From Candidatus Aminicenantes bacterium (GTDB taxonomy: Bacteria > Acidobacteriota > Aminicenantia > Aminicenantales > JAFGBC01): 64,000 nucleotides of DNA. Below the pieces are notes generated by a model, which worked only from the letters and a program-made list of their open reading frames with translations, was not told where the DNA came from and searched no databases. The number at the start of each line of letters is the position of its first letter. Within the stretch, counting starts at the first letter, position 1. The position numbers and the translations under genes are program-made. The stretch lies in the NCBI GenBank assembly GCA_963702005.1, contig OY969696.1, positions 1 through 64,000 of the forward strand, read 5' to 3'. This document shows, in pieces, positions 1 to 64,000 of the stretch.

Positions 1-1
1 C

Positions 2-2419
2 CGGGACTACGTGGTCGTCCTTGAAGCGGGCCAGGAGACGCCCCTGCCCTGGGCCAACGTCATCGCCAACCCCGCGTTCGGGACGGTGGTCACGGCCTCA
101 GGGTCGGCCTACACCTGGTCGGAGAACAGCCGCGAGAACCGCCTCACGCCTTTCGCGAACGACCCCGTGACCGACCCCACGGCCGAGGCGCTCTTCATCC
201 GCGACGATGAGAACGGAGAGACCTGGTCCCCCACGCCGGGCCCGATGCCCCGCACGGGCGGGGACGGTCGCTTCGTCATTCGGCATTCCGCCGGGCTGAC
301 TCGTTTCGCTCGCGCAGCGCACGGCTTGCGCCAAGACCTCGAGATATTCGTAGACGCGAAGGACCCGGTGAAATTCTCGCTGCTCACGCTCAGGAACGAA
401 AGCGGAAGGGCGCGTCGCCTGAGCGTGTTCGCCTACAACGAGTGGGTGCTGGGGCCGCCGTGGGCGGGCCAGGGCACGCACGTAGTGACTGAGCACGACT
501 CCGCGACCGGAGCGGTCCTGGCCAGGAATCCCTACAACCAAGAGTTCGCGGGGCGCGTGGCTTTCGCGCACGCGAGCGAAGGGCTGCGCTCGGCAACGGG
601 AGATCGCTTGTCGTTCCTGGGTCGCAACGGTTCCCTGGCGCAACCGGCGGCGCTCCGCCGTGAAGCCCTGTCGGGCCGCTTCGGAGCGGGGCTCGATCCC
701 TGCGCTGCGCTGCACGTCTCCGTCACTCTAATCCCGGGGGAGACGCGCCTCCTTGTGTTCTTGGTTGGGCAGGGGAAGGATGAGAACGAAGCCCGCGAGC
801 TTCTGGGCCGGCACGGTCGCGTGGACGCCGCGGAAATCGCCCGGGAGGCCGTGCGCCGGAGCTGGGACGGCATCCTCGACACGGTCCAAGTCCGTACGCC
901 GGACGACTCCTTCGACCTGTTGATGAACCGCTGGCTGCTCTATCAGAACGTGAGTTGCCGGCTATGGGCCCGGTCCGCTTATCACCAGCCGGGCGGCGCC
1001 TTTGGGTTCCGCGACCAGCTTCAGGACGTCATGGCTTTGACGCTGGCCCGGCCGGATCTCATCAGAGAACACCTGTTGCGAGCAGCCGGACGGCAATTCC
1101 TCGAAGGCGACGTCCAGCACTGGTGGCACGAGCGGAGCGGCCGGGGCACCCGCACGCGCTGTTCCGACGACCTGTTGTGGCTTCCCTACGCGGTTGCGCA
1201 CTACGTCCGGACGACGGGAGACGCGGGCGTCCTCGAAGAGCCGGCGCCGTTCCTGGAAGCCCCGCCGCTCGCTCCGGAAATACAGGACGCCTACGTTCAG
1301 CCCCGCATCTCGACCGAAAAGAGTCCGATCTTCGAGCATTGCCTGCGCGCCATCGATCGTGGACTGACCGCGGGCGCCCACGGCCTTCCCCTCATGGGGA
1401 GCGGGGACTGGAACGACGGCATGAACCGCGTAGGACGGGAAGGGCGCGGGGAGAGCGCCTGGGTGGGCTTCTTCCTCCACGTGGTCCTGAACGAGTTCGC
1501 GCCGCTCTGCGAAGCTCGGGGGGACCAGGCCCGGGCCGAGCGCTACCGCGGCGAGGCCCGCCGGCTCGGCAGCATTCTGGAGCAGACCTGGGACGGCGAG
1601 TGGTACCGGCGCGGCTATTACGACGACGGCAAGCTTCTGGGCTCGGCCCAGAACGACGAGTGCCGGATCGACTCCATCGCACAGTCCTGGGCGGCGCTCT
1701 CGGGCGCGGTTCCCGTGCGCTACGCGGAACGCGCCATGGACGCCGTCCGCACCCACCTGGTTCGGCGCGGGCCTCAGGTTATACTGCTGCTCACCCCGCC
1801 CTTCGACAAATCCATCCAGGATCCGGGGTACATCAAGGGCTACCCGCCCGGCGTGCGCGAGAACGGCGGCCAATACACCCACGGAGCTCTCTGGGTCGTC
1901 ATGGCCATGGCCCGGCTGGGCAGCGGCGACGAGGCGGTGGAGCTCTTCCACATGCTCAATCCCGTCAACCATACCAGGACCGCGGACGGTGTCGGGCGCT
2001 ACATGGCCGAGCCCTACGCCATCGCCGGAGACGTCCACGCCGATCCGGCACACGCCGGGCGCGGCGGCTGGACGTGGTACACCGGCTCCGCGGGCTTGAT
2101 GTACCGCGCGGGCCTCGAGAGCATCCTCGGGCTCCGGCGCCGGGGCTCGACCTTCGAGATGGACCCCTGCATCCCCTCATCCTGGCCCGACTACGCGATC
2201 GTCTGGCGTTTCGGCCGGACCCGCTACGAGATCGCGGTCTCGAACCCGGAGCGCCGCTGCCGAGGGATCGCGGAGGCCGAACTGGACGGAGCGCCGGTCG
2301 ATCCCCTATCCATCCCTCTCGCCGATGACGGCGGCACGCACCGAGTCCGGCTGGTGCTGGGAGACCGGAAGCTGCCCGTCCCTCCCGTTGCCGACCCGGG
2401 CGCCGTCGCTTCCGCTTGA
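2..2419 (+). CDS. GH94 glycoside phosphorylase domains (C-terminal part of a cyclic beta-1,2-glucan synthase/NdvB-like protein), 5'-partial
   Basis: Frame is open from the window start. Motifs [50 protein letters not shown] and WYTGSAG are typical of GH94. Confidence 0.9.
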
Positions 2420-2536
2420 ACCTTTGGATCCGGAGTCCAAGGGTCAGGCTTTTCAACTGACTCTTGAAATGGCGATTTCTATAGGCGTGGCGATCTGCTC
2501 TGCACTAGGTGTGGCCACTTGTAGTTCAGACCGCCG
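2420..2536. repeat. 117-bp direct repeat, copy 1 (tRNA-Arg anticodon arm plus att-arm-like segment)
   Basis: Identical by eye to 3589-3705 (acctttggatccggagtccaa...gttcagaccgccg). Confidence 0.9.
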
Positions 2537-2778
2537 TCAAGGAAAGCTGGCGGATGACCCGGGGTCATGCCGGGAGCATCTTCCTCATGGGGCTTCTCTG
2601 CGTGCCCATTTTTATTGCGGGCCTCCTTTGCTTCGGAGTGGGCGTCATCCCGACGATCATCTGGATAAGCTCTGGCTTCGCCGCGATGTATTTCGCCGTG
2701 AGCCAGGGTGAAGCCTCCCAGGCTGCGGCGCCTCCAGCTCCGGCGCCGGACGCCGCCGACTCGCGGGCCAGCGGCTGA
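2537..2778 (+). pseudogene. 3' fragment of an integral membrane protein gene
   Basis: AVKESWRMTRGH...GLLCFGVGVIP...AAMY resembles the C-terminal half of a polytopic membrane protein. It starts abruptly at the repeat end. Confidence 0.55.
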
Positions 2779-2796
2779 GTCCGGCGTTATCCGGAG

Positions 2797-2819
2797 TGGC
2801 GTGCCTGAGAGGATTCGAA
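2797..2819 (-). pseudogene. tRNA-Arg 3'-end fragment (T-loop to CCA), att-like
   Basis: Minus strand ttcgaatcctctcaggcacgcca matches the 3' end of the 3560-3609 fragment. Confidence 0.75.
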
Positions 2820-2820
2820 T

Positions 2821-3309
2821 TTATTTGCTCTTCTTCATTAGTAATCCTGCAAAGATGCCGAACAGCAACCCAACCATCGCGCCTAGCATTCCTCCGATAA
2901 ATCCCATGTAAGCAAACACATTAAACAGCATTGCGGGGATGCGTCCCGTGAAGTGAGGGATCCCCCATAGTTCCATGCTGACGTAAAAGATTTCACCCAA
3001 GAGGGCAAGCATGAGTCCCCCAAAAATCACCCCGAGTATCATCCCTTTAAGCATCATTAGGAAAAAATTGAGCTTCCCTGAGATGATCAGCCTGGCCATA
3101 TAGCTGAACGCGAACCAGCCGAGAATTGCCCCGCCGATCGCAAGCAAAACGGGGAAAAGTTGTCGGGAAATCCCTGAAAAGGCGGGGCTGGTATCTTTAT
3201 TAAGAATGGTAATGAATGTGAAAAATATCCCCAAACCGCTCCCTGCCACCGCACCAACCCATTTGCCGGTCCTAATGATCAGACTCTTTCTTTCCTGCTG
3301 TGTTTTCAT
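2821..3309 (-). CDS. hypothetical membrane protein (about 4 TM, Gly-rich helices)
   Basis: 162-aa hydrophobic ORF with an AGGAGG RBS. The stop codon abuts the tRNA fragment. Confidence 0.75.
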   Translation of the reverse strand: MKTQQERKSLIIRTGKWVGAVAGSGLGIFFTFITILNKDTSPAFSGISRQLFPVLLAIGGAILGWFAFSYMARLIISGKLNFFLMMLKGMILGVIFGGLMLALLGEIFYVSMELWGIPHFTGRIPAMLFNVFAYMGFIGGMLGAMVGLLFGIFAGLLMKKSK

Positions 3310-3559
3310 TTTTTCAGTCCCTCCTTAAAACTAAATAATGTGATGGCGCCCCCGCCGAGCCCCTCCCCGACGAAGAACAGCAAGAGGATAAAGAATAGCC
3401 CCAGGATGATGGCCGATACCATTCCTAGCCTTTGCGACCCCTATTCCAAGCTTACACCCAATATGAGGCACATCTTCCCGCCCGTCAAGTGGCGCAAGAG
3501 TCTAAGGAAGGCTTCCCCCATAAGTTGAGGGTTTGCCTGGAGCCACGGGGGGAATTAGG

Positions 3560-3609
3560 TGGCGTGCCTGAGAGGATTCGAACCTCCGACCTTTGGATCC
3601 GGAGTCCAA
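3560..3609 (-). pseudogene. tRNA-Arg(CCG) 3' fragment (anticodon stem through CCA), att-like
   Basis: Minus strand ttgga-ctCCGga-tccaa anticodon arm, then aggtc, ggagg-ttcgaat-cctct T arm and caggcacgCCA. D arm and 5' acceptor strand are absent. Confidence 0.85.
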
Positions 3610-3705
3610 GGGTCAGGCTTTTCAACTGACTCTTGAAATGGCGATTTCTATAGGCGTGGCGATCTGCTCTGCACTAGGTGTGGCCACTTGTAGTTCAGAC
3701 CGCCG
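3589..3705. repeat. 117-bp direct repeat, copy 2
   Basis: Matches 2420-2536. Confidence 0.9.
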
Positions 3706-3973
3706 GCTTGGTTTCCGGCAGGTCCTCGCCCGCTTTCTTGATGTATCTCCGGCCTTCCTCGTAGATGTCAAAATCCTCTTTCCTGTCCAGGCACACTTTT
3801 TTCCTCTGTCCATCGTCGGTCCGGAAGATTACAAGGTATGCGTGCTTGGTGAGAGTCCAGGTCTTCTTAGCCTCGACGGTCCCCGACCATTCCTTGCGGC
3901 GATCCCTTTTTCTCCTAACCCAGGGTAAGAAAACGAACCAGTCACCCAGGAGTTCAAGTATAAAATCAATCAT
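3695..3973 (-). CDS. small hypothetical protein with N-terminal hydrophobic segment and beta-rich basic domain
   Basis: 92-aa ORF with a GAAGGAGG RBS, directly downstream of 4001-4450. Confidence 0.7.
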   Translation of the reverse strand: MIDFILELLGDWFVFLPWVRRKRDRRKEWSGTVEAKKTWTLTKHAYLVIFRTDDGQRKKVCLDRKEDFDIYEEGRRYIKKAGEDLPETKPAV

Positions 3974-4000
3974 TTCGAACCCTCCTTCTCATCCGGCCCC

Positions 4001-4450
4001 TCACCAGTCTCGGGGCAGGGCCAATTGCCTATACTTGTTCCCTGCTTTAATTGCCAGAATTGCGGCGATCAGGTTCGCCCCAGCACATACCAACATCAAG
4101 ATCGCCTCTGCAGAAAATCCTTCATATTCATCCAGATAATAGACGGCACCGTTGAACACCATGAAGTCATGAAAAAGTACAAGGCCTGCAGCAAGATAGA
4201 GGAGTCCGGTGATAACTCCGCTGATAATCCTGCCACCGAGCTGGCTTAGAATGACACACACCAATAAGACAACCGCTGCCGCCAACAGGTATTTGAAAAA
4301 CATCCTCGAAGAATCAGCGGCGCCGTCTTTAATGGCCTCCGGATGCATATCAAGCCGGGGCACGAACAACACGGCCCATAAGGCGGTCACAACGATGACG
4401 ATCGCCGCTGCGATGTATACCGACCTTTGGCTGGGAATAGTCTTGGCCAT
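4001..4450 (-). CDS. hypothetical membrane protein (about 4 TM)
   Basis: 149-aa hydrophobic ORF with a GAGGAGG RBS. Confidence 0.75.
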   Translation of the reverse strand: MAKTIPSQRSVYIAAAIVIVVTALWAVLFVPRLDMHPEAIKDGAADSSRMFFKYLLAAAVVLLVCVILSQLGGRIISGVITGLLYLAAGLVLFHDFMVFNGAVYYLDEYEGFSAEAILMLVCAGANLIAAILAIKAGNKYRQLALPRDW

Positions 4451-4529
4451 CTCAGACCCCTCCTCTCTCGCTAATTAGCAGTATAAATCAGAATGGACAG
4501 GAAATTAAGAAAACAAATGGGGGGGAACA

Positions 4530-4574
4530 TGGCGTGTCTGAGAGGATTCGAACCTCCGACCTTTGGATCCGGAG
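4530..4574 (-). pseudogene. tRNA-Arg(CCG) 3' fragment (anticodon loop through CCA), att-like
   Basis: Matches 3560-3604 with one mismatch (gtgtctg vs gtgcctg). Confidence 0.8.
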
Positions 4575-5210
4575 GGCGATGGTCTTCCTTTCGATGAAAT
4601 TCGTTGACACGATGAAACCGTCGCCCTTTGGCTTCCGGGTGACGGCCAATTCCCCATCGGCGCCGAAACCGAGGACGCAGGCGTCGCCCGTCGCGTCCGC
4701 GAGCAGGTACTGCCCGGCGAACTTCCCGCTGTAGATCGTGCCCCAATCATAGGAGCGGGCCATGGCGATCGCTTCCTCGACCGTGGCGCATTTCCGCAAG
4801 ATGATCTTGTTGACGATCGCCTCCGAGGGCTGGATCCTTTCGGGGTATGTCTTGATGGGAATGTAGGGGAGCGCGTTCCCATCAAAGGCGAGCCCTTTTT
4901 CGTTGATCCCGCCTTGAGGTCCGAGGTCGTCGAAACCGACGCAGAGGACGCCGTATTTCCCGTCGCCGACCGGTTCGACCCAGACATAGGTCAGGGGGTT
5001 CCTCCAGTCCTCGTTATTGCCGAAGAACACGGATTCCTCCTTGGCCACGCTGAAGATCGTGCAGGAGCCGGGCATGGAGAGGTTACGGCGGAGGTCCCGA
5101 ACCTCAAACGGATAAGGTCTCGTCAGGAGGAAAGCAGAAGATCCGACGATCGCCACCCCCCCCAGGATCGACGCAAGCCAATGAGCGCGTGAACGCGGAT
5201 CGAAGAGCAT
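4575..5210 (-). pseudogene. C45/choloylglycine-hydrolase-type Ntn hydrolase, 3'-truncated
   Basis: SCTIF nucleophile motif, FGNNEDW, GGINEKGL, TVEEA, YLLADATG and STNF. Shortly after STNF the frame runs into the tRNA fragment. Confidence 0.7.
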
Positions 5211-5253
5211 ACCCTCCCTCCGCCAGGAGACCGGGATTTCAATGATCTCTATA

Positions 5254-5584
5254 AATTATAGGATTTTGCTTTTTCCGCGGCGTGTGGAATAGCCGCTCGG
5301 CACGATAATTCTCCGCTCCTAACCATGGTGGAAATATACCGCCGACCTCGCTGGGATGTCAACAACCTCTCACCACGGCACCGAAGAGCCTATTAAGGCG
5401 AAAAGCCTTCCCGCGCCGGCCAAATGACGACAGAGTTCCGCTCCCGAAGATAAGCCAATGATCATAAATAGTCCACGTTCTCTTCGGCCGCACTCATGGA
5501 GACGCTAACACGTTTCCATGAGTACGGGCCGAAGCGGCCGCCAGGAGCGCTGCCTGCTCGAAGACATAGGACGGCGGCGGCTTG
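5254..5584 (-). mobile_element. IS91/ISCR-like oriIS end remnant, copy 1 (331 bp)
   Basis: Direct repeat of 8482-8812 with 3 substitutions seen. The minus strand ends ...AAAGCAAAATCCTATA, similar to the IS91/ISCR oriIS terminus, and encodes a transposase-like tail KPPPSYVFEQ. Confidence 0.7.
5333..5362 (-). promoter_or_regulatory. sigma70-type outward-facing promoter in repeat copy 1
   Basis: TTGACA-18 bp-TATATT, conserved in all three copies. Confidence 0.6.
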
Positions 5585-6081
5585 GCAACGTCGAGACGGC
5601 GCCGGGCCTGGCGACGGCCCGCGAGCGGGGCCTCGAGGCGCTCTGGCTGAATCCCAAGTCGTATGCCACCCGCGAGGACTACGACACGGCCCTGTTGGCC
5701 GAGGTTCAAAAGCGGGACGTCGACCTCATCTGCCTGGCCGGCTACATGAAGATCGTGACCCCCCTCCTCTGCCGGGCCTTCGTCCACCGGATCATGAACA
5801 TCCACCCCGCCCTCCTCCCCGCCTTTCCCGGACTCCACGTCCAGCAGAAAGCCGTCGAGTGGGGCGTCCGCTATTCGGGGGCGACGGTCCACTTCGTTGC
5901 CGAAGAAGTCGACATGGGGCCGATCATCCTGCAGGCCGTCGTGCCCGTCCTCCAGGACGACGGCGAGGAGACCCTGATCGCGCGCATCCTCGAGCAGGAG
6001 CACAAGATCTACCCCGAGGCCGTCCGGCTCTTTTTCGAGGGACGGATCGAGGTCCGCGGCCGCCGCGTCTTCATTCGTTGA
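5585..6081 (+). pseudogene. purN: phosphoribosylglycinamide formyltransferase, 5'-truncated
   Basis: LAGYMKI, NIHPALLPAFPG, GATVHFV, DMGPII and EQEHKIYP are present. The N-terminal SGxGSN loop is missing and replaced by repeat-derived sequence. Confidence 0.8.
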
Positions 6082-8425
6082 TGATGGAAAAAACTCCGTC
6101 ACTCAAGTCATAGGGAATCCCGTCTGAGGCCTCCCTTATCCTAATCAGGCAGCGGGCCGACGGGGAATCGGGAACGACCCACGCATAAGAGCCCGCGTTC
6201 TTTGTTGAACGAATAATCGTCCTAAAGGCCGTTCCTCCGTCCGTTGAATAGGAAATCCACACGTTTCCGACTTTCCCGGCCGTTTTCCACTGTATGGTCT
6301 GCCGGGAGCCGACTTTCCAGCGCTCTCCTCCCCCGGGCGAAATCACCTGAATCAAAGGAGTCGGGGGATTTTCCATCAGTTTGGTCAAGAAGACATTGAA
6401 GGCCCCGCTGTTTTGACTCCTGAACGGATGTTTTATTGGAAAATCCGAAGAACATGTAGTCCCCGTTATATAGGCCGCCCCATTCCCGTCAATAACAATT
6501 CCATGCGCTTCGTCAGATAAGCTGCCTCCCAGATAGGTGGAAAATGCGAGCGTCTCTCCATCGGGCATGAACTTTGTAATAAACGCATTGAATCTCATGG
6601 CTTTGAGTTTGCCCTGGAAGGGATTCTTCACCGGAAAATTTGAGGACCTCGTGTATCCCGCAACATAAGCGCATCCCATATCGTCGACGGCGATGCCCCC
6701 GCCGTAATTTTCTTTCGTCCCGCCCAAATACGTGGAATAGACGAGGGCCGTTCCCGCCGGCGAAATTTTCGTTACAAAAACATCCCCATATTTGTATCTG
6801 CGCTTCTTCTGGAACGGGTTCTTGAGAGGAAAGTCCAAGGACGTTGTTTCTCCTGTCACGTAAGCGGCGCCGCTTCCGTCCACTGCGATAGACTTGCTCC
6901 ATTCCCACTCGCCGCTGCCGCCGAGGTAGCTGGAATAAGAGAGCGATTTTCCCGACGGTGACAGCTTGGTCACAAAGACATCAGACCGGCCCTTGAGCGT
7001 CTTTTGAAACGGGTTCTTTAGAGGAAAATCTGAAGAGAACGTGTTCCCCGTTACATAAGCGCTGCCGGCGCTATCTACGGCAATTTTAATGCCGCTTTCA
7101 CTATCGTCGCCCCCAAGATAAGTGGAATAAATGCGGGAATTTCCATCCGGAGCGAACTTGGCTACATAGGCATCACTTTTACCACGAGCGGTTTTTTGAA
7201 AAGGATTTTTTAGGCGGAAATCCGGAGAAGATGTACCCCCGGTGACATAAACGCCGCTCGTGTCAACGGCGATTCCATTCCCGCTATCAGTACTGCTTCC
7301 GCCGAGGTAAGTGGAAAAAACGAGATTATTGCCGGCGGAGGTTAGTTTGAAAAGAAAAGCGTCATTTTCTCCCCTGAGTGCTCGCTGCAATGGATTTTTC
7401 AACGGGAAATCCAGGGAATTCGTGCTGCCGATCACATAGGCGCATCCGTTTCCGTCCACGGCGATATCCCAGGCCATATCAGTACCCCCGTTTCCTCTTT
7501 CACTCCCGCCAATATAGGTCGAATAAACGAGGGAACTCCCTCCGGGCTTGAATTTGGTGATAAAAACATCTTCATATCCTTTATTCTCGGCCTGGATGGG
7601 ATTTTTCAGCGGGAAATCCAAGGACGTCGTTTCGCCGACCACATAGGCGGCCCCAGTGCCGTCAACGGCGACCCCACGACCGATGTCTTGACTTTCCCCT
7701 CCAAGGTAGGTGGAGTGCATCAGGACAACCGGATCTATAATCAGCTCGAGGCTTTTATCATAGTCAGCCGCATAAAAACCCCAGGTATTTTGGCCGATTT
7801 CCTTGAATTGGACTTCGACGGGTTTTTTCATCTGAAAACTCAAGGGTTTCTTGTGGACAAGCTCCCCGAATCGGGTTTCGACAAGGAGATTCCCTTCTTC
7901 ATCAATTTCCGTACTCTTGATATCCTTGTATTCAAATCGGATATCCTCGACATGAGCGCCGGGTTTTACCACCCAATCATATTCGATCTGCTTCTCGATG
8001 CCATAGACCTTGAGATCGATCCCGGGATAGAGGTTTTTATAAAGTATTGCGAGCGACGTCGAGATGTCTTTTTTCCATTTCGCGGGGTCATCGCCGATGA
8101 AATAGTTGGCAAGGTGTTCCGTCGGCTTCAGCGAAAGGACTTCCGGATTTTTATTGGCGTTCAGGAAGATCAGCTTGGAAACGTCTCTTTTTGAATTGGC
8201 TGTCGAATCAAACACCAGCCCGTTTTTCGTCATCCAAAGGGTGTAGCGCGATGTCTTCGCATAGAACAGAGCCCGTTCATCCGCCTGCCCCTTGTTAGGG
8301 ACGAAATACAGCGGGACTTTTCCATAATCCGGAGAGATCGTCGGCCTTTCCGCGGATCGGATATCGGGCGGCCTCTGGAGGGGGAGGAGCAGAAATAAGC
8401 CTAACGTATAAATTGATTTTTTCAT
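6071..8425 (-). CDS. secreted SBBP beta-propeller repeat protein with C-terminal Ig-like domain
   Basis: Signal-like MKKSIY start, FVPNKGQ, LIIDP, repeated YSTYLGG / IAVDxxGxAYVTGxTxSxDFP units, C-terminal SPGGGERWKVGS...GSYAWVVP. Confidence 0.88.
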   Translation of the reverse strand: MKKSIYTLGLFLLLPLQRPPDIRSAERPTISPDYGKVPLYFVPNKGQADERALFYAKTSRYTLWMTKNGLVFDSTANSKRDVSKLIFLNANKNPEVLSLKPTEHLANYFIGDDPAKWKKDISTSLAILYKNLYPGIDLKVYGIEKQIEYDWVVKPGAHVEDIRFEYKDIKSTEIDEEGNLLVETRFGELVHKKPLSFQMKKPVEVQFKEIGQNTWGFYAADYDKSLELIIDPVVLMHSTYLGGESQDIGRGVAVDGTGAAYVVGETTSLDFPLKNPIQAENKGYEDVFITKFKPGGSSLVYSTYIGGSERGNGGTDMAWDIAVDGNGCAYVIGSTNSLDFPLKNPLQRALRGENDAFLFKLTSAGNNLVFSTYLGGSSTDSGNGIAVDTSGVYVTGGTSSPDFRLKNPFQKTARGKSDAYVAKFAPDGNSRIYSTYLGGDDSESGIKIAVDSAGSAYVTGNTFSSDFPLKNPFQKTLKGRSDVFVTKLSPSGKSLSYSSYLGGSGEWEWSKSIAVDGSGAAYVTGETTSLDFPLKNPFQKKRRYKYGDVFVTKISPAGTALVYSTYLGGTKENYGGGIAVDDMGCAYVAGYTRSSNFPVKNPFQGKLKAMRFNAFITKFMPDGETLAFSTYLGGSLSDEAHGIVIDGNGAAYITGTTCSSDFPIKHPFRSQNSGAFNVFLTKLMENPPTPLIQVISPGGGERWKVGSRQTIQWKTAGKVGNVWISYSTDGGTAFRTIIRSTKNAGSYAWVVPDSPSARCLIRIREASDGIPYDLSDGVFSIINE

Positions 8426-8481
8426 CCCGCTTCCTTGTTGATGAGTCTCTGGAGCTTCGATCCGACCCCGACCCAAACCAG

Positions 8482-8902
8482 AATTATAGGATTTTGCTTT
8501 TTCCGCGGCGTGTGGAATAGCCGCTCGGCACGATAATTCTCCGCTCCAAACCATGGTGGAAATATACCGCCGACCTCGCTGGGATGTCAACAACCTCTCA
8601 CCACGGCACCGAAGAGCCTATTAAGGCAAAAAGCCTTCCCGCGCCGGCCAAATGACGACAGAGTTCCGCTCCCGAAGATAAGCCAATGATCATAAATAGT
8701 CCACGTTCTCTTCGGCCGCACTCATGGAGACGCTAACACGTTTCCATGAGTACAGGCCGAAGCGGCCGCCAGGAGCGCTGCCTGCTCGAAGACATAGGAC
8801 GGCGGCGGCTTGTCTGCGACAAACGTCAATCCGAGGTGATCGATGATCCTGTCCACCACGGAGTAATCAGTGATGAAGGCGACGACCTTCATCATCTCGC
8901 CT
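8482..8902 (-). mobile_element. IS91/ISCR-like remnant, copy 2: transposase C-terminal fragment plus oriIS end
   Basis: Minus strand encodes GEMMKVVAFITDYSVVDRIIDHLGLTFVADKPPP, resembling the C-terminus of IS91-family (Y2) transposases, followed by the 331-bp repeat. Confidence 0.7.
8561..8590 (-). promoter_or_regulatory. outward-facing promoter in repeat copy 2
   Basis: TTGACA-18 bp-TATATT pointing into the SBBP gene. Confidence 0.6.
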
Positions 8903-8991
8903 ATACGGAGCTAAACTATCCTCCTTTTTGCGCGGATTTCAATATCTTCGTCATGAACTTAATTATTTGCGTCCGAAGATGTCCGGTCTTA

Positions 8992-10093
8992 TTGACATAC
9001 GCATAAATAATGGAATCTTTCCTTGAATTGAGCTATACTATGAGCCATGAGACCTCCAGGAAGCCCCCAGCAACTCGAACAGCGTCGCCACCGGGCCATC
9101 CGATTGCTCCAAAAGGGATTGTCGATGGCCGAGGTGGCCAAAGAAGTCGGGGCCTCGATCAGCTCCGTCTTCCGATGGCAACACGCCTTCCACAAGAGCG
9201 GCTCCAAAGGACTGGAATGCGTTCCCGCGACTGGACGCCCTCCCAAACTCTCTCCCCGGCAGAAAAAGAAAGTCATCGGCCTACTCTTGCGCGGTCCCGT
9301 AGCGTTCGGTTATTCGACGGATCTTTGGACCACGCGGCGAGTCGCCGAAGTGATTGGCAGAGAATTTCGGATCGATTATCATCCCAATCATATCTGGCGT
9401 GTCCTAATGGGATTGGGATGGAGCTGCCAGAAGCCGGAACGTCGGGCGCGGGAACGCGACGAAGCGACCATCGAAGACTGGAGAAAAGTCCGCTGGCCGG
9501 CCATAAAAAAAAACTCTGGCACGTGGCGCCCATCTGGTCTTTCTGGATGAAAGCGGCTTTCTCCTGCTTCCGCATGTCGTTCGGACGTGGGCTCCCCGGG
9601 GCCAGACGCCCATCCTTAAACATTTTTATCGGAGAGATCGGGTGTCGGTGATTTCGGCGTTGACACTCTCCCCGAAGAAACGCCGGTGCGGACTGTTTTT
9701 CCGGGTTCATCCCCGGAACATCAAATCGGACGAGGTCGTCGCTTTTCTTCGAGGGTTGTTCCGTCATCTGCGTGGTCCGATCGTTCTGTTGTGGGATCGG
9801 GGCTTGATCCATAGAGGGAAAGCCGTGAAGACCCTTTTGGCCCATCGACAGAAAGTCCAAGAGGAATGGTTCCCGGCTTATGCTCCAGAGTTGAATCCCG
9901 CGGAATACGTTTGGGCGCAATCGAAAAGGAAATTGGCGAATGGATGTCCGCGCGGTACGGCAGAGCTGAATCTGATGGTGCACGCCAGCCTCACCGAGAT
10001 TGATTCGTCTCAAAAACTGCTCCGCTCTTGCCTTTTCGCCTCGACCCTTTTTAAACCGAAAGAACTATGTTCCATTATTTATGCGTAACTCAA
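8992..10093 (+). mobile_element. IS630-family insertion sequence
   Basis: Inverted repeats ttgacatacgcataaataatggaa / ttccattatttatgcgtaactcaa, flanked by TA at 8990-8991 and 10094-10095. Confidence 0.92.
9047..10088 (+). CDS. IS630 transposase in two frames joined at an A9 run (9505-9513)
   Basis: HTH ORF 9047-9550 (GRPPKL, LWTTRRV). The DDE part FLDESG, LLWDRG, YAPELNPAEYVW lies in the +1 frame. Confidence 0.85.
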
Positions 10094-11460
10094 TAATTGC
10101 GAACACTAATCCAATCGATATTGCCAGGGCTACTAATATGCAGTAATACCACTTATCAGGCATTAAGCTCGTCAAGCCGAAAAATATTGAAAAGAAGATG
10201 GCAACGATAACGCCGAACAAAGTCAGGGTGTTGGAATCCCACTGGCCCGATTGCGTCTTTTTGATGTCTTCCAAATCAGCTTTCCATTTCTCTTCAAATT
10301 TTGCTTCTTGAAGTTTCTCTTGCTGGCGCTCCCAGGCCTTTTCTTCGAAAAGATCCCAGTAATAAGAGATACTGCTATCCAGAACAGCCTCGTCCCCTTG
10401 TCCCCAAGAAAGAAGAATGTTTCTCAGCTCTTCGCTGATCTGTCTTGCCTCAATTCTTATCCTTTCCTCTTTCTCCTCGAAGTCTAGGCTTGCTCCGTGG
10501 ACTCTTCTGCTCTCATAGCTCGCTATTCTCTCATAATAGGCGGTGTTGAAAAGCTCGTCCTCCAGCAATTTTTGCTTCCCCGGATCAGCGGCATAATCGG
10601 TTTTGATCTTCTTAATTTCTCTGTGGAATATTTTTTCCATTGCGTACAGCTCAAGAAGCTCAATCCCGTAAACCGGTCTAAACTCATCTTCGTAATCTGG
10701 CTCTACAATTGTATAGGGCCCAAAAAAGCTATGATGTTGCTTGGCGATAATATCTATAATTGATTTGCCTTTTCCTTCGCTGTTCTGCGCGGAACTGATA
10801 ATGATTTCGATCTGACGAAATATATTAAGCTTGGAAAACACATTAAGAGCAATGTCTCTGGCAAAGTAATCCTCCGGCTCAGGCGGCTCATCCCAAGGCT
10901 TTCTCGTGATCTGCCACTTCGCCTGATACACCTTGCCTATAAAGTTGGTTATGCAACCCAGGCTGTAATCAAATACTCCCCACTTTCCTTCTTTCTTCAA
11001 AAAACCGGTCAGAATTCCTTCTATTCTTTGCCATTCGTAACTCGATTTGGAGTTTAACGGCTCAGCAATCTCTTTTAATAAACTGGCGCTTTTACCTCCC
11101 CACACGTCATGATAACGAGTGTCGAAAACTGCCGAGACGGCTCTCCTTCCGCTTCTATGCTCGATAAGTTTCAGTTGGGTCGATCGCTCGGTGATAGCCG
11201 GCAATCGCTCGTCAATTTTCACTTCTCTTGTGCTTTCTTTTAGAACGACTTCGTATCTTTCTAACACTCCCATCGGCTTCCGATAAGGCAGTAGCATGCA
11301 ATAATCAAAGCGCTTGCGCTCTTCTCCTTTACTTGCCATTGCGTTTCTCCCCGCATCCATTTTCATGCCTAAAAGAACATGATCGTCCGGGCCTTACAAT
11401 TCATATTTTATATACATTATGCTATAACTTCTAAAAGATTAATTCGTTTAAAAAGAGCTG

Positions 11461-11522
11461 ATGGACAAAAGCAAGCCCTCGGCGTCTTGATTCGGGTCTC
11501 AACCGAAGACCGGGCCAAGGAG
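11461..11522 (+). pseudogene. decayed N-terminus of a large serine recombinase
   Basis: atggacaaaagcaagccc-tc-ggc gtc ttg att cgg gtc tca acc gaa gac cgg gcc aag reads MDKSKP(V)GVLIRVSTEDRAK with one base missing. RVSTEDQ is the catalytic motif of this family. Confidence 0.5.
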
Positions 11523-11726
11523 TATAGTCTTTACAGGCACGAGAGACCAATAAAATCTATTGTCCAAATAATCTGAGTAGCGCATCTAATAAAATCATAA
11601 TTGGCCTTTTAATAGAACCAAGGACAGGAACACTCATTAATTTCAGATAATTCATCTAGACCCAAAACGGAAAGGTCTTTTTTGGAGTCCGTTGTCGAGA
11701 TAAAATAATGTGAGTAGTCAGTTCCT

Positions 11727-12857
11727 TTATTTTATTCCCAGTGACCTGCCCAACCAGCCAAGCATCAAATCCAATGGAAGACAAATAGTGACTCCCCAAT
11801 CTAATTTGTTTTTGGAGACCGTGGGCACTGTTTTGATGCTGCCTGTGACCTGGTCGCCCGGCTTAAATCCGCTTTGCAACTCCTGTGTTGCACCAAAACG
11901 GGCCAAGACGCTAATCGAAAAATATGTGAAATCGTAACCAAGCCCAAAATAGATCTTTTTAAATATCGCGCTAGATAGCTCGGTGGCCAGATTCAATTGA
12001 ATACGCCCACAAGAAAATATCTCGCCTTCAGGTTCAAAGCCGAAAGGGTATACCGTCCCGACAAAAATCATAGTTACGTTTCGTAACATATTTTCCATGA
12101 CGATGGCATTGACATCATTGGGACTGGCATACCCCAGGTTGTACTCCACCGACTTTTTGAAAGGAATGAATGTCCCCATATGCGAACCGAGGTAATAACG
12201 GGCCCTCGTTTTCAGGCTCTCAGCAAAAATGACTTTATCTAGTGAAGAGTCTTGATCAGCACCAGTAAACTCATGCGTGGGGTTAAATATATTTTTATTA
12301 TTGCTTTCAGATCCTTGAACAAAAGATGTGGAGCTTTGGCTCGATCTTTCTGATTTTAAAGCCTGCCCGTTTGTTGAGCGGGTAACCTTTATCTGATATG
12401 TCGTTCCACTTTCAGCGAGGATAAAAGACGACGTAAGCGTAGGCGGTGCGGCTATTGCTCTCTCAATTGGCACTGTTTTTCCAGTAAAAATTGGGACTAA
12501 TTCATAGCTGCTTTTTTGGGGGATGATATCTATTTTAAATTTATCTTTATATTTATTATCCAATATTATCGTTATCGTGACCTGAGTTCCAACACTCAAT
12601 GCTTTCGGAAACGCTTTTCCGCCCGGCAAGCCCACTATGAATGGATCTAGGGGAATATCATTTTTCGGCGAATCTTCTGATGGCGGATAAATCCGGCAGT
12701 TATTCCACAATACTTCTGCCAGTAGCCCATCACGATCCATCACAATTTTAAGGTCTTTAGGATAAGAAGAATTCGGAATCTGATTTTCGTTTCCTTTGGC
12801 TACAGCATACGAGAACAATCCAAAGAGTGCGAGCACTAAAAAGATTATCTTTTTCAC
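11727..12857 (-). CDS. AT-rich hypothetical exported protein, possible C-terminal beta-rich membrane domain
   Basis: GTG start with a GGGAGG RBS and signal peptide MKKIIFLVLALFGLFSYAVA. Confidence 0.75.
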   Translation of the reverse strand: MKKIIFLVLALFGLFSYAVAKGNENQIPNSSYPKDLKIVMDRDGLLAEVLWNNCRIYPPSEDSPKNDIPLDPFIVGLPGGKAFPKALSVGTQVTITIILDNKYKDKFKIDIIPQKSSYELVPIFTGKTVPIERAIAAPPTLTSSFILAESGTTYQIKVTRSTNGQALKSERSSQSSTSFVQGSESNNKNIFNPTHEFTGADQDSSLDKVIFAESLKTRARYYLGSHMGTFIPFKKSVEYNLGYASPNDVNAIVMENMLRNVTMIFVGTVYPFGFEPEGEIFSCGRIQLNLATELSSAIFKKIYFGLGYDFTYFSISVLARFGATQELQSGFKPGDQVTGSIKTVPTVSKNKLDWGVTICLPLDLMLGWLGRSLGIK

Positions 12858-12989
12858 GGTTCCTCCCCATATTTAGCTTTACATTTTAGTCGCGGAAGTT
12901 TAATTAAAATTGAAAACGCGGGAACAGCATTATATCGTCTGCATTCCTTCTTTTTATGCTCGATAAGGAAAGAATTTAGCCTAACAGAA

Positions 12990-13105
12990 AATTATAGGAT
13001 TTTGCTTTTTCCGCGGCGTGTGGAATAGCCGCTCGGCGCGATGATTCTCCCCTCCTCGCCATGATGGCAATATACTGCCGACTTCGCTGGGATGTCAACA
13101 ACCTC
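12990..13105 (-). mobile_element. IS91/ISCR-like oriIS end remnant, copy 3 (diverged, shorter)
   Basis: Same terminus aattataggattttgctttttccgcggcgtgtggaatagccgctcgg. The promoter TTGACA-18-TATATT is kept at 13069-13098. Confidence 0.7.
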
Positions 13106-13215
13106 CCTTTCCAAGGAGGCCCGATTGGAGGTTGCTGGGGTTCTCGGTTTCGCGAGATGTGCGATAATAGATGTATGAGCCGAGATATGAAATTGACCGT
13201 AGAAGGAGGAAGGGT

Positions 13216-15222
13216 GTGGCTCAATCAATAATGATGATGGCCGCCGTCTTGTGCGCGACCTCGTTGGCGCCTGGAGGGCAAGCGGTCCGGGGCGGGTCTG
13301 AGCCGGCAGAGAGAAATCCACGCCCGCCCGTCGTCTTTCGCGTCGCTGCGGACCGGCTCTTGAGCAGCAGGCCGATCAGCAAACTCATCTACGGCAACTT
13401 TATAGAGCTTGGCTTCGCCAGGCAGGTGGATGGCATGTGGGGCCAGATGCTCTATAACAGGAGTTTCGAGAACCTTCCACCCGCGAGCGCGATCGCGAGG
13501 CAGGAGCGGGGCCCGGCGAACGACGGCACGGCGGCCTGGTGGCACAGCGGGTACGAAGAGAAGCCTTGGTACACCTTCACTGCCGCGGGCAAGACCGACC
13601 TGCCGACCGACCGGCCGAATGACTATTGGGGATTCTATCACGGAAAAATAGCTGCCCGGGTTTCCGCTCAGAAGGAGGGTGCCTGGGGACTCGGTCAGGA
13701 CGGCCTAGGCCTCCAAGCGGGTGCCGGGTATTTCTTCCGCGGGTTTTTAGCGCATGACTATGGTGATCCCGGCAAGGGCCAGCACACGGTTACGGTCAGG
13801 CTGGTCGCTGAGAACGATCCGGGACGCGTCATTGACAGCATCGAAGCTTCCTTCGGCACGCAATTCACCGAATGCACGGGCACGCTCAGAAGCCGCGATT
13901 TCAACGGACGTGCCAGTTTTCAGCTGGTGGCGACGTCGCCCGGTGAGTTTGTAGCGGACGGTTTCGAGCTTACTCCTTCGGATGCCGTCCACGGCTGGCG
14001 CAGGGACATCATCGCCGCCATGAAGCGCGTCCGTCCCGCCATGCTTCGTTTTCCCGGCGGTTGCTTTGCGAGTTACTATAACTGGAAGGACGGCATCGGA
14101 CCGCGCGATGACCGCATGCCGCGGCAGAGCGAGTTCTGGGGCGGCCTTGAATACAACGACGTCGGGACGGACGAGTACCTTGACCTTTGTCAGGAGGTCG
14201 GCGCAGAGCCGTTCCTTGTCGTCAATGTCATGACGGGAACACCCCTCCTGGCGGCCGAATGGGTCGAATACTGTAACGGCTCCCGCGAAACGAAGATGGG
14301 CGGCCTCCGGGCTTGGAACGGGCACGAAAGAGCAAGGAAAGTGACGTACTGGGAGCTGGACAATGAGCCTGACCGTAAATACGGTCCGGAACAGTATGCC
14401 CGCAGGGTGGCGGCATTTGCGCGAGCGATGAGGGCGGTGGATCCATCAATTAAACTGGCGATCGAAGGCTACGACAGCTACGCCGATCAATGGAACACCA
14501 TCTTCGACATCTGCGGGCAGGAAATCGATTTCGTGTCGGACCGGTACTACGCGGAGCGGGACTTCGCGCGGGATGTTCCGATCCTCGAGGCTTACCGGAA
14601 GAAGACCGGCCGGAGGATCGGATTGTGCAATACCGAGTGGATCGCACCGTTCGAGGTCCCCTCCGGCGAGGCCGAAGCCGCCGCGATCCGGGACCGATCC
14701 AGGCTGCAGCGCTGGTCCTATGCGTTGAACGCCGCGACGGTCCTTCAGGGGTTCTGGCGGAATGCAGACTGGATGGACTTCGCCAACTTCAACAACCTGG
14801 TCAACACCTGGGGACAGAATGTCATCGAGTCCGCCAAGACCGGGGCATGGTTGTCATGCGCCGGCCGATTGTTCGAGTTCTTCACGGACTCCAGGGCTTC
14901 GTGGCCCGTGGAAATCACGCCCGCCGAACAGGGCGGCAAGATCCACGCTGCCGCGGCGCTCTCCGGATCTAAACAAGAGCTCGTCATCAACATTGTGAAC
15001 ATGGGTGAAGCGGCGAGTTTGGATGTTGCCTTCGGCGGCGGATCGCCCGGTTGGAGGGCAAACTCAGCGCGGGGTCTCGCTGCTCCGTCCCTTATTTCGC
15101 GCAACTCCGAGTCCGACCGGAATGTTGTGACGCCCGTTCAGCCGGTGACTGAGATGCGGGGAGGTCACCTCATTATTCAGGTCCGGGCGTACTCAATCTC
15201 CGAAGTCGTTCTTTCAAAATAG
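13216..15222 (+). CDS. GH51-like alpha-L-arabinofuranosidase, secreted
   Basis: IYGNFIE, LRFPGGCFAS, VGTDEY, WELDNE (acid/base), NTEW (nucleophile). GTG start after AGGAGG. Confidence 0.8.
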   Translation: MAQSIMMMAAVLCATSLAPGGQAVRGGSEPAERNPRPPVVFRVAADRLLSSRPISKLIYGNFIELGFARQVDGMWGQMLYNRSFENLPPASAIARQERGPANDGTAAWWHSGYEEKPWYTFTAAGKTDLPTDRPNDYWGFYHGKIAARVSAQKEGAWGLGQDGLGLQAGAGYFFRGFLAHDYGDPGKGQHTVTVRLVAENDPGRVIDSIEASFGTQFTECTGTLRSRDFNGRASFQLVATSPGEFVADGFELTPSDAVHGWRRDIIAAMKRVRPAMLRFPGGCFASYYNWKDGIGPRDDRMPRQSEFWGGLEYNDVGTDEYLDLCQEVGAEPFLVVNVMTGTPLLAAEWVEYCNGSRETKMGGLRAWNGHERARKVTYWELDNEPDRKYGPEQYARRVAAFARAMRAVDPSIKLAIEGYDSYADQWNTIFDICGQEIDFVSDRYYAERDFARDVPILEAYRKKTGRRIGLCNTEWIAPFEVPSGEAEAAAIRDRSRLQRWSYALNAATVLQGFWRNADWMDFANFNNLVNTWGQNVIESAKTGAWLSCAGRLFEFFTDSRASWPVEITPAEQGGKIHAAAALSGSKQELVINIVNMGEAASLDVAFGGGSPGWRANSARGLAAPSLISRNSESDRNVVTPVQPVTEMRGGHLIIQVRAYSISEVVLSK

Positions 15223-15377
15223 CCCCCCGGCGCCATTGTCGGCATCCAAGGCTGTAACGACAAAGCTCGCAACTCTCGGCATGAAGGGTTGCCTGATGAG
15301 CCGGATCGCATCGATTGACAATGGCAGGCTGCCGACATTATTTTAGATCCGTCCGATTAAACAGGAAAGGTGCCTTT

Positions 15378-17810
15378 ATGAGAGCATTTATCATCGCTTC
15401 ACTCCTCTCCATGACGCTCCTTGTGTCCGCTGCTTCAGCCCAGAAGCTCCCCCTCGCCGGCGCAGATGAGAAGACTCCTTCCCTGGCCCATTATTTCGAT
15501 TGGATAAACAGCCAGTACGAGGGAACTTCGGAGAATCAGACGCTGATCAACCTGGAATTCTTCAGGTGGCTGCACGATGAATATGGAATGGGTCTGGATA
15601 TCTATGCGCTCGATGTGGGCAACATCGACGACGGTCCCTATACGGCCGGGGTGGGCCGGTTGATCCCCTATCATTATGGGAATTATGACGCCGGCGAATT
15701 TGCGCGGAAGTTTCCCGATGGCTTCGCGCCGCTTGTGAAGAAAGCGGCTTCCTTCGGCTGCCGTCTCGGCATCTGGCTGGGACCCGATGGATTCGGTGAG
15801 ACCCCCGGCGAAGAGAAGAAACGCAGCGAGCTGTTGGTCTCGTTCTGCCGTGATTTCAATTTCAGATCCTTTAAATTGGACGCCGTCGCGGGGGATCTCC
15901 GGCCCGAAAAACAGGACGCGCTCATCAGAACCCTTGAGGCCTGCAGGGCCTACTGCCCGGATCTTCTCGTCCTCAATCACCGCGTCAACCTGGGCAAAGC
16001 CGTTCCGTACGCGACGACCTCTCTCTGGGAAGGCGAGGAGACCTATATCGACGTCTTCATGAATAATTCCGGGACAGCCACCCATCACCGCGTCGGATCG
16101 ATGACACGGGGCCTCACGCCCGGCATGACGAGACTCATGGAAGATCACGGCGTCTGCCTCTCGTCGTGCCTCGACTACTGGGAGGACGAACTCGTCCTCC
16201 AGGCCTTCAACCGAAGCCTGCTGCTTGCCCCCGAGCTGTACGGGAACCCCTGGTTCCTCAGGGATGACGAATACCCGAAACTGGCCCGGCTATTCAACCT
16301 GCACCGCCGCTACGGAGACATCCTCGTCAAGGGGATCCGGCTGCCGGAGGAACAATGCGGCTCTTTCGCCGTCTCTCGGGGCGATGGCAACACACGCTTC
16401 ATCACGCTGCGGAATCTTACCTGGAATCCGGTGACGTATTCACTCAGGCTGGATGGAAGCATCGGCCTGGAGAAGCAGCCGACCGTTGAAGTCAGGCGCT
16501 TTCATCCCACAGAGCGGATCATGGGGAAATTCGCCTGGGGCGCGGCGGTCTCCGTCGAAGTCCTCCCGTTTCGGACGTGCCTTATCGCGGCATCGACCGG
16601 GCCCATAAACGAATTCGGCGTGTCAGGGTGTGATTATGAAATCCTCCGCGATGTGCCGGGTAAACCGGTCCTCATCAGGCTTCTGGGCATGCCGGGAACG
16701 AAGGCAACGATCAGGCTTGAGCCCGGTGGACGTACGGTAGCATCCGGGGAGCTGGATGATGTCGTGGAGGCGGGACTCGCCGGCGGGAAGGAAATCCCCA
16801 TCGGCTTCCCCGGGAAGACGCTGAAGAGATCCTGGCACCGGCGAATCGGCGCCCTGGGGCCCTGTCCAGTCCCGGCCGACGCGGAAGCGCTGTACGAGGC
16901 CACCTGCTATGCCGCTGACAATAACGCGCTGGAAGTGCGGGCCGTCCAACGGTCGGGGCGAAGTAAGATATCGCAGGTCAACGCTTCCCGTGAGGCTTTC
17001 TTCGCAAAAAAAATGTTCGTTGGCCGCGGGATATGGGACAAGCAGCTTTTCGACGGAAATATCGGTACTTATTTTACCGCCCGGCTTGAAGGGCGCGCTT
17101 TGAGGGTGGATTTCGGGGAGCCGCTGGCGCTCGATCGTCTCGCATTCCGTCTGCGGGACCGTGAGGAGCCGGACCTAAATCCTGACCTCTCTTCATTCGC
17201 GGAGGATGCGACGGCTGAAGTGTCGGCGGATCTGAAGAGATGGACCTCCCTCAAACCGTTCTGGAAGGGCAAAGGGACCATCGCTCTGGCGAAAATTCCT
17301 CCCGAGCATCCGGTTCGCTACCTGCGGTTTCAGGGCGCCGCGAGAAGGATAGCCGAGGTCGAGGGGTATTACGAGGGGCAGAGGCTCGACCGCTCCCGGT
17401 GGCGGGCCTCAAACCTGTTCACCTCGTACTCGAAGAACCCGGCTGTGGCGGCCTGGTCACTGTCCTTCGTCCCGGATGAGATCCCGAAGAATGCCTATCT
17501 CATCGTTGCGGTCAACGGACATCACGGCAAGGAGGGCGCCTATGCGGCTCTCAGGATCGAGGGACAACCCGTCGGCGCCCCGGACCGGGCGACTTCTTTT
17601 TCGAGCAATACGTGGGAGTATTACAACGTGGAGAGCGACAGCAATTACTCGTACTATTTTCCTCTTCCGGAAGGATCTGTCGGCAAAAAGATCGATGTCG
17701 TTGTCCTCATCATGAAGGACGGGACGAACGAGGTGAAACCCGAGGCCTGGATGACATCCTACCCGATCCCGTTCGAGGCACGCACGCTTGTCGTAAACAC
17801 CAGGCGTTAA
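15378..17810 (+). CDS. secreted uncharacterised glycoside-hydrolase-like protein (clan GH-D-like barrel plus discoidin/CBM32-like domain)
   Basis: Signal peptide; IYALDVG, LGIWLGP and FKLDAV motifs; LFDG...LRVDFGE...VRYLRF domain. Confidence 0.6.
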   Translation: MRAFIIASLLSMTLLVSAASAQKLPLAGADEKTPSLAHYFDWINSQYEGTSENQTLINLEFFRWLHDEYGMGLDIYALDVGNIDDGPYTAGVGRLIPYHYGNYDAGEFARKFPDGFAPLVKKAASFGCRLGIWLGPDGFGETPGEEKKRSELLVSFCRDFNFRSFKLDAVAGDLRPEKQDALIRTLEACRAYCPDLLVLNHRVNLGKAVPYATTSLWEGEETYIDVFMNNSGTATHHRVGSMTRGLTPGMTRLMEDHGVCLSSCLDYWEDELVLQAFNRSLLLAPELYGNPWFLRDDEYPKLARLFNLHRRYGDILVKGIRLPEEQCGSFAVSRGDGNTRFITLRNLTWNPVTYSLRLDGSIGLEKQPTVEVRRFHPTERIMGKFAWGAAVSVEVLPFRTCLIAASTGPINEFGVSGCDYEILRDVPGKPVLIRLLGMPGTKATIRLEPGGRTVASGELDDVVEAGLAGGKEIPIGFPGKTLKRSWHRRIGALGPCPVPADAEALYEATCYAADNNALEVRAVQRSGRSKISQVNASREAFFAKKMFVGRGIWDKQLFDGNIGTYFTARLEGRALRVDFGEPLALDRLAFRLRDREEPDLNPDLSSFAEDATAEVSADLKRWTSLKPFWKGKGTIALAKIPPEHPVRYLRFQGAARRIAEVEGYYEGQRLDRSRWRASNLFTSYSKNPAVAAWSLSFVPDEIPKNAYLIVAVNGHHGKEGAYAALRIEGQPVGAPDRATSFSSNTWEYYNVESDSNYSYYFPLPEGSVGKKIDVVVLIMKDGTNEVKPEAWMTSYPIPFEARTLVVNTRR

Positions 17811-17834
17811 AATTTTTTCTTAGAAAGGATCGAT

Positions 17835-19943
17835 ATGCGAACGATCCGCATTTTTTTGTCACTGATCGTTCTCGGTGCCGCCGGTCTGTACGCACAGGAG
17901 AAACGCGGAAACGAACCCGTGACAACGGGTTCCTTGTTCTACGAGATGATTAACCTGCAGGGACTGGCGATCGTGCCGGACCCGGTCTTCCGCATGGTTC
18001 AATTCTCCTCCCACGACCGGCGCAGCGTGATCCCGGGAGGACCCGGCTGGTTCGCCAATGCCGACGGCTTCGGGGAGGAGCCGATACCGAATTTTGAAAA
18101 AGTGCTGAAAGGACCCGACACATCCGGTGTCGGTGAATATCTCATCGCCGACGTTGACGGACCCGGTGCCGTTGTGCGGCTCTGGACGGCGGATATCTCG
18201 GGAAAGGTCCGGCTCTACATTGACGGGAACGAAATCCCGCTCTACGACGGCGATGCCAACGAATTTTTCCGCAGACCGTATGACGGCTTCCCCCAGATCG
18301 ACAGCATCAACAGAGACCGATTCAAAACGACCGTCTACCAGAGGGACGCATCGTATGCCCCAATCCCGTTCGCCCGGCATCTGAAGGTCATCTGGACGGG
18401 GAAGATCGCTGAGATTCACTTCTACCACCTTCAGGTCCGGCTCTATTCCCCGGGGACGCGCGTTGCATCCTTCTCTCCCGGCGACATCGCACGTTACCGG
18501 GAGACGATCGACAGTGTCACTCTCGTCCTATCCGATCCCGATACCTACTCCCGGCCCCCGGGGGCAGAACGGGAAAAACCCTTCACGGCCGTCCTCGGAC
18601 CCTCCGAGAATAAAGAGATGGCTTCGCTTGAAGGGCCGGGCGCTGCCGGAAGGCTCGTCCTGCAACTGGGCGCAGAAGATCTTGACAGGGCTTTGCGACA
18701 AACCGTCCTCCGGATCGTCTGCGACGGATACCCGGAGGGTCAGGTCGAATCGCCGGTCGGCGATTTCTTCGGTGCCGCACCCGGTATCAACCCGTTTCAA
18801 TCGCTTCCCTTCACGATCCGGCCGGACGGCACCATGGTATGCCGGTTCGTCATGCCGTTCGAAAAATCGTTCAGGATCATTCTCGATAACCGGGGGACCC
18901 AGAGCGTCAGAGTCAGAGGGTCGGCCCTGCCCGTGCCGTTCGTTTGGAAAGAAAACAGCATGCACTTCCGCGCCCGCTGGCGGGTGAATCACAACCTCAT
19001 CGCGTCGGACAGCGAGGTCAGGGACCTGCCGTTCCTGATCGCGAACGGGGGCGGCGTGTATGTGGGAACGGCGGCGTTCATCATGAATCCCAGTCCGATA
19101 CCGACTCCCTGGGGGAATTGGTGGGGGGAGGGAGATGAGAAGGTTTTTATCGACGACGGTGCCCTTCCGTCACTTTTCGGGACCGGATCCGAGGATTATT
19201 TCAATTACTCATGGTCTGCTCCAGACATTTTCTTTTTCCCTTACTGTGGACAGCCACGGAACGACGGCCCCGGCAACAGGGGCTTCGTCACCAATTTCCG
19301 CTGGCATATCCTCGATCCCATCCCGTTTGTGAAAAACATCCGCTTCTTCATGGAGCTCAACAGCCACGAAAGAACTCCGGGCCTCTCCTATGCCCGCATC
19401 GGCTACCATTACGCACGGCCGGGGACCACGGACGATCACGTCCCGATCATGCCCGAGGATCTCCGTCCTTTGAGACTTCCCGCCGGATGGATGCCGGCCG
19501 CCAGGTTCGGCGCCCGGAACTCTGTGTTCTATCAGGCGGAAGATATCCTCAGGGACAGAGAAAATACCCGGGTACGCAATGGGGATCTGTGGGCGGGGAG
19601 CAAGCTCTTGGTGTGGACGCCGAAAAAAGCAGGGGACAGGAAGGATTTTATCGTGCAGATAAACTCCGGGGGGACGAAACAGGTCCATGTCACGGCCGCG
19701 CTCACTCCGCTGTCGGGGAAATTCAGTCTCCTCCTCGACAAACAAGCGCTGCCGCTGGACGACGACACTGCGGTCGTCGACCTTAACAAGCCTTACCGTA
19801 CGCTGCTCCGCGACTTCTCGTTCAAAGCGAGGGAATTGAAAGAAGGTGAGCACACCCTGACCATCGAATTCAAAGGGACTACCGGTTTGATCGAAAGGCC
19901 CGAAATCGGAATCGATTTCTTCTGGGTGCAAAAAGCCGAATAG
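17835..19943 (+). CDS. DUF2961 / GH172-like glycoside hydrolase, secreted
   Basis: GPGAVVRLW, PVGDFFG, WWGEGDEKVFID, GTGSEDYFNYSW, RWHILDPIPF. Confidence 0.85.
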   Translation: MRTIRIFLSLIVLGAAGLYAQEKRGNEPVTTGSLFYEMINLQGLAIVPDPVFRMVQFSSHDRRSVIPGGPGWFANADGFGEEPIPNFEKVLKGPDTSGVGEYLIADVDGPGAVVRLWTADISGKVRLYIDGNEIPLYDGDANEFFRRPYDGFPQIDSINRDRFKTTVYQRDASYAPIPFARHLKVIWTGKIAEIHFYHLQVRLYSPGTRVASFSPGDIARYRETIDSVTLVLSDPDTYSRPPGAEREKPFTAVLGPSENKEMASLEGPGAAGRLVLQLGAEDLDRALRQTVLRIVCDGYPEGQVESPVGDFFGAAPGINPFQSLPFTIRPDGTMVCRFVMPFEKSFRIILDNRGTQSVRVRGSALPVPFVWKENSMHFRARWRVNHNLIASDSEVRDLPFLIANGGGVYVGTAAFIMNPSPIPTPWGNWWGEGDEKVFIDDGALPSLFGTGSEDYFNYSWSAPDIFFFPYCGQPRNDGPGNRGFVTNFRWHILDPIPFVKNIRFFMELNSHERTPGLSYARIGYHYARPGTTDDHVPIMPEDLRPLRLPAGWMPAARFGARNSVFYQAEDILRDRENTRVRNGDLWAGSKLLVWTPKKAGDRKDFIVQINSGGTKQVHVTAALTPLSGKFSLLLDKQALPLDDDTAVVDLNKPYRTLLRDFSFKARELKEGEHTLTIEFKGTTGLIERPEIGIDFFWVQKAE

Positions 19944-20007
19944 GCCACCGTCATTTTGGGCTATAATCCGCATAAATGATGACTTCTGAATTTCGAGGAG
20001 GAAGTGA

Positions 20008-22938
<2,931 letters not shown>

Positions 22939-23152
22939 CGGGGCCACGCACCAACGAGCAAACGTCAACAGCTCTCCTTTCTCGAACATAAAAATATTCC
23001 GCGCCCAACCTTCGCGACGGTCAATTGGCTTTGGGCCGCGTTCTTTTCGAATTCCTGACAATCTCTTCACAGACCCCTGACAACTCGCTCCCCCGGAAGC
23101 CGTATCCTTTCGGCGTAAGCGAAGATCAGCCCGCTTACGCTGGGAGGGAATC

Positions 23153-24130
23153 ATGAATGTCTTCGTCACCGGCGCCGCCGGATTCATCGGAAGTCACCTG
23201 GTTGAGGCGCTTGTCTCGGCCGGGCATGATGTTACGGCCCTCGTAAGACCGGGAGAGAACTCGGCTCGAATTGCGGGACTGGCCGTCCGTCTCGTCGAAG
23301 GGGACGTGACCGATATTCGGTCCCTTCCCGACGAGGCCAAGGAGGCCGAAATCGTCTATCACTTGGCCGCCGTTCTGGGCGGCCAAGATCCTCGACTCTA
23401 TTATGATGTGAATTTTGGGGGAACGCGAAATCTCCTTGAAGTCTGCCGGGCCCATCGAGGGAAAATGAAGCGGTTTCTGTTGGTCTCGAGCATCGCCGCG
23501 GCCGGTCCGTGCCGCCGGGAAGAATTATTGACCGAGGACTCGCCCTGTCATCCCGTTTCCGATTATGGTCGGAGCAAGTTGATGGCCGAAAATTTTCTTA
23601 AAACGAGCGGTCACGGGATTCCGTTTACGATTGTCAGGCTTCCCCTCGTCTATGGCCCCCGGAGCGATGGGGGCCTTCTATCGTATTTCAAAATGGCGTC
23701 CAAGGGGATATGCGTCCGGCCGGGAAACGGATTCACCAGCGTCGGCTTCGTCCGGGACATCGTGGAGGGAATCATTCTGGCCGCAGAAAGCCCAAAGGCC
23801 GCGGGACGGTCCTATTTTTTGGGGGACGGAGCCTATTCTTGGGAGGAGATCATCCGCTATGTCTCGGCCGCGGTAGGGAAAAAGACCTTACGCCTCGTCA
23901 TCCCTTATCCGAGCTTGTATTTGATCGCTCCCTGGGCCGAGCTCTTCGGCGGGATCGCGCGTCGCCCCCCATTGATCTCGTTTCACAATATTTTCTATCT
24001 CAAGCACCGCTATTGGCGTTGCCGGACGGATCGAGCCAGGAGCGAGATCGGTTTTATGCCGCGGGTTCCTTTCCCGAAGGGACTGGCCATTACCTATGCC
24101 TGGTACAAGGCGAATGGATACGTCGCTTGA
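23153..24130 (+). CDS. NAD-dependent epimerase/dehydratase (extended SDR)
   Basis: TGAAGFIG, HLAA, SSIAA, YGRSK. Confidence 0.9.
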   Translation: MNVFVTGAAGFIGSHLVEALVSAGHDVTALVRPGENSARIAGLAVRLVEGDVTDIRSLPDEAKEAEIVYHLAAVLGGQDPRLYYDVNFGGTRNLLEVCRAHRGKMKRFLLVSSIAAAGPCRREELLTEDSPCHPVSDYGRSKLMAENFLKTSGHGIPFTIVRLPLVYGPRSDGGLLSYFKMASKGICVRPGNGFTSVGFVRDIVEGIILAAESPKAAGRSYFLGDGAYSWEEIIRYVSAAVGKKTLRLVIPYPSLYLIAPWAELFGGIARRPPLISFHNIFYLKHRYWRCRTDRARSEIGFMPRVPFPKGLAITYAWYKANGYVA

Positions 24131-25125
24131 GAACCCCAAAAGCATTGGTCACCGGTTGTAGCGGATTCATCGGCCGGCATTTTGTCCGCATTCTCCTGGA
24201 GAAGGGCTATGACGTCACCGGCCTCGTGCGGGCAACCAGCCGATTGGATCCCCTCAAACGCTTGAATATTCATCTCGTGAAAGGAGATTTCTGCGATCCC
24301 CGTTCGCTTCATTCCGCCGCGGCGGATAGGGATTTTGTATTCCATCTGGCGGCGGCCTTGGCGGCTCCCGATCGGAACGCCTATCAGCGCAGCAACGTCG
24401 AGAGTACGGAAAATTTGCTTGAAGCCTGTCGAGAGGTTTGCCCGGGAATAAAAAAATTCGTGTATGTTTCGAGCATCGCGGCCGCGGGGCCGTCCCGAAA
24501 GGGCGAAACAAAGATGGAAGATGACCCCTGCCGTCCGGTTTCCGAATACGGCCGGAGCAAACTGGCCGCCGAGAGCCTCGTCCGGAGATATGGAAAATGG
24601 TTTCCCGTGACCCTCATCCGCCCGCCGAACGTCTTAGGCGCCGGACAAAAGGAGTTGACGATCGTGATGCGGCTCATCGATCTTGGAATCGTCCCCCGCC
24701 TGGCGGATCGTGAAAAGCGGACAAGCTTATGTTTCGTCGAGGATCTCGCCGAGGCGCTCATCTTGGCGGCCGAAAGCCCACAATCCCGCGGCCGGACGTA
24801 TTTTGTCACGGACGGCCGAGCCTATTCGTGGACGGAGATCACCGATATTCTGGCCCGTCAGATGGGGAGAAAACTTGCGATCCCCGTCCCGGCGCCCATG
24901 GTATCGATGACCGGATTTTTCGCCGAGTTGGCCGGCCGGCTGACTGGAAGGCCGTCCTTTTTATCGAGGAGCGCACTCGCTAGCGTGCGCGAGCGATACT
25001 GGATCTTCAACAGCGAAAGAATCCGCAAAGAACTCGGTTTTCGGCCTTCGATCGGGCTCGAGGACGGGCTTAAGCGCATTGTCTCCGAATACCGCGCGGA
25101 GAAGATTTGTAAGGCCGTCGCTTAA
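24127..25125 (+). CDS. NAD-dependent epimerase/dehydratase (extended SDR), paralogue
   Basis: TTG start overlapping the upstream TGA; TGCSGFIG, SSIAA, YGRSK. Confidence 0.85.
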   Translation: MRTPKALVTGCSGFIGRHFVRILLEKGYDVTGLVRATSRLDPLKRLNIHLVKGDFCDPRSLHSAAADRDFVFHLAAALAAPDRNAYQRSNVESTENLLEACREVCPGIKKFVYVSSIAAAGPSRKGETKMEDDPCRPVSEYGRSKLAAESLVRRYGKWFPVTLIRPPNVLGAGQKELTIVMRLIDLGIVPRLADREKRTSLCFVEDLAEALILAAESPQSRGRTYFVTDGRAYSWTEITDILARQMGRKLAIPVPAPMVSMTGFFAELAGRLTGRPSFLSRSALASVRERYWIFNSERIRKELGFRPSIGLEDGLKRIVSEYRAEKICKAVA

Positions 25126-25165
25126 CGGAGAATCACGCCGGCCGGACGGCGGTGTCAACAAAGGT

Positions 25166-26619
25166 TCACTCGACGCTGCGGTCGATGAACCCCTTGCGGA
25201 GCGTCATCCACATGATCTTGATGTCCAGGCCGAGGGACCAGTTCTGGATGTAATAGAAATCGTATTCGAGGCGTTTATCGATCTCGCTGTCCTGGCGGAG
25301 GCCGTGGACCTGGGCCCAGCCGGTGATCCCGGCCTTGACCTTGTGGCGGAGCATGTATTTGGGGATTTTGTCGGTGAACTCCCGGACGAAGTTGGGACGC
25401 TCCGGCCGCGGCCCGATCAAGCTCATCTCGCCCCTGAGGACGTTCGCGAACTGGGGGAGTTCGTCGATGCTGTATTTGCGGAGGAAGCGGCCGATCCGGG
25501 TCATGCGCGGGTCGCCAGGTCCGCAGAAGACCGGACCGGTCGTTTTCTCGGCGTCGCAGATCATGGTCCGGAATTTGTGGATGACGAAGCGCCGCCCGTC
25601 CAGCCCCATCCGCTCCTGATGGTAAAAAACGGGCCCCCGAGAAGTCAGCTTGACCAGGACGGCGACGACGAGGATCAGGGGCGACAGGATCACCAGGGCC
25701 AGGGCCGAGACGACGATGTCCGTCGTCCGCTTAACGACTTGGGCCAGGCCGCGGATCGGGACGTCGTCGATGGTGATGACCGGGAACCCGTCCAGGTCCT
25801 GGATGTTGGCTTTGAGGGTCAGGAGCTGGAAGAGGTCGGGGACGATGCGGACCAAGACCGGGTGCTTATGGGCAACCTGAAAGGCCTCGAGGATCTTGGC
25901 GTAGTTTGACAGATCGAGGGCGATGAAGACCTCCCCGATTCCCTGCTCCTCGATGACCCGGCCCAGGTCCTTGAGTCCCCCCAGAACCGGGACGCGGCCG
26001 CCGTCGACCTCGAGAATCTCGCCGGCCGCCCGGTCGTCGTCCACAAAGCCCTTGACCCGGAAGCCGAGGTCCCTGTAGGTGAAGAGCTTCTGGGTGACCA
26101 CCCGGCCCATCTCGCCCGCCCCGACGACGACGACGTTGGTCAGGTTGAGCCCCCGGGCATAGCGCCGTTTCATCAAGAAAAAGATCTGGGTCCGGAGGAA
26201 GGCCAGCATGAAGATGACGACGACAAAGTAAACGGCCAGGAAGCCGTGGGAGAGCTTGAAGGTCATCCGGTACAGGGGCGCCCCCCCTGGCTGTAGTTAT
26301 AGATGTAGTTCAGGATCGAGAACACGACCAGGATGGTCAGGACGGCGTTCAGGATGATGTAGAGAAAATCGTCGATCTTGGCCCGGCGGAGCTTGCTCTT
26401 ATAGAACCCCTGGAAATAGAAGATGAGGAGGTGGACGGCCAGGAAGAGGGGAAAGACAGCGACGTAGTTGCGGAAGGCGGGGACGCCCTTGGCCGGGTCG
26501 ACCGGGATGATATAGGCGTAGAACCGGAACAGGTAGGAATAGAAAAAGGAAACGAGGATGGCTATGACGTCGCTCAGGACGTAGAGCCCGATCAGGCGGA
26601 AGCGGCGCCCGGTGATCAC
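25166..26619 (-). pseudogene. undecaprenyl-phosphate glucose phosphotransferase (WcaJ-like), split by a frameshift at a G7 tract
   Basis: N-terminal TM part 26263-26619 and C-terminal part with KFRTM, SIDELPQ, GPRPERP, GITGWAQV. One extra G at 26281-26287 would fuse them. Confidence 0.8.
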
Positions 26620-27734
26620 GGTTTTGCCTTAGACCCGGTCCCCGCGCGGCGCAGAGCGCCTTCCATCCGTTTCTTGAAGGCCTGCCGCGAGAACCTCAGG
26701 GCATGCGACCGGGCCGCGGCTTTATTACAGACAAAGCGGTCGAATTTGTCAAGGGCGGCGGCCAGCCCGGCGGCCGTCCGGTCGTCGAAGAAAAGCCCGG
26801 TCCGCCCCGGAAGGACGGTCTCGAGCGCTCCGCCCCTTCCGTAGGCGAGGACGGGCGTTCCGCAGGCCTGGGCTTCGAGGGCCGCGATCCCGAAATCCTC
26901 CTCGCCCGGCATGAGGAGCGCCCGGGCCTCACGGTAGGCTTGTCTGAGGTCCTCGGCCGACAAGAAGGGCGCGAAGCGAATCGAGGGCCCGGCCATCTTC
27001 CTGAGGGCTTTGGCGTCGGGTCCGTCTCCGACGACGAAGAGCTTGCGGCCGGTCCGATTGAAGGCCGCGACGGCGAGGTCGATCCGCTTGTAAGGAACCA
27101 GGGCCGAGACGACCAGGAATTCGTCGCCGCGGGACGGCTTTGGGGCGGGCCGGAAAAAATCGGTGTCGACGGGAGGGGGGATGACCTCGGCTTCCCGCCT
27201 GTAGTATTTCTTGATCCGGAGGGCGACGTTAGCCGAGTTAGCGATATAGCGGTCGACCCGGGCCGCGGACGCCTCGTCCCAGAGGCGCAGGCCGTGGACG
27301 AGGAGAGGGACAATGGGTCTGGCCAGGACCGGGAGCTTGTCGGGGCCGAAATAATCGTGGTACTGGCCCCAGGCATAGCGCACGGGCGTATGAATGTAGG
27401 AGACATGGACGGCGTCGGGCCGGGTGATGACGCCCTTGGCGACGCAGTGGGAGCTCGAAATGACCAAGTCGAAGTCCCGGAGGTCGAAGAGTTCGGCTGC
27501 TACGGGAAACAAGGGCAAGTACCATCGGTAATGCGTCTTCAGGAAGGGAAAACCCTGAAGGAAGCTCGTCCGGATGACCCTACGCTCGATGTCGGGGGAC
27601 TGGCTGCCCGGCACCCGGAACAGGGTGTAGATGGGCGCGTCGGGATAGATCTCGGCCAGGACCTCGAGGACTTTCTCGCCCCCGCGCCGGCCGGTCAGCC
27701 AATCATGGACCAGGGCGACCTTGGGTGTTTTCAT
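26616..27734 (-). CDS. GT4 glycosyltransferase
   Basis: ALVHDWL, GGEKVL, YKRID, EDFGIAALEAQACG. Confidence 0.9.
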   Translation of the reverse strand: MKTPKVALVHDWLTGRRGGEKVLEVLAEIYPDAPIYTLFRVPGSQSPDIERRVIRTSFLQGFPFLKTHYRWYLPLFPVAAELFDLRDFDLVISSSHCVAKGVITRPDAVHVSYIHTPVRYAWGQYHDYFGPDKLPVLARPIVPLLVHGLRLWDEASAARVDRYIANSANVALRIKKYYRREAEVIPPPVDTDFFRPAPKPSRGDEFLVVSALVPYKRIDLAVAAFNRTGRKLFVVGDGPDAKALRKMAGPSIRFAPFLSAEDLRQAYREARALLMPGEEDFGIAALEAQACGTPVLAYGRGGALETVLPGRTGLFFDDRTAAGLAAALDKFDRFVCNKAAARSHALRFSRQAFKKRMEGALRRAGTGSKAKP

Positions 27735-27799
27735 GGAGATGATAGGACTTTTTTATCACAAGCCCCCCCGTTTTTCAATCGGTCTCCGCCTTGGACGCT

Positions 27800-28951
27800 T
27801 CAGCCTGCTTCCTTGACTTCGGTTTTTAGGCGGACGAGCTCGATGTACAGGGCTTGGGTTTCGGCGATCATCCGGGACCGGGAATAGGCGGGCGGGATCT
27901 CGGCCCGGGCCCTTTCCCCCAGCTTCCGGCCGAGCTTGCGGTCCTCGAGCAGACGCAGGACCGCCCCGGCCAGAGCAGGGGCGTCCCCGGCCGGGACAAG
28001 GAGCCCGGTGGCCCCATCCTTGACGACCTCGCGCACGCCGTCGATGTCGGTGACGACCATCGGCTTGGCCTGACCGGCCGCCTCGATCAAGACCAGGGGA
28101 AGTCCCTCCCAAAGGGAGGGGAGGACGAAGACGTCGAACAGGGCGAGAAGCTCCCTGGCATCGGACCGCTCGCCGAGCAAGCGAACGGCCCGGCCGAGCT
28201 CCTTCTCCCTGACCAGCTTCCCCAGCGAAGCTTCGAGCGGGCCGCCTCCGGCTACCAGGAATCGTGCCCGCGGGTAGCGTTCCAGGATGCGGCCGGCCGC
28301 TTCGATGAGATAAGCGACGCCCTTTTGCCGGTGAAGTCGGGACACGGCGCCGACGACGATTTCGTCCGGCTCGATTCCGAGCTCCTTCCGCAGCGCCTCG
28401 AGCCGCCAGGGGGAAGGTTCGGGAAGAATATCGACTCCGTTCCTGATCAGCCTGATCCTGTCGGCCGGGGCCAGCCGCAGCTCCCTCGCTCGGTCCAGGT
28501 CTGCCTCGGAAACGAAGACGACCGCGTCGGTAGTACGCCCCAATCGCCTTTCGATCCCGATCAGTGCGCGTTTAATAACGGGATTCCGGTAGTGGAGATA
28601 ATGGATGCCGTGAACGGTGTGGACGACGATCGGCGTCTTGGCCCGCCGCGCCGCCCAACGTCCGTAGAGTCCGGCCACCCCTCCATGGGTGTGAAGGACG
28701 TCGATGGCCTGCCGGCGCAGGATGTTCGATACGGCCCGGACCGTTCTCAGCCCCGAAGCTTTTCCGATCGGGACATCGAAATGGGGAATGGCCGACTTCC
28801 CGAGCTCGTCGACGAGAGGGCCTCCGGCCCGGGAGCAGGCCGCGACCGCGAACCGTTTCCGGTCGAGTCCGCGGGCGACGGAGAGAAGGACCGTCTGTCC
28901 GCCGCCCAGGAAGGGGCGGTCGATCATCTCCAAGACCTTGATAGTCCTCAT
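27800..28951 (-). CDS. GT4 glycosyltransferase
   Basis: Start MRTIKVLEMID; RLHRQKG; PSLWEGLPLVLIEA. Confidence 0.88.
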   Translation of the reverse strand: MRTIKVLEMIDRPFLGGGQTVLLSVARGLDRKRFAVAACSRAGGPLVDELGKSAIPHFDVPIGKASGLRTVRAVSNILRRQAIDVLHTHGGVAGLYGRWAARRAKTPIVVHTVHGIHYLHYRNPVIKRALIGIERRLGRTTDAVVFVSEADLDRARELRLAPADRIRLIRNGVDILPEPSPWRLEALRKELGIEPDEIVVGAVSRLHRQKGVAYLIEAAGRILERYPRARFLVAGGGPLEASLGKLVREKELGRAVRLLGERSDARELLALFDVFVLPSLWEGLPLVLIEAAGQAKPMVVTDIDGVREVVKDGATGLLVPAGDAPALAGAVLRLLEDRKLGRKLGERARAEIPPAYSRSRMIAETQALYIELVRLKTEVKEAG

Positions 28952-29850
28952 CGCCCGGCCCCCTTTTTGAGAAGCCCGAGGAACCGCGCCGGCCCGGGCT
29001 CGCCCGCTTTGGAGCGCTCGAGCTTCAAGGCCATGGCCCAGAAGGTCAGTCTCAGGTAGAAACGGAGCAGAGCCTGCGAGGGGCGCGAGTTGTGCTTCCG
29101 ATAAAAACGGATCTGGCTCTCCCGATAGGCGAGCCTGCTCCGGCGCCGGTGCGGAGAGGTCGTGATCCCGCCCTTGTGAAAGGCTTGGACCTCCGGCAGA
29201 AAAACGACGTCCCAGCCCGCCTTCCCGACGCGATAGCAGAGGTCGATGTCCTCGAAATAAAGGAAGAAATCCTCGTCGAAAAGCCCGGCCGCCTCGAGAG
29301 CCTTTCGGCGCGCCAGGAGACAGGCGCCGCTGACCCAGACGGCCTGGCGGCGCGTCCTGTCCTTTCTCAGCCGCCTCTCCCAATAGCGATTCAGTATCGC
29401 TTTCTTGAAGAACTCGCTCATGAAACGGACCCGGCCGCCGAACGAAACCTGGAAGCCGTCCTTTGCATTGAGGAGTGCCGGCCCCACGATTCCGGTCCGG
29501 GGATTCAGGCGAAGCTCGTCGAGGAGGGCCGGGAGGGTCCCTTCGAGGAGGGCGGCGTCCGTGTTCATGAACAGGATGAACTCGCCCCGGCTCTCGCGGA
29601 AGGCGAGGTTGTTGGCCTTGGCGAAGCCCAGGTTCTCCGCGCTCCGGATGAGCCGGACCGAAGGAAAGTCCGCCGCCACGATCTCGGCGCTTCCGTCGGA
29701 GGAGGCGTTGTCGACGACGATGACTTCGGCCGCAACCCCCTTCGCGCCGTTGAGGATGGAGGAAAGGCTGCGCCCGATGTTCTCCCGGTCGTTATAGTTC
29801 ACGACGATCGCGGATAGGACGGGCCGCGGGGAGGAGCGTTTCTCAGCCAA
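28948..29850 (-). CDS. GT2 glycosyltransferase (WbbL/rhamnosyltransferase-like)
   Basis: IVVNYN, VDNASSDG, NLGFAKANN, FFLYFEDIDLC; probable TTG start. Confidence 0.85.
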   Translation of the reverse strand: MAEKRSSPRPVLSAIVVNYNDRENIGRSLSSILNGAKGVAAEVIVVDNASSDGSAEIVAADFPSVRLIRSAENLGFAKANNLAFRESRGEFILFMNTDAALLEGTLPALLDELRLNPRTGIVGPALLNAKDGFQVSFGGRVRFMSEFFKKAILNRYWERRLRKDRTRRQAVWVSGACLLARRKALEAAGLFDEDFFLYFEDIDLCYRVGKAGWDVVFLPEVQAFHKGGITTSPHRRRSRLAYRESQIRFYRKHNSRPSQALLRFYLRLTFWAMALKLERSKAGEPGPARFLGLLKKGAGR

Positions 29851-31000
29851 GGGCGGCCTCCAGGGCGGCTTCGACCTTTCGGACCTGGGCGTCCGGGTCG
29901 AACCGCTCCCGCGCCTTTTTTCGCGCGCGCCGGGCGGCTTCCTTCGCCTCGCGGGGATGATCCAGGACATGGGCGATCCCGGCGGCTATCGCCTCCGGCG
30001 TTCCGGAAGAGACGAGCCGGCCGGTTGCTCCATGCTCCACAATTTCGCCGATGCCGCCGCCCGAGACGGCCAGGACGGGAATGCCCAGGGCCTGGGCTTC
30101 GAGGGCCGTCCGGCCGAAGGATTCCCGGCCCGAACCGACGATGACGAGGTCCAGGGCGGCGTAGAGGGAGTGGACGTCGCGTTGCCAGCCGGTGAAGACA
30201 ACGGTCTCATCCAGCGCCCGCGTCCGGATAAGATTCCGGAGCCTTCGGACATAGCCGGAGTCCGGCTCGGCGCCGACGACGAGGAGTTTGAGACGAGGAT
30301 CCCGCGAACGAAGGGCGGCCACCGCCAGGACGATCTCCCGCTGGCGTTTGTCTTCGCTGATCTTTCCCACTACGCCGCAGAGAAAATCATCGTTTTTAAT
30401 GCCCCATCGCGTCCGAACGGCCGCTCGGTCGTCCGCCGGCCGTTCATCGGCCCACTCGGGTATCCAATTGTAAACAATTGAGATACGATCACTCGGAGGA
30501 AAAGCGCTGCGTGCCGCCTCGGAGTTGACGAGGACCGCCGCCGAAGAACGGACGACGAAGTCCAGGAACCAGCGCCGGCCGAAAAGACAGACGAACTGGG
30601 GGCGAGGCCGCCCGAGAAGCTCGTGGATCATCCAGACATGGGAAACGCGGGCGGCCCGGGCGGCCCAGGCCCCGCTCAAGATCGCGGCCGAGTTCGTAAA
30701 GACGAGCCCGGCCTTTTTCTCGCGGATAAAAGCCGTCAGCCGGCGGACCCCCCGAACGTTCCATAACCAGGAGGCGGGTTGTTTCCAGACCCGGGAGGCA
30801 GGCGTGAGCCACCATTTCATCGGGACCGTGAAGCGTTCGATGCCTTCGGCCGCGGCCGCTTCATCGAGCGGCCCCGGACCCGGCAGGGCCAGGACGGGTT
30901 GAAACCGGCTTCGGTCCAGACGCCGAATAGTCTCGATCAGCCACCGCTCGGCGCCGTTGAGCTCGGCGGTGTGGGAGAGGAATAGAACGGTCCGGCTCAT
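29843..31000 (-). CDS. GT4 glycosyltransferase
   Basis: GAERWL; ESFGRTALEAQALG. Confidence 0.88.
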   Translation of the reverse strand: MSRTVLFLSHTAELNGAERWLIETIRRLDRSRFQPVLALPGPGPLDEAAAAEGIERFTVPMKWWLTPASRVWKQPASWLWNVRGVRRLTAFIREKKAGLVFTNSAAILSGAWAARAARVSHVWMIHELLGRPRPQFVCLFGRRWFLDFVVRSSAAVLVNSEAARSAFPPSDRISIVYNWIPEWADERPADDRAAVRTRWGIKNDDFLCGVVGKISEDKRQREIVLAVAALRSRDPRLKLLVVGAEPDSGYVRRLRNLIRTRALDETVVFTGWQRDVHSLYAALDLVIVGSGRESFGRTALEAQALGIPVLAVSGGGIGEIVEHGATGRLVSSGTPEAIAAGIAHVLDHPREAKEAARRARKKARERFDPDAQVRKVEAALEAALG

Positions 31001-32130
31001 GGCCCCAGCACGTCCCGGTAGAAGTCAAGCGTCTCCCGGGCCGTCCGCGCCCAGCTGAACTCGCGGACTCGCGTTCGGCCCCGGTCGATAAGCGACCGCC
31101 TCAAGGTTTTATCATCGAGGATGCGAAAAAGGGCGGCCGCCATGCCGTCCGCGTCGCCGGGAGGGAAGAGAAGGGCCGCGTCGCCGGCCACCTCGGGGAC
31201 GGCCGCCGCGGAAGAGGCCGCGACCGGACAGCCGCTGGCCATGGCCTCGAGAAGGGGAAGCCCGAAACCTTCGCAGGTCGAGGGATAGACGAATCCGGCC
31301 GCAGCCTGGTACAGGCATCGGAGCTCCCGCTCGGGAATATAGCCGATGATCCGGACGCTTCCTTCAAGATGTAGGGAGGCGATCTTCGCTTCAACGCGGG
31401 GCTGGTCCGTCCCCGTCCTGCCCGCCAGGACGAGTCCGCAGTCGCTCCGCCGCCCGCGGACTCGCGCCAACCCCTCGATGAGCGCCGTCAGGTTCTTGCG
31501 CGGCTCGAGCGCGCCGGCGAAAAACAGGAATTCCCGGGGCAGCCCGTATTTCTCGCGGACGCTCTGGAGCTCGTCGGGCGGCACCGGTTCGCCGAAGCGG
31601 GAATCGATCCCGAGGCGGATGACGCGAACCTTGGCCGGGGAGACATCGAACCTGGCGAGGAGCTCGTCCCTGGTGTATTGGGAGATGGTTACAATCCCGT
31701 CGGCGCGGTCGAGGGCGGAGGCGATCCGGCGGGCGAAATGGGTCCGGGCCTGCCGGTCGGCTTTATCCGGGAAGTCGAGGAAGAAGAGGTCGTAGACGGT
31801 GACGACCTTTTTGCCGCGGGTGGGAAGAAGGAGTGGCGTCGGCGAATGGGTCAGGTCGAGCGCCGTCCCGAAAAAGGCGTCTAGGCGCGGCCGCTCCCAG
31901 TTCGACCAGAGGGCGTCGACCAGCCGGACCGGAAGCCTGACGTCCCGGAATCGCTTGTTGGCGAAGGGGGGGATCCTGGCGGCCGGGAAGCGGTCCTTCC
32001 AGGAGGCCGAAAAGAGGAGATACTCGTTATCCCGGTCGATCGCGGCCAGCTCGAAAAGGAGATTCCGGTAATAGACGCCGACCCCGGTCTCTTCCTTGAG
32101 GAACGGCCTCAGGTCAAAGCCGAAACGCAT
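30997..32130 (-). CDS. GT4 glycosyltransferase (MtfB-like)
   Basis: TGVGVY, LEPRKN, EGFGLPLLEAMASG. Confidence 0.9.
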   Translation of the reverse strand: MRFGFDLRPFLKEETGVGVYYRNLLFELAAIDRDNEYLLFSASWKDRFPAARIPPFANKRFRDVRLPVRLVDALWSNWERPRLDAFFGTALDLTHSPTPLLLPTRGKKVVTVYDLFFLDFPDKADRQARTHFARRIASALDRADGIVTISQYTRDELLARFDVSPAKVRVIRLGIDSRFGEPVPPDELQSVREKYGLPREFLFFAGALEPRKNLTALIEGLARVRGRRSDCGLVLAGRTGTDQPRVEAKIASLHLEGSVRIIGYIPERELRCLYQAAAGFVYPSTCEGFGLPLLEAMASGCPVAASSAAAVPEVAGDAALLFPPGDADGMAAALFRILDDKTLRRSLIDRGRTRVREFSWARTARETLDFYRDVLGP

Positions 32131-32229
32131 GCGTCAACTGTAAGGCCTCCCCCCCTAAATTGTCAACCGGCCGGCCTTGCTTTTTCCGACCGGACGATGA
32201 TATCATCCCCGGAAGTGGAGGCCGACAAC

Positions 32230-33459
32230 ATGCCCTCATTCGACCGTATTATCAAGCGCATTGATTCCTTCCGTGACGAAATGATCGACTGCCAGATCAA
32301 GCTCTGCGCCATCCCGGCCATCGCCCCCCAGAGCGGGGGGGAGGGGGAAGCCCGCAAGGCCGATTATCTCCTCGGATTCCTGAAGGCGAACGGCTGGAGC
32401 GACATCCAGCTCATCAAGGCGCCCGACCTCGAGACCCCGGCCGGCTATCGGCCCAATATCATCGCCTTTTTTAAAGGCCGGAGCTCGGCCCGGACGATCT
32501 GGGTCATGACCCACATGGACGTCGTCCCGCCCGGCGAGCAGTCCCTGTGGAAGGGCGACCCCTACAAGGCTTGGGTCGAAGGCGGCAAGATCTTCGGCCG
32601 CGGCGTCGAGGACAACCAGCAGGATTTGGTCGCCTCGCTCTTCGCCGTCAAAGCCTTCCAGGCCGAGAGCCTGCTGCCGAGTTACGACATCGGGATCGCC
32701 CTGGTCGCCGATGAAGAGACGGGAAGCGCCAAGGGGATCGACTACGTCCTTCAGAACAGCAACACCTTCCGCAAGGACGACCTGATCATCGTCCCCGACG
32801 CCGGAAACGAGGACGGGACCCTGATCGAAGTCGCCGAGAAGAGCATCCTCTGGCTCAAGTTCAAGACCGAGGGCAAGCAGGCCCACGGCTCGACGCCGGA
32901 GAAGGGGATCAACAGCTTCAAGGCCGCCTCCTACCTGATCACCAAGCTCGACAAGCTCTACGGGTTCTACGCGAAACCCGACCGCCTGTTTGATCCGCCC
33001 ATCTCGACCTTCGAGCCGACCAAGAAAGACGCCAACGTCCCCAACATCAACACGATCCCGGGCGAGGACGTTTTCTACATGGACAGCCGGATTCTGCCCA
33101 GCTACGACGTCGAGGCCGTCATCAAAAAGATCCGGGCTACGGCCGACCGGATCGAGAAGCAGTTCAAGGTCAGAATCGAGATCGAAGAGAAGCAGAAGGC
33201 GTCGGCCGCGCCGCCGACATCGGCCAAGGCCCCCGTCGTCCTGGCCCTCAAGAAGGCCGTCAAGGACATCTACGGCAAGGACGCCCGGGCCAAGGGCATC
33301 GGCGGCGGGACGGTCGCGGCCGTCTTCCGGCGGGCCGGGTTCAAGGCCGCCTGCTGGTCGCGGGTCGACGAGACGGCCCACCAGCCCAACGAATACTGCA
33401 AGATCGACAACATGCTGGGCGACGCCAAGGTCTTCGCCCACGTCTTCCTCCAAGACTGA
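32230..33459 (+). CDS. M20-family metallohydrolase (ArgE/DapE-like)
   Basis: HMDVVP, GRGVEDN, ADEETGS, AHQPNE. Confidence 0.88.
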   Translation: MPSFDRIIKRIDSFRDEMIDCQIKLCAIPAIAPQSGGEGEARKADYLLGFLKANGWSDIQLIKAPDLETPAGYRPNIIAFFKGRSSARTIWVMTHMDVVPPGEQSLWKGDPYKAWVEGGKIFGRGVEDNQQDLVASLFAVKAFQAESLLPSYDIGIALVADEETGSAKGIDYVLQNSNTFRKDDLIIVPDAGNEDGTLIEVAEKSILWLKFKTEGKQAHGSTPEKGINSFKAASYLITKLDKLYGFYAKPDRLFDPPISTFEPTKKDANVPNINTIPGEDVFYMDSRILPSYDVEAVIKKIRATADRIEKQFKVRIEIEEKQKASAAPPTSAKAPVVLALKKAVKDIYGKDARAKGIGGGTVAAVFRRAGFKAACWSRVDETAHQPNEYCKIDNMLGDAKVFAHVFLQD

Positions 33460-33541
33460 AGCAAGGCCCGGACCCGATCCGGATCAAGGTTGTTCGTCCC
33501 GCCCGGTCCGGCGGCCGGATTTAAGCGCAGGGGGTGCTCCG

Positions 33542-33862
33542 ATGAAGGACTCTATATTAATCCTGACGACGGTCCCCGACGAGGACAAAGGCCGGGCGAT
33601 TGCGGCCCGGCTCGTCGAGTCGAGACTCGCGGCCTGCGTCACCGTTTCGGCCGCCGCCCGGTCGTATTATTGGTGGGAAGGGAAGATCAACGAGGCCGGC
33701 GAATACGTCCTCTTTATAAAAACGAAAGCCTCGTTGTTCAAGAAACTGGAGGCCGCCCTCAAGGCCGTCCATCCTTACACGATCCCCGAGATCATCGCCC
33801 TTCCGATCGTCGAGGGCTCGAGGGCTTATCTGGACTGGATCGCCAAAGAGACCGAGGATTAA
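33542..33862 (+). CDS. cutA: divalent-cation tolerance protein CutA
   Basis: RLAACV, SYYWWEG, HPYTIPEII, YLDWI. Confidence 0.9.
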   Translation: MKDSILILTTVPDEDKGRAIAARLVESRLAACVTVSAAARSYYWWEGKINEAGEYVLFIKTKASLFKKLEAALKAVHPYTIPEIIALPIVEGSRAYLDWIAKETED

Positions 33863-34815
33863 GGGCGCATCCGCTGGGCGCGCTGGGCGACCCTGATCGT
33901 GGCGATGTGGACGGCGACCGTGTCCTCGATGTTCGAGGCGTAGCCGCCGGCCAGGACGACGGCGAGAGGGATGCCCCGCTCGCGGGCGCCCTCGATGACG
34001 ACCCGGTCCCGTTCCTTCAGCCCATCCATGGTCAACCTGAGGCCGCCCAACTGGTCGCCCTCGTAGGGATCGGCCCCGGCCAAGTAGACGACCAGGCCGG
34101 GGTTGAATTCCTGATAAAGCTCGGGGAGACGGGCCCTGAGCTCGCGGAGATAGACCTCATCCCCGTCTCCGGCCCACAGGCCGACATCGACCGTGCTCTC
34201 CGGCTTCTCGGCCGGATAGATATCCATCTGGTGGATCGAGAAGGTCAGGACGTCTTTCCGCCCCGCAAAGATGAAGGCCGTCCCGTTCCCCTGATGGAGG
34301 TCGCAGTCTACAATCATGACGCGTCCGATTTTCCCCTCTCGGAGGACCGTCTCGACGGCGACGGCCACGTCGTTGAGGACGCAGAATCCCTCGCCGTGCT
34401 CCGGGAAGGCGTGGTGAAATCCGCCTCCGATGTGAACGGACAACCCCATCGCCAAAGCCGTCCGGGCGGCCAGGACGGTCCCCCCGACCTGGAGCAGGGC
34501 GAACTTGAGGAGGGCGGGCGAGTAGGGTAGCTCCAGGATCGATATATCATCCTTGGAGAGCGTTCCCGTCGCCAGCTTCTTCAGGTATTTCGGCGAATGG
34601 ACGAGGAGGATGTCCTCCTCGGAGGCCGGCTCGGGCGGGAGGAAATGCTCCTTCCTCGCGCCCTGCAGGAGGAGCTTCTCGTAGATCATCCGGTACTTGC
34701 GGACCGGGAAGACGTGCTTCCCGATGTCGAGCATCCAGTACTCGTTGCTGTAGACGAACTTGTAGGGGAAGCGCTTCCCGAGCAGAAGCCGCAGAAGATC
34801 CAGGGCCTGGGTCAT
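33859..34815 (-). CDS. histone deacetylase family protein
   Basis: GGFHHA, GFCVLND, DCDLHQGNGT, GADPY, AGGY. Confidence 0.9.
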   Translation of the reverse strand: MTQALDLLRLLLGKRFPYKFVYSNEYWMLDIGKHVFPVRKYRMIYEKLLLQGARKEHFLPPEPASEEDILLVHSPKYLKKLATGTLSKDDISILELPYSPALLKFALLQVGGTVLAARTALAMGLSVHIGGGFHHAFPEHGEGFCVLNDVAVAVETVLREGKIGRVMIVDCDLHQGNGTAFIFAGRKDVLTFSIHQMDIYPAEKPESTVDVGLWAGDGDEVYLRELRARLPELYQEFNPGLVVYLAGADPYEGDQLGGLRLTMDGLKERDRVVIEGARERGIPLAVVLAGGYASNIEDTVAVHIATIRVAQRAQRMRP

Positions 34816-34882
34816 GAAGGGGTAACGATAACATAAAAGCGGCGGAGGGGGAAAGGGGCGGGGCCCAGCGTCGGCGAACGGG

Positions 34883-35749
34883 TCAAGCCAGGGCGAACGG
34901 GTCGGGGAGGCTGTCGGGAGGGATTTCGAGGCGCACGGGGTTTTCGATGAGGTCGGTCAGAAGCGCGATCGTGTTCGCGTAATAGACCCCGTCGGTGATG
35001 CGCTCGTCGAGAGTGATGTTCATATCCAGGACGTCCTGGACCTCGAGATCGCCGCGCTCGTTGACGACCGGCTCCTTCTTTCGCTTGCCGACGACGATGA
35101 AGAAGACCGCGTTCCCCCACTCGTACATGTGGTGGAGAACCGCGTCGAGACCGATGCTGCCCAGGTTGGCCAGAAAGACGCCCGTGTACAGGGCATCCCC
35201 CTTGACGAACGAGGCGGGCAGCCATCCGAAATAGTCGGCCGTCCTTACCCCCCAGAAAGCCAAGCGGGCCAGGCAGCGCGGCAGCTTGGCGACGATATCG
35301 GCCGTCCCCTCGTCCCTGGAGGATTTATTCGCTCTGGTTTCCCGCACGACGGCGGCCACCCGATCGGCCACGTCGGCGGCCGTCGACCGGGGATCGAAGC
35401 TGATCTTGACGGTCGTCTCGCCCGCGTCCTCGGTCAGCTCCCGCTTGACGACGAACGACAGGTCGATCGTCCGCCGCTGGTAGATACGGCGCCCGGCGAC
35501 GAAGCGATTGGCCTCGGGCCGCAGGGCCAGCGTCCTCACGCTGGCCGCCAGGATGACCTGGAACAGCGAAATCTTGTTCTCCCGCCCGGCGTTCGTCCTC
35601 TCCAGCCAGGCCAGCGTGTTGCGGAGCCTCAAGCGCCGCGAGTAGTAGATCATGGACTCGATCCGCGTCCTCATCAGGTAGGGGAACATCTTGCGAAAAC
35701 CGGGGAGCTTCCTGAGCCGAACGCCGTCGCATCGATCGCCTATAGCCAT
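34883..35749 (-). CDS. 2-oxoacid dehydrogenase E2-like acyltransferase catalytic domain only
   Basis: NLGSIG and DERITDG; no lipoyl domain. Confidence 0.75.
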   Translation of the reverse strand: MAIGDRCDGVRLRKLPGFRKMFPYLMRTRIESMIYYSRRLRLRNTLAWLERTNAGRENKISLFQVILAASVRTLALRPEANRFVAGRRIYQRRTIDLSFVVKRELTEDAGETTVKISFDPRSTAADVADRVAAVVRETRANKSSRDEGTADIVAKLPRCLARLAFWGVRTADYFGWLPASFVKGDALYTGVFLANLGSIGLDAVLHHMYEWGNAVFFIVVGKRKKEPVVNERGDLEVQDVLDMNITLDERITDGVYYANTIALLTDLIENPVRLEIPPDSLPDPFALA

Positions 35750-35854
35750 GGCGCCTCCCTGGCGGGAAATCTACCGCTTTGCGGCTCGGGTGTCAATCGA
35801 AAAGAAAGCCGGGCAGGAGGAGACCCGGCCGGTTCCCCGGATCGAGCGATACGG

Positions 35855-37207
35855 CTACAATTCACGGACGATCAATTCTTGAACGCCCAAACCGAGAAGC
35901 CGCTTGTCGGCGGCCAACCCCAGCTCAGCCGGCGACTTGGGTTTCTTTACTCGAAAGGCAATATGCAATAAACATTTCTCATCGCTTTTCCGCAGCAGTC
36001 TCACAGGGATAACGGCCCCTTTTTGCTGGATTTTTCCGTTCCGAAATATCCAGCGATCGATGAGCCAGCCGTTGATGATTATCTCGATCTCCTGCCGCGG
36101 ATTTTTCTCGTTGACCAGAGCTTTCGCCATGCCGGTTAACACAAGGTCCTTTTTCGGGACGGGGGCTACGGCAAGGACGATATCCGCCTCATAGCCCAAA
36201 GCCCAAGACCCCCAGGGGGCGGCCGTCGACCACCAACGGCTCTTGAATCGACCGGCATTTCCCGAATCCGTGAACGACAGGACCGATCCCAGCGCATACG
36301 CGGGCGCCGGCAGAGCCAGATAATCCCGATGCTTAAGGGGCGTGACCGCATAGCCGTAGTCTTCGAGCTTATTCAAGGTCCCTTCGATTCGAGTCCTGAC
36401 ATCCGGCGGAGCCGATGCATAGTCCGCGGCTCTCGCGATCTCGATCAGGATGGGCGGATTGCGGTTGGCGGCGATGGTTCGGCGCGCCCCGTCAAGAACC
36501 GCGTCCTCAAAGCCCTCCACGTCGATTTTGATGAACGACACGCCGGGGATATTGAAACTGTCAAGCGTCCGGAGCTCGACGCGATCGCCCCCCGTGCCGA
36601 TCCCGACAGTCGCCTCGATGCCGTTGATGGGCCTGTCCATTTCAACAATCCGGACATCCCCGCCCAGCGCGAACCTTAGGGGGATGACGTTGCTGATCCG
36701 ATTCTCGATCAGGTTGAAGATCAGTTCCCGAAAAACCTTTTTTTGGGGCTCAAAAGCGAAGACGCGGCCTTGCCGGCCGACGAGCTTGGCCATGGCCAGC
36801 GTATGCGTTCCGATATAGGCCCCGGCGTCGATGACGGCCGATCCGGGCTTGATCGACTCAGCCATTAACTCGATAAAATCCTCCTCCCAGACCTGGCCCT
36901 TGGACACGACCTGTTTGATGCCGTCAAGGCGCTCTTCCTTCTCGACGAAAAAGGAAAAGCCGTTTTTCGTCGGACAAAGATTGTAGCGATCGCGGGGGAA
37001 GCTCTTAAGATAAACCAGAAGTTCCTTATGATCATCCAGCAGGAACGGTCTGGCTGCATCCGCGGCGAGGAATTCTCTAAGGCGGCTGTCCGTGGAGACA
37101 TCCTGGGTGGCGTTTCGGCAGGAGACGGCCAGGCAGATAAAGCCCGTAATCAAGATCCGCGTCGCGCGAACGTACCTGGTCAAAGTCGCGGAATCGATCT
37201 CCTTCAT
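35855..37207 (-). CDS. FkbM-family methyltransferase with N- and C-terminal extensions
   Basis: IDAGAYIGTHT, FAFEP, IKIDVEGFE. Confidence 0.85.
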   Translation of the reverse strand: MKEIDSATLTRYVRATRILITGFICLAVSCRNATQDVSTDSRLREFLAADAARPFLLDDHKELLVYLKSFPRDRYNLCPTKNGFSFFVEKEERLDGIKQVVSKGQVWEEDFIELMAESIKPGSAVIDAGAYIGTHTLAMAKLVGRQGRVFAFEPQKKVFRELIFNLIENRISNVIPLRFALGGDVRIVEMDRPINGIEATVGIGTGGDRVELRTLDSFNIPGVSFIKIDVEGFEDAVLDGARRTIAANRNPPILIEIARAADYASAPPDVRTRIEGTLNKLEDYGYAVTPLKHRDYLALPAPAYALGSVLSFTDSGNAGRFKSRWWSTAAPWGSWALGYEADIVLAVAPVPKKDLVLTGMAKALVNEKNPRQEIEIIINGWLIDRWIFRNGKIQQKGAVIPVRLLRKSDEKCLLHIAFRVKKPKSPAELGLAADKRLLGLGVQELIVREL

Positions 37208-37242
37208 TACAGCCGAATGATATCCCCGCCCCCGATAGAACC

Positions 37243-39132
37243 TCAGTCCCCCGGCTTGCTTTTATAGATGCCCGCCCCTTCGGTTCCGGCGTAAAGCGTC
37301 GCCGGATCCTTGGGATCGAAGGCCAGGCTGTAAACGATGACGTGGGGGCAGAGCCCTCCGCCGAAATAGGACCAGTTCGCGCCGCCGTCCTTGCTGCGAT
37401 AAACTCCGAGGTCCGAGACGCCGGCGTAAAGGTCCTGGGGGTTATTCGGATTGATCGCGAAAGCGTCAACGTAGCGGCAGCTGGGGATTCCGTTATTGAT
37501 CCCAGTCCAGCTGGCGCCGTGGTTCACGCTCTTGTAGACTCCGGAGCCGCCGGTCCCGGCGTACATCACGCCGTTCGGGTCGATCGTCAGGTTATAGACG
37601 TAGTAGTTCGACAGCCCGGCGGGCGTCCAGGTTGTTCCCGTCGTCGTGCCCCGATAAACGCCCCCCAACGTATAGGCATAGACCGCTCCAGGAGTCGAGG
37701 GATCGAACACGAGCCCGCCCGGATTTTTGGTCTTGAGGCCGATACAGGTCCAACTCTTGCCTTCGTCTGCGCTCCGGTAGATCCCCTTATCCCAGAGGGC
37801 GACGAAGATCCTGTTATTCTGGATGGGGTCGATGACTATGTCGCAGATGACCCCCCCGAGGTCAGGAACGAGCTCTGTCCAGGTCCGGCCGGCATCCGCG
37901 CTCCGACAGACGCCGCGGATCGCCGTGTAAATGATGAGAGGGTTCTTGGGATGGACGGCGACGGTCCTAATCTCGCCCACTCTCCAGCCGGTGGGGACGA
38001 TGGACGTCCAACTCGTGCCGCCGCCCGTCCCTTTATACAAGCCCGGGCTGCAGGCCGCGTAAAGGGTTCCGGCCGTTTGACCGTCGAAGGCGATCTCCAT
38101 AATGTTCAGGGCGTTCAATCCCTTCTGCGCGGCCGTCCAGTTGGCGCCTCCATTTCTGCTCCTGAAGATGCCGTCCGCTCTCGTCCCGGCATAGACCGTG
38201 GTGGACACCGACCGGGCTACGGCGATTTTATCGACTTCGAGGCCGGTCAAGCCCGTGTTCATGGCCGACCAGGTCGCGCCGCCGTCCGTGCTTTTATAGG
38301 CGCCCATGCCGTAGCTTCCCACATAGAGAACGCCGGGCTTCTTGGAGTCGAGCGCCAGGGCCACAACCTGGACCATATCCCCGACATGGATCGCGGTCCA
38401 TGTCGCGCCGCCATCCGCGCTCTTCCAGAGTCCATTGGCGACGAAATAGAGAATCTTGGAATTGAAGGGATCGATTTCGAATTCTTGGCCCCACTCGCTT
38501 CGGCCCGCGGTGGCCCAAGTCGCGCCCCCGTTCGTGCTTTTGTAGAGTCCTGCGCCGCCGGCGCCGGCGTACATGATCTTAGGATGGGAGGGATCGATCG
38601 CAAGCTGCCAGATGTCCTTGTAGGACAGGTCGTTGCTCATCCAGGTCCAGGTCGCCCCGCCGTTCGTGGTTTTATAAATCCCGTGGCCGCCCGATCCGGC
38701 GAAAATGGTTTGGGGGGAAGTGGGATGGATGGCGACGGACAGGACGGTCCGCTGGGCGAGCAGCGTCCCCGAGACAGACGCCCAGGTCGCTCCGCCGTTC
38801 GTGCTCCGGTAGATCCCCTGGTCGGTCCCCGCATAAACCGTTCCCGGGCTGCTCCGGCTGAACGCAAGGCTGCGGATGCGGGGATAAACGACGCTCCGGC
38901 CGACGGGCTGCCAGGATCTGCCGCCGTTCGTCGTCCTGTAGATGCCGCCGTAGTACATTCCGCAGAGGACCGTGTCCGCATTGGTAGGATGGACCGCCAA
39001 GGCATTGATCGTTCCCCCCGCAGGGCCGACCGCTTTCCAGGCCGGGGCCCGGTCCGCGGTCCCTCCGGCGGCGGAAAGGACAAGGACTAAAGCCGGCACC
39101 GCGAATGAACGATTGAGACATCTGGATTTCAC
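37243..39132 (-). CDS. secreted BNR/Asp-box beta-propeller protein (YCF48/sortilin-like)
   Basis: Signal peptide and many GxYxSxDGGxTW repeats. Confidence 0.88.
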   Translation of the reverse strand: MKSRCLNRSFAVPALVLVLSAAGGTADRAPAWKAVGPAGGTINALAVHPTNADTVLCGMYYGGIYRTTNGGRSWQPVGRSVVYPRIRSLAFSRSSPGTVYAGTDQGIYRSTNGGATWASVSGTLLAQRTVLSVAIHPTSPQTIFAGSGGHGIYKTTNGGATWTWMSNDLSYKDIWQLAIDPSHPKIMYAGAGGAGLYKSTNGGATWATAGRSEWGQEFEIDPFNSKILYFVANGLWKSADGGATWTAIHVGDMVQVVALALDSKKPGVLYVGSYGMGAYKSTDGGATWSAMNTGLTGLEVDKIAVARSVSTTVYAGTRADGIFRSRNGGANWTAAQKGLNALNIMEIAFDGQTAGTLYAACSPGLYKGTGGGTSWTSIVPTGWRVGEIRTVAVHPKNPLIIYTAIRGVCRSADAGRTWTELVPDLGGVICDIVIDPIQNNRIFVALWDKGIYRSADEGKSWTCIGLKTKNPGGLVFDPSTPGAVYAYTLGGVYRGTTTGTTWTPAGLSNYYVYNLTIDPNGVMYAGTGGSGVYKSVNHGASWTGINNGIPSCRYVDAFAINPNNPQDLYAGVSDLGVYRSKDGGANWSYFGGGLCPHVIVYSLAFDPKDPATLYAGTEGAGIYKSKPGD

Positions 39133-39448
39133 GTATCCCTCCTCGGGTCCAAGATTCCGGAGGAAAAGTACCCCACGTCTTTCAAATTACTATATCCCCA
39201 CCCTCGAATAAATGTCAACGCCGCAGGAGTTGAAATTTCCGGGAGGTTCAATGACGATGAGGTCGGCAAGACAGCATTCCGCCTGGCCGGCCCCCGGGGC
39301 GCGATAAACCGCCGGACGGAAGGGAAGTCCAATCGGGGTGGCGAAGGGGGCGGAGAGAGCCGGCCCGCGCTTTTTGCGGGCGGACGAAGAGGCCTTCCTT
39401 CCGGGATTTTCCGTCCCAAGAAAAGAATCGTCGGCGCCGGGTCCGGCC

Positions 39449-41332
39449 TCAGCTCCCCGGTATGACCTTATAGATGCCCGCCCCTTGAGTTCCCGCGTAA
39501 AGTGTCGCCGAATCCTTGGGGTCGAAGACCAGGCTGAAGACCATGACCTGAGGACAGAGTCCCCCGCCGAAATAGGTCCAGCTCGCGCCCCCGTCCTTGC
39601 TCCTATAGACTCCGAGGTTCGATACGTCCGCGTAGAGGTCCTGGGTGTTCTTGGGATTGACGGCGAAGGCATCGATGTAACGGCAGCTGGGGATTCCCAC
39701 GTTAGCCTCCGTCCAGTGGGCGCCGTGGTCCGTGCTTTTAAAGACCCCGGAGCCGCCGGTCCCGGCGTACATCACGCCGTTCGGGTCGATTGTCAGGTTA
39801 TAGACGTTGTAAGTCTTCAACCCGGCGGACGTCCAGGTCGTTCCCGTCGCGGTGCCCCGGTAGACGCCGTCCACCGTGGCCGCATAGATCGTGCCCGGCG
39901 ACGAAGGATCGAACACGACCCGCCCCGGGCTTTTAGTCTTGAGGCCGATATTGGTCCAACTTCCGCCTCCGTTGGCGCTCCGGTAGATCCCCTTATCCCA
40001 GACGGCGACGAAGATCCTGTCGTTCTGGACGGGGTCGATGGCCATGTCGACGATACTCATGAAATCCAGCCCGACGGCCTTCCAGGTCTGGCCGCCGTCG
40101 GTGCTCTTGTGGACTCCGATTGACCCGAAGGCCACATAAACTGTGAGATGATTTTTAGGATGGACGGCCACGGCCCGAACCTCCCCGCCTCTGCCGTTGG
40201 GCGGCGTGATGTTCTTCCAGCTCGAGCCGCCGTTCGTGCCCTTATACACGCCCGGGCTGCAGGCCGCGTAGAGGATCCCGGCCGTTTGACCGTCGAAGGC
40301 GATCTCCTTGATGTCCAGGGCGTTCAACCCCTTCCCCGCGGCCGTCCAGTTAGCGCCTCCGTCTCTGCTCCTGAAGGTGCCGTCCACGAGCGTCCCGGCA
40401 TAGATCGTGGTGGACACCGATCGGGCTGCGGCGATTTTCCGGACTTCGAGGCCGGTCAATCCCGCGTTTGTGGCCATCCAGGTCGCGCCGCCGTCCGTGC
40501 TCTTATAGACGCCCATGTCGTAGGTTCCCGCATAGAGAACGCCGGACAGCTTGGGGTCGAGCGCCAGGGCCATAACCATAGAACCGACACTGATCGCTGT
40601 CCAGGTCGCGCCGCCGTCCGCGCTCTTCCAGAAGCCATCGGCGACGAGATAAAGAATCTTGGAATTTAAGGGATCGATCGCGAACTCATAGGTAAAGCCG
40701 GCCTTTCCCGTAAAGGTCCAGGTCGCGCCGCCGTTCGTGCTCTTGTAAAGACCCTCGCTGCCGACACCGGCGTACATGATCTTGGGATGGGAGGGATCGA
40801 TTACGAGTTGCCAGATGTCCTTGTAGGACAGGTCGTTGCTCATCCAGGTCCAGGTCACGCCGCCGTTTGTCGTTTTATAGATGCCGTGGCCGCTGGACCC
40901 CGCAAACACGGTGTTGGCCGAGGATGGATGGACGGCCGCGGACAGGATCGCCCGTTGGGCAAGCAGCGATCCGTTGGCGGGCGCCCAGCCCGTTCCGGCG
41001 TTCGTGCTCTTGTAAATTCCGTTGGAGGTCCCGGCATAGATCGTTCCCGGGCTGGTCCGACTGGTCGCGAAGCAACGGATCTCGGGATAGACGATGGTCC
41101 GGCCGACGGGCTGCCAGGATCCGCCTCCGGTCGTCGTCCTGAAGATGCCTCCGGCGGTGCCGCAGAAGACCGTGTTTGCATTGGCGGGATGAATCGCGAT
41201 GGCATTAATCCTTCCGCCCGGAGGGCCGATCGCCTTCCAGGCGGACGCCCGGTCCGGAGCCAATCCGGCGGCTGAAGAAATAAAAGCCAACGACGGCAAC
41301 ACCATAGATAAAACGAGGATTCTCAATTTCAT
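39449..41332 (-). CDS. secreted BNR/Asp-box beta-propeller protein, tandem paralogue
   Basis: Collinear with and highly similar to 37243-39132. Confidence 0.88.
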   Translation of the reverse strand: MKLRILVLSMVLPSLAFISSAAGLAPDRASAWKAIGPPGGRINAIAIHPANANTVFCGTAGGIFRTTTGGGSWQPVGRTIVYPEIRCFATSRTSPGTIYAGTSNGIYKSTNAGTGWAPANGSLLAQRAILSAAVHPSSANTVFAGSSGHGIYKTTNGGVTWTWMSNDLSYKDIWQLVIDPSHPKIMYAGVGSEGLYKSTNGGATWTFTGKAGFTYEFAIDPLNSKILYLVADGFWKSADGGATWTAISVGSMVMALALDPKLSGVLYAGTYDMGVYKSTDGGATWMATNAGLTGLEVRKIAAARSVSTTIYAGTLVDGTFRSRDGGANWTAAGKGLNALDIKEIAFDGQTAGILYAACSPGVYKGTNGGSSWKNITPPNGRGGEVRAVAVHPKNHLTVYVAFGSIGVHKSTDGGQTWKAVGLDFMSIVDMAIDPVQNDRIFVAVWDKGIYRSANGGGSWTNIGLKTKSPGRVVFDPSSPGTIYAATVDGVYRGTATGTTWTSAGLKTYNVYNLTIDPNGVMYAGTGGSGVFKSTDHGAHWTEANVGIPSCRYIDAFAVNPKNTQDLYADVSNLGVYRSKDGGASWTYFGGGLCPQVMVFSLVFDPKDSATLYAGTQGAGIYKVIPGS

Positions 41333-41474
41333 GCGTCCCTCCTCAATCCTCAAGGCATTTCTTCACTGCGGCGGCACGCTGACTCCGGTTCAATAAAGAC
41401 TCAGCGGCCTCTCTGCTGAGACGACTATACGGTGGCATCCTGATCGCTGTCAAGAATGAAAATCCGCTACAACC

Positions 41475-41504
41475 TTGACGGTATATTAACCATTTTATTA
41501 TAAT
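41475..41504 (+). promoter_or_regulatory. sigma70-type promoter
   Basis: TTGACG-18 bp-TATAAT followed by a GGGAGG RBS. Confidence 0.6.
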
Positions 41505-41526
41505 TTATAATAAGGGGAGGTTCAAA

Positions 41527-41835
41527 ATGGAAGCAAAAATCATCAACTGTTATCTCTGCAACGAACAAGCACAACGAGAGGAATATTTTGATAAAACAAG
41601 AATCGTAAGGATAAATTGCCCAAAATGTAAAAAGTATTTGCTGACTCAGGAAGCTTTATATTTTTACTTTGAAAGAAAAGATGGAAAAATTATATTAGAT
41701 AAAATTGATAAGAAGAAGTTGTCGGATTACGTAATAGAACGCTATAATCCAGAGAAGAACGAAGCCATTCCCATTAATATTAGAATAATCGAGGCAGTAA
41801 CGGGGAAACGGTCAATCCATTCGGAGTATGAATAA
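41527..41835 (+). CDS. AT-rich small zinc-ribbon protein
   Basis: CYLC...CPKC; clear RBS and promoter. Confidence 0.75.
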   Translation: MEAKIINCYLCNEQAQREEYFDKTRIVRINCPKCKKYLLTQEALYFYFERKDGKIILDKIDKKKLSDYVIERYNPEKNEAIPINIRIIEAVTGKRSIHSEYE

Positions 41836-41856
41836 AACCGACGCTTCTCTCGCTGT

Positions 41857-44658
41857 CTACAAGCGCTTGCGGGAGGCTTTTTTCGCGGATTTCTTCGCGC
41901 CCCTTCTTGCCGGCGCCGCCTTCTTCGCGGGCTTTGGGGTTCCCGACGGCGGATTCGCAAGGGCCGCGCGGGCCGCGGCCAGGCGCGCGATCGGCACCCG
42001 GAAGGGCGAGCAGCTGACGTAGTTCAGGCCGATCAGGTGGCAGAACTCGACGCTCGACGGCTCGCCGCCGTGCTCGCCGCAGATGCCGATCTTGAGCGTC
42101 GGCCGCGTCTTGCGCCCTCTCTCCACGGCCGTCCGCATGAGCTGGCCCACGCCGTCCCGGTCGATGACCTCGAACGGGTCCTTGGCGTAGATTTCTTTCG
42201 CAACGTAGGGAATCAGGAAGCGGCCGGCGTCGTCGCGGCTGACGCCGAGGGTCGTCTGGGTCAGGTCGTTCGTCCCGAAGCTGAAGAACTCGGCCACGGC
42301 CGCGATCTCGTCGGCCGTGATGGCCCCGCGCGGGATCTCGATCATCGTCCCGACCAGGTACTTGAACTGGACGCCCTGCTCCTTCATGACGGCTTCGGCC
42401 GTCCGGCGGACGATCTTCTCCTGGTCGGCCAGTTCCTTGACGTGGCCGACCAACGGAATCATGACTTCGGGCTCGACCTCGATCCCTTTCTTTTTCGTCT
42501 GGGCGGCGGCTTCGAAGATGGCCCGGGCCTGCATCTCGGTAATCTCGGGATAGATGATGCCCAGGCGGCAGCCGCGGAAGCCCAGCATCGGGTTGAATTC
42601 GTGGAGGGAGTCGACGCGTTCGCGGACCTTCTCGTAAGCGATGCCCATCTCGGCCGCCAGCGCCCGCTGTTCCTTCTCCTCGTGGGGGAGGAACTCATGG
42701 AGGGGCGGGTCGATCGTCCGGATGGTGACCGGGCGGCCGTCCATGACTTCGAAGATGCCGGTGAAATCCTTCCGTTGGAGCGGCAGGAGCTTGGCCAGGG
42801 CGGCTTTGCGCTCGTCGAGAGTATCGGCCAGGATCATCTCCCGCATCGGGCCGATCTTGCCCTCGCCGAAGAACATGTGCTCGGTCCGGCACAGGCCGAT
42901 CCCCTGCGCGCCGAAGGCCACGGCGTTGGCCGACTGATCGGGCTGGTCGGCGTTGGTCCGGATCTTGAGCGTCCGGAATTGATCCGCCCAGGTCATGACC
43001 TTGGCGAAGGTCCGGTAAACAGGGGCCTTGGCCGGGTCGAGCGTCTTCTCGATCAGAACCTGAAGGACTTCCGAAGGTCGGGTATTGATCTTGCCCTCGA
43101 TGACCTGGCCGGTCGTCCCGTCGATCGAGACCCAGTCGCCTTCCTTGACGGTTTTGCCCTTCACGGCCATCACGCGCCGGACGTAGTCGATGATCAGGTC
43201 GCCGCACCCGGCAACGCAAACTTTCCCCATCTGACGGGCGACCAGGGCCGCATGCGAGGTCATGCCGCCGCGGGCGGTCAGGATCCCCTCGGCCGCGTTC
43301 ATCCCCTTGATGTCCTCGGGCGAGGTCTCGATCCGGGTCAAGATGACCTTCTCGCCCCGCTTCGCCCAGGCCTCGGCGTCGACCGAGTTGAACACGATCC
43401 GGCCGGTGGCGGCGCCCGGGCCGGCGTTGAGGCCCTTGGCCAGGAGGCGTCCGGACTTGACGGCGCCCTCCTTCTCGGCGGGGTCGAAGATCGGCCGGAG
43501 GAGCTGGTTGAGCTGGTCGGGCTCGATGCGGGCCAGGGCCTCTTTCTCCGTGATGAGTCTCTCCTCCACCATGTCGACGGCGATCTTGATCGCGGCGAAG
43601 GCGGTCCGCTTGCCGACCCGGCACTGGAGCATGTACAGCATGCCCTGCTGGATGGTGAATTCGATGTCCATCATGTCCCGGAAGTGCTTCTCCAGAATGT
43701 GCCGGATCCTCTCGAGCCGGGCATGGGCCTTGGGGTCGTCCGTGCGGAGGTCGGAGATCGGGAGCGGCGTCCGGATGCCGGCCACGACGTCCTCGCCCTG
43801 GGCGTTCATCAGATACTCGCCGTAGAAGGTGTTCTCGCCGGTGGCCGCGTCGCGGGTGAAGGCGACCCCGGTGCCGGAGTCGTTCCCCATGTTGCCGAAC
43901 ACCATCAGCTGGACGTTGACGGCCGTGCCCCAGGAATCGGGGATGTCGTAGAGCTTCCTATAGGCGACGGCCCGCTCGTTGTCCCAAGAGCCGAAGACCG
44001 CCCCGATCGCGCCCCAGAGCTGTTTCATCGGATCTTCGGGGAATTCGTGGCCGGTCGTCTCCTTGATGGCGGCCTTAAAGCGGACGACGAGGTCCTTGAG
44101 GTCGTCGGCAGTCAGGTCGGTGTCGTTCTTGAGGCCGCGCTCGATCTTCTTACGCTCGATGATGGCCTCGAACGGGTCGATGTCGTCCTTGTGGACCGGC
44201 TTCAAGCCGAGCACGACGTCGCCGTACATCTGGACGAACCGGCGGTAGGAGTCGTAGACGAACCGCGCGGTCCCGGTCTTGGCGACGAGGGCCGCGGCCG
44301 TCGTCTCGTTCAGCCCCAGGTTCAGGATCGTGTCCATCATGCCCGGCATCGAGGCCCGGGCGCCGGAGCGGACGGAAACAAGGAGGGGGTTCTTGGGATC
44401 GCCGAAGCCCTGCCCGGCCGCTTTCTCCAGCTTCTTCAAGTTCTTCGCGACCTCCCGCCTGACGGCCTCCGGAATCTTCTTCTTGCTCTTATAGAAAAGG
44501 CTGCAACCTTCGGTCGAAACCGTGAATCCGGGGGGAACGGAAAGACCGATCCCGGCCATCTCGGCCAGGTTGGCGCCCTTGCCGCCCAACAGGGCCTTCA
44601 TGTCTTTATTGCCTTCGGCCTTGCCGGCGCCGAAGAAGTACACGTATTTTTTAGCCAT
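41857..44658 (-). CDS. ppdK: pyruvate, phosphate dikinase
   Basis: [58 protein letters not shown]. Confidence 0.97.
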
Positions 44659-44735
44659 GATAGAAGCTCCTAAGTGAGGATAAACTAAGTGAGTTTACCC
44701 GGAAGTCGGATAAAATGCAAGCGCGCCCATGACCC

Positions 44736-45464
44736 CTATCGGCGGCGGAGCTTGATGCGGAGGAGCTCCCCGAGCATCCCGGCCGCGCCCCGGACGATGC
44801 GGACCCGGCTCGGGGCGGAATGCCGCCAGACGATCGGAACCTGGCCGATTCGGTATCCGGACTCGCGGCATAAATAAAGGACTTCGGCGTCGAAGGCGAA
44901 TCCGGGAGTCCGGAGGCGGGAGAAAAGGTCCAGGGCGGCAGCCCGCCGAAAGAGCTTGAACCCGCACTGAGTGTCTGGGATGCCCCGGAGGAGAAGGAGG
45001 CGGACGAACAGGTTGAAGGTTTTTCCCATAAGCTCCCGGACGGGGTTCTGGCGGACCTGAATATCGGAACCGGGAAGGGCCCGGGAGCCGATGACGACGT
45101 CGCAGCCTTCCTCGATCCTCGGCCAAAATTTGGCGATCTCCTCGATCGGGGTCGAGAGGTCCGCGTCCGTGAACAGGACGAAGGCTCCGCGGGCCGCGAG
45201 AACTCCCTCCCTGACCGAGAAGCCTTTCCCCCGGTTGACGGATCGCCTCAGAACCCGGGCGCCGGGCGTCCCGAGGAGGGCGTCCTCGGCCTGGAGCGCG
45301 GTCCGGTCCCGGCTGCCGTCGTCGACGACGACGATCTCGCTCGTATAAGCCTGGCCTTCGAGATATTCCCTTACTCGGGCCAGGGTCGGGCCGATCCGGC
45401 CCTCCTCGTTATAGGCGGGGACGACGACGGAAAGATAAATTTTGCCGCTCGTCGAGGTTGTCAT
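44736..45464 (-). CDS. GT2 polyprenol-phosphate glycosyltransferase (DPG synthase-like)
   Basis: VVPAYNEE, VDDGSRD, FTDADLS, DTQCGFK. Confidence 0.88.
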   Translation of the reverse strand: MTTSTSGKIYLSVVVPAYNEEGRIGPTLARVREYLEGQAYTSEIVVVDDGSRDRTALQAEDALLGTPGARVLRRSVNRGKGFSVREGVLAARGAFVLFTDADLSTPIEEIAKFWPRIEEGCDVVIGSRALPGSDIQVRQNPVRELMGKTFNLFVRLLLLRGIPDTQCGFKLFRRAAALDLFSRLRTPGFAFDAEVLYLCRESGYRIGQVPIVWRHSAPSRVRIVRGAAGMLGELLRIKLRRR

Positions 45465-45596
45465 GGGCGGTTGCGCTCAAGCGTTCGCGGGTATTATATA
45501 ATATTTTATTCAACTCATCCCTAACGGAAGATTGACATTAACTTTTCCGTTCAGGGATAATTGGAGCCGAGGGACGAAAGACAAAAGGAGCCTAAG

Positions 45597-46016
45597 ATGA
45601 AAAAAATCTATTTCGCCGCGATCGCATGTATCCTGATCGGCGGGCTTGTCTCCTGCGCCGCCAGCCACTCCTCGGCCGCCATGAATTATTACCACGGGAA
45701 AACGGTCCCGGCCGAGTACTTCCGGGTCGTCCGCCATACCGCGACCGAGATTGAGTTCGAGGTCCGGGTCAAGTTCCGCCAGGATCATCTCTACCATCTC
45801 GTCCTGGACGGCAACACGCCGCTGGCCGAGGGATGGTTTCCCACGACCAAAGGCGAGGAGCCGTCTTACACCGTGGTCCTTAAAGCCAAGCCCGGAGTCG
45901 AGTTCGTTTCGGGCAAGCCCTACCGGCTCTGCATCGGAGATCAGAATCCCGAACTCGTCAGCGTCCATTCCACGAACTACAACTGCACGGCCGATTACGA
46001 GTTCAAGCTGGATTAG
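45597..46016 (+). CDS. hypothetical lipoprotein
   Basis: MKK plus hydrophobic stretch plus LVSC lipobox; AGGAG RBS. Confidence 0.75.
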   Translation: MKKIYFAAIACILIGGLVSCAASHSSAAMNYYHGKTVPAEYFRVVRHTATEIEFEVRVKFRQDHLYHLVLDGNTPLAEGWFPTTKGEEPSYTVVLKAKPGVEFVSGKPYRLCIGDQNPELVSVHSTNYNCTADYEFKLD

Positions 46017-46428
46017 GCTTTCCCGCGTTCGACAGCCAGACCGTTAGAGACATAAATAGCAGGGCCGCGTCCTGAAGGATGAGCCCCAGGTCGGCTTTCC
46101 GGCTTAGGCTCCCGAAGCAGCCGCAGTCGACGTCGATCCCCCGGGCGATGGTCACCGCGACCAGGATGATGAACCCCGCCAGCATCAAGGATAGAAGGAG
46201 TGCGTTCGTCCTCCGCCAGAGTCCGACGATGAGGAGAACTCCCGCCGTAAGCTCGAGCCAGGGCAGGACGACCGCGACCCAGAAGGCGATCGTGTTGCCG
46301 ACGACCCGGTAGTTGGCGATATTCTGGGCGAAGCCGAGCGGGTCCCGGATTTTAAGAACGGCCGACCAGACGAATATGCCGCCCACGATAAGGCGGAAAA
46401 TACAAAGGACCGCCTTATTCCGGATCAC
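46003..46428 (-). CDS. MauE/DoxX-family membrane protein
   Basis: RLIVG, LPWLE, DCGCFG. Confidence 0.85.
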   Translation of the reverse strand: MIRNKAVLCIFRLIVGGIFVWSAVLKIRDPLGFAQNIANYRVVGNTIAFWVAVVLPWLELTAGVLLIVGLWRRTNALLLSLMLAGFIILVAVTIARGIDVDCGCFGSLSRKADLGLILQDAALLFMSLTVWLSNAGKPNPA

Positions 46429-46912
46429 TTCCCACCTCGACCGGGAAGCCGGCCGTCAGCCATTCCGCCCAGCCGCCCTGGAAAATTTTGATGGCCGTGA
46501 ATCCGGCCTCATGTAGGATGCGCGCTAAAAGGATGCTCGTCTGGCAGTCCCCCCCGTTGCAGTAGACGACCAAAGGATGGTTTGGGGCGATTCCCAGCGC
46601 CCCGGGCGTGGCCAGGGCTGCGTTCTCCTCCGCCTTTTTGAGCGGGACGCTCTTCGCGCCGGGGACGTGGCCCTCTCCGTATTCATCGCGGGGACGGCTG
46701 TCGACGAACAGGGCGGCCCCGCTTTGGAACAAGTCCCCGGCCTCGGCTAAACCGATGAAGGTGACCCCCGGCGTTCCCGCCGGAAGAATCAGGCTTTCGG
46801 CGAAATCCCCCCTCAGCTCGCGCCGGATCAATCCCAAGTTGAAGAGGACGGCCGGGAGGAGGGCTATCGAGACGATCGCGGAGAGCTCTTTAGCGGTCTT
46901 TCTCCAATCCAC
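46415..46912 (-). CDS. membrane-anchored rhodanese-domain protein
   Basis: FVDSR, GHVPGA, VYCNGGDC, GGWAEW. Confidence 0.85.
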   Translation of the reverse strand: MDWRKTAKELSAIVSIALLPAVLFNLGLIRRELRGDFAESLILPAGTPGVTFIGLAEAGDLFQSGAALFVDSRPRDEYGEGHVPGAKSVPLKKAEENAALATPGALGIAPNHPLVVYCNGGDCQTSILLARILHEAGFTAIKIFQGGWAEWLTAGFPVEVGSDPE

Positions 46913-46918
46913 GGTCCG

Positions 46919-48115
46919 TCAAGGATGAAGGGTCTTGTACTTCTCCAGCCCGGCCCGGAAGGCCACGACGGCCTTCTTGAGGTCCTCTTCTTTAAGGACG
47001 TAGGCGATGCGCATCTCGTCCCGCCCCTTGCCCGGCGTCGTGTAGAAACCTTCGGCGGGGGCGACCATGACGGTCTGGTTCTCGTGGCTGAAGTCGGTCA
47101 GCATCCAGATCACGAAGTGCTCGACGTCCTTGACCGGGATCTTGACGATCATGTAGAAGGCGCCCTGCGGCTTGTAGAGGGAGACGCCCGGAATCGCCTT
47201 GAGCCCCTCGTAGAGGACGTCCCGCCGCCGCTGGTACTCGACCCGGACCGGGTCGAAATATTTAAGCCCCATCTTGTAGGCGGCGATGGCGGCCCTCTGC
47301 TCGACCGAGGGCGGGCAGAGCCGGGCTTGGGCGAACTTGAGGGCGGCCTGGTAAATGTCCTTGCTCCGCGTAATCAGGGCCCCGATCCGCGCCCCGCAGC
47401 AGGAAAACCTCTTGGAGATGCTGTCGACGACGATCGTCCGGTCCTCGACCTCCTTGTACTCGAGGATGCTCTTATGGATGAGCCCGTCATAGACGAGCTC
47501 CTTGTAAACCTCGTCTCCGATCAAATACAAGCCGTGCTTCTTGACCAGGCGGACGACTCGCTCGAGCTCCTCGGCCGTGTAGACGGTCCCGGTCGGGTTG
47601 TTGGGCGAGCAGATGAGGATGGCCCGCGTCCTTTTCGTGATCTTGGCTTCGATCTCTTTCTCCGAGGGCAGCCGGAACCCGTCCTCGCCGCGCAGGGTCA
47701 GCGGAACGAGCTTGACGTTCGCGAAGTAGGCGTAGCCGTTGTAATTCGTGTAGAAGGGCTCGAAGACGATGATCTCATCGCCCGGGTCGGCCACGACATT
47801 GAAGGCGAACAAGATGGCTTCCGAACCGCCCGTCGTGATCAGGATGTTGTCGGGGACGAGCCGAATGCCGTAGTCGGCGAAATAGTCGCACATGGCCGTA
47901 TGGAGTTCCTTGAACCCTTGAGCCGGCCCGTAGCTCAGGACGGGATCTTTAAAGGAGCGGAAGGCTTCGAAGACGGGCTGGGGGGTCGGGACATCGGGGT
48001 CGCCGATGTTGAGAAAATAGATGTGAACGCCCTTGGCCAGGGCCTGATCGGCGTAGGGCTTGAGCTTACGGATCGGGGACGCCTGGATCATTTGCCCGCG
48101 GAGGGAGATATTCAT
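46919..48115 (-). CDS. class I/II PLP-dependent aminotransferase (aspartate aminotransferase-like)
   Basis: LNIGDPD, SPNNPTG, DEVY, SISKRFS. Confidence 0.9.
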   Translation of the reverse strand: MNISLRGQMIQASPIRKLKPYADQALAKGVHIYFLNIGDPDVPTPQPVFEAFRSFKDPVLSYGPAQGFKELHTAMCDYFADYGIRLVPDNILITTGGSEAILFAFNVVADPGDEIIVFEPFYTNYNGYAYFANVKLVPLTLRGEDGFRLPSEKEIEAKITKRTRAILICSPNNPTGTVYTAEELERVVRLVKKHGLYLIGDEVYKELVYDGLIHKSILEYKEVEDRTIVVDSISKRFSCCGARIGALITRSKDIYQAALKFAQARLCPPSVEQRAAIAAYKMGLKYFDPVRVEYQRRRDVLYEGLKAIPGVSLYKPQGAFYMIVKIPVKDVEHFVIWMLTDFSHENQTVMVAPAEGFYTTPGKGRDEMRIAYVLKEEDLKKAVVAFRAGLEKYKTLHP

Positions 48116-48339
48116 GGATGAGGCCTCCTGTTCCGAATAAGGCGAGAGTTGATTATGTGCCAAATTCCGCCGGGATGTCAACGGCCATTCCCGGCCATTC
48201 CGAACCCGTCCGGTTTTGTATTTAAATTATTATCAATTACTTAAGTTTATGTTGGGACCTCGGATCCGCGCTCTTCGAATAAGGGTTGCCAAGCGTCCCC
48301 CTTTTTTGTTATGTTCTGTCGCGGCAAGGCAACGCTGCC

Positions 48340-49137
48340 ATGTTCAAAGACTCGGAGCCCAGGATCGTCGGCAAGGAAAGCTGGGGGGATTACTTTCTCC
48401 TGACCTTCGACTCCCCGGCCGTATCGGCCCTGGCCCGGCCCGGCCAGTTCCTGATGATCAAGGTCGCTGACGAACCTTATCCCTTGCTGCGCCGCCCGCT
48501 CGGGATCCACTCCCGGAAGGATAGAACCCTCGGCGTCTTTTTCAAAGTCGCCGGCGTCGGGACCGCGCTCCTCGCCCGCAAAAAGCCGGGCGAGACGCTC
48601 GATATCCTCGGCCCGCTCGGCAAGGGATTCAGCGTCGATCCCTGCCTGGCAGGGAAGCCGGTTATCGCCGTCGGCGGCGGCCGCGGCATCGCGCCCCTCT
48701 ACTTCCTGGCCTGGGAGCTCCGGGCCCTGGGCGCTTCGGTAAAAATCCTCTACGGCGGCCGGACCAAGGACGACGTCCCGCTCGCCGCGCGCCTCCGCGA
48801 CGAGGCCTTCGACCTCATCGTGACGACCGACGACGGGACCGTGGGACGTAAGGGATTCGTAACGGCCGCCCTGGAGGAGGAGGCTGGGAAATCCGCGCCG
48901 ACCATGATCTTCGCCTGCGGCCCCGACCCGATGCTCGAGGCCGTCGCCCGGCTCGCCCGCGCCCGGACCCTGTCCGCCGAGCTCTCGCTCGAGAGCCGGA
49001 TGGGCTGCGGTTTCGGGGCCTGCTGGGGCTGCGTCCAGAGGGTCCGCGTCGAGGGCAAGCCGGAATGGGTCAAGATCTGCGAGGACGGCCCGGTCTTCCC
49101 GGCCGAGTCCGTCGTTTGGGAGAAGGAGTCGCCATGA
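48340..49137 (+). CDS. pyrK: dihydroorotate dehydrogenase electron transfer subunit
   Basis: LLRRPL, GPLGKGF, GGGRGIAP, ACGP, MGCGFGACWGC...ICEDGPVF. Confidence 0.9.
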   Translation: MFKDSEPRIVGKESWGDYFLLTFDSPAVSALARPGQFLMIKVADEPYPLLRRPLGIHSRKDRTLGVFFKVAGVGTALLARKKPGETLDILGPLGKGFSVDPCLAGKPVIAVGGGRGIAPLYFLAWELRALGASVKILYGGRTKDDVPLAARLRDEAFDLIVTTDDGTVGRKGFVTAALEEEAGKSAPTMIFACGPDPMLEAVARLARARTLSAELSLESRMGCGFGACWGCVQRVRVEGKPEWVKICEDGPVFPAESVVWEKESP

Positions 49138-50045
49138 GCGACCTCTCGATCGACCTCGGCTTCCTCAAGCTCAAGAATCCGATCCTGGCCGCGAGCGGGA
49201 CCTTTGGCTACGGGCTTGAGTTCGAGCCCTTCCTCGACCTCAACCGGCTGGGCGGATTTGTCGTCAAGGGCCTCCACTACGGACCGCGCGAGGGCAATCC
49301 GCCGCCCCGCCTGGTCGAGACGGCGGCCGGGGTTATCAACGCCATCGGACTCCAGGGAATCGGGGTCGAGGCTTTCGCCGACAAGGTCCTCCCCAAGCTT
49401 CAGACCCTGAAGACGGCCGTCATCGTCAATGTCTGCGGCGGCTCCGACGAGGAGTACGTCCGTGTCGTGGAGTTCCTCAACGCCCGGGAGGGGATCGCCG
49501 CCTACGAGCTCAATATCTCCTGCCCCAACGTCAAAAAGGACGGGGCCTGCCCCGCCACCAGCCCCGAAAGCACCCGGGCCATCGTCCGCAAGGTCAAGCG
49601 GGCGAGCCGCCGCCCCGTCATCACCAAGCTCTCCCCCAACGTGACCGATATCGTCGAGATCGCCCTGGCCGCCCAGGAGGCGGGGACGGACGCCGTGGCC
49701 CTGGTCAACACCTTCCTGGCCATGGCCATCGACATCGAGACGCGGCGCCCCAAGCTCGGGAACGTCATGGGCGGACTGAGCGGGCCCGCCATCAAGCCGA
49801 TCGCCCTCCGGATGGTCTGCCAGGTCGCCTCGCGGGTCAAGGTTCCGGTCATCGGGATGGGAGGGATTTGGTCGGGCGCGGACGTCCTCGAATTCATGAT
49901 CGCCGGCGCCCGCGCCGTCCAGGTCGGGACGGCCAACCTGGTCGATCCCGACGCCTGCCTCCGCATCCTGGGCGAGGTCGAGGACATCTGCCGCGGGAAA
50001 GGCATCGAGCGGCTGGAAGACGTCGTCGGGACCGTCAAAATATAG
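49134..50045 (+). CDS. pyrD: dihydroorotate dehydrogenase class 1B catalytic subunit
   Basis: ASGTFGYG, ELNISCPN, KLSPNV, GGLSGPAIKP. Confidence 0.93.
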   Translation: MSDLSIDLGFLKLKNPILAASGTFGYGLEFEPFLDLNRLGGFVVKGLHYGPREGNPPPRLVETAAGVINAIGLQGIGVEAFADKVLPKLQTLKTAVIVNVCGGSDEEYVRVVEFLNAREGIAAYELNISCPNVKKDGACPATSPESTRAIVRKVKRASRRPVITKLSPNVTDIVEIALAAQEAGTDAVALVNTFLAMAIDIETRRPKLGNVMGGLSGPAIKPIALRMVCQVASRVKVPVIGMGGIWSGADVLEFMIAGARAVQVGTANLVDPDACLRILGEVEDICRGKGIERLEDVVGTVKI

Positions 50046-50076
50046 AAGGGCCGTTCTCATCGGGAAAGGAAGAGCC

Positions 50077-50808
50077 ATGACTCAAGTCCCTGCCGCGGAG
50101 CGCGTCATCATCGCCCTCGACGTCAAGAACAAGGACGAAGGGCTGACCCTGGTCCGGACGCTCGAGAGCGCCGTCCTGTTTAAGGTCGGGCTCCAGCTCT
50201 ACACGGCCGAGGGCCCGGTTTTGCTCAAAGACATCCAGGGGCTGGGGAAGAAGGTCTTCCTCGACCTCAAGCTCCACGACATCCCCAACACGGTCGCCGA
50301 GGCCGTCCGGTCCGGGCTGAGGCTTGGGGCGTGGATGATGACCATTCATACCTCGGGCGGAAGGGAGATGATGGCCGAAGCCGCTAAAGCCGCGGCCGAC
50401 GAGGCCGCGAAAACAGGAAAGCCCAAGCCGTTGCTGCTGGGCGTCACGGTCCTGACCAGCCTCAGGGACGCGGAGCTTCAAGAGGTCGGGTTCGCGGGGA
50501 AAGTCATGGACCAGGTTGTAAGGCTGGCCGCGCTGGCCAAGGCGGCCGGCTTGGATGGAGTCGTTTGCTCGCCCCTGGAGATCGAGGCCGTCCGCCGGGA
50601 GTTCGGGACGAGTCTCCTGATCGTGACCCCGGGCATCCGGCCGGCCGGCGCGGACGTTCACGATCAGAAACGGATCATGACGCCCGCTCGGGCGGTCGCG
50701 TTGGGGGCGGACTACCTGGTCATCGGACGGCCGATCACGGCCTCCCCCTCGCCGGACAAGGCGTTCCGCGATATCGCGGCCGAGATTACAGCCCCGGCCG
50801 GAAGATGA
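50077..50808 (+). CDS. pyrF: orotidine-5'-phosphate decarboxylase
   Basis: FLDLKLHDIPNT, VTVLTS, TPGIRP, VIGRPI. Confidence 0.95.
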   Translation: MTQVPAAERVIIALDVKNKDEGLTLVRTLESAVLFKVGLQLYTAEGPVLLKDIQGLGKKVFLDLKLHDIPNTVAEAVRSGLRLGAWMMTIHTSGGREMMAEAAKAAADEAAKTGKPKPLLLGVTVLTSLRDAELQEVGFAGKVMDQVVRLAALAKAAGLDGVVCSPLEIEAVRREFGTSLLIVTPGIRPAGADVHDQKRIMTPARAVALGADYLVIGRPITASPSPDKAFRDIAAEITAPAGR

Positions 50809-51373
50809 AGATGGCGCCGATGATGAGGTTGACGACGAAGGACAGGACGATCACGACGACGATGCTGACGACGAGGTAGATCATGACCTTGTCCTTGGGC
50901 GTATCCATCAGGGGCGTCGCGAAGCCCAAGTAGAGAACGTAGAGCCCGTAGAGGCTGGCCAGGATGACTAGAATGCCGAGCGCCGGAATGATGTACAGGA
51001 CGCCGGCGACCCACATCGGTGTCATGCTGTAGATGGCCAGCTTCATGGCGTTGTTCATGTTCTGGGTCGAGCCGAAGCTGGGCGCCAGGGCGTTGATGAT
51101 GAACCCGAACAGGTAGACCGAGACCAGCGAGAAGACATAGAAGACCACGGCCCGGGCGAGGGAGGTCCCCAGCCCGAACCGAAACATGCCGTAAAAGGGG
51201 ATTCGCATCCCGATCAAGCCGAACCCGATGAACTGGGCGATGGCCGGGATGGCGGCGAGGAGAACGGCGTAGGAGGTGAAAAGCTGGGCGACCGTGGTCG
51301 ATTCGCCTTTGATCTTGACCCATTCTTCCTTGGGCTTAAGCAGAATGGCCTGTGCTCTCGATACTAATTCCAT
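50786..51373 (-). CDS. Yip1-domain membrane protein
   Basis: ILLKPKEEW, INALAPSFG, YSMTPMWVAG, LYGLYVLYLG. Confidence 0.8.
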   Translation of the reverse strand: MELVSRAQAILLKPKEEWVKIKGESTTVAQLFTSYAVLLAAIPAIAQFIGFGLIGMRIPFYGMFRFGLGTSLARAVVFYVFSLVSVYLFGFIINALAPSFGSTQNMNNAMKLAIYSMTPMWVAGVLYIIPALGILVILASLYGLYVLYLGFATPLMDTPKDKVMIYLVVSIVVVIVLSFVVNLIIGAIFIFRPGL

Positions 51374-51427
51374 TCCTTCCTCCTTTGGGATAATTTCAAG
51401 GCCTTTATACCTTTTTTGGACGGACCC

Positions 51428-51500
51428 TGTCAATCCCTCGACCCCAAGCCATATGGCGCGGGTCGTTCAGGGTGACCCTGAGCTTCGGCGAACGGGTCAA
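51428..51500. repeat. REP-like unit, family A
   Basis: gtcaatccctcgac-[hairpin]-gggtgaccctgagcttcggcgaacgggtcaa; similar units at 51781-51932 and 55599-55658. Confidence 0.65.
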
Positions 51501-51557
51501 CTGGAAACGGCCCCCGGGTCCGTCAACCATTCATCGCTCGCCCTCGCAAAAGGACAG

Positions 51558-51633
51558 TGGAGGCGCGGGCCGGACTCGAACCGGCGAATCGAGGTTTTGC
51601 AGACCTCTCCCTTAGCCACTTGGGTACCGCGCC
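51558..51633 (-). tRNA. tRNA-Cys(GCA)
   Basis: Cloverleaf with gaggt-ctGCAaa-acctc, GTTCGAG T loop and encoded CCA. Confidence 0.95.
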
Positions 51634-51651
51634 TTATTCATGACGGAAAGC

Positions 51652-51726
51652 TGGAGCGGGCGATGGGACTTGAACCCACGACCTTCTGCATGGCAAGCAG
51701 ACGTTCTACCACTGAACTACGCCCGC
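51652..51726 (-). tRNA. tRNA-Gly(GCC)
   Basis: Cloverleaf with tctgc-ttGCCat-gcaga and encoded CCA. Confidence 0.95.
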
Positions 51727-51780
51727 TCTCGATGAAACCTCATCCGAATACCGGCTTAAGCTAACAAAAACGGCCCATCC

Positions 51781-51932
51781 TGTCAACCCCTCGACCCCCG
51801 GCTATCAGCGGGGGCTTGTATAGGGGTAACCCTGAGCCTCGGCGAATGGGTCAACCCCTCGACACCCATACTAAGCCGGAAACGGCTTAGTATGAGGACT
51901 GCAAGGCTGGGTGGCCTCGGCGAACGGGTCAA
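51781..51932. repeat. two tandem REP-like units, family A
   Basis: gtcaacccctcgac...ctcggcgaa(c/t)gggtcaa occurs twice. The second unit holds the hairpin catactaagccg-gaaa-cggcttagtatg. Confidence 0.7.
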
Positions 51933-51968
51933 GGCCGCGGACGGGCGAGGGCGGGACTTTCGCTTCGG

Positions 51969-52790
51969 CTATTTCGCCGCCGGGCCTTCCCTGGTTTGAA
52001 CTTCGGTCCCGAGGCGGAGGACATCCTTCGCGGACAGGACCTTCAGGGTGGCCGTGGTCGGGCCGGCGTCGATGACGACCAGGTTGGCGATGGCCTGGCG
52101 GGGAACATCCCCCTGGACGCGGCGGAAGGCGACAAGCTGCCGGCCGACCGTGACGCCGTTCTCGGTCCCCAAGTTGATGAGGACCCAATACCCGGTCGCG
52201 GCTTGTTCCAGCGTGTCGATGAGGTAAATGACTCGGCCGCTGACGCCCTCGCCCTCGGCCGGGGCCGGCTCGTAGCCCTGATCCTGGCCCTGCAGGATGG
52301 CCCCTTCCGAGAAGGGGACCAGGTAATAGCCGACCATGACCTGCCCGCAGGATTTTTCGAGACGGACGGTCGCCCGGGTCTCATCGACGGCGACGACCCG
52401 CGCCCGGCCCCGCTTGAGGCCGATCGCTCCCAGGTTGGCGCCTGAGACGGGATCGACGACATCGGAACCGACTTCCACGATCAGGAACAGCTGATCGACC
52501 GCGACCCCGCCCTTCGACCCCCGGTTGATGAAACACAGGTCGGCGTCGGTCAGCAGGACCTTCTCCTCGCCATGCTCGGCCGCAAGAATCTTGATTTCGG
52601 GACGCGTGCGGCCAAGGAGGAAGAACGAACAGTAGAGGTCCGCGTTGCCGAGGAGCTTGAAAGTCTTATGCTCGCGCTTCGCTTTCTCGATCGGGCTTTC
52701 CTGCGCGGATACGATCGGGACCGACAAAGCCAGGACCAGAATCGCCGCCGTCAGGCTCAGGACTGAACAGAGGGCTGTCCTTTTTTTCAT
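51969..52790 (-). CDS. exported protein with two FlgT-C-like beta domains
   Basis: Signal peptide; repeated INRGSKGGV / INLGTENGV motifs. Confidence 0.65.
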   Translation of the reverse strand: MKKRTALCSVLSLTAAILVLALSVPIVSAQESPIEKAKREHKTFKLLGNADLYCSFFLLGRTRPEIKILAAEHGEEKVLLTDADLCFINRGSKGGVAVDQLFLIVEVGSDVVDPVSGANLGAIGLKRGRARVVAVDETRATVRLEKSCGQVMVGYYLVPFSEGAILQGQDQGYEPAPAEGEGVSGRVIYLIDTLEQAATGYWVLINLGTENGVTVGRQLVAFRRVQGDVPRQAIANLVVIDAGPTTATLKVLSAKDVLRLGTEVQTREGPAAK

Positions 52791-52884
52791 GGTCTTACCT
52801 CTTTCGCGGATTCAGCGTTTATCACCTTTGAAGTCATTATAGTTTTGTCTCCGCGCCCGTGTCAAGAAAATCAAAGACAAGATT

Positions 52885-53035
52885 AGGGTCAAACCTGCAT
52901 TTTGCGCTTCAGATCAAGGAATTCAGGGGACACACGACTTAATTCAAATCCAAGTTTCAATAAATACGCTTAGTCTGGAATTAAGTCGTGTGTCCCCAGA
53001 ATTCCGGTTTGTCCCCTGAATTCCGGTTTGACCCT
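52885..53035. repeat. nested inverted-repeat (REPIN/MITE-like) element
   Basis: Inner 28-bp IR at 52918-52945 / 52978-53005; outer IR agggtcaaacc / ggtttgaccct. Confidence 0.75.
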
Positions 53036-53077
53036 GCTTGATGGGATTCTGTACAATAGCCGGAGAAAGCAGGGTTC

Positions 53078-54148
53078 ATGTCAGAAAAGCGCCGGAAGAC
53101 GGTCGTCGGCCTCCTCTTCGGGGGGCGGTCCGCCGAGCACGAAGTCTCCCTGAAGTCCGCCGCGGCCGTCTTCGAGCACCTCGACCCGCGGCGATTCAAG
53201 GTCGTTTCGATCTTCATCGCCCGGGACGGCCGCTGGGGGCGGGTCGAATCCCCTTCCGCGCCGCCTTCCCGGCTCAAGGCCGCCCGCTCGTTCCTGCCCT
53301 GGGCCAATAGGGCCATTCCGGCCGCCTTCAAGGCCGACATTTACTTCCCCATCCTCCACGGCCCCTATGGAGAGGATGGAACGGTCCAGGGCCTCCTCGA
53401 AATGGCCGACGTCCCCTACGTCGGGGCGGGCGTGCTGGCTTCGGCTGTCGGCATGGACAAGGCCGTCATGAAGACCCTGTTTGCCGCGCGGGGCTTGCCG
53501 ATCGTAAACCATATCGTGCTTATGGAAATGGAATGGCGAATGTCACCCGAAGCGGTCCTCGGCCGAATCCGGGACGGCTTCCGGCTCCCCTTGTTCGTCA
53601 AGCCCGGCAACCTAGGGTCGAGCGTCGGCATCAGCAAGGTCAAGGATTGGGGCGGGACCGGGAAAGCCCTCGAAGCGGCCTTCGCCTACGACCGGAAGAT
53701 CATCGTCGAGCAGGGCGTCCGGGGTCGCGAACTCGAATGCAGCGTCTTGGGCAACGACGAGCCGCGGGCGTCGCTTCCGGGCGAGCTCGTCCCCCACCGG
53801 GAGTTTTACGACTACGACGACAAATACGTCGACGGCCGGACCGAATTCAAGGTGCCGGCTCCCCTCGCGCCTCAGCTGACCGAGGAGGTGCGCCGACTCT
53901 CCGTCGAGGCCTTCCGGGCCGTGGACTGCGCCGGCCTGGCCCGGGTCGACCTCTTCCTGGAGGACGGCACGAACCGCCTGTACGTCAACGAGATCAACAC
54001 GATTCCGGGATTCACTACGATCAGCATGTATCCGCGGCTCTGGGAGGCAACCGGCCTCCCCTTCGCGGCCCTGGTCGAGGAGCTTATCCGGCTCGGCCTC
54101 GAACGGCATCGCGCCAAGAAACGGCGGGTCGACAGGCGCTCGCCATGA
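53078..54148 (+). CDS. ddl: D-alanine--D-alanine ligase
   Basis: FGGRSAEHEVS, LHGPYGEDG, GSSVGIS, NEINTIPGFT. Confidence 0.95.
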   Translation: MSEKRRKTVVGLLFGGRSAEHEVSLKSAAAVFEHLDPRRFKVVSIFIARDGRWGRVESPSAPPSRLKAARSFLPWANRAIPAAFKADIYFPILHGPYGEDGTVQGLLEMADVPYVGAGVLASAVGMDKAVMKTLFAARGLPIVNHIVLMEMEWRMSPEAVLGRIRDGFRLPLFVKPGNLGSSVGISKVKDWGGTGKALEAAFAYDRKIIVEQGVRGRELECSVLGNDEPRASLPGELVPHREFYDYDDKYVDGRTEFKVPAPLAPQLTEEVRRLSVEAFRAVDCAGLARVDLFLEDGTNRLYVNEINTIPGFTTISMYPRLWEATGLPFAALVEELIRLGLERHRAKKRRVDRRSP

Positions 54149-54573
54149 GGACCCTCGGCGTCGACTACGGCGACCGGACGCTGGGCCTGGCCATGACCGA
54201 CCCGATGGGCATCGCGGCCCACCCCTTCGCCAGCTACCGGCTCAAGGCCAAGGACGAGGACAACCGCCGCTATTTCCGGGAACTGGTCGAGCACTACCAG
54301 ATCGCCGAAATCGTCATCGGCATTCCGCTGCGTATGGACGGAAGCTCGGGGACGCGCGCCGAGAAGACGCGGGAGTTCGCCGTCTGGCTCGAGGAGACCG
54401 CCGGTCGTCCCATTATCTTTTGGGACGAGCGGCTGACGACGCGGGAAGCCCTGGCCGTCCTCCGCCGCCAGAACGTCCGGAGCGAGTCCCAGAAGGGCCT
54501 CAAAGACCAGGTCGCGGCCGCCATCATCCTGTCCGCCTACATCGAGAGCAAGCGCGCTTCCCATGATCCGTAG
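54145..54573 (+). CDS. ruvX: YqgF/RuvX pre-16S rRNA nuclease
   Basis: LGVDYGDRTLGLA, WDERLTT, DQVAAAIIL. Confidence 0.92.
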   Translation: MRTLGVDYGDRTLGLAMTDPMGIAAHPFASYRLKAKDEDNRRYFRELVEHYQIAEIVIGIPLRMDGSSGTRAEKTREFAVWLEETAGRPIIFWDERLTTREALAVLRRQNVRSESQKGLKDQVAAAIILSAYIESKRASHDP

Positions 54574-55573
54574 AGCCCTGGCCGTCCTCTTGCTGTTCGC
54601 CCAGGCCGCCGTCTTCTTCGCCGCCGTCTGGGTCATCCGCGGCCTCTACGCTCCGCTCCGCCTCCGGTCCGATCCGATCCTGTTCGAGGTTTCGAAGGGA
54701 AACGGGGTCGGGGCCGTGGCTTTTCGGCTCAAGAAGGAAGGCTTCGTCGAGCGGACGGGGCCGCTTCTCGCCGCCTACAGGATTTTCTTCGCTCCGCGCC
54801 GGATCAAAGCCGGCGAATACAGCTGGAAAGCGCCCCTCACCGTAAAACGCGCGCTCCTGGACATGGTCGAGGGCAAGGTCCATCTCCGCTCCTTCACGGT
54901 TCCCGAAGGATTGACCGCCCGGGAAACGGCCGCCATGCTCGAAGCCCAAGGATCGTGGAGGGCCGCCGAATTCCTGAGCGCGGCCCGCGACGTCTCGCTC
55001 ATCGCCGACTTGGACCCGAAGGCCCGGAGCCTCGAAGGATACCTCTATCCCGAAACCTACTTCTATCCGAAAGGCTCGGAAGCCCCCGAGATCGTGAAGG
55101 CCATGGTCGAAAGGTTCAGGTCCGTCTTCGACGCCGGCTTCCAGGCTCGGACCCGGCGCCTGGGGATGACGGTCCGGGAAGCGGTGACTCTGGCGTCCCT
55201 GATCGAGAAAGAAACCTCGCTCCCGGCCGAGAAACGGCTCGTCTCGGCCGTCTTCCAGAACCGGCTCCGGATCGGGATGAAGCTTGACTGCGACCCGACC
55301 ATCATCTACGCCCTCAAGGAGGAGGGGCGCTTCACGGGGAACCTCCGGCGCCGCGATTTGGAGTCGCCCGGCCCTTACAACAGTTACCTCCGCCCGGGGC
55401 TGCCGCCCGGCCCGATCTGCAACCCGGGCCGCGACTCGCTCGAGGCCGCCCTCGACCCGGCCGATGTTCGCTTTCTCTACTTCGTGTCCCGGAACGACGG
55501 CAGCCACGTCTTCAGCGCGTCCTTCCGCGACCACCAGAGCGCCGTTCGCAAGTATCAACCCATCCGCCGCTAA
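54563..55573 (+). CDS. mltG: endolytic transglycosylase MltG (YceG)
   Basis: LEGYLYPETY, LASLIEKET, DPTIIY, PPGPICNPG, LYFV. Confidence 0.93.
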   Translation: MIRRALAVLLLFAQAAVFFAAVWVIRGLYAPLRLRSDPILFEVSKGNGVGAVAFRLKKEGFVERTGPLLAAYRIFFAPRRIKAGEYSWKAPLTVKRALLDMVEGKVHLRSFTVPEGLTARETAAMLEAQGSWRAAEFLSAARDVSLIADLDPKARSLEGYLYPETYFYPKGSEAPEIVKAMVERFRSVFDAGFQARTRRLGMTVREAVTLASLIEKETSLPAEKRLVSAVFQNRLRIGMKLDCDPTIIYALKEEGRFTGNLRRRDLESPGPYNSYLRPGLPPGPICNPGRDSLEAALDPADVRFLYFVSRNDGSHVFSASFRDHQSAVRKYQPIRR

Positions 55574-55598
55574 GCGCGGCTCCATATCAGCCGCTGAA

Positions 55599-55658
55599 GT
55601 CAACCCCTCGACACCCATACTAAGCCGTTTTCGGCTTAGTATGAGTGCTGCAAGGCTG
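55599..55658. repeat. REP-like unit, family A (partial)
   Basis: Near-identical to 51850-51909, but the hairpin loop is tttt instead of gaaa. Confidence 0.7.
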
Positions 55659-55702
55659 CTCCCCGGCCGAAGCTCCACGGACTAATGCTCATTGGAGCGC
55701 CA

Positions 55703-55734
55703 GTACTCATGAACCGGAAACGGTTCATGAGTAC
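55703..55734. repeat. perfect 14-bp hairpin with GAAA loop
   Basis: gtactcatgaaccg-gaaa-cggttcatgagtac. Confidence 0.75.
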
Positions 55735-55750
55735 ATGAATGCCTAGAGCG

Positions 55751-55841
55751 TGGAATTCGGGGGACACACGACTTAATTCGTCGCGAGACATGAAAAGATT
55801 AACTCCACTCGGGAATTAAGTCGTGTGTCCCCCGAATTCCA
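55751..55841. repeat. REPIN/MITE-like inverted-repeat doublet
   Basis: Perfect 29-bp IR tggaattcgggggacacacgacttaattc with a 33-bp spacer; same arms as 52918-53005. Confidence 0.8.
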
Positions 55842-56012
55842 ACTATCAAACGTCCGTGGAATCCCGCGAAGGGGATTGAAATCATTACTCGAAAACCTTG
55901 AAAAAAAGCCGGGAATTCTGTTAAGATGTTGCTTTGCCGATAGACATCCTGGGATTGCGAGAGAGAGGACGATCCGCAGATGCCTAAAGGTGAGCAGAAT
56001 AGAGGAGGAAAT

Positions 56013-57086
56013 ATGAAAACGAGATACGGAATCGCGGCAGTCCTGATCGTGGCGTTCGTCCTCGTCGTCATCGGAACGAACGGGCTCTTCGCCCAGGACA
56101 AAGGCAAAGCCCAGCCCGAACAGCAGCGGGTCTATATCCCCAAGCAGGTCAAGGCCGTCCTTCAGGAAGGCTTGCTGACCCGGCAGGGCCGTCAGGATAT
56201 CCCTTTCAGCTTTGCCCGGCATCTGTACCTTCCGGCCCGGGACAGCCTCCACAACATCATCTATTTTAAAGTTAAGAACGCGGACCTGAACTACGCGCCC
56301 ACCGCCGTCGTCCCGGCCGCTCCCACCGCGCCCGAACAGGCCCAGCCGGCGGCCGCGCCCGCTTCTCTCGAGGCCAAATTCAACGTCTTCCTGTGGTTCT
56401 CGACGCTCGCCGAGGACGGGATGCTCCAGACCATCAAGGAAGTCTATGTCCCGGCCACGATCGAGACGCCCGCCGAGGGCTATGACCCCGAGAAGGTCGA
56501 ATCCTATTCGTTCGGCTACCCGCTGCCGGCCGGACGTTACTTGCTGGCCATGGCCGTCACCTCGCAGGATCTGTCCAAGATCGGGACCGGCTATTTCGAG
56601 TTCGCGACGCCGAACCCGGCGGGCCTGGCCGGCCAGATCGACACGACCCCGATCTTCTTCGCCAAGTCCTTCGACCAGATGCAGGCTCCGGAAACCCGGA
56701 CCGAGATCCACAAGGATTATTTCACCTACTCGATCCTCAAGCTGGAGCCCAAAACGGAGAACGTCTTCGCCCAGGGCGAGAACCTGGACATCTTTTTCTT
56801 CATCTTCGGCCTCAAGCTCAACGACCAGCAGAAATACGACCTCCTGATCAGCTACGAGGTTAGAAAGGGCGAAGAGACGGCCATCCGCTATGAGGATCAG
56901 CCTTCCGTCTCCCCGCTCGTCTCCCAGCCGCTGCCCTTGAAGCAGACCGTCCTCATCAAGTCCGATAAGGGCGAGACCAAGGAAGAGCGGGATCTCGGAG
57001 TCGGGCTCTACACGCTTGCCATCAAGATCACGGACAAGGTCTCGGGAGTGACGGCCGAAAAGAAGGTCGATTTCGAAATCAAGTAA
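56013..57086 (+). CDS. exported hypothetical protein with Ig-like beta domains
   Basis: Signal peptide and GAGGAGG RBS. The C-terminal GLYTLAIKITDKVSG resembles the beta domains at the ends of the neighbouring GWxTD proteins. Confidence 0.75.
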   Translation: MKTRYGIAAVLIVAFVLVVIGTNGLFAQDKGKAQPEQQRVYIPKQVKAVLQEGLLTRQGRQDIPFSFARHLYLPARDSLHNIIYFKVKNADLNYAPTAVVPAAPTAPEQAQPAAAPASLEAKFNVFLWFSTLAEDGMLQTIKEVYVPATIETPAEGYDPEKVESYSFGYPLPAGRYLLAMAVTSQDLSKIGTGYFEFATPNPAGLAGQIDTTPIFFAKSFDQMQAPETRTEIHKDYFTYSILKLEPKTENVFAQGENLDIFFFIFGLKLNDQQKYDLLISYEVRKGEETAIRYEDQPSVSPLVSQPLPLKQTVLIKSDKGETKEERDLGVGLYTLAIKITDKVSGVTAEKKVDFEIK

Positions 57087-57121
57087 TCCTTGACGAGCGG
57101 GAAAATATCCCGAATCGCTCG

Positions 57122-59206
57122 TCAGGGACGTTTCTCGATCTCCGCCGCTAGCTTCCGGACCTCCGGCTGGGAAGGATTGAGCTTCAGGGAGGCTTTGAAC
57201 GCCTCGAGGGCCTTGGCCTTCTGACCCGTTTTCTGGTAGCAGGAGCCGAGCGCGTTCAGGAGTTGCGTATCGCTGTTGTAGATCCGGTTCCCGGCCAGTA
57301 AGCTTTCGATGGCCTCGGGATAGAGCCCTTTTTCCATCTGGGCCGTCCCGCGCAGCCGCCAGTAATCGAAAGCCTTCTGGGGATCGTCCTTGATCCGCTC
57401 CACGAGCTCGAGGGCCTTGTCGTACTTCCGGACCTTGACCAGGAACTGGGCGTACCAGAGGGCGCCGTTCTTGTAATCCGGGTTCATCGCAAAAGCCCGG
57501 TCGTAGTGGGCTTCGGCCTTGTCGTCGACGCCAGCCTTGTCGTACTGACGGGCCAGCATGTAGAAATAGAGGAATTGGTTGGCGAGGGGGACGGCCTTCG
57601 AGTTCGAGACCGGATGACCCATGGCCTTCTCGGCCGTGACGATGAAGTTCGCCGAGGCCTCGTCGAGGACCGTTCCCGCCCCGTCGACCCAAGTCAGGGT
57701 CAGCTTGTAATAATCGGGCTCGAGCTCGCCAGCCGAGATGGACTGACTGAGGCCGAGCATCCGGCTCGGCTGGTAACTCTGGAGCCGGACGATATAGGAC
57801 TTCTGGACGGGATTCTTCTCGCGCAGCCCCTGGACGCCGACCCGGACCTCGCCGGCGCGCAGTCCCTCGTCGAACCGGGACAGGTTGAATAGAAAGGTGA
57901 CCGGGTCGGCCGCGGCGTAAGTGTTCCGGGGGTCGACGGCGAGCTTGCTGTCCAAGACCTTAAAGGGCAGCTGGATGTCGCGCGGGTAAGTTTCGACCCG
58001 GTAGCCGAGGTAGGGGCCGAAAATATGAGGCGCGGCCGGTTCGCCGGGCACGTCGATGTCCCTCTCGACGACCGAGAACTCCTTGCCGACCGCGTTCTGG
58101 AGGAGGATCGACATCTTGTAGCGCCCTTCCGCGGCCGGGAAACAATCCTCGATGGCCAGGCCGTTGGCCTGGATCCGGGGAAGTTCCTCCTCCTTGAAAT
58201 AGAGGGTGTAATCCCGGTTGTACTGGAAGAGGATCGTCTCCCCCTGGCGGAGGCTGACGTCGAGCCGGAAGGCGCAATAGTAGCGCTCCTTGGGGTTGTA
58301 GTAGTCGAGCGAGACGGTCTTGGGAACGACCGAGAAGTGAACGAAGGAAAGCCCGATCAGGGGATCGGGGATGATGTCGACGGCCGCGTCGCTTTCGATG
58401 TAGTTCGTCAGATACTCCGTGCTGACGATGCCTTTATAGTTCAGGAAGTGGGTCGCGTAGGATGTGTTGATGTCTTTCTGGGGCGACTGGAGGATGTCGG
58501 CTATCAGGATGCTGTTCCGGGGCGAGGGCGAATAATCGGGATTGTATTCGCCCGGAATGTAGGAAATGGACAGGTCGGCCAGGGTCGGCTCCATCTCCTT
58601 GATCTTTTCGTAAAGCTCGAGGTAGTCCGTGGGATCGACGTCGCGCTTGTTGACGAGAAGGCTGGCCGGGCCGTCGGCGACCGGGTCGTAGAGCTTGTAC
58701 TCGCCGACCCCGCCCCGCTGGAAGAAGAGCAGGACGAAGAGGGACGGGAGTTCCTTCGCGGGATCGCCGTAATAGGACCAGCCCTCGCAGGGGACGATAT
58801 GGGCCGAGACCTCGAAGCGCTCGATCGAGACCGGCGGTCCGAGGATGATATAAATACGGCCCCGGTCTGTCCGCCAGCCCTCCCGGACCGTGCTCCGCCC
58901 GTAGATTTTATTGGCGTAGGCGAAACGCTTGAGGTGCTCATCCTTGTACTCGTTCTCGGGCGTCCCCGGGGTCGGGTCCCGCTGCCTCCAGAAAGCTTCG
59001 ATATAAGAATCCCGGTCCCGGTCCGTCTGGAGGGCCAGGAAGACCTCCTTTTCCTTGGGGGTGATGATGTAGGTGACGAGCTTGAGCCAATCCCGGTATG
59101 TCTCGCCGAGGCCGGCCTCGATGGATTTGGCGGCCTTGTCGCCCGAGGCGAACAGCGACGCCGCCAACAGGCTTCCGCAGACGAGAGAGACGATTTTCTT
59201 GTTCAT
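57122..59206 (-). CDS. GWxTD domain protein with C-terminal TPRs
   Basis: FWRQRDPTPGTPENE, GWRTDRGRIYIILGPP, TPR helices. Confidence 0.9.
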   Translation of the reverse strand: MNKKIVSLVCGSLLAASLFASGDKAAKSIEAGLGETYRDWLKLVTYIITPKEKEVFLALQTDRDRDSYIEAFWRQRDPTPGTPENEYKDEHLKRFAYANKIYGRSTVREGWRTDRGRIYIILGPPVSIERFEVSAHIVPCEGWSYYGDPAKELPSLFVLLFFQRGGVGEYKLYDPVADGPASLLVNKRDVDPTDYLELYEKIKEMEPTLADLSISYIPGEYNPDYSPSPRNSILIADILQSPQKDINTSYATHFLNYKGIVSTEYLTNYIESDAAVDIIPDPLIGLSFVHFSVVPKTVSLDYYNPKERYYCAFRLDVSLRQGETILFQYNRDYTLYFKEEELPRIQANGLAIEDCFPAAEGRYKMSILLQNAVGKEFSVVERDIDVPGEPAAPHIFGPYLGYRVETYPRDIQLPFKVLDSKLAVDPRNTYAAADPVTFLFNLSRFDEGLRAGEVRVGVQGLREKNPVQKSYIVRLQSYQPSRMLGLSQSISAGELEPDYYKLTLTWVDGAGTVLDEASANFIVTAEKAMGHPVSNSKAVPLANQFLYFYMLARQYDKAGVDDKAEAHYDRAFAMNPDYKNGALWYAQFLVKVRKYDKALELVERIKDDPQKAFDYWRLRGTAQMEKGLYPEAIESLLAGNRIYNSDTQLLNALGSCYQKTGQKAKALEAFKASLKLNPSQPEVRKLAAEIEKRP

Positions 59207-59248
59207 GGCAGCAACCTCGCTCCGCTGGGATGGGACCCGCCCCGCGGT

Positions 59249-60178
59249 CTATCTCACCTTGATTTCGAAGATCTTGCGGATCTTGCCCGAGGCGCCCTCT
59301 TCGCCCCGGATGATGACGTCGCAGTAGTAGGAACCGGCCGCGAGCTCGACCGGAAAGCTGAAGGTCAGGGCCTTGCTCCGGACCAGCTCCTCCTGGGACA
59401 GGGAGAGGGATTGGCTCTTCTGGAATTTGTTCTTCCAGTTCCCCTCGGCCTGGTACAGGAAGAATTCGAAGGCCAGGCTCGCGTTGAGGCGGCCGGCCTC
59501 GTCCTTGAAGCTCAGCGTGTTGGCGGGGAGGGTCACGACCAGGCTTCGGGACGCCGCGTCGTAGGTCAGCTTGAAATCGACGTATCTCTTGCGGAAGACG
59601 TCGTTCCCCGTCGCGGCCTGGCCGAGTTTGACGATCTCCATGGCCTCGAAGAAATCCCCTTCATAGCGGCGGATCCGGTACTCGCCGGTTCCGCTCTCGT
59701 CGGCGAATTCGATCCCCAGATTGTAGTTGTAGTAGGCCCACCAGATGATCGACCCCCGGACGTCCTCCTCTCCATGGCTGAAGAATTCCTCGAACTTGTC
59801 GGGCGGGCCCATGTAAATATAGATTCGGCCCCTGTCCGTCTTCCAGCCCGGCCGGCCCTCCTTGAAGTGCTTGTTGGCGTATTCGATCCGGCGGTCGAAC
59901 TCGTCCTTGAACTCGTTGGCCGCAGTATCCGGGTCGGGATCGCGCTTGTCCCAGAAGTCTCGGATGAACTCTTTCCGGGCTTCGGCGTCCGGCAGCTGGC
60001 TGAAAATCTTCTGCTCCTCCCCTGTCATGATCAGCCGGGCCGTTTCGTAGAAGGCTTGGCTCTCGGGGTCGAGGGCGACCTTGGGTGTCGAGGCGCAACC
60101 GGGCCAGAAAGCCAGCGCAACGCCGAGCAGGACACCCGTTCCCCAAAAGGATAAAGACGCGCGTTTGATGGGATTCAT
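59249..60178 (-). CDS. GWxTD domain protein, probable lipoprotein
   Basis: FWDKRDPDP, GWKTDRGRIYIYMGPP; Cys after a hydrophobic N-terminus. Confidence 0.88.
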   Translation of the reverse strand: MNPIKRASLSFWGTGVLLGVALAFWPGCASTPKVALDPESQAFYETARLIMTGEEQKIFSQLPDAEARKEFIRDFWDKRDPDPDTAANEFKDEFDRRIEYANKHFKEGRPGWKTDRGRIYIYMGPPDKFEEFFSHGEEDVRGSIIWWAYYNYNLGIEFADESGTGEYRIRRYEGDFFEAMEIVKLGQAATGNDVFRKRYVDFKLTYDAASRSLVVTLPANTLSFKDEAGRLNASLAFEFFLYQAEGNWKNKFQKSQSLSLSQEELVRSKALTFSFPVELAAGSYYCDVIIRGEEGASGKIRKIFEIKVR

Positions 60179-60201
60179 GGGTCTTGCCGCCTCGCCCCTG
60201 G

Positions 60202-61125
60202 TTATTTCTTCTTCAGGGTGTCGAGGAAGCCCCGGACCTGGCCGGCCCGCTCCGACTCGGTGTCGATCGTCAGGTAGCGCTCGAAGGCCGCGATGGCCTC
60301 GGCGTTATTGCCCAGGGCCAGGTTGGACAGTCCCGTGTAGTAGATGGCGTCCGTGAATTCCTTCTGGATCTCGACGGCCCGCTTGTAGTAGCGGAGGGCG
60401 TCCTCGAACTTGGAGGAGTTGTAGAAACTCGTCCCGATGTTGTAGAGGACGATCGGGTCCTCGATCTTGTCGAACTGGATCTTCCCGTACCACTCGAGGG
60501 CCTTGTCGGCCAGGCCCCGGTTGGCATAGCTGTTACCGACCAGGAGCATGGCGTCGTAATTCTGGGGGTACTTGTCCAGGACTTTGAGGTAGTACTCCTC
60601 GGCCTTGGCATAGTCTTCCCGGGCGAAGTAGCAGTTGCCGATGTTTCTGTAGATGAGGGTGGCGTCGGGCGACTTGGCCAGGATTTCGTTGTAGACGGCC
60701 TCGGCCCCGGCGTAGTCCTTGGCTTCGAAGAGCTGGTTGCCCTTGGTCAGGAGCTCCTTGACTTCATCGGTGATGACCATGCCCACGACCTTGGCCAAAG
60801 CGACCTTGATCTCGGCGTTCCGGCCGTACTCCACGACGTCGGCGCTGATCTTCTTGGGTATGAACCCGATTTTCTCGAAATCGATGTTCCAGCCGCCGCC
60901 CCGGATCCAGGCGGCGACCCATTTCCCGTCCTTGTCGGAGAGGACCTCGAACCCGCTCTGACCCCTCAGGGAGAAGAGCTTGACCTTGACGCCGTCGAGG
61001 GGAGCACCCGCCTCGTCGTAAACGTAGCCGACGACGCGGCCTTTCCCCTTGTATTCTTGAGCGGCCGACAAGCCGCCGGCAAGGAAGAACAGGGTCGCGA
61101 ACAGGGCCGTCTTTCTCGTCATCAT
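60202..61125 (-). CDS. TPR protein with N-terminal carboxypeptidase-regulatory-like domain
   Basis: GYVYDEAGAPLDGV, SDKDGKW, multiple TPRs, signal peptide. Confidence 0.85.
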   Translation of the reverse strand: MMTRKTALFATLFFLAGGLSAAQEYKGKGRVVGYVYDEAGAPLDGVKVKLFSLRGQSGFEVLSDKDGKWVAAWIRGGGWNIDFEKIGFIPKKISADVVEYGRNAEIKVALAKVVGMVITDEVKELLTKGNQLFEAKDYAGAEAVYNEILAKSPDATLIYRNIGNCYFAREDYAKAEEYYLKVLDKYPQNYDAMLLVGNSYANRGLADKALEWYGKIQFDKIEDPIVLYNIGTSFYNSSKFEDALRYYKRAVEIQKEFTDAIYYTGLSNLALGNNAEAIAAFERYLTIDTESERAGQVRGFLDTLKKK

Positions 61126-61199
61126 CGCGCACCTCCGAACTTGAGCTCGAGCCCTCCTCGTCCTTCCGTTAAGGGCTTCATTTTAGCATTCCGCCCGGC

Positions 61200-61268
61200 A
61201 AAAAAAAAGGCCCCGCCCGTCCCGCACCGTCCCGAAAGGGACGGGACGGTGCGGGACGAACGGGCCTT
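61200..61268 (-). terminator. Rho-independent terminator of the TBDR gene
   Basis: Long GC-rich hairpin followed by T9 on the minus strand. Confidence 0.8.
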
Positions 61269-61291
61269 GAGTTTCTGCGTGTGCTCTCTGC

Positions 61292-64000
61292 TTAGAACGT
61301 GAACCGGACGCCGACCCGAAGGACTCTCGGGTTGAGAATTTCGTTCAGGGAGTAGTTGTAGGGATAGGGGACGAAATAGTTCTGGCTGGAGTCGGGGTAG
61401 ATGTAGTACGTTCCGTAGAACTTCTGGTAGCGGCGGTTCACGATGGCGCTGTTGAGGAGGTTGAAGAGGTCGCCCATGATGTAGATCCGGCCGGTCTCGC
61501 CGAGCCTGATCATCTTCTCGATGCGGAGCGTGAAGTTGTAGAAGGTGGGCAGCCGATTGCTGCCGAACGGGTTCATCATCAGGCTCGCGCTGCGGCTTCT
61601 CGGGTTGGGCAGGCGGTAGTCGACCAGGGCGAAGTACTCGGTGATGACCCAGCCTTCTCTGGCCTGGAAGGTCATGGCGACGTCGACGTCGTAGGGGAGC
61701 TGGATGAGGCCGCCGATCTTGGCCATCCAGCGGGCGTAGGTGTACTGATTGATCTTGCCCGAGGCGCCGCCGATGTAGGCCGACTGGGGATAGCCGTCAT
61801 AGGCCCAAACGTTGGTCGGGTCAAGATAGCCGTTGCTGCCGAAGTGCTGGGCCTGCCTCTGCCAGGTGAAGTTGGCGTTAAGCATCCACTTGTTGGAGAG
61901 CCGCTTGTTGAGCAGGAGGTCGACGCCCCAATAATCCGTGTTGAAGTCGGGCCGCGACTGGATTTGGGTATAGGGCGAATAGGCGGAGCCCGCGACGGAC
62001 ATGTAATACCACTCGTGGTTCTTGGCGTCTTTCGTGTCGCCTATGCCGGGGATATCGTCGGGCGGCTTGCCGGCCGGGACGTACCAGTTCTTGTTCTGGA
62101 TTTCGCTGATGGTTGTCGCGTCGCCGAAGTACTTGAGGGTCCAGGAGTTCTTGTCGTACTTCCGGTAGGTTCCGACCAGGGACACGCTGAAGTCGGCCAG
62201 GATTTCGCGCTCCAGGGTCAGCATGACTTCGGAGGTCCGGGTCGAGCCGGAGCCCTTGGCCGTGCTCTGGTAGGGAGCGGTCAGCTTGGTGGGATTCTGA
62301 TAATCGTAGCCCCCCCAGTGCCAGCCGGCTTCTCGGTTCCAGTTGCCGGTGAAGTTCCCGGCGTCATCGTAGATCCGGTAGGGAGCCATCGTATCGACGT
62401 TGGTCCAGTACAGCTCCGTGAAATTCATCTTGCCGTCGTTGTTGGTGTCCCACCAGTAGGTGAAGAACCAGCCGTCGGCGCCGCCCGGCCGCCATCTGTC
62501 GGCCAGGCCGACGCCCATGAAGTCGCCGTACTGGGACAGGGACAGCTTGGCGATGGTCTTGCCGTCGCCGCTCACGTCCCAGGTCAGACCGAGGCGGGGC
62601 GACCAGACGGTCCAGTTGTAGGCGCTGCCGTCGAAGTACTTGGCTTCGGTCTTGGGAATGTCGATCCCGGGCATGGCCTGGTCGAGCTTGTCCATGGTCG
62701 CCGTGTCGGCCAGCTGCTGCCAGGCGCCGCCCTTATCGACCGCGTAGACCTTGAACGGATTGATCATGGGCTTCTGCATATCCCAGCGCAGGCCGAGCAG
62801 CAGGTTGAAGCGGCCGAAGCTGACCGTATCGCTCAAGTAGCCGGCCAAGGCGCCGACGTGGAGGTCGGAATAGTAGCCCCGGTAGAAGGTCACGTCATAG
62901 AAGTTGCTCATGGACGGGACGTCGGGAAGGCCGTCGCCGTCGAAATCGACCGTCGGGTAGTTGATGTTTCGGGTCAGGATGACGTTCCCGGACCAGACGG
63001 ACTCGGTGTAGGCGTTCCGGTCGGCGTACTCGAATCCGGCCTTAATGTCGTGGCTGGCCCCGAACAGGTTATCGTTGAAATAGTTGACCAGGGCGTTGTA
63101 CTGGTAGGCGGGCCGCTCGACGTAGTAACGCTGGGCCTGGGAGCCGTAGTAGCGCTGGGCGGTGGCGTCCCAGATCACGAGCTGGTCGAAGGCGAGGTCC
63201 GTCATCGGGGTCAGCGAGAACCCGGCGTCGGAGTAGGCGTACTTCAGGGAGACGAAGAAGTTGTCCCCGAACATGTGCTCGTCCTGGAGCTTGACGATGG
63301 GCGAGCCGAAGTGGAATCGGCCCTGTTGGTAGAGGCCTTCGGGGTTTTCGGCCGAGGTCGATCGGCCGAATTTCTTCTTGCCGCCGACGTGGATGAAGGC
63401 CTCGAACCGGTTCTCGGGAATGATCTGGAGGTTCAGCTTGGCGGCGTAGTTCTCGAGCAAGGTGTCGTCCTTGGTCGTATAGACGGTCGTGGTCTTGATG
63501 TCCTGAATCCCGTAGGAGCCCCAGAACCAGGCCTTGTCCTTGAGGAGCGGCAGGCCGATATTAAAGCCGTAATCCTTGTTGTTGTTGATCTTGTTGATGC
63601 CCAGGGCGCCTTCCTGCTTGAACTCGTCCTTGAAGTTGTCGGCCTGGAACTTGGAATCGACCATGTAGAAGCGGCCGCCGAAGGTGACCTTGTTGCCGCC
63701 GCGGCGTGTCACCATGTTGAGGGCGACGCCGCCCGTCTGGACGGTGACATCCGCGCCGCCGACCACGATATTCATCTCCTCGAAGGCGTCGAAGTCGTAG
63801 TAGCTGGGGGAGGCGCCGATGGCGGCCGGGTCGGTGATGACGATGCCGTCCATGGCCCAGACGTTGTTGTCGTAGGTGCTCGCGCCGCGGGCGACGTAGT
63901 TGGACTGCTGCCCGGACTCGGCGCCGCCGACGTTTTCACGGTCGACGATGACCGAGGGCGCCATCTGAAGGATGACCCAGGGGTCGCGGGCGGTCGGCAG
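61292..64000 (-). CDS. TonB-dependent receptor (Oar/Acidobacteria type), 5'-partial
   Basis: LPTARDPWVILQ plug, WSPRLG, C-terminal RVGVRFTF. Frame is open to the window end. Confidence 0.9.
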   Translation of the reverse strand: MPTARDPWVILQMAPSVIVDRENVGGAESGQQSNYVARGASTYDNNVWAMDGIVITDPAAIGASPSYYDFDAFEEMNIVVGGADVTVQTGGVALNMVTRRGGNKVTFGGRFYMVDSKFQADNFKDEFKQEGALGINKINNNKDYGFNIGLPLLKDKAWFWGSYGIQDIKTTTVYTTKDDTLLENYAAKLNLQIIPENRFEAFIHVGGKKKFGRSTSAENPEGLYQQGRFHFGSPIVKLQDEHMFGDNFFVSLKYAYSDAGFSLTPMTDLAFDQLVIWDATAQRYYGSQAQRYYVERPAYQYNALVNYFNDNLFGASHDIKAGFEYADRNAYTESVWSGNVILTRNINYPTVDFDGDGLPDVPSMSNFYDVTFYRGYYSDLHVGALAGYLSDTVSFGRFNLLLGLRWDMQKPMINPFKVYAVDKGGAWQQLADTATMDKLDQAMPGIDIPKTEAKYFDGSAYNWTVWSPRLGLTWDVSGDGKTIAKLSLSQYGDFMGVGLADRWRPGGADGWFFTYWWDTNNDGKMNFTELYWTNVDTMAPYRIYDDAGNFTGNWNREAGWHWGGYDYQNPTKLTAPYQSTAKGSGSTRTSEVMLTLEREILADFSVSLVGTYRKYDKNSWTLKYFGDATTISEIQNKNWYVPAGKPPDDIPGIGDTKDAKNHEWYYMSVAGSAYSPYTQIQSRPDFNTDYWGVDLLLNKRLSNKWMLNANFTWQRQAQHFGSNGYLDPTNVWAYDGYPQSAYIGGASGKINQYTYARWMAKIGGLIQLPYDVDVAMTFQAREGWVITEYFALVDYRLPNPRSRSASLMMNPFGSNRLPTFYNFTLRIEKMIRLGETGRIYIMGDLFNLLNSAIVNRRYQKFYGTYYIYPDSSQNYFVPYPYNYSLNEILNPRVLRVGVRFTF

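Follow-up and report, generated by a model that had tools for sequence, protein, structure and literature searches.

Two unrelated kinds of mobile-element remains in a 31.3-kb island of a Candidatus Aminicenantes bacterium

Positions 2420-13105 of the window (the whole stretch of 64,000 nucleotides that was analysed) hold two unrelated kinds of mobile-element remains, tRNA-bounded units on the left and IS91-family ends on the right (Table 1). The best explanation of the whole, which we hold with moderate confidence, is that the region is the decayed middle of a horizontally acquired 31.3-kb island and combines the remnant of a CIME-like tRNA-Arg array, three IS91-family ori ends, and decay. 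The island extends from genome position 4302130 across the circular junction of the contig to window position 25159 and is located in the intergenic space of two conserved, convergent genes. The positions that flank it (4302129 and window 25160) have orthologues that are joined in two relatives, approximately 25 nt apart in G001 (contig C26) and approximately 740 nt apart in G017, and a tRNA gene is absent from the site in the relatives compared. The GC content shifts from block to block (68, 50-57, 67, 49-53, 55, 43, and 60%; genome, 60.4%), and the GH94 gene of the left block matches other families' genomes at 88-96% identity, with the homology ending at the stop codon or approximately 17 nt beyond it.

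The seven passenger ORFs all lie on the minus strand, with plus-strand scraps at two junctions, as described in the first-pass annotation, and ARAGORN identified no intact tRNA in the region. The same annotation had reported no intact integrase or rolling-circle transposase in the window, which holds for the domains searched: the tyrosine integrase domain (PF00589) has 12 matches in the genome and none within window 1-64000, and the Y2 transposase domain is likewise absent from the window. Two of the seven passenger ORFs are truncated and the junctions cut genes or tRNA fragments at arbitrary points (2419/2420, 4574/4575, 5584/5585, and 8905/8906), which fits the decay of nested elements that the annotation had offered as its alternative.

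Table 1. Features of the region and of the adjoining island blocks (window coordinates).
Feature	Position	Strand	Basis or remark
GH94 gene, 3' part of 8.4-kb gene, island left block	2..2419	+	Pfam GH94 domains
tRNA-Arg(CCG) fragment, anticodon-loop-proximal part only, cut at junction with GH94 stop codon	2420-2444	-	Repeat comparison
tRNA fragment 2420-2444 plus 92-nt segment	2420..2536	-	100% copy of 3589-3705 (repeat family D4)
Gene scrap, C-terminal part of small membrane protein	2509..2778	+	ORF list
tRNA-Arg fragment, 24 nt, T-loop to CCA 3' end, T-loop-type att scar	2796..2819	-	Repeat D6
ORF 162 aa, predicted membrane protein	2821..3309	-	No family found
tRNA-Arg(CCG) fragment, 51 nt, anticodon stem to CCA	3559..3609	-	100% identical to intact tRNA of G025
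~95-nt segment between fragment 3559-3609 and next gene	3610..3705	-	Present/absent in metagenome relatives
ORF 92 aa	3695..3973	-	Weak DUF7489 match, Pfam E 1.8e-4, below cut-off
ORF 149 aa, membrane protein	4001..4450	-	ORF list and homologues
C45/AAT-type hydrolase gene, 3'-truncated at 4574/4575, reading into tRNA fragment	4488..5210	-	Pfam AAT 4-145/225; NCBIfam C45 85-242/313
tRNA-Arg(CCG) fragment, 45 nt, anticodon loop to CCA, one mismatch	4530..4574	-	Repeat comparison
oriIS-side end, copy 1: outward promoter, 331 nt, last 24 transposase codons	5253..5584	-	Repeat and profile comparison
purN, 5'-truncated	5585..6081	+	Formyl_trans_N positions 38-181/181
SBBP beta-propeller/DUF7948 protein, 786 aa, full length compared with paralogues	6071..8431	-	Profile matches
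oriIS-side end, copy 2: last 56 transposase codons, 51-nt hairpin insertion	8481..8905	-	Repeat and profile comparison
IS630-family IS	8989..10099	+	Pfam HTH and DDE_3; inverted repeats 8980-9015/10070-10105 (I1)
ORF 433 aa, 43% GC	10065..11366	-	No family found
ORF 376 aa, signal-peptide-like start, 43% GC	11727..12857	-	No family found
oriIS-side end, copy 3: promoter and terminal part only	12989..13105	-	91-92% identical to copies 1 and 2 over 117 nt
Island right block: GH51-like, DUF2961, M14 peptidase, two epimerase genes	13106..25159	+	Island end 25159/25160

The four tRNA-Arg(CCG) 3' fragments noted previously were confirmed, and the Rfam tRNA model scored 26.4 bits at 3563-3632, below the gathering score of 29. 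The tRNA-Arg(CCG) of the host is located at 2366448-2366523, 2.37 Mb from the region, and is 88% identical to the fragments (acceptor stem CAGCCGC vs CAGGCAC). With at most three mismatches allowed, the 45-mer is present in 15 of the 61 genomes of the order. Exact matches, within an intact gene, occur in genera g4 and g10 of family f4 (G025 and G005), and fragments in families f7, f9, and f3. In G005 (contig C17), the intact tRNA is followed by blocks of 4.9 and 2.9 kb, each closing with a fragment of 45 or 43 nt, and none of the six ORFs in these two blocks has an integrase domain; this arrangement is the native form of the tRNA-bounded blocks. Because the fragments differ from the host tRNA-Arg(CCG) and match, letter for letter, the intact gene found in another family in which integrase-less blocks with 45-nt repeats are in place, the most likely origin of the array is construction elsewhere followed by import, and the tRNA sequence points to another lineage with this tRNA-Arg(CCG) as the donor. 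In G025, the order is glnS, tRNA-Arg(CCG), 6.8 kb, and GH94, in the same relative orientation as in the window. The scrap at 2509-2778 has no Pfam, NCBIfam, or PADLOC match, and its DNA is 69% identical to a sequence in G016 approximately 5 kb from the GH94 gene of that genome. Units with the 92-aa and 149-aa genes lie beside tRNA-Arg fragments at 2.218 Mb of the same genome, on contig C192 of G001, and in G028 (the 92-aa gene on contigs C9 and C7), and the 149-aa homologue at the paralogous locus forms a single-gene unit between tRNA fragments. Neither gene has a DNA-level match in the f4 genomes searched.

We infer that the left part (2420-4574) is what remains of small, integrase-less (CIME-like) units once arrayed in tandem between direct repeats of the tRNA-Arg(CCG) 3' part. 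The repeats are 24 nt (from the T-loop) and 45-51 nt (from the anticodon loop or stem) long, and these starting points are the two positions at which tyrosine integrases usually cross over. The array probably arose in another lineage, at the tRNA-Arg(CCG) gene there, and arrived as passenger DNA, and later deletions probably trimmed it, with one fragment severed midway and a 117-nt piece duplicated.

By sequence comparison, the three modules of the right part are promoter-bearing oriIS-side ends of an IS91-family element, as had been proposed. Copies 1 and 2 are 99% identical over 331 nt (5253-5584 vs 8481-8812), and these 331-nt repeats flank a 3228-nt unit. A scan for sigma-70-like promoters found 14 sites in the region, compared with 8.8 +/- 2.6 in shuffled sequences, and the three best sites sit in the ori modules (TTGACA-18-TATATT, 11/12 consensus matches, -10 boxes at 5333, 8561, and 13069), all firing leftwards; no promoter with at least 10 matches was found ahead of the genes in the tRNA part. 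The tail peptide of the ori ends matches the C-terminus that follows the only Y2_Tnp match of the genome, located at 4.15 Mb with an open frame of 223 aa. The first-pass annotation had suggested a search of the genome for a full-length transposase with the same tail: the Y2_Tnp profile search found no intact IS91-family transposase in the host genome; in relatives an intact transposase of 422-428 aa is followed by the same promoter-bearing end. Y2_Tnp matches at E<=1e-20 occur in 15 of the 61 genomes of the order; among the matches listed, 10 of 21 loci have an open frame of at least 421 aa, and three loci gave ORFs of 422-423 aa; intact family members include 423-aa genes of G017 and G031. 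The -35 and -10 boxes and the terminal ...GAAAAnnAAAnTCyTAT are common to 19 of the 20 aligned regions downstream of the tail (12 genomes including the host), and homology ends directly after this terminal sequence.

The three ends belong to a family of at least 35 solo ends in the genome (HMM searches gave 23 and 35 matches), which does not support the dedicated platform that had been proposed. With genes called crudely as longest ORFs, a co-oriented ORF start lies within -130 to +300 nt of 23 of the 32 ends tested (those with an intact terminus), compared with 16.6% of 20,000 random positions. All three ends in the region face a co-oriented gene, the starts of ORFs 4488-5210, 6071-8431, and 11727-12857 lying 44, approximately 50, and 133 nt below ori ends 1, 2, and 3, respectively. 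The outward promoter of an ori end probably transcribes the gene just outside it, by analogy with POUT in ISCR1. The proposal that the passengers are intact cassettes was not supported, two of the seven being truncated. The IS91 target tetranucleotide (CTTG/GTTC) was not found beside the ori ends of the region, and predicted single-strand folds of the ori end were no better than those of shuffled sequences (z 0.04 to -0.44).

The right part (4575-13105) contains three transposase-less ends cut 117, 331, and approximately 425 nt from the terminus, each with a conserved outward sigma-70-type promoter approximately 70 nt from it. On their transposase side, the stumps are fused, probably by deletion, to unrelated DNA, namely a purN fragment from a congener, the 43%-GC block, and the glycosidase block of the island. 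The purN fragment is 92.7% identical to the purN of G001, compared with 88% for the host's own gene. An ISCR-like capture (rolling-circle read-through and circles) is plausible here, and the tandem co-oriented layout most likely came from such capture or from homologous recombination between the 331-nt repeats, with decay following. The region also contains an IS630-family copy, missed in the first-pass annotation, whose sequence recurs at 100% identity at 1997103-1998213. This insertion truncates ORF 10065-11366 at its 3' end and supplies the last codons of the ORF.

An extremely unlikely reading is that the region is an assembly artefact, in which reads from several organisms were joined through shared repeats at the contig start. 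The GC jumps between blocks, the presence of repeats that mislead assemblers, and the position within 13 kb of the contig start would agree with it. However, the last 1089 nt of the contig repeat its first 1089 nt and the GH94 gene crosses the join, so the molecule is circular and the contig start is arbitrary. Metagenome contigs from other studies bridge both junctions of the SBBP gene: an X1 contig carries 6003-8479 at 99.3% identity and at least 32 nt of the repeat, an X2 contig covers 6003-6699, and contigs of X2 and X3 extend into the repeat by 30 nt (at 8510), which makes misassembly unlikely at the purN/SBBP and SBBP/ori-2 junctions. An X7 contig carries 12994-14500 (ori end 3 and the right flank) at 95.7% identity and differs in the 457 nt to the left of this stretch, and X1 and X2 have joints from 3604/3609 to 3704, where 94-99 nt are missing. 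In addition, the unrelated metagenome contig L078 shows the same kinds of parts adjoining: at a 9-nt microhomology, a 95% identical ori-end copy joins the final 93 nt of a GH94 gene, with tRNA fragments of Thr, Sec, and Arg type close by. On the other hand, no run searched contained more than a 0.32 share of the words of the region, and 2421-3388 and 10165-13000 were uncovered in all, so that independent contigs bridge two junctions but give no support for 2419/2420, 2536/2537, and 2795/2796, or for the 43%-GC block.

The co-orientation of the ends could also reflect sequential rolling-circle insertion. In this reading, one-ended transposition in a donor, with the transposase acting in trans, would have produced each unit (an ori end, the truncated element, and DNA captured beyond the missing terIS), and each unit would then have inserted at the same target, immediately outside a resident ori end. 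This process would yield a co-oriented array with the newest unit leftmost, equivalent to the docking platform envisaged earlier for the right half. The three ends are co-oriented and intact to the same terminal base, the next block adjoins each of them directly with its far end, and the rightmost unit (ori end 3 and 13106-25159) stops exactly at the island boundary. Ori end 3 is also the most diverged copy and is retained in the 95.7% identical relative, where the DNA to its left differs. A partial ori module in G001 (E 5e-7) adjoins the 5' boundary of the GH94 block, and co-oriented runs of IS91 tails occur elsewhere (six in 26 kb on contig C9 of G028, three in 7 kb in G023, and two, twice, in G056). 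One-ended transposition is described as 1-14% of IS91-family events, with the target tetranucleotide retained beside oriIS (PMC13181058). We nevertheless consider this process rather unlikely, as the genome has no intact transposase and the flanks of the ends share no tetranucleotide. Moreover, captured DNA lies on the transposase side, so that only coincidence would place the end of each unit 44-133 nt upstream of a gene that the promoter of the next ori end could serve; the genes after the ends in G023 are not co-oriented; a weak ori look-alike at the left edge of the island in the host is not significant; and a single homologous crossover would equally leave 99% identical 331-nt repeats around 3228 nt. 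The integron-like platform of the first-pass annotation, in which a tRNA-targeting integrase and an IS91/ISCR transposase encoded elsewhere add and remove single-gene, promoter-bearing cassettes, appears highly unlikely. It would account for the co-orientation of all seven ORFs, for the ~580-nt single-gene units between tRNA-Arg fragments at the paralogous locus (2217.5-2218.5 kb of the same genome, and G001:C192), and for the differing order of the 92-aa and 149-aa genes at the two loci, and the blocks beside the native tRNA of G005, which lack an integrase, imply recombination in trans. However, construction at this locus by such an integrase conflicts with an intergenic site that has no tRNA or attB in relatives, with the distant host tRNA and the fragments of another family's type, with the lack of a PF00589 match within 64 kb, with cuts at non-att positions, with the lack of promoters of at least 10 matches ahead of the genes of the tRNA part, and with the genome-wide dispersal of the ori ends. 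We retain the decayed island as the preferred reading, while the distances of 44-133 nt between the three ori ends and co-oriented starts, together with the break of the X7 relative exactly at ori end 3, represent more order than pure decay predicts, and some ongoing ori-end-directed process may act at this array.

As in integrons, short co-oriented gene units are separated by repeated recombination-type sites, but the region has no intI, attI, or attC-like imperfect palindromes, its promoters precede single units in place of a common Pc, and two repeat types are present; the integron analogy fails on each of these defining features. The left part resembles CIMEs (cis-mobilizable elements) and tandem genomic islands at tRNA genes as described for tandem accretion (PMC5704250) and for displaced tDNA fragments and crossover subsites (PMC4383910), in that direct repeats of the tRNA 3' part, from the anticodon loop or T-loop, bound head-to-tail blocks without integrase or transfer genes. 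It differs in that the window has no intact tRNA gene, the island does not occupy a tRNA locus, the fragments are not of the host tRNA type, and the units are only 0.4-1 kb with one or two genes, partly destroyed. The right part resembles IS91, IS801, and IS1294, for which PMC13181058 describes one-ended transposition with distinct oriIS and terIS ends, mobilization of adjacent DNA by read-through past terIS, and sufficiency of approximately 80 nt of the ori end in cis. Relatives of the host encode Y2_Tnp proteins of the 422-428 aa given above, although CTTG/GTTC is missing beside the ends here and the predicted subterminal hairpin is weak. ISCR1 likewise belongs to the rolling-circle (HUH/Y2) transposase family and has in common with the right part an oriIS region downstream of the transposase gene with outward promoters, unrelated co-oriented genes just outside the oriIS end, loss of the terIS side by deletion, and repeated copies that separate different captured genes; its own outward promoters are the POUT promoters PCR1-1 and PCR1-2, and variable gene regions adjoin this side in complex class 1 integrons (PMC6218425). 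In contrast to ISCR1, the host here is an uncultured environmental lineage whose cargo is not resistance genes and is not connected with the 3'CS of a class 1 integron; each end has a single near-consensus promoter, the expected flanking tetranucleotide is not seen, and the genome keeps only dispersed stumps of 117-425 nt. An outward promoter facing neighbouring genes is a known way to capture and switch on genes rather than a new integron-like machine, and the closest analogues of the region are ISCR1 with its POUT promoters and CIME formation with tandem accretion at tRNA genes.

The region lies on a single contig of 4,309,361 bp (60.4% GC), of which the window is the first 64 kb. The last 1089 nt of the contig are a second copy of its first 1089 nt, which makes the molecule circular and its start an arbitrary point. 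On contig C26 of the congener G001, the orthologue of genome position 4302129 is followed, approximately 25 nt away, by the orthologue of window position 25160, and in G017, a genome from another family, both flanks are likewise present approximately 740 nt apart. Since the flanks adjoin in these two genomes, the region under study represents the middle of a 31.3-kb insertion (see the table). The island is flanked by the ends of convergent genes, a tRNA gene is absent there, and the GC content shifts block by block along the island.

Coordinates of the island and of the features within the mosaic (window positions unless marked as genome positions)
Feature	Position	Strand	Remarks
Island, 31.3 kb	genome 4302130-4308272 and window 1-25159		between two convergent conserved genes; absent at this site in G001 and G017
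Island part 1, GH94 gene, 8.4 kb	genome 4302280-4308272 and window 1-2419		cyclic-glucan-synthase-like
Island part 2, mosaic under study	2420-13105
Island part 3	to 25159		glycosidase, peptidase, and epimerase genes
Seven ORFs	2420-13105	minus
tRNA-Arg(CCG) 3' fragment	2420-2444	minus	partial
tRNA-Arg(CCG) 3' fragment	2796-2819	minus	24 nt
tRNA-Arg(CCG) 3' fragment	3559-3609	minus	51 nt
tRNA-Arg(CCG) 3' fragment	4530-4574	minus	45 nt
Segment of 95-99 nt	3605-3703		between tRNA fragment and 92-aa gene
Second copy of segment	2445-2536		100% identical
Gene scrap	2509-2778	plus
92-aa gene	3695-3973	minus
149-aa gene	4001-4450	minus
C45/AAT-type gene	4488-5210	minus	cut at tRNA fragment
Ori-side module, copy 1	5253-5584		99% identical to copy 2 over 331 nt
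purN scrap	5585-6081	plus	without the first ~37 profile positions
SBBP gene	6071-8431	minus
Ori-side module, copy 2	8481-8905
IS630-family copy	8989-10099		identical twin at 1.997 Mb
ORF	10065-11366	minus	last codons supplied by IS630-family copy
Ori-side module, copy 3	12989-13105		91-92% identical to copies 1 and 2 over 117 nt

At the DNA level, the GH94 gene is 90-96% identical to genomes of four other families, compared with a background of 81-89% between G000 and G001 and 65-78% for neighboring genes; over at least five families, the range is 88-96%, with 65-86% for the genes neighboring GH94. Its homology has sharp edges, with one common start point and an end at the stop codon or approximately 17 nt beyond, and the gene looks like the product of a recent single-gene horizontal exchange. 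An IS91 element upstream of the GH94 block was also rejected: the adjoining 5 kb contain no tails in G025, G005, G017, G018, and G016, and G001 (contig C228) has only a partial ori module there. An ori look-alike at the island edge in the present genome was rejected as an IS91 trace because the match was not significant.

The three ori-side modules are the oriIS-side ends of IS91-family elements. The transposase survives in the window only as its last 24 and 56 codons, and a short reading frame preceding copies 1 and 2 corresponds to the C-terminal part found behind the Y2_Tnp domain (PF04986). Relatives encode transposases of 422-428 aa with the same tail after this domain; a strong Y2_Tnp match occurs in 15 of the 61 genomes of the order examined, with open frames of at least 421 aa in 10 of the 21 matches listed, and ORFs of 422-423 aa were read in three genomes (G017, G031, and G043). 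The Y2 transposase is found for this family, and the window copies are stumps. A full-length transposase with the same tail elsewhere in this genome, which the first-pass annotation had proposed to look for, did not turn up: the sole Y2_Tnp match, at 4.15 Mb, is a remnant of 223 aa with this tail behind it.

Twenty regions downstream of the tail, from 12 genomes including this one, were aligned. Nineteen share one layout after the stop codon: approximately 130 nt, conserved -35/-10 boxes, a further 60 nt or so, and the terminus ...GAAAAnnAAAnTCyTAT, approximately 230-290 nt past the transposase stop codon, after which homology ends. These 19 copies thus have the conserved oriIS end of IS91/ISCR elements, located behind the transposase gene and lacking a terminal inverted repeat. 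The terIS end was not definable from four copies in the genome G056, which are 75-90% alike over only approximately 1 kb. Neither was a CTTG/GTTC-type target tetranucleotide found beside oriIS: the window flanks read AATT+CTGG, AATT+TATA, and AATT+TTCT, and the flanks are variable across the 20 aligned copies, with CCCT or CCTT in seven. This IS91 clade may use another target. A structured leader or ori hairpin was considered and set aside, as the ori end folds as single-stranded DNA no better than shuffled sequences do (z 0.04 to -0.44). Copies 1 and 2 also share a 51-nt hairpin-forming insertion within the transposase tail (5485-5535 and 8713-8763), which is missing from a 95%-identical copy on the metagenome contig L078. 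With look-alikes elsewhere in the genome at 11 positions (990181, 1028648, 974996, and others), it may be a small MITE/REP-like element.

All three ori copies point a predicted promoter outward. They hold the region's three best promoter-like sites (TTGACA-18-TATATT, 11/12 consensus), all directed leftward, and the -35/-10 boxes of the ori end are conserved across genomes. Because these boxes are conserved inside the aligned end, the predicted promoter would belong to the oriIS-side end of the element itself, which is also the case in ISCR1. The 232-bp oriIS region of ISCR1 carries the promoters PCR1-1 and PCR1-2, with variable genes downstream in the same direction (PMC6218425). The present genome has 23 matches to a narrow model of the ori end and 35 to a broad model; in exact-match scans a 34-mer of the end reached one metagenome contig, and a 25-mer gave no match in genome contigs. 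By crude ORF calls, 23 of 32 ends with an intact terminus have a co-oriented ORF start at -130 to +300 nt, versus 16.6% of 20,000 random positions. With 23-35 ends genome-wide, mostly before co-oriented ORFs, the three window copies are unexceptional representatives of a family of portable predicted promoters spread across the genome. Several SBBP beta-propeller paralogues also have an ori-type promoter module in front (e.g., 2019619, 1794728, 4126066, and 4129275).

The left half of the region is punctuated by tRNA-Arg(CCG) 3' fragments, and no intact tRNA was found in 1-16000 by ARAGORN or Rfam. The fragments begin in the anticodon loop or stem (45-51-nt copies) or in the T-loop (24-nt copy) and all end at CCA. 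Such lengths agree with the crossover subsites known for tyrosine integrases, and PMC4383910 describes displaced tRNA 3' fragments as an accepted signature of tRNA-integrating islands. The genome's own tRNA-Arg(CCG) at 2,366,448, adjoining glnS, has a different acceptor stem and is 88% identical overall. An IS91 tail fragment lies at 2367972-2368046, 1.4 kb downstream of this intact tRNA-Arg(CCG)/tRNA-Lys(CTT) pair. On the other hand, the intact tRNA-Arg(CCG) of G025 and G005, two genomes from another family (f4), is letter-identical to the 45-nt fragment. This fragment occurs (≤3 mismatches) in 15 of the 61 genomes, with 3-8 copies per f4 genome. An island bounded by an intact tRNA and a co-oriented displaced fragment is lacking in the window and is present in both G025 and G005. 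On contig C17 of G005, the native form consists of an intact tRNA gene followed by 4.9-kb and 2.9-kb blocks, each closed by a 45/43-nt fragment; the two blocks together encode an efflux operon and HEAT-repeat proteins (Pfam). In G025, the order is glnS, tRNA-Arg(CCG), 6.8 kb, and GH94, with the tRNA 3' end toward GH94 as in the window. There is no PF00589 (tyrosine integrase) match in the window, and by Pfam none of the six ORFs in the G005 blocks encodes an integrase, which is consistent with CIME-like units; integrase-less, att-bounded tandem units are termed CIMEs and attributed to accretion in PMC5704250. Our reading is that the array was probably made at the tRNA-Arg(CCG) gene of another lineage and imported as passenger DNA, the donor being suggested solely by the tRNA sequence.

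The array is damaged. Its leftmost fragment is broken off mid-way, directly against the GH94 stop codon, a stretch of 117 nt is present in two copies with 100% identity, and the rightmost fragment abuts a truncated gene. The duplicated 95-99-nt segment, which is skipped by contigs from two public metagenome runs (X1 and X2), forms, together with the tRNA fragment, a cloverleaf-like tRNA fold lacking a D-arm (Rfam tRNA 26.4 bits, threshold 29). A known RNA in the repeats was rejected: at E ≤ 1 over 1-16000, Rfam gave this sub-threshold tRNA match, a spurious lncRNA match, and nothing else.

Units containing the 92-aa and 149-aa genes also adjoin tRNA-Arg fragments at 2.218 Mb of the same genome, on G001 contig C192, and in G028; at these loci the gene order differs from that of the window, and single-gene units measure approximately 580 nt. 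In G028, a stretch of contig C9 (27000-53000) has six co-oriented IS91 tails in 26 kb, a tRNA-Arg fragment, and homologues of both genes; the mixture thus recurs on a larger scale in another family. On L078 (780-2140), three different tRNAs are represented just outside the ori end by 3' fragments in one orientation: Thr-CGT-like, Sec-like (long extra arm), and Arg-CCG. Short spacers separate the fragments and a single small membrane ORF accompanies them, which makes this an array of att scars of mixed identity.

The first-pass annotation described an integron-like gene-accretion platform, with plain decay of nested elements as the alternative. Every item that it listed, from fragments, ori modules, ORFs, and scraps to the lack of a recombinase in the window, is present in 2420-13105. 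It had missed the IS630-family copy and the truncation of the C45/AAT-type gene. The pieces are as it read them, but the locus, a convergent-gene spacer without a tRNA, is not a working site of a tRNA integrase, and the ori ends, with up to 35 matches genome-wide, are not specific to it. Both the genes and their junctions look decayed, as in the annotation's own alternative, and its interpretation is supported only in part. The purN fragment is 92.7% identical to purN of G001 versus 88% to the genome's own purN. An SBBP paralogue (1998454-2000451) sits 240 nt from the second IS630 copy. PADLOC gave no match for seven region proteins, and NCBIfam gave nothing more than sub-threshold matches for two of eight.

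Mapping across the junctions, also suggested at the outset, was informative for part of the region. No public run contained more than 0.32 of the region's words, and contigs from four other studies were compared. The X1 contig matches 6003-8479 at 99.3% identity and runs into the repeat by at least 32 nt, an X2 contig covers 6003-6699, X2 and X3 contigs stop 30 nt into the repeat at 8510, and an X7 contig covers 12994-14500. These contigs support the purN/SBBP and SBBP/ori-2 junctions and ori 3 with its right flank; 2421-3388 and 10165-13000 have no cover in the four runs, which speaks neither for nor against the assembly there, so that independent support does not extend to the junctions on the left or to the 43%-GC block. 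An X2 contig starting at 5555 was rejected as a bridge of 5584/5585 because it has just 30 nt on the repeat side.

In the right half, the transposase sides of copies 1, 2, and 3 are joined at 331 nt to the purN fragment, at approximately 425 nt to DNA flanking the 43%-GC block on its 3' side, and at 117 nt to the island's right block, respectively. On L078, the 95%-identical ori end is fused via a 9-nt microhomology to the last 93 nt of a GH94 gene, with Thr-, Sec-, and Arg-type tRNA fragments following. Together, the stump fusions and the L078 joint indicate that deletion joints of this kind are common around ori ends. The 331-nt repeats flank a 3228-nt unit with the purN fragment and the SBBP gene, which could have arrived as a circle integrated by one homologous crossover, by an ISCR-like circle capture, or by sequential one-ended transposition beside a resident end. 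The last of these is in keeping with ori ends that are intact and co-oriented, a rightmost unit whose end coincides with the island boundary, runs of co-oriented tails in G028, G023, and G056, and a 95.7% relative (X7) that has ori 3 and the right flank with other DNA left of 12994. However, the ends have no common flanking tetranucleotide, the genome retains no transposase, and canonical rolling-circle capture draws DNA from the transposase side rather than the promoter side.

An extension would be that solo oriIS ends are active docking sites, at which a transposase supplied in trans nicks the resident end and joins rolling-circle products, so that promoter-equipped genes accumulate head to tail, coupled to imported tiny integrase-less tRNA-att cassette arrays. 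We regard this as improbable. If it held, the integron would have a rolling-circle counterpart and cassette arrays a second, integrase-free route of formation, although the present data fall short of establishing this and we consider it a long shot.

The region illustrates how foreign genes are put together and, by way of predicted promoters, expressed in uncultured bacteria of sediments and wetlands. Dozens of short stumps with a predicted portable promoter, mostly in front of genes, have been left behind by a rolling-circle element, and larger islands carry tRNA-att-bounded mini-units from one family to another. In annotation, the repeated "promoter plus leader" of this region is not a regulon signal, and its tRNA fragments are not markers of a local integration site.

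Compared to integrons, the region differs in having no tyrosine recombinase in the window that could correspond to intI with attI and Pc (search with PF00589), and its units are bordered by repeats of tRNA 3' fragments and of IS91 ends rather than by attC sites (search with Rfam at E ≤ 1). With tRNA-borne islands it shares fragments that start at crossover subsites and run to the tRNA 3' end, although the window is without an intact tRNA. With IS91/ISCR elements it shares the oriIS end, which here holds a putative outward promoter, but not the CTTG/GTTC-type tetranucleotide beside oriIS. The region thus joins known kinds, namely ISCR/IS91 ends with predicted outward promoters and CIME-type tandem units, here in a little-studied lineage.

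Follow-up and report, generated by a model that had tools for sequence, protein, structure and literature searches.

Results

Three repeat copies in the window and the genes beside them

The window, a 64,000-nt stretch of contig OY969696.1 from a Candidatus Aminicenantes bacterium, contains three direct repeats of 117 nt, which a repeat search placed at 5253–5369, 8481–8597 (98%), and 12989–13105 (92%). Copies 1 and 2 were 99% alike over 300 nt in this search, and a BLAST search of the organism's own genome with 8482–8900 as the query returned 5254–5584 (99%) and 12990–13105 (91%). Read along the minus strand, the three copies share the end ...GCAAAATCCTATAATT and diverge directly after it (T, C, and T, respectively). 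The preliminary description of this DNA had reported three minus-strand copies with one sharp terminus, and the repeat search, BLAST, and reading of the termini bear this out.

Copy 2 consists, along the minus strand, of a C-terminal tail remnant of an IS91-family transposase (MMKVVAFITDYSVVDRIIDHLGLTFVADKPPP...; 8722–8900), a spacer that separates the module from the transposase stop and includes decayed last codons (8598–8721), and a terminal module representing the oriIS-side end (8482–8597), which was delimited by repeat search, BLAST, and promoter scan. A palindromic repeat of approximately 56 nt, with matches elsewhere in the genome, is inserted at 8713–8768. Copy 2 had previously been given the limits 8482 and 8812; the start stands, while the end has to be moved to 8900, since 8813–8900 still codes for the transposase tail. 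Copy 1 (minus strand) has its terminal module at 5254–5369, followed by the spacer and a shorter transposase-tail remnant ending at 5584 (5370–5584). Copy 3 (12990–13105, minus strand) is a module only, 91–92% identical to copies 1 and 2, with neither spacer nor transposase remnant. The transposase side is thus cut to different extents, as first described: the last ca. 45 codons are retained in copy 2, fewer in copy 1, and none in copy 3.

Each module contains a promoter-like site on the minus strand. In copy 2, the −35 hexamer TTGACA lies at 8590–8585 and the −10 hexamer TATATT at 8566–8561, ca. 75 nt from the terminus ...GCAAAATCCTATAATT at 8482. The corresponding positions are 5362–5357 and 5338–5333 in copy 1 and 13098–13093 and 13074–13069 in copy 3. 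A scan of 4400–13400 found 12 promoter-like sites, compared with 7.1 ± 2.8 in shuffled sequences. The sole 11/12 matches in these 9 kb were the three TTGACA-18-TATATT sites at 5362–5333, 8590–8561, and 13098–13069, confirming that this signature is present even in the diverged copy 3.

The gene downstream of copy 1 (4488–5210, minus strand) encodes a 240-aa AAT/peptidase C45-like protein, and that of copy 2 (6071–8425, minus strand) a secreted 784-aa protein with DUF7948 and an SBBP beta-propeller, both assigned by Pfam. The gene downstream of copy 3 (11727–12857, minus strand) encodes a 376-aa protein with an N-terminus that resembles a signal peptide by eye and with no match to a Pfam family. 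The starts of these co-oriented ORFs (5210, 8425, and 12857) confirm the distances of 44, 57, and 133 bp given earlier, and the three proteins, which had been called unrelated, showed no mutual BLASTP match at E ≤ 1e-5. A 3′ fragment of purN (5585–6081, plus strand), with 87.9% nucleotide identity to the intact purN of the genome at 3693604–3694091, abuts the cut end of copy 1. On the transposase side of copy 2 lies an element of the IS630 family (8980–10105, plus strand), which has inverted repeats of 36 nt and a transposase spread over two frames. The order of this array is module, two genes, remnant and module, gene and purN fragment, remnant and module, and gene.

Relationship of the repeats to IS91-family elements

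The copy 2 peptide, which had been proposed to be IS91-related, shared 31 of 46 residues (67%; E 6e-18) with the tail of a Y2_Tnp ORF of this genome and was 74% identical to residues 373–414 of a 427-aa full-length relative. Against the 'IS91 family transposase' model NF033538, which has a cut-off of 125 bits, two full-length relatives reached 201.5 and 207.9 bits, and both contain Zn_Tnp_IS91 (PF14319) and Y2_Tnp (PF04986); the relationship to IS91 is thereby upheld. The transposase tail in the window itself had no Pfam match and lies past the part that the models cover. On the NCBIfam model of ISCR clade Ia, the two relatives reached 148.6 and 141 bits, below the cut-off of 925. Judged by sequence, the repeats are oriIS-side ends of an IS91-family element.

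Full-length transposases in the related genomes are 427–428 aa long. All eight full-length elements that we read carry TTGAC-17/18-TAnnnT ca. 100 nt past the stop codon and a like terminus. The repeats correspond to the end that follows the transposase gene. In one of the eight, an inserted rve-family IS parts the module from the spacer. At a DAG-kinase locus, homology to the copy in another genome starts 1 nt past the module; the terminus is a true junction. The bases past the terminus are AATT in the window (three times) and CCCC, CCCT, CCTT, ACAT, GATG, TCGT, and others elsewhere. The suggested ATT(T/C) target preference holds for the three closely related window copies only. The tetranucleotide CTTG/GTTC, a hallmark of IS91 beside oriIS, was not evident in the flanks of the copies read; a CTTR-like word, seen in three elements, may still take this place, because the final base of the element is placed only approximately. 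The preliminary description gives TTCCTATA as contained in the oriIS terminus of ISCR1.

Upstream of the transposase start, six full-length elements have a conserved GGnnCGTTTCTTGA ca. 20 nt before the start codon and an imperfect palindrome over it, and no common promoter was visible farther upstream in these six. Some full-length elements have TTGAC-like words 130–150 nt upstream of the transposase. The left end was read from elements among which there are no near-identical full-length pairs to delimit it.

The module might instead lie outside the element, as a preferred target of an IS91-like element or as a cis-regulatory RNA or regulon operator. Two copies in genome G056 are 90% identical up to exactly the first base of the module, and several linked genes encode paralogous secreted beta-propeller proteins, as such a reading would have it. 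However, the G056 break is an rve-family IS sitting just before TTGAC, behind which the module resumes, and this rules out the module as a target site there. All eight full-length elements carry the module, whose interior is alike by eye in two element pairs with alike transposase tails, and the linked genes span at least 12 unrelated Pfam architectures. As for an RNA, candidate hairpins (in the −35/−10 spacer and at GCGGC-N10-GCCGC) had 69.0% of cells paired versus 67.2% in shuffled sequences, 50 of 500 of which reached 69.0%, and slid positions gave 32–48%. A search of 4000–14000 against Rfam gave no match at E ≤ 1, and RNAalifold predicted no pairs from 24 copies. We consider this placement of the module highly improbable.

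Orientation of the modules relative to genes

The genome contains 17 strong module copies, dispersed along it. In 16 of these, a co-oriented ORF of at least 240 aa starts within 160 nt, and in the 17th such an ORF lies 264 nt downstream; since 49% of random positions also pass this ORF-downstream measure, the orientation of flanking genes was used instead. Most of the 16 downstream proteins belong to diverse Pfam families. Among 64 copies from 31 genomes, a co-oriented gene starts within 300 nt of 34 of the 39 solo (transposase-less) copies, and in tandem gene contexts 22 solo copies point toward a gene start and none points the opposite way, both counts resting on crude longest-ORF gene calls. 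At least one 'opposite' call was an artefact, because the GT4 gene at 686 kb, supported by Pfam, is co-oriented. The copies are thus strongly co-oriented with the next gene rather than randomly oriented, as had been proposed. Replication-strand bias as the origin of the co-orientation was rejected because eight copies are on the leading and nine on the lagging strand.

Conservation of the promoter signature

The promoter hexamers are the best-conserved part of the end: in an alignment of 70 copies, the columns with the highest information include five of the six −35 positions (TTGAC) and −10 positions 1, 2, and 6 (TA...T). The copies average ca. 1 bit per column, a value to be read with the facts that the profile used to find them was itself built from these sequences, which selects for overall similarity, and that they are not independent (two paralogue trios, G000/G001 orthologues, and the near-identical window copies 1 and 2). 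Among copies with no match to the upstream spacer or tail, 34 of 37 keep TTGAC and 35 keep TA...T; the AAAAAG motif at the terminus is down to 23 of these 37, compared with 22 of the 27 with spacer or tail. The module appears to carry a complete outward near-consensus sigma-70-type promoter, which is predicted to be active. Three metatranscriptome runs contained next to none of the sequence words of the window. A 15-codon leader ORF (GTG...TAA) in the window copies was discarded as a candidate feature, since by eye it is not conserved in other copies.

The promoter hexamers are as well conserved in transposase-linked as in solo modules, and hence their conservation may serve the element and not the host. 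The outward promoter could act mainly for the element: when the two ends are joined in a circle or a tandem copy, transcription would cross the junction into the transposase gene, whose own upstream region seems minimal, and activation of host genes would be a by-product. In line with this, the site is present in all eight full-length elements, and upstream conservation in the six elements compared is limited to GGnnCGTTTCTTGA and the start-codon palindrome. IS91 circles join oriIS and terIS (passages of PMC13181058), and junction promoters are known for IS911 (in part of PMC9330008). On the other hand, the single-stranded circle of IS91 alone is insertion-competent according to the same passages of PMC13181058, and known ISCRs carry a Prcr of their own within the terIS region (in part of PMC13393415). 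A lineage-specific internal promoter is also conceivable, given the TTGAC-like words upstream of some transposases, because the left end is not delimited by near-identical copies. A promoter serving mainly the element leaves unexplained why solo copies are co-oriented with host genes 22:0. We regard it as a possible but not a favoured reading; it is compatible with promotion of the next gene, and the two are not exclusive.

Spread of the module among related genomes

The module was found in 36 of 61 related genomes, with 54 copies in G001 (the most), 40 in G044, and 31 in G056 (handles denote individual genomes); the survey gave roughly 420 module matches. It also occurs where no Y2_Tnp was detected, such as G005, with 22 modules and no Y2_Tnp match. 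Solo ends are unusually many and scattered through this uncultivated bacterial lineage. When 27 modules of G001 were compared with a sister genome, the downstream flank was conserved in 3 and the upstream flank in ca. 12, and most genes linked to a module lack a counterpart at the DNA level in sister genomes. Fragments of transposase tails are clustered a few kilobases apart in G023, G028, G056, G057, and G047, and two insertions in G001 (4.8 and 7.3 kb) are bounded by modules and transposase fragments and contain cargo genes. One-ended rolling-circle events that take adjacent DNA along may account for these insertions and for the foreign purN fragment beside copy 1.

Twenty-seven of the 64 copies keep some spacer or tail, and the retained part starts at profile positions 2–7 in 14 and at 30–108 in 13. 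Such ragged truncation on the transposase side would be expected if the copies were inert debris of an old IS burst, with idle promoter-like words and positions set by where insertions are tolerated. The mosaic of the window, with another IS and a gene fragment, fits this as well, as do the accessory nature of many linked genes and the downstream flank conserved at just 3 of 27 G001 modules. Nevertheless, debris should lie in both orientations in tandem contexts, contrary to the 22:0 found for solo copies. Under neutral decay, TTGAC and TA...T would not stand out as the best-kept parts of 70 copies, and genomes in which no transposase was detected still have modules. We find it unlikely that the copies are inert.

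The preliminary description had suggested a non-autonomous rolling-circle mini-element, that is, a module with two ends of its own, moved in trans by the transposase. Modules are often several-fold commoner than transposase genes, and copy 3 and many others end within ca. 20 nt upstream of the −35 hexamer. A module with a DUF7948 gene at 785 kb in G000 is 90.5% identical to a different locus of G001, the homology beginning at the left edge of the module, and a mini-IS91 made of 89 and 82 bp transposes with TnpA in trans (passages of PMC13181058). A defined mini-element is not borne out, though: only one of 65 modules has the terIS-like left-end motif GTTTC[TC]TGA in the 260 nt before it, and the left limits are ragged in 13 copies. 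A search for empty sites of solo modules in G001 and G002 found no clean insertion of a bare module. CTTG at the left edge was rejected as a premature-termination word, as C precedes TTGAC in 13 of 59 copies only; the base is A in 32 and G in 14, and this mixture means that there is no common CTTG-type termination word. A mini-element of this kind is quite unlikely.

Discussion

We consider, with a probability of roughly 0.7, that the repeats are truncated oriIS-side ends of an IS91-family element, each with an outward promoter that most likely drives the next gene. The intact element would be ordered as a short left end, a 427–428-aa Zn-finger/HUH-Y2 transposase, a spacer of ca. 100 nt, and a terminal module of ca. 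110 nt. The near-consensus sigma-70-type promoter of the module (TTGACA, 17–18 nt, TAnnnT) is predicted to fire outward, and ca. 75 nt of module sequence would be transcribed after it, up to ...GAAAAAGCAAAttCCTAT at the terminus of the element. Each window copy is thus most likely the promoter for the gene starting 43–132 nt past its terminus. Solo ends would accumulate and persist in the lineage mainly where they are aimed at a gene start, and we infer that selection is the cause of their retention.

The closest parallel is ISCR1. Two outward promoters in its oriIS region increase downstream expression 13–15-fold (PMC6218425), so that the earlier statement that ISCR1 expresses its neighbours from oriIS promoters is in print. 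As far as the sections of PMC6218425 drawn on here describe ISCR1 (PCR1-1, PCR1-2, and POUT), it shares with the present element an IS91-like transposase, an outward promoter (predicted here) in the stretch that leads from the transposase stop to the oriIS terminus, variable unrelated genes abutting the oriIS end, and the frequency of truncated copies that keep this end. The two differ in that the transposase here falls below the ISCR clade Ia model, and one near-consensus promoter (11/12) takes the place of two that are farther from consensus in ISCR1 (the same sections of PMC6218425). Integron context is absent here, and the host is an environmental uncultivated lineage in which hundreds of transposase-less ends occur in 36 of 61 genomes, with predicted promoters. 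The ends resemble the known case of ISCR1-type outward promoters. In literature searches, PMC6218425 alone matched a truncated oriIS with a promoter for downstream genes, and no paper linking Aminicenantes with IS91 was found.

The element also has much in common with IS91, IS801, and IS1294 as described in passages of PMC13181058: a Zn-finger and HUH-Y2 transposase (here passing NF033538), two ends that differ from each other, the origin end following the transposase gene, perhaps subterminal palindromes (the candidate hairpins of the module), and foreign neighbouring DNA beside the element (here the purN fragment). The functional ends are also comparable in size, 82 bp being enough in IS91 and the module here measuring ca. 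110 nt. Unlike IS91, it has no orf121, no evident CTTG/GTTC beside the origin end, and a very short conserved left end, and the strong outward promoter predicted here is absent from the description of IS91 in those passages. Putative mobile promoters (Nijveen et al. 2012; part of PMC3575422) likewise are highly similar promoters before unrelated genes across taxa; in contrast to these, the vehicle here is known, namely one end of an element of the IS91 family.

Somewhat speculatively, and with less likelihood than we would need to adopt it, the IS91-type element of this lineage may act less as a plain insertion sequence than as a system that shuffles promoters and cargo. New units made of cargo genes and a truncated element would land beside resident origin ends, arrays would arise in which each outward promoter drives the genes of the next unit, and the promoter-bearing ends would be kept by selection long after loss of the transposase. 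Such a system would be comparable to the integron Pc with its cassettes, yet built by a rolling-circle enzyme. It is suggested by the array in the window, the clustered tail fragments, the G001 insertions, and the flank asymmetry of ca. 12/27 versus 3/27.

In annotation, the module repeats should be taken neither for operators of a regulon nor for RNA genes. Within the origin end, conservation is strongest in the promoter, which may serve the element, its host, or both. Provided that the modules are active, some of the accessory genes in this lineage, including those for secreted beta-propeller proteins, peptidases, glycosyltransferases, and a c-di-GMP-type regulator, would be transcribed from transposon-delivered promoters, and a unit of ca. 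110 nt could predict transcription starts at hundreds of loci in 36 of 61 genomes. The case also carries the picture drawn from ISCR1 in clinical Gammaproteobacteria over to environmental IS91 elements.

Three copies of one repeat end in the window

A repeat search identified a shared 117-nt repeat at 5253–5369, 8481–8597 (98%), and 12989–13105 (92%) as direct copies on the minus strand; copies 1 and 2 were 99% alike across 300 nt. BLAST with 8482–8900 against the whole 4.31-Mb single-contig genome (G000) returned 5254–5584 (99%) and 12990–13105 (91%). In the minus-strand reading, ...GCAAAATCCTATAATT closes all three copies, and the sequences differ beyond it. These results bear out the preliminary description of three copies sharing a sharp terminus, which was correct except that its limit for copy 2 was too short; this copy ends at 8900.

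A promoter scan of 4400–13400 gave 12 sites versus 7.1 ± 2.8 in shuffled sequences, and TTGACA-18-TATATT in the three copies provided the only 11-of-12 matches, confirming that each carries this site. Co-oriented ORFs begin 43, 56, and 132 nt past the termini of copies 1, 2, and 3, respectively. Their products show no mutual BLASTP match at E ≤ 1e-5: the first has an AAT/C45-like domain, the second DUF7948 and SBBP beta-propeller repeats, and the third (376 aa) no Pfam match. Thus, the adjacent genes are co-oriented and unrelated, as previously described. The proposed ATT(T/C) target preference was not upheld, being common only to these three closely related copies.

A ~56-nt palindromic insert with the core ACTCATGGAGACGCTAACACGTTTCCATGAGT lies within the transposase tail of copies 1 (5485–5540) and 2 (8713–8768) and disrupts its frame in both. 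Stretches resembling it (78–88% identity) occur at nine further genome sites, e.g., 990181–990236, 1028648–1028703, and 974996–975042. By eye, an 8-bp pairing (CAACCTCC ... GGAGGTTG, 13097–13134) is possible between copy 3, at its left edge, and the flank upstream, with a smaller CCTCC/GGAGG hairpin nested inside. Truncated copy 1 is directly fused to a purN 3′ fragment (5585–6081), which has 87.9% DNA identity to intact purN at G000 3693604–3694091 and looks like a piece captured from a related organism. Positions 8980–10105 hold an IS630-family element whose inverted repeats are 36 nt long; its transposase is in two parts, HTH (9047–9550) and DDE_3 (9642–10088), probably split by a frameshift in an A-run near 9505.

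Relationship of the repeat to IS91-family transposases

The minus-strand peptide of 8722–8900 has no Pfam match by itself. Across 46 residues it is 67% identical (E 6e-18) to the C-terminal end of the sole Y2_Tnp ORF of G000, a truncated 198-aa frame at 4152486–4153082, and it shares 74% identity with residues 373–414 of a 427-aa ORF in the related genome G056. This ORF and a 428-aa ORF of G017, another relative, contain both Zn_Tnp_IS91 and Y2_Tnp domains and score 201.5 and 207.9 bits, respectively, with the NCBIfam model NF033538 'IS91 family transposase' (cut-off, 125 bits). The suggested IS91 relationship of the peptide was therefore borne out. Against the ISCR clade Ia model, the two ORFs reach just 148.6 and 141 bits, respectively, far below its cut-off of 925. 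Of 61 related genomes, 44 have Y2_Tnp matches, many of which retain just the C-terminal part of the domain.

Layout of the element and its two ends

Full-length elements have the order stop codon, ~100-nt spacer, TTGAC(A), 17–18 nt, TAnnnT, and ~75 nt, and they close with a GAAAAAGCAAATTCTTAT(C)-type terminus. The terminal ~110–116 nt, which comprise the −35/−10 site and the sequence to the terminus, are hereafter called the module. It follows the transposase stop in all eight full-length elements read (seven genomes). The homology between two G056 copies, a and b, ends exactly at the module, where an rve-family IS is placed just before TTGAC in copy a and the module continues behind it. The module interior was also alike, by eye, in two element pairs having alike transposase tails. 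Taken together, these observations indicate that the module is part of the element, and the eight elements and the rve-family IS rule out that it is merely a target of an IS91-like element. By position, it corresponds to the end called oriIS in IS91, of which the last 82 bp are enough for transposition (PMC13181058). The rve-family (IS481/IS3-like) element encodes a 302-aa transposase (L056 3440–4640; G056:C1, about 2823440–2824640) and lies between the intact IS91 transposase (427 aa) and the terminal end belonging to it.

At 1.20 Mb of G000, a transposase tail, spacer, and module immediately precede a diacylglycerol-kinase gene, which has one close homologue (G018, 85% aa) among 25 relatives searched. 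DNA homology with G018 starts 1 nt after the module, and the gene upstream differs there. The module terminus is a true junction.

At the opposite end, whose limit is provisional, sequence conserved upstream of the transposase start is limited to ~20–40 nt (GGnnCGTTTCTTGA and a palindrome over the start codon). Since this stretch is so short, the predicted outward promoter could serve the element itself by reading across joined ends to express the transposase, which is compatible with its acting on neighboring genes. The left-end word of full elements occurs upstream of only 1 of 65 modules and the boundaries are ragged, which argues against the two-ended non-autonomous mini-element proposed earlier.

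Dispersal and truncation of the module

Searching G000 with a 116-nt module profile gave 17 copies at E ≤ 8e-18, rising to 25 when the threshold was E < 0.01. With a sequence-only covariance model derived from 24 copies, ~420 matches were obtained in 36 of the 61 related genomes searched (among them G001, 54; G044, 40; G056, 31; G024, 28; G019, 27; G000, 26; G005, 22). Module matches outnumbered transposase matches in these genomes, and some, e.g., G005, G013, and G060, carry modules with no Y2_Tnp match.

Among 64 copies with sufficient upstream sequence, 27 retained some spacer or transposase tail (linked copies), beginning at profile positions 2–7 in 14 and 30–108 in 13; nothing was detectable in the other 37 (solo copies). 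Truncation from the transposase side is therefore graded, consistent with the described deletion to different extents. Transposase-tail fragments recur every few kb at G023:C1:609219–616471, G028:C9:27282–53029, G056:C1:2824733–2827988, and G057:C1:48374–58178, as in the window, a pattern that points to truncated elements arrayed with genes in between. A lone 97-nt tail fragment without a module (G000:C1:347093–347189), 90% identical to copy 2, is flanked by a small ORF on one side and an htpX-like gene on the other.

A distinct ~110-nt repeat, probably a small non-autonomous element, occurs at G000:C1:687593–687705 (L079 3094–3205) and 4082180–4082285 (L081 5180–5285), and G001 has >40 copies of it. 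The two G000 copies align to identical G001 sites on opposite strands; thus, these two are oppositely oriented or the repeat is palindromic.

Promoter signature and orientation

The case for a predicted promoter in the module is built on conservation, retention in solo copies, and orientation. Among 70 distinct copies, the columns of highest information were TTGAC (61–64 of 70, the remainder gaps), −10 positions 1, 2, and 6, the terminal GAAAAAG, an ATTC, and a T lying ~8 nt past the −10. Solo copies retained TTGAC in 34/37 and TA...T in 35/37, and the terminal AAAAAG in 23/37 versus 22/27 linked copies, a modest signal from copies themselves picked by similarity. Rfam returned no matches, RNAalifold predicted no pairs, and pairing in the candidate hairpins reached 69% of cells versus 67% in shuffles, making a structured RNA or operator improbable.

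The genome-wide tally extended the co-orientation seen in the window: 16 of the 17 strong G000 copies have a co-oriented ORF of at least 240 aa within 160 nt, and the 17th has one at 264 nt. Except for the 376-aa window gene, all 16 downstream genes have Pfam families, representing at least 12 unrelated architectures (among them peptidases C45, M20, and M28; glycosyltransferases; DAG kinase; HD-type response regulator; CARDB/BNR; beta-propeller proteins). With crude gene calls for 64 copies in 31 genomes, a co-oriented start lay within 300 nt of 34/39 solo and 18/25 linked copies; in tandem gene contexts, solo copies pointed toward a gene start in 22 cases and toward a gene end in none, these copies being partly non-independent (G000/G001 orthologues, two trios of paralogues, and copies 1 and 2 of the window are among them). 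Replication-strand-specific insertion was rejected as the cause of this bias, as GC skew placed 8 copies on the leading and 9 on the lagging strand.

Modules and strain-specific genes

Two insertions in G001 relative to G000 were resolved. The 4.8-kb insertion, between G000 3352213 and 3352195, contains a transposase fragment (aa 48–64), a module, four co-oriented genes, and a transposase fragment (aa 87–110). The 7.3-kb insertion, near G000 3244712, contains a module, cargo, transposase fragments, a module, and a DUF7948 gene; the final module and this gene show 90.5% identity to a different G000 locus (785621–783404), the homology beginning at the left edge of the module. Flanks of 27 G001 modules were conserved in G000 upstream in ~12 and downstream in 3, so modules tend to border strain-specific genes on the upstream side.

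Comparison with known systems

The 232-bp ISCR1 oriIS region has two outward promoters that raise downstream expression 13–15-fold and are required for blaCTX-M-9 resistance (PMC6218425). Complete outward promoters in ISCR-like elements are noted in a review (PMC9330008), and mobile promoters were described as a class in 2012 (PMC3575422). Our literature search found no paper joining Aminicenantes with IS91 and, PMC6218425 excepted, none that treats truncated oriIS ends as promoters. The likeness to ISCR1 lies in a predicted outward promoter at the oriIS end of an IS91-family element. The finding is confirmed, and the earlier reading holds at its core, in element identity, co-orientation, and signature, with the promoter predicted from sequence; the two-ended form and target preference were not retained. 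The repeat derives from an IS91-family element that is new and uncharacterised and has an outward promoter of predicted activity resembling those of ISCR1; the element is set apart by how numerous its transposase-less ends are and how they are oriented.
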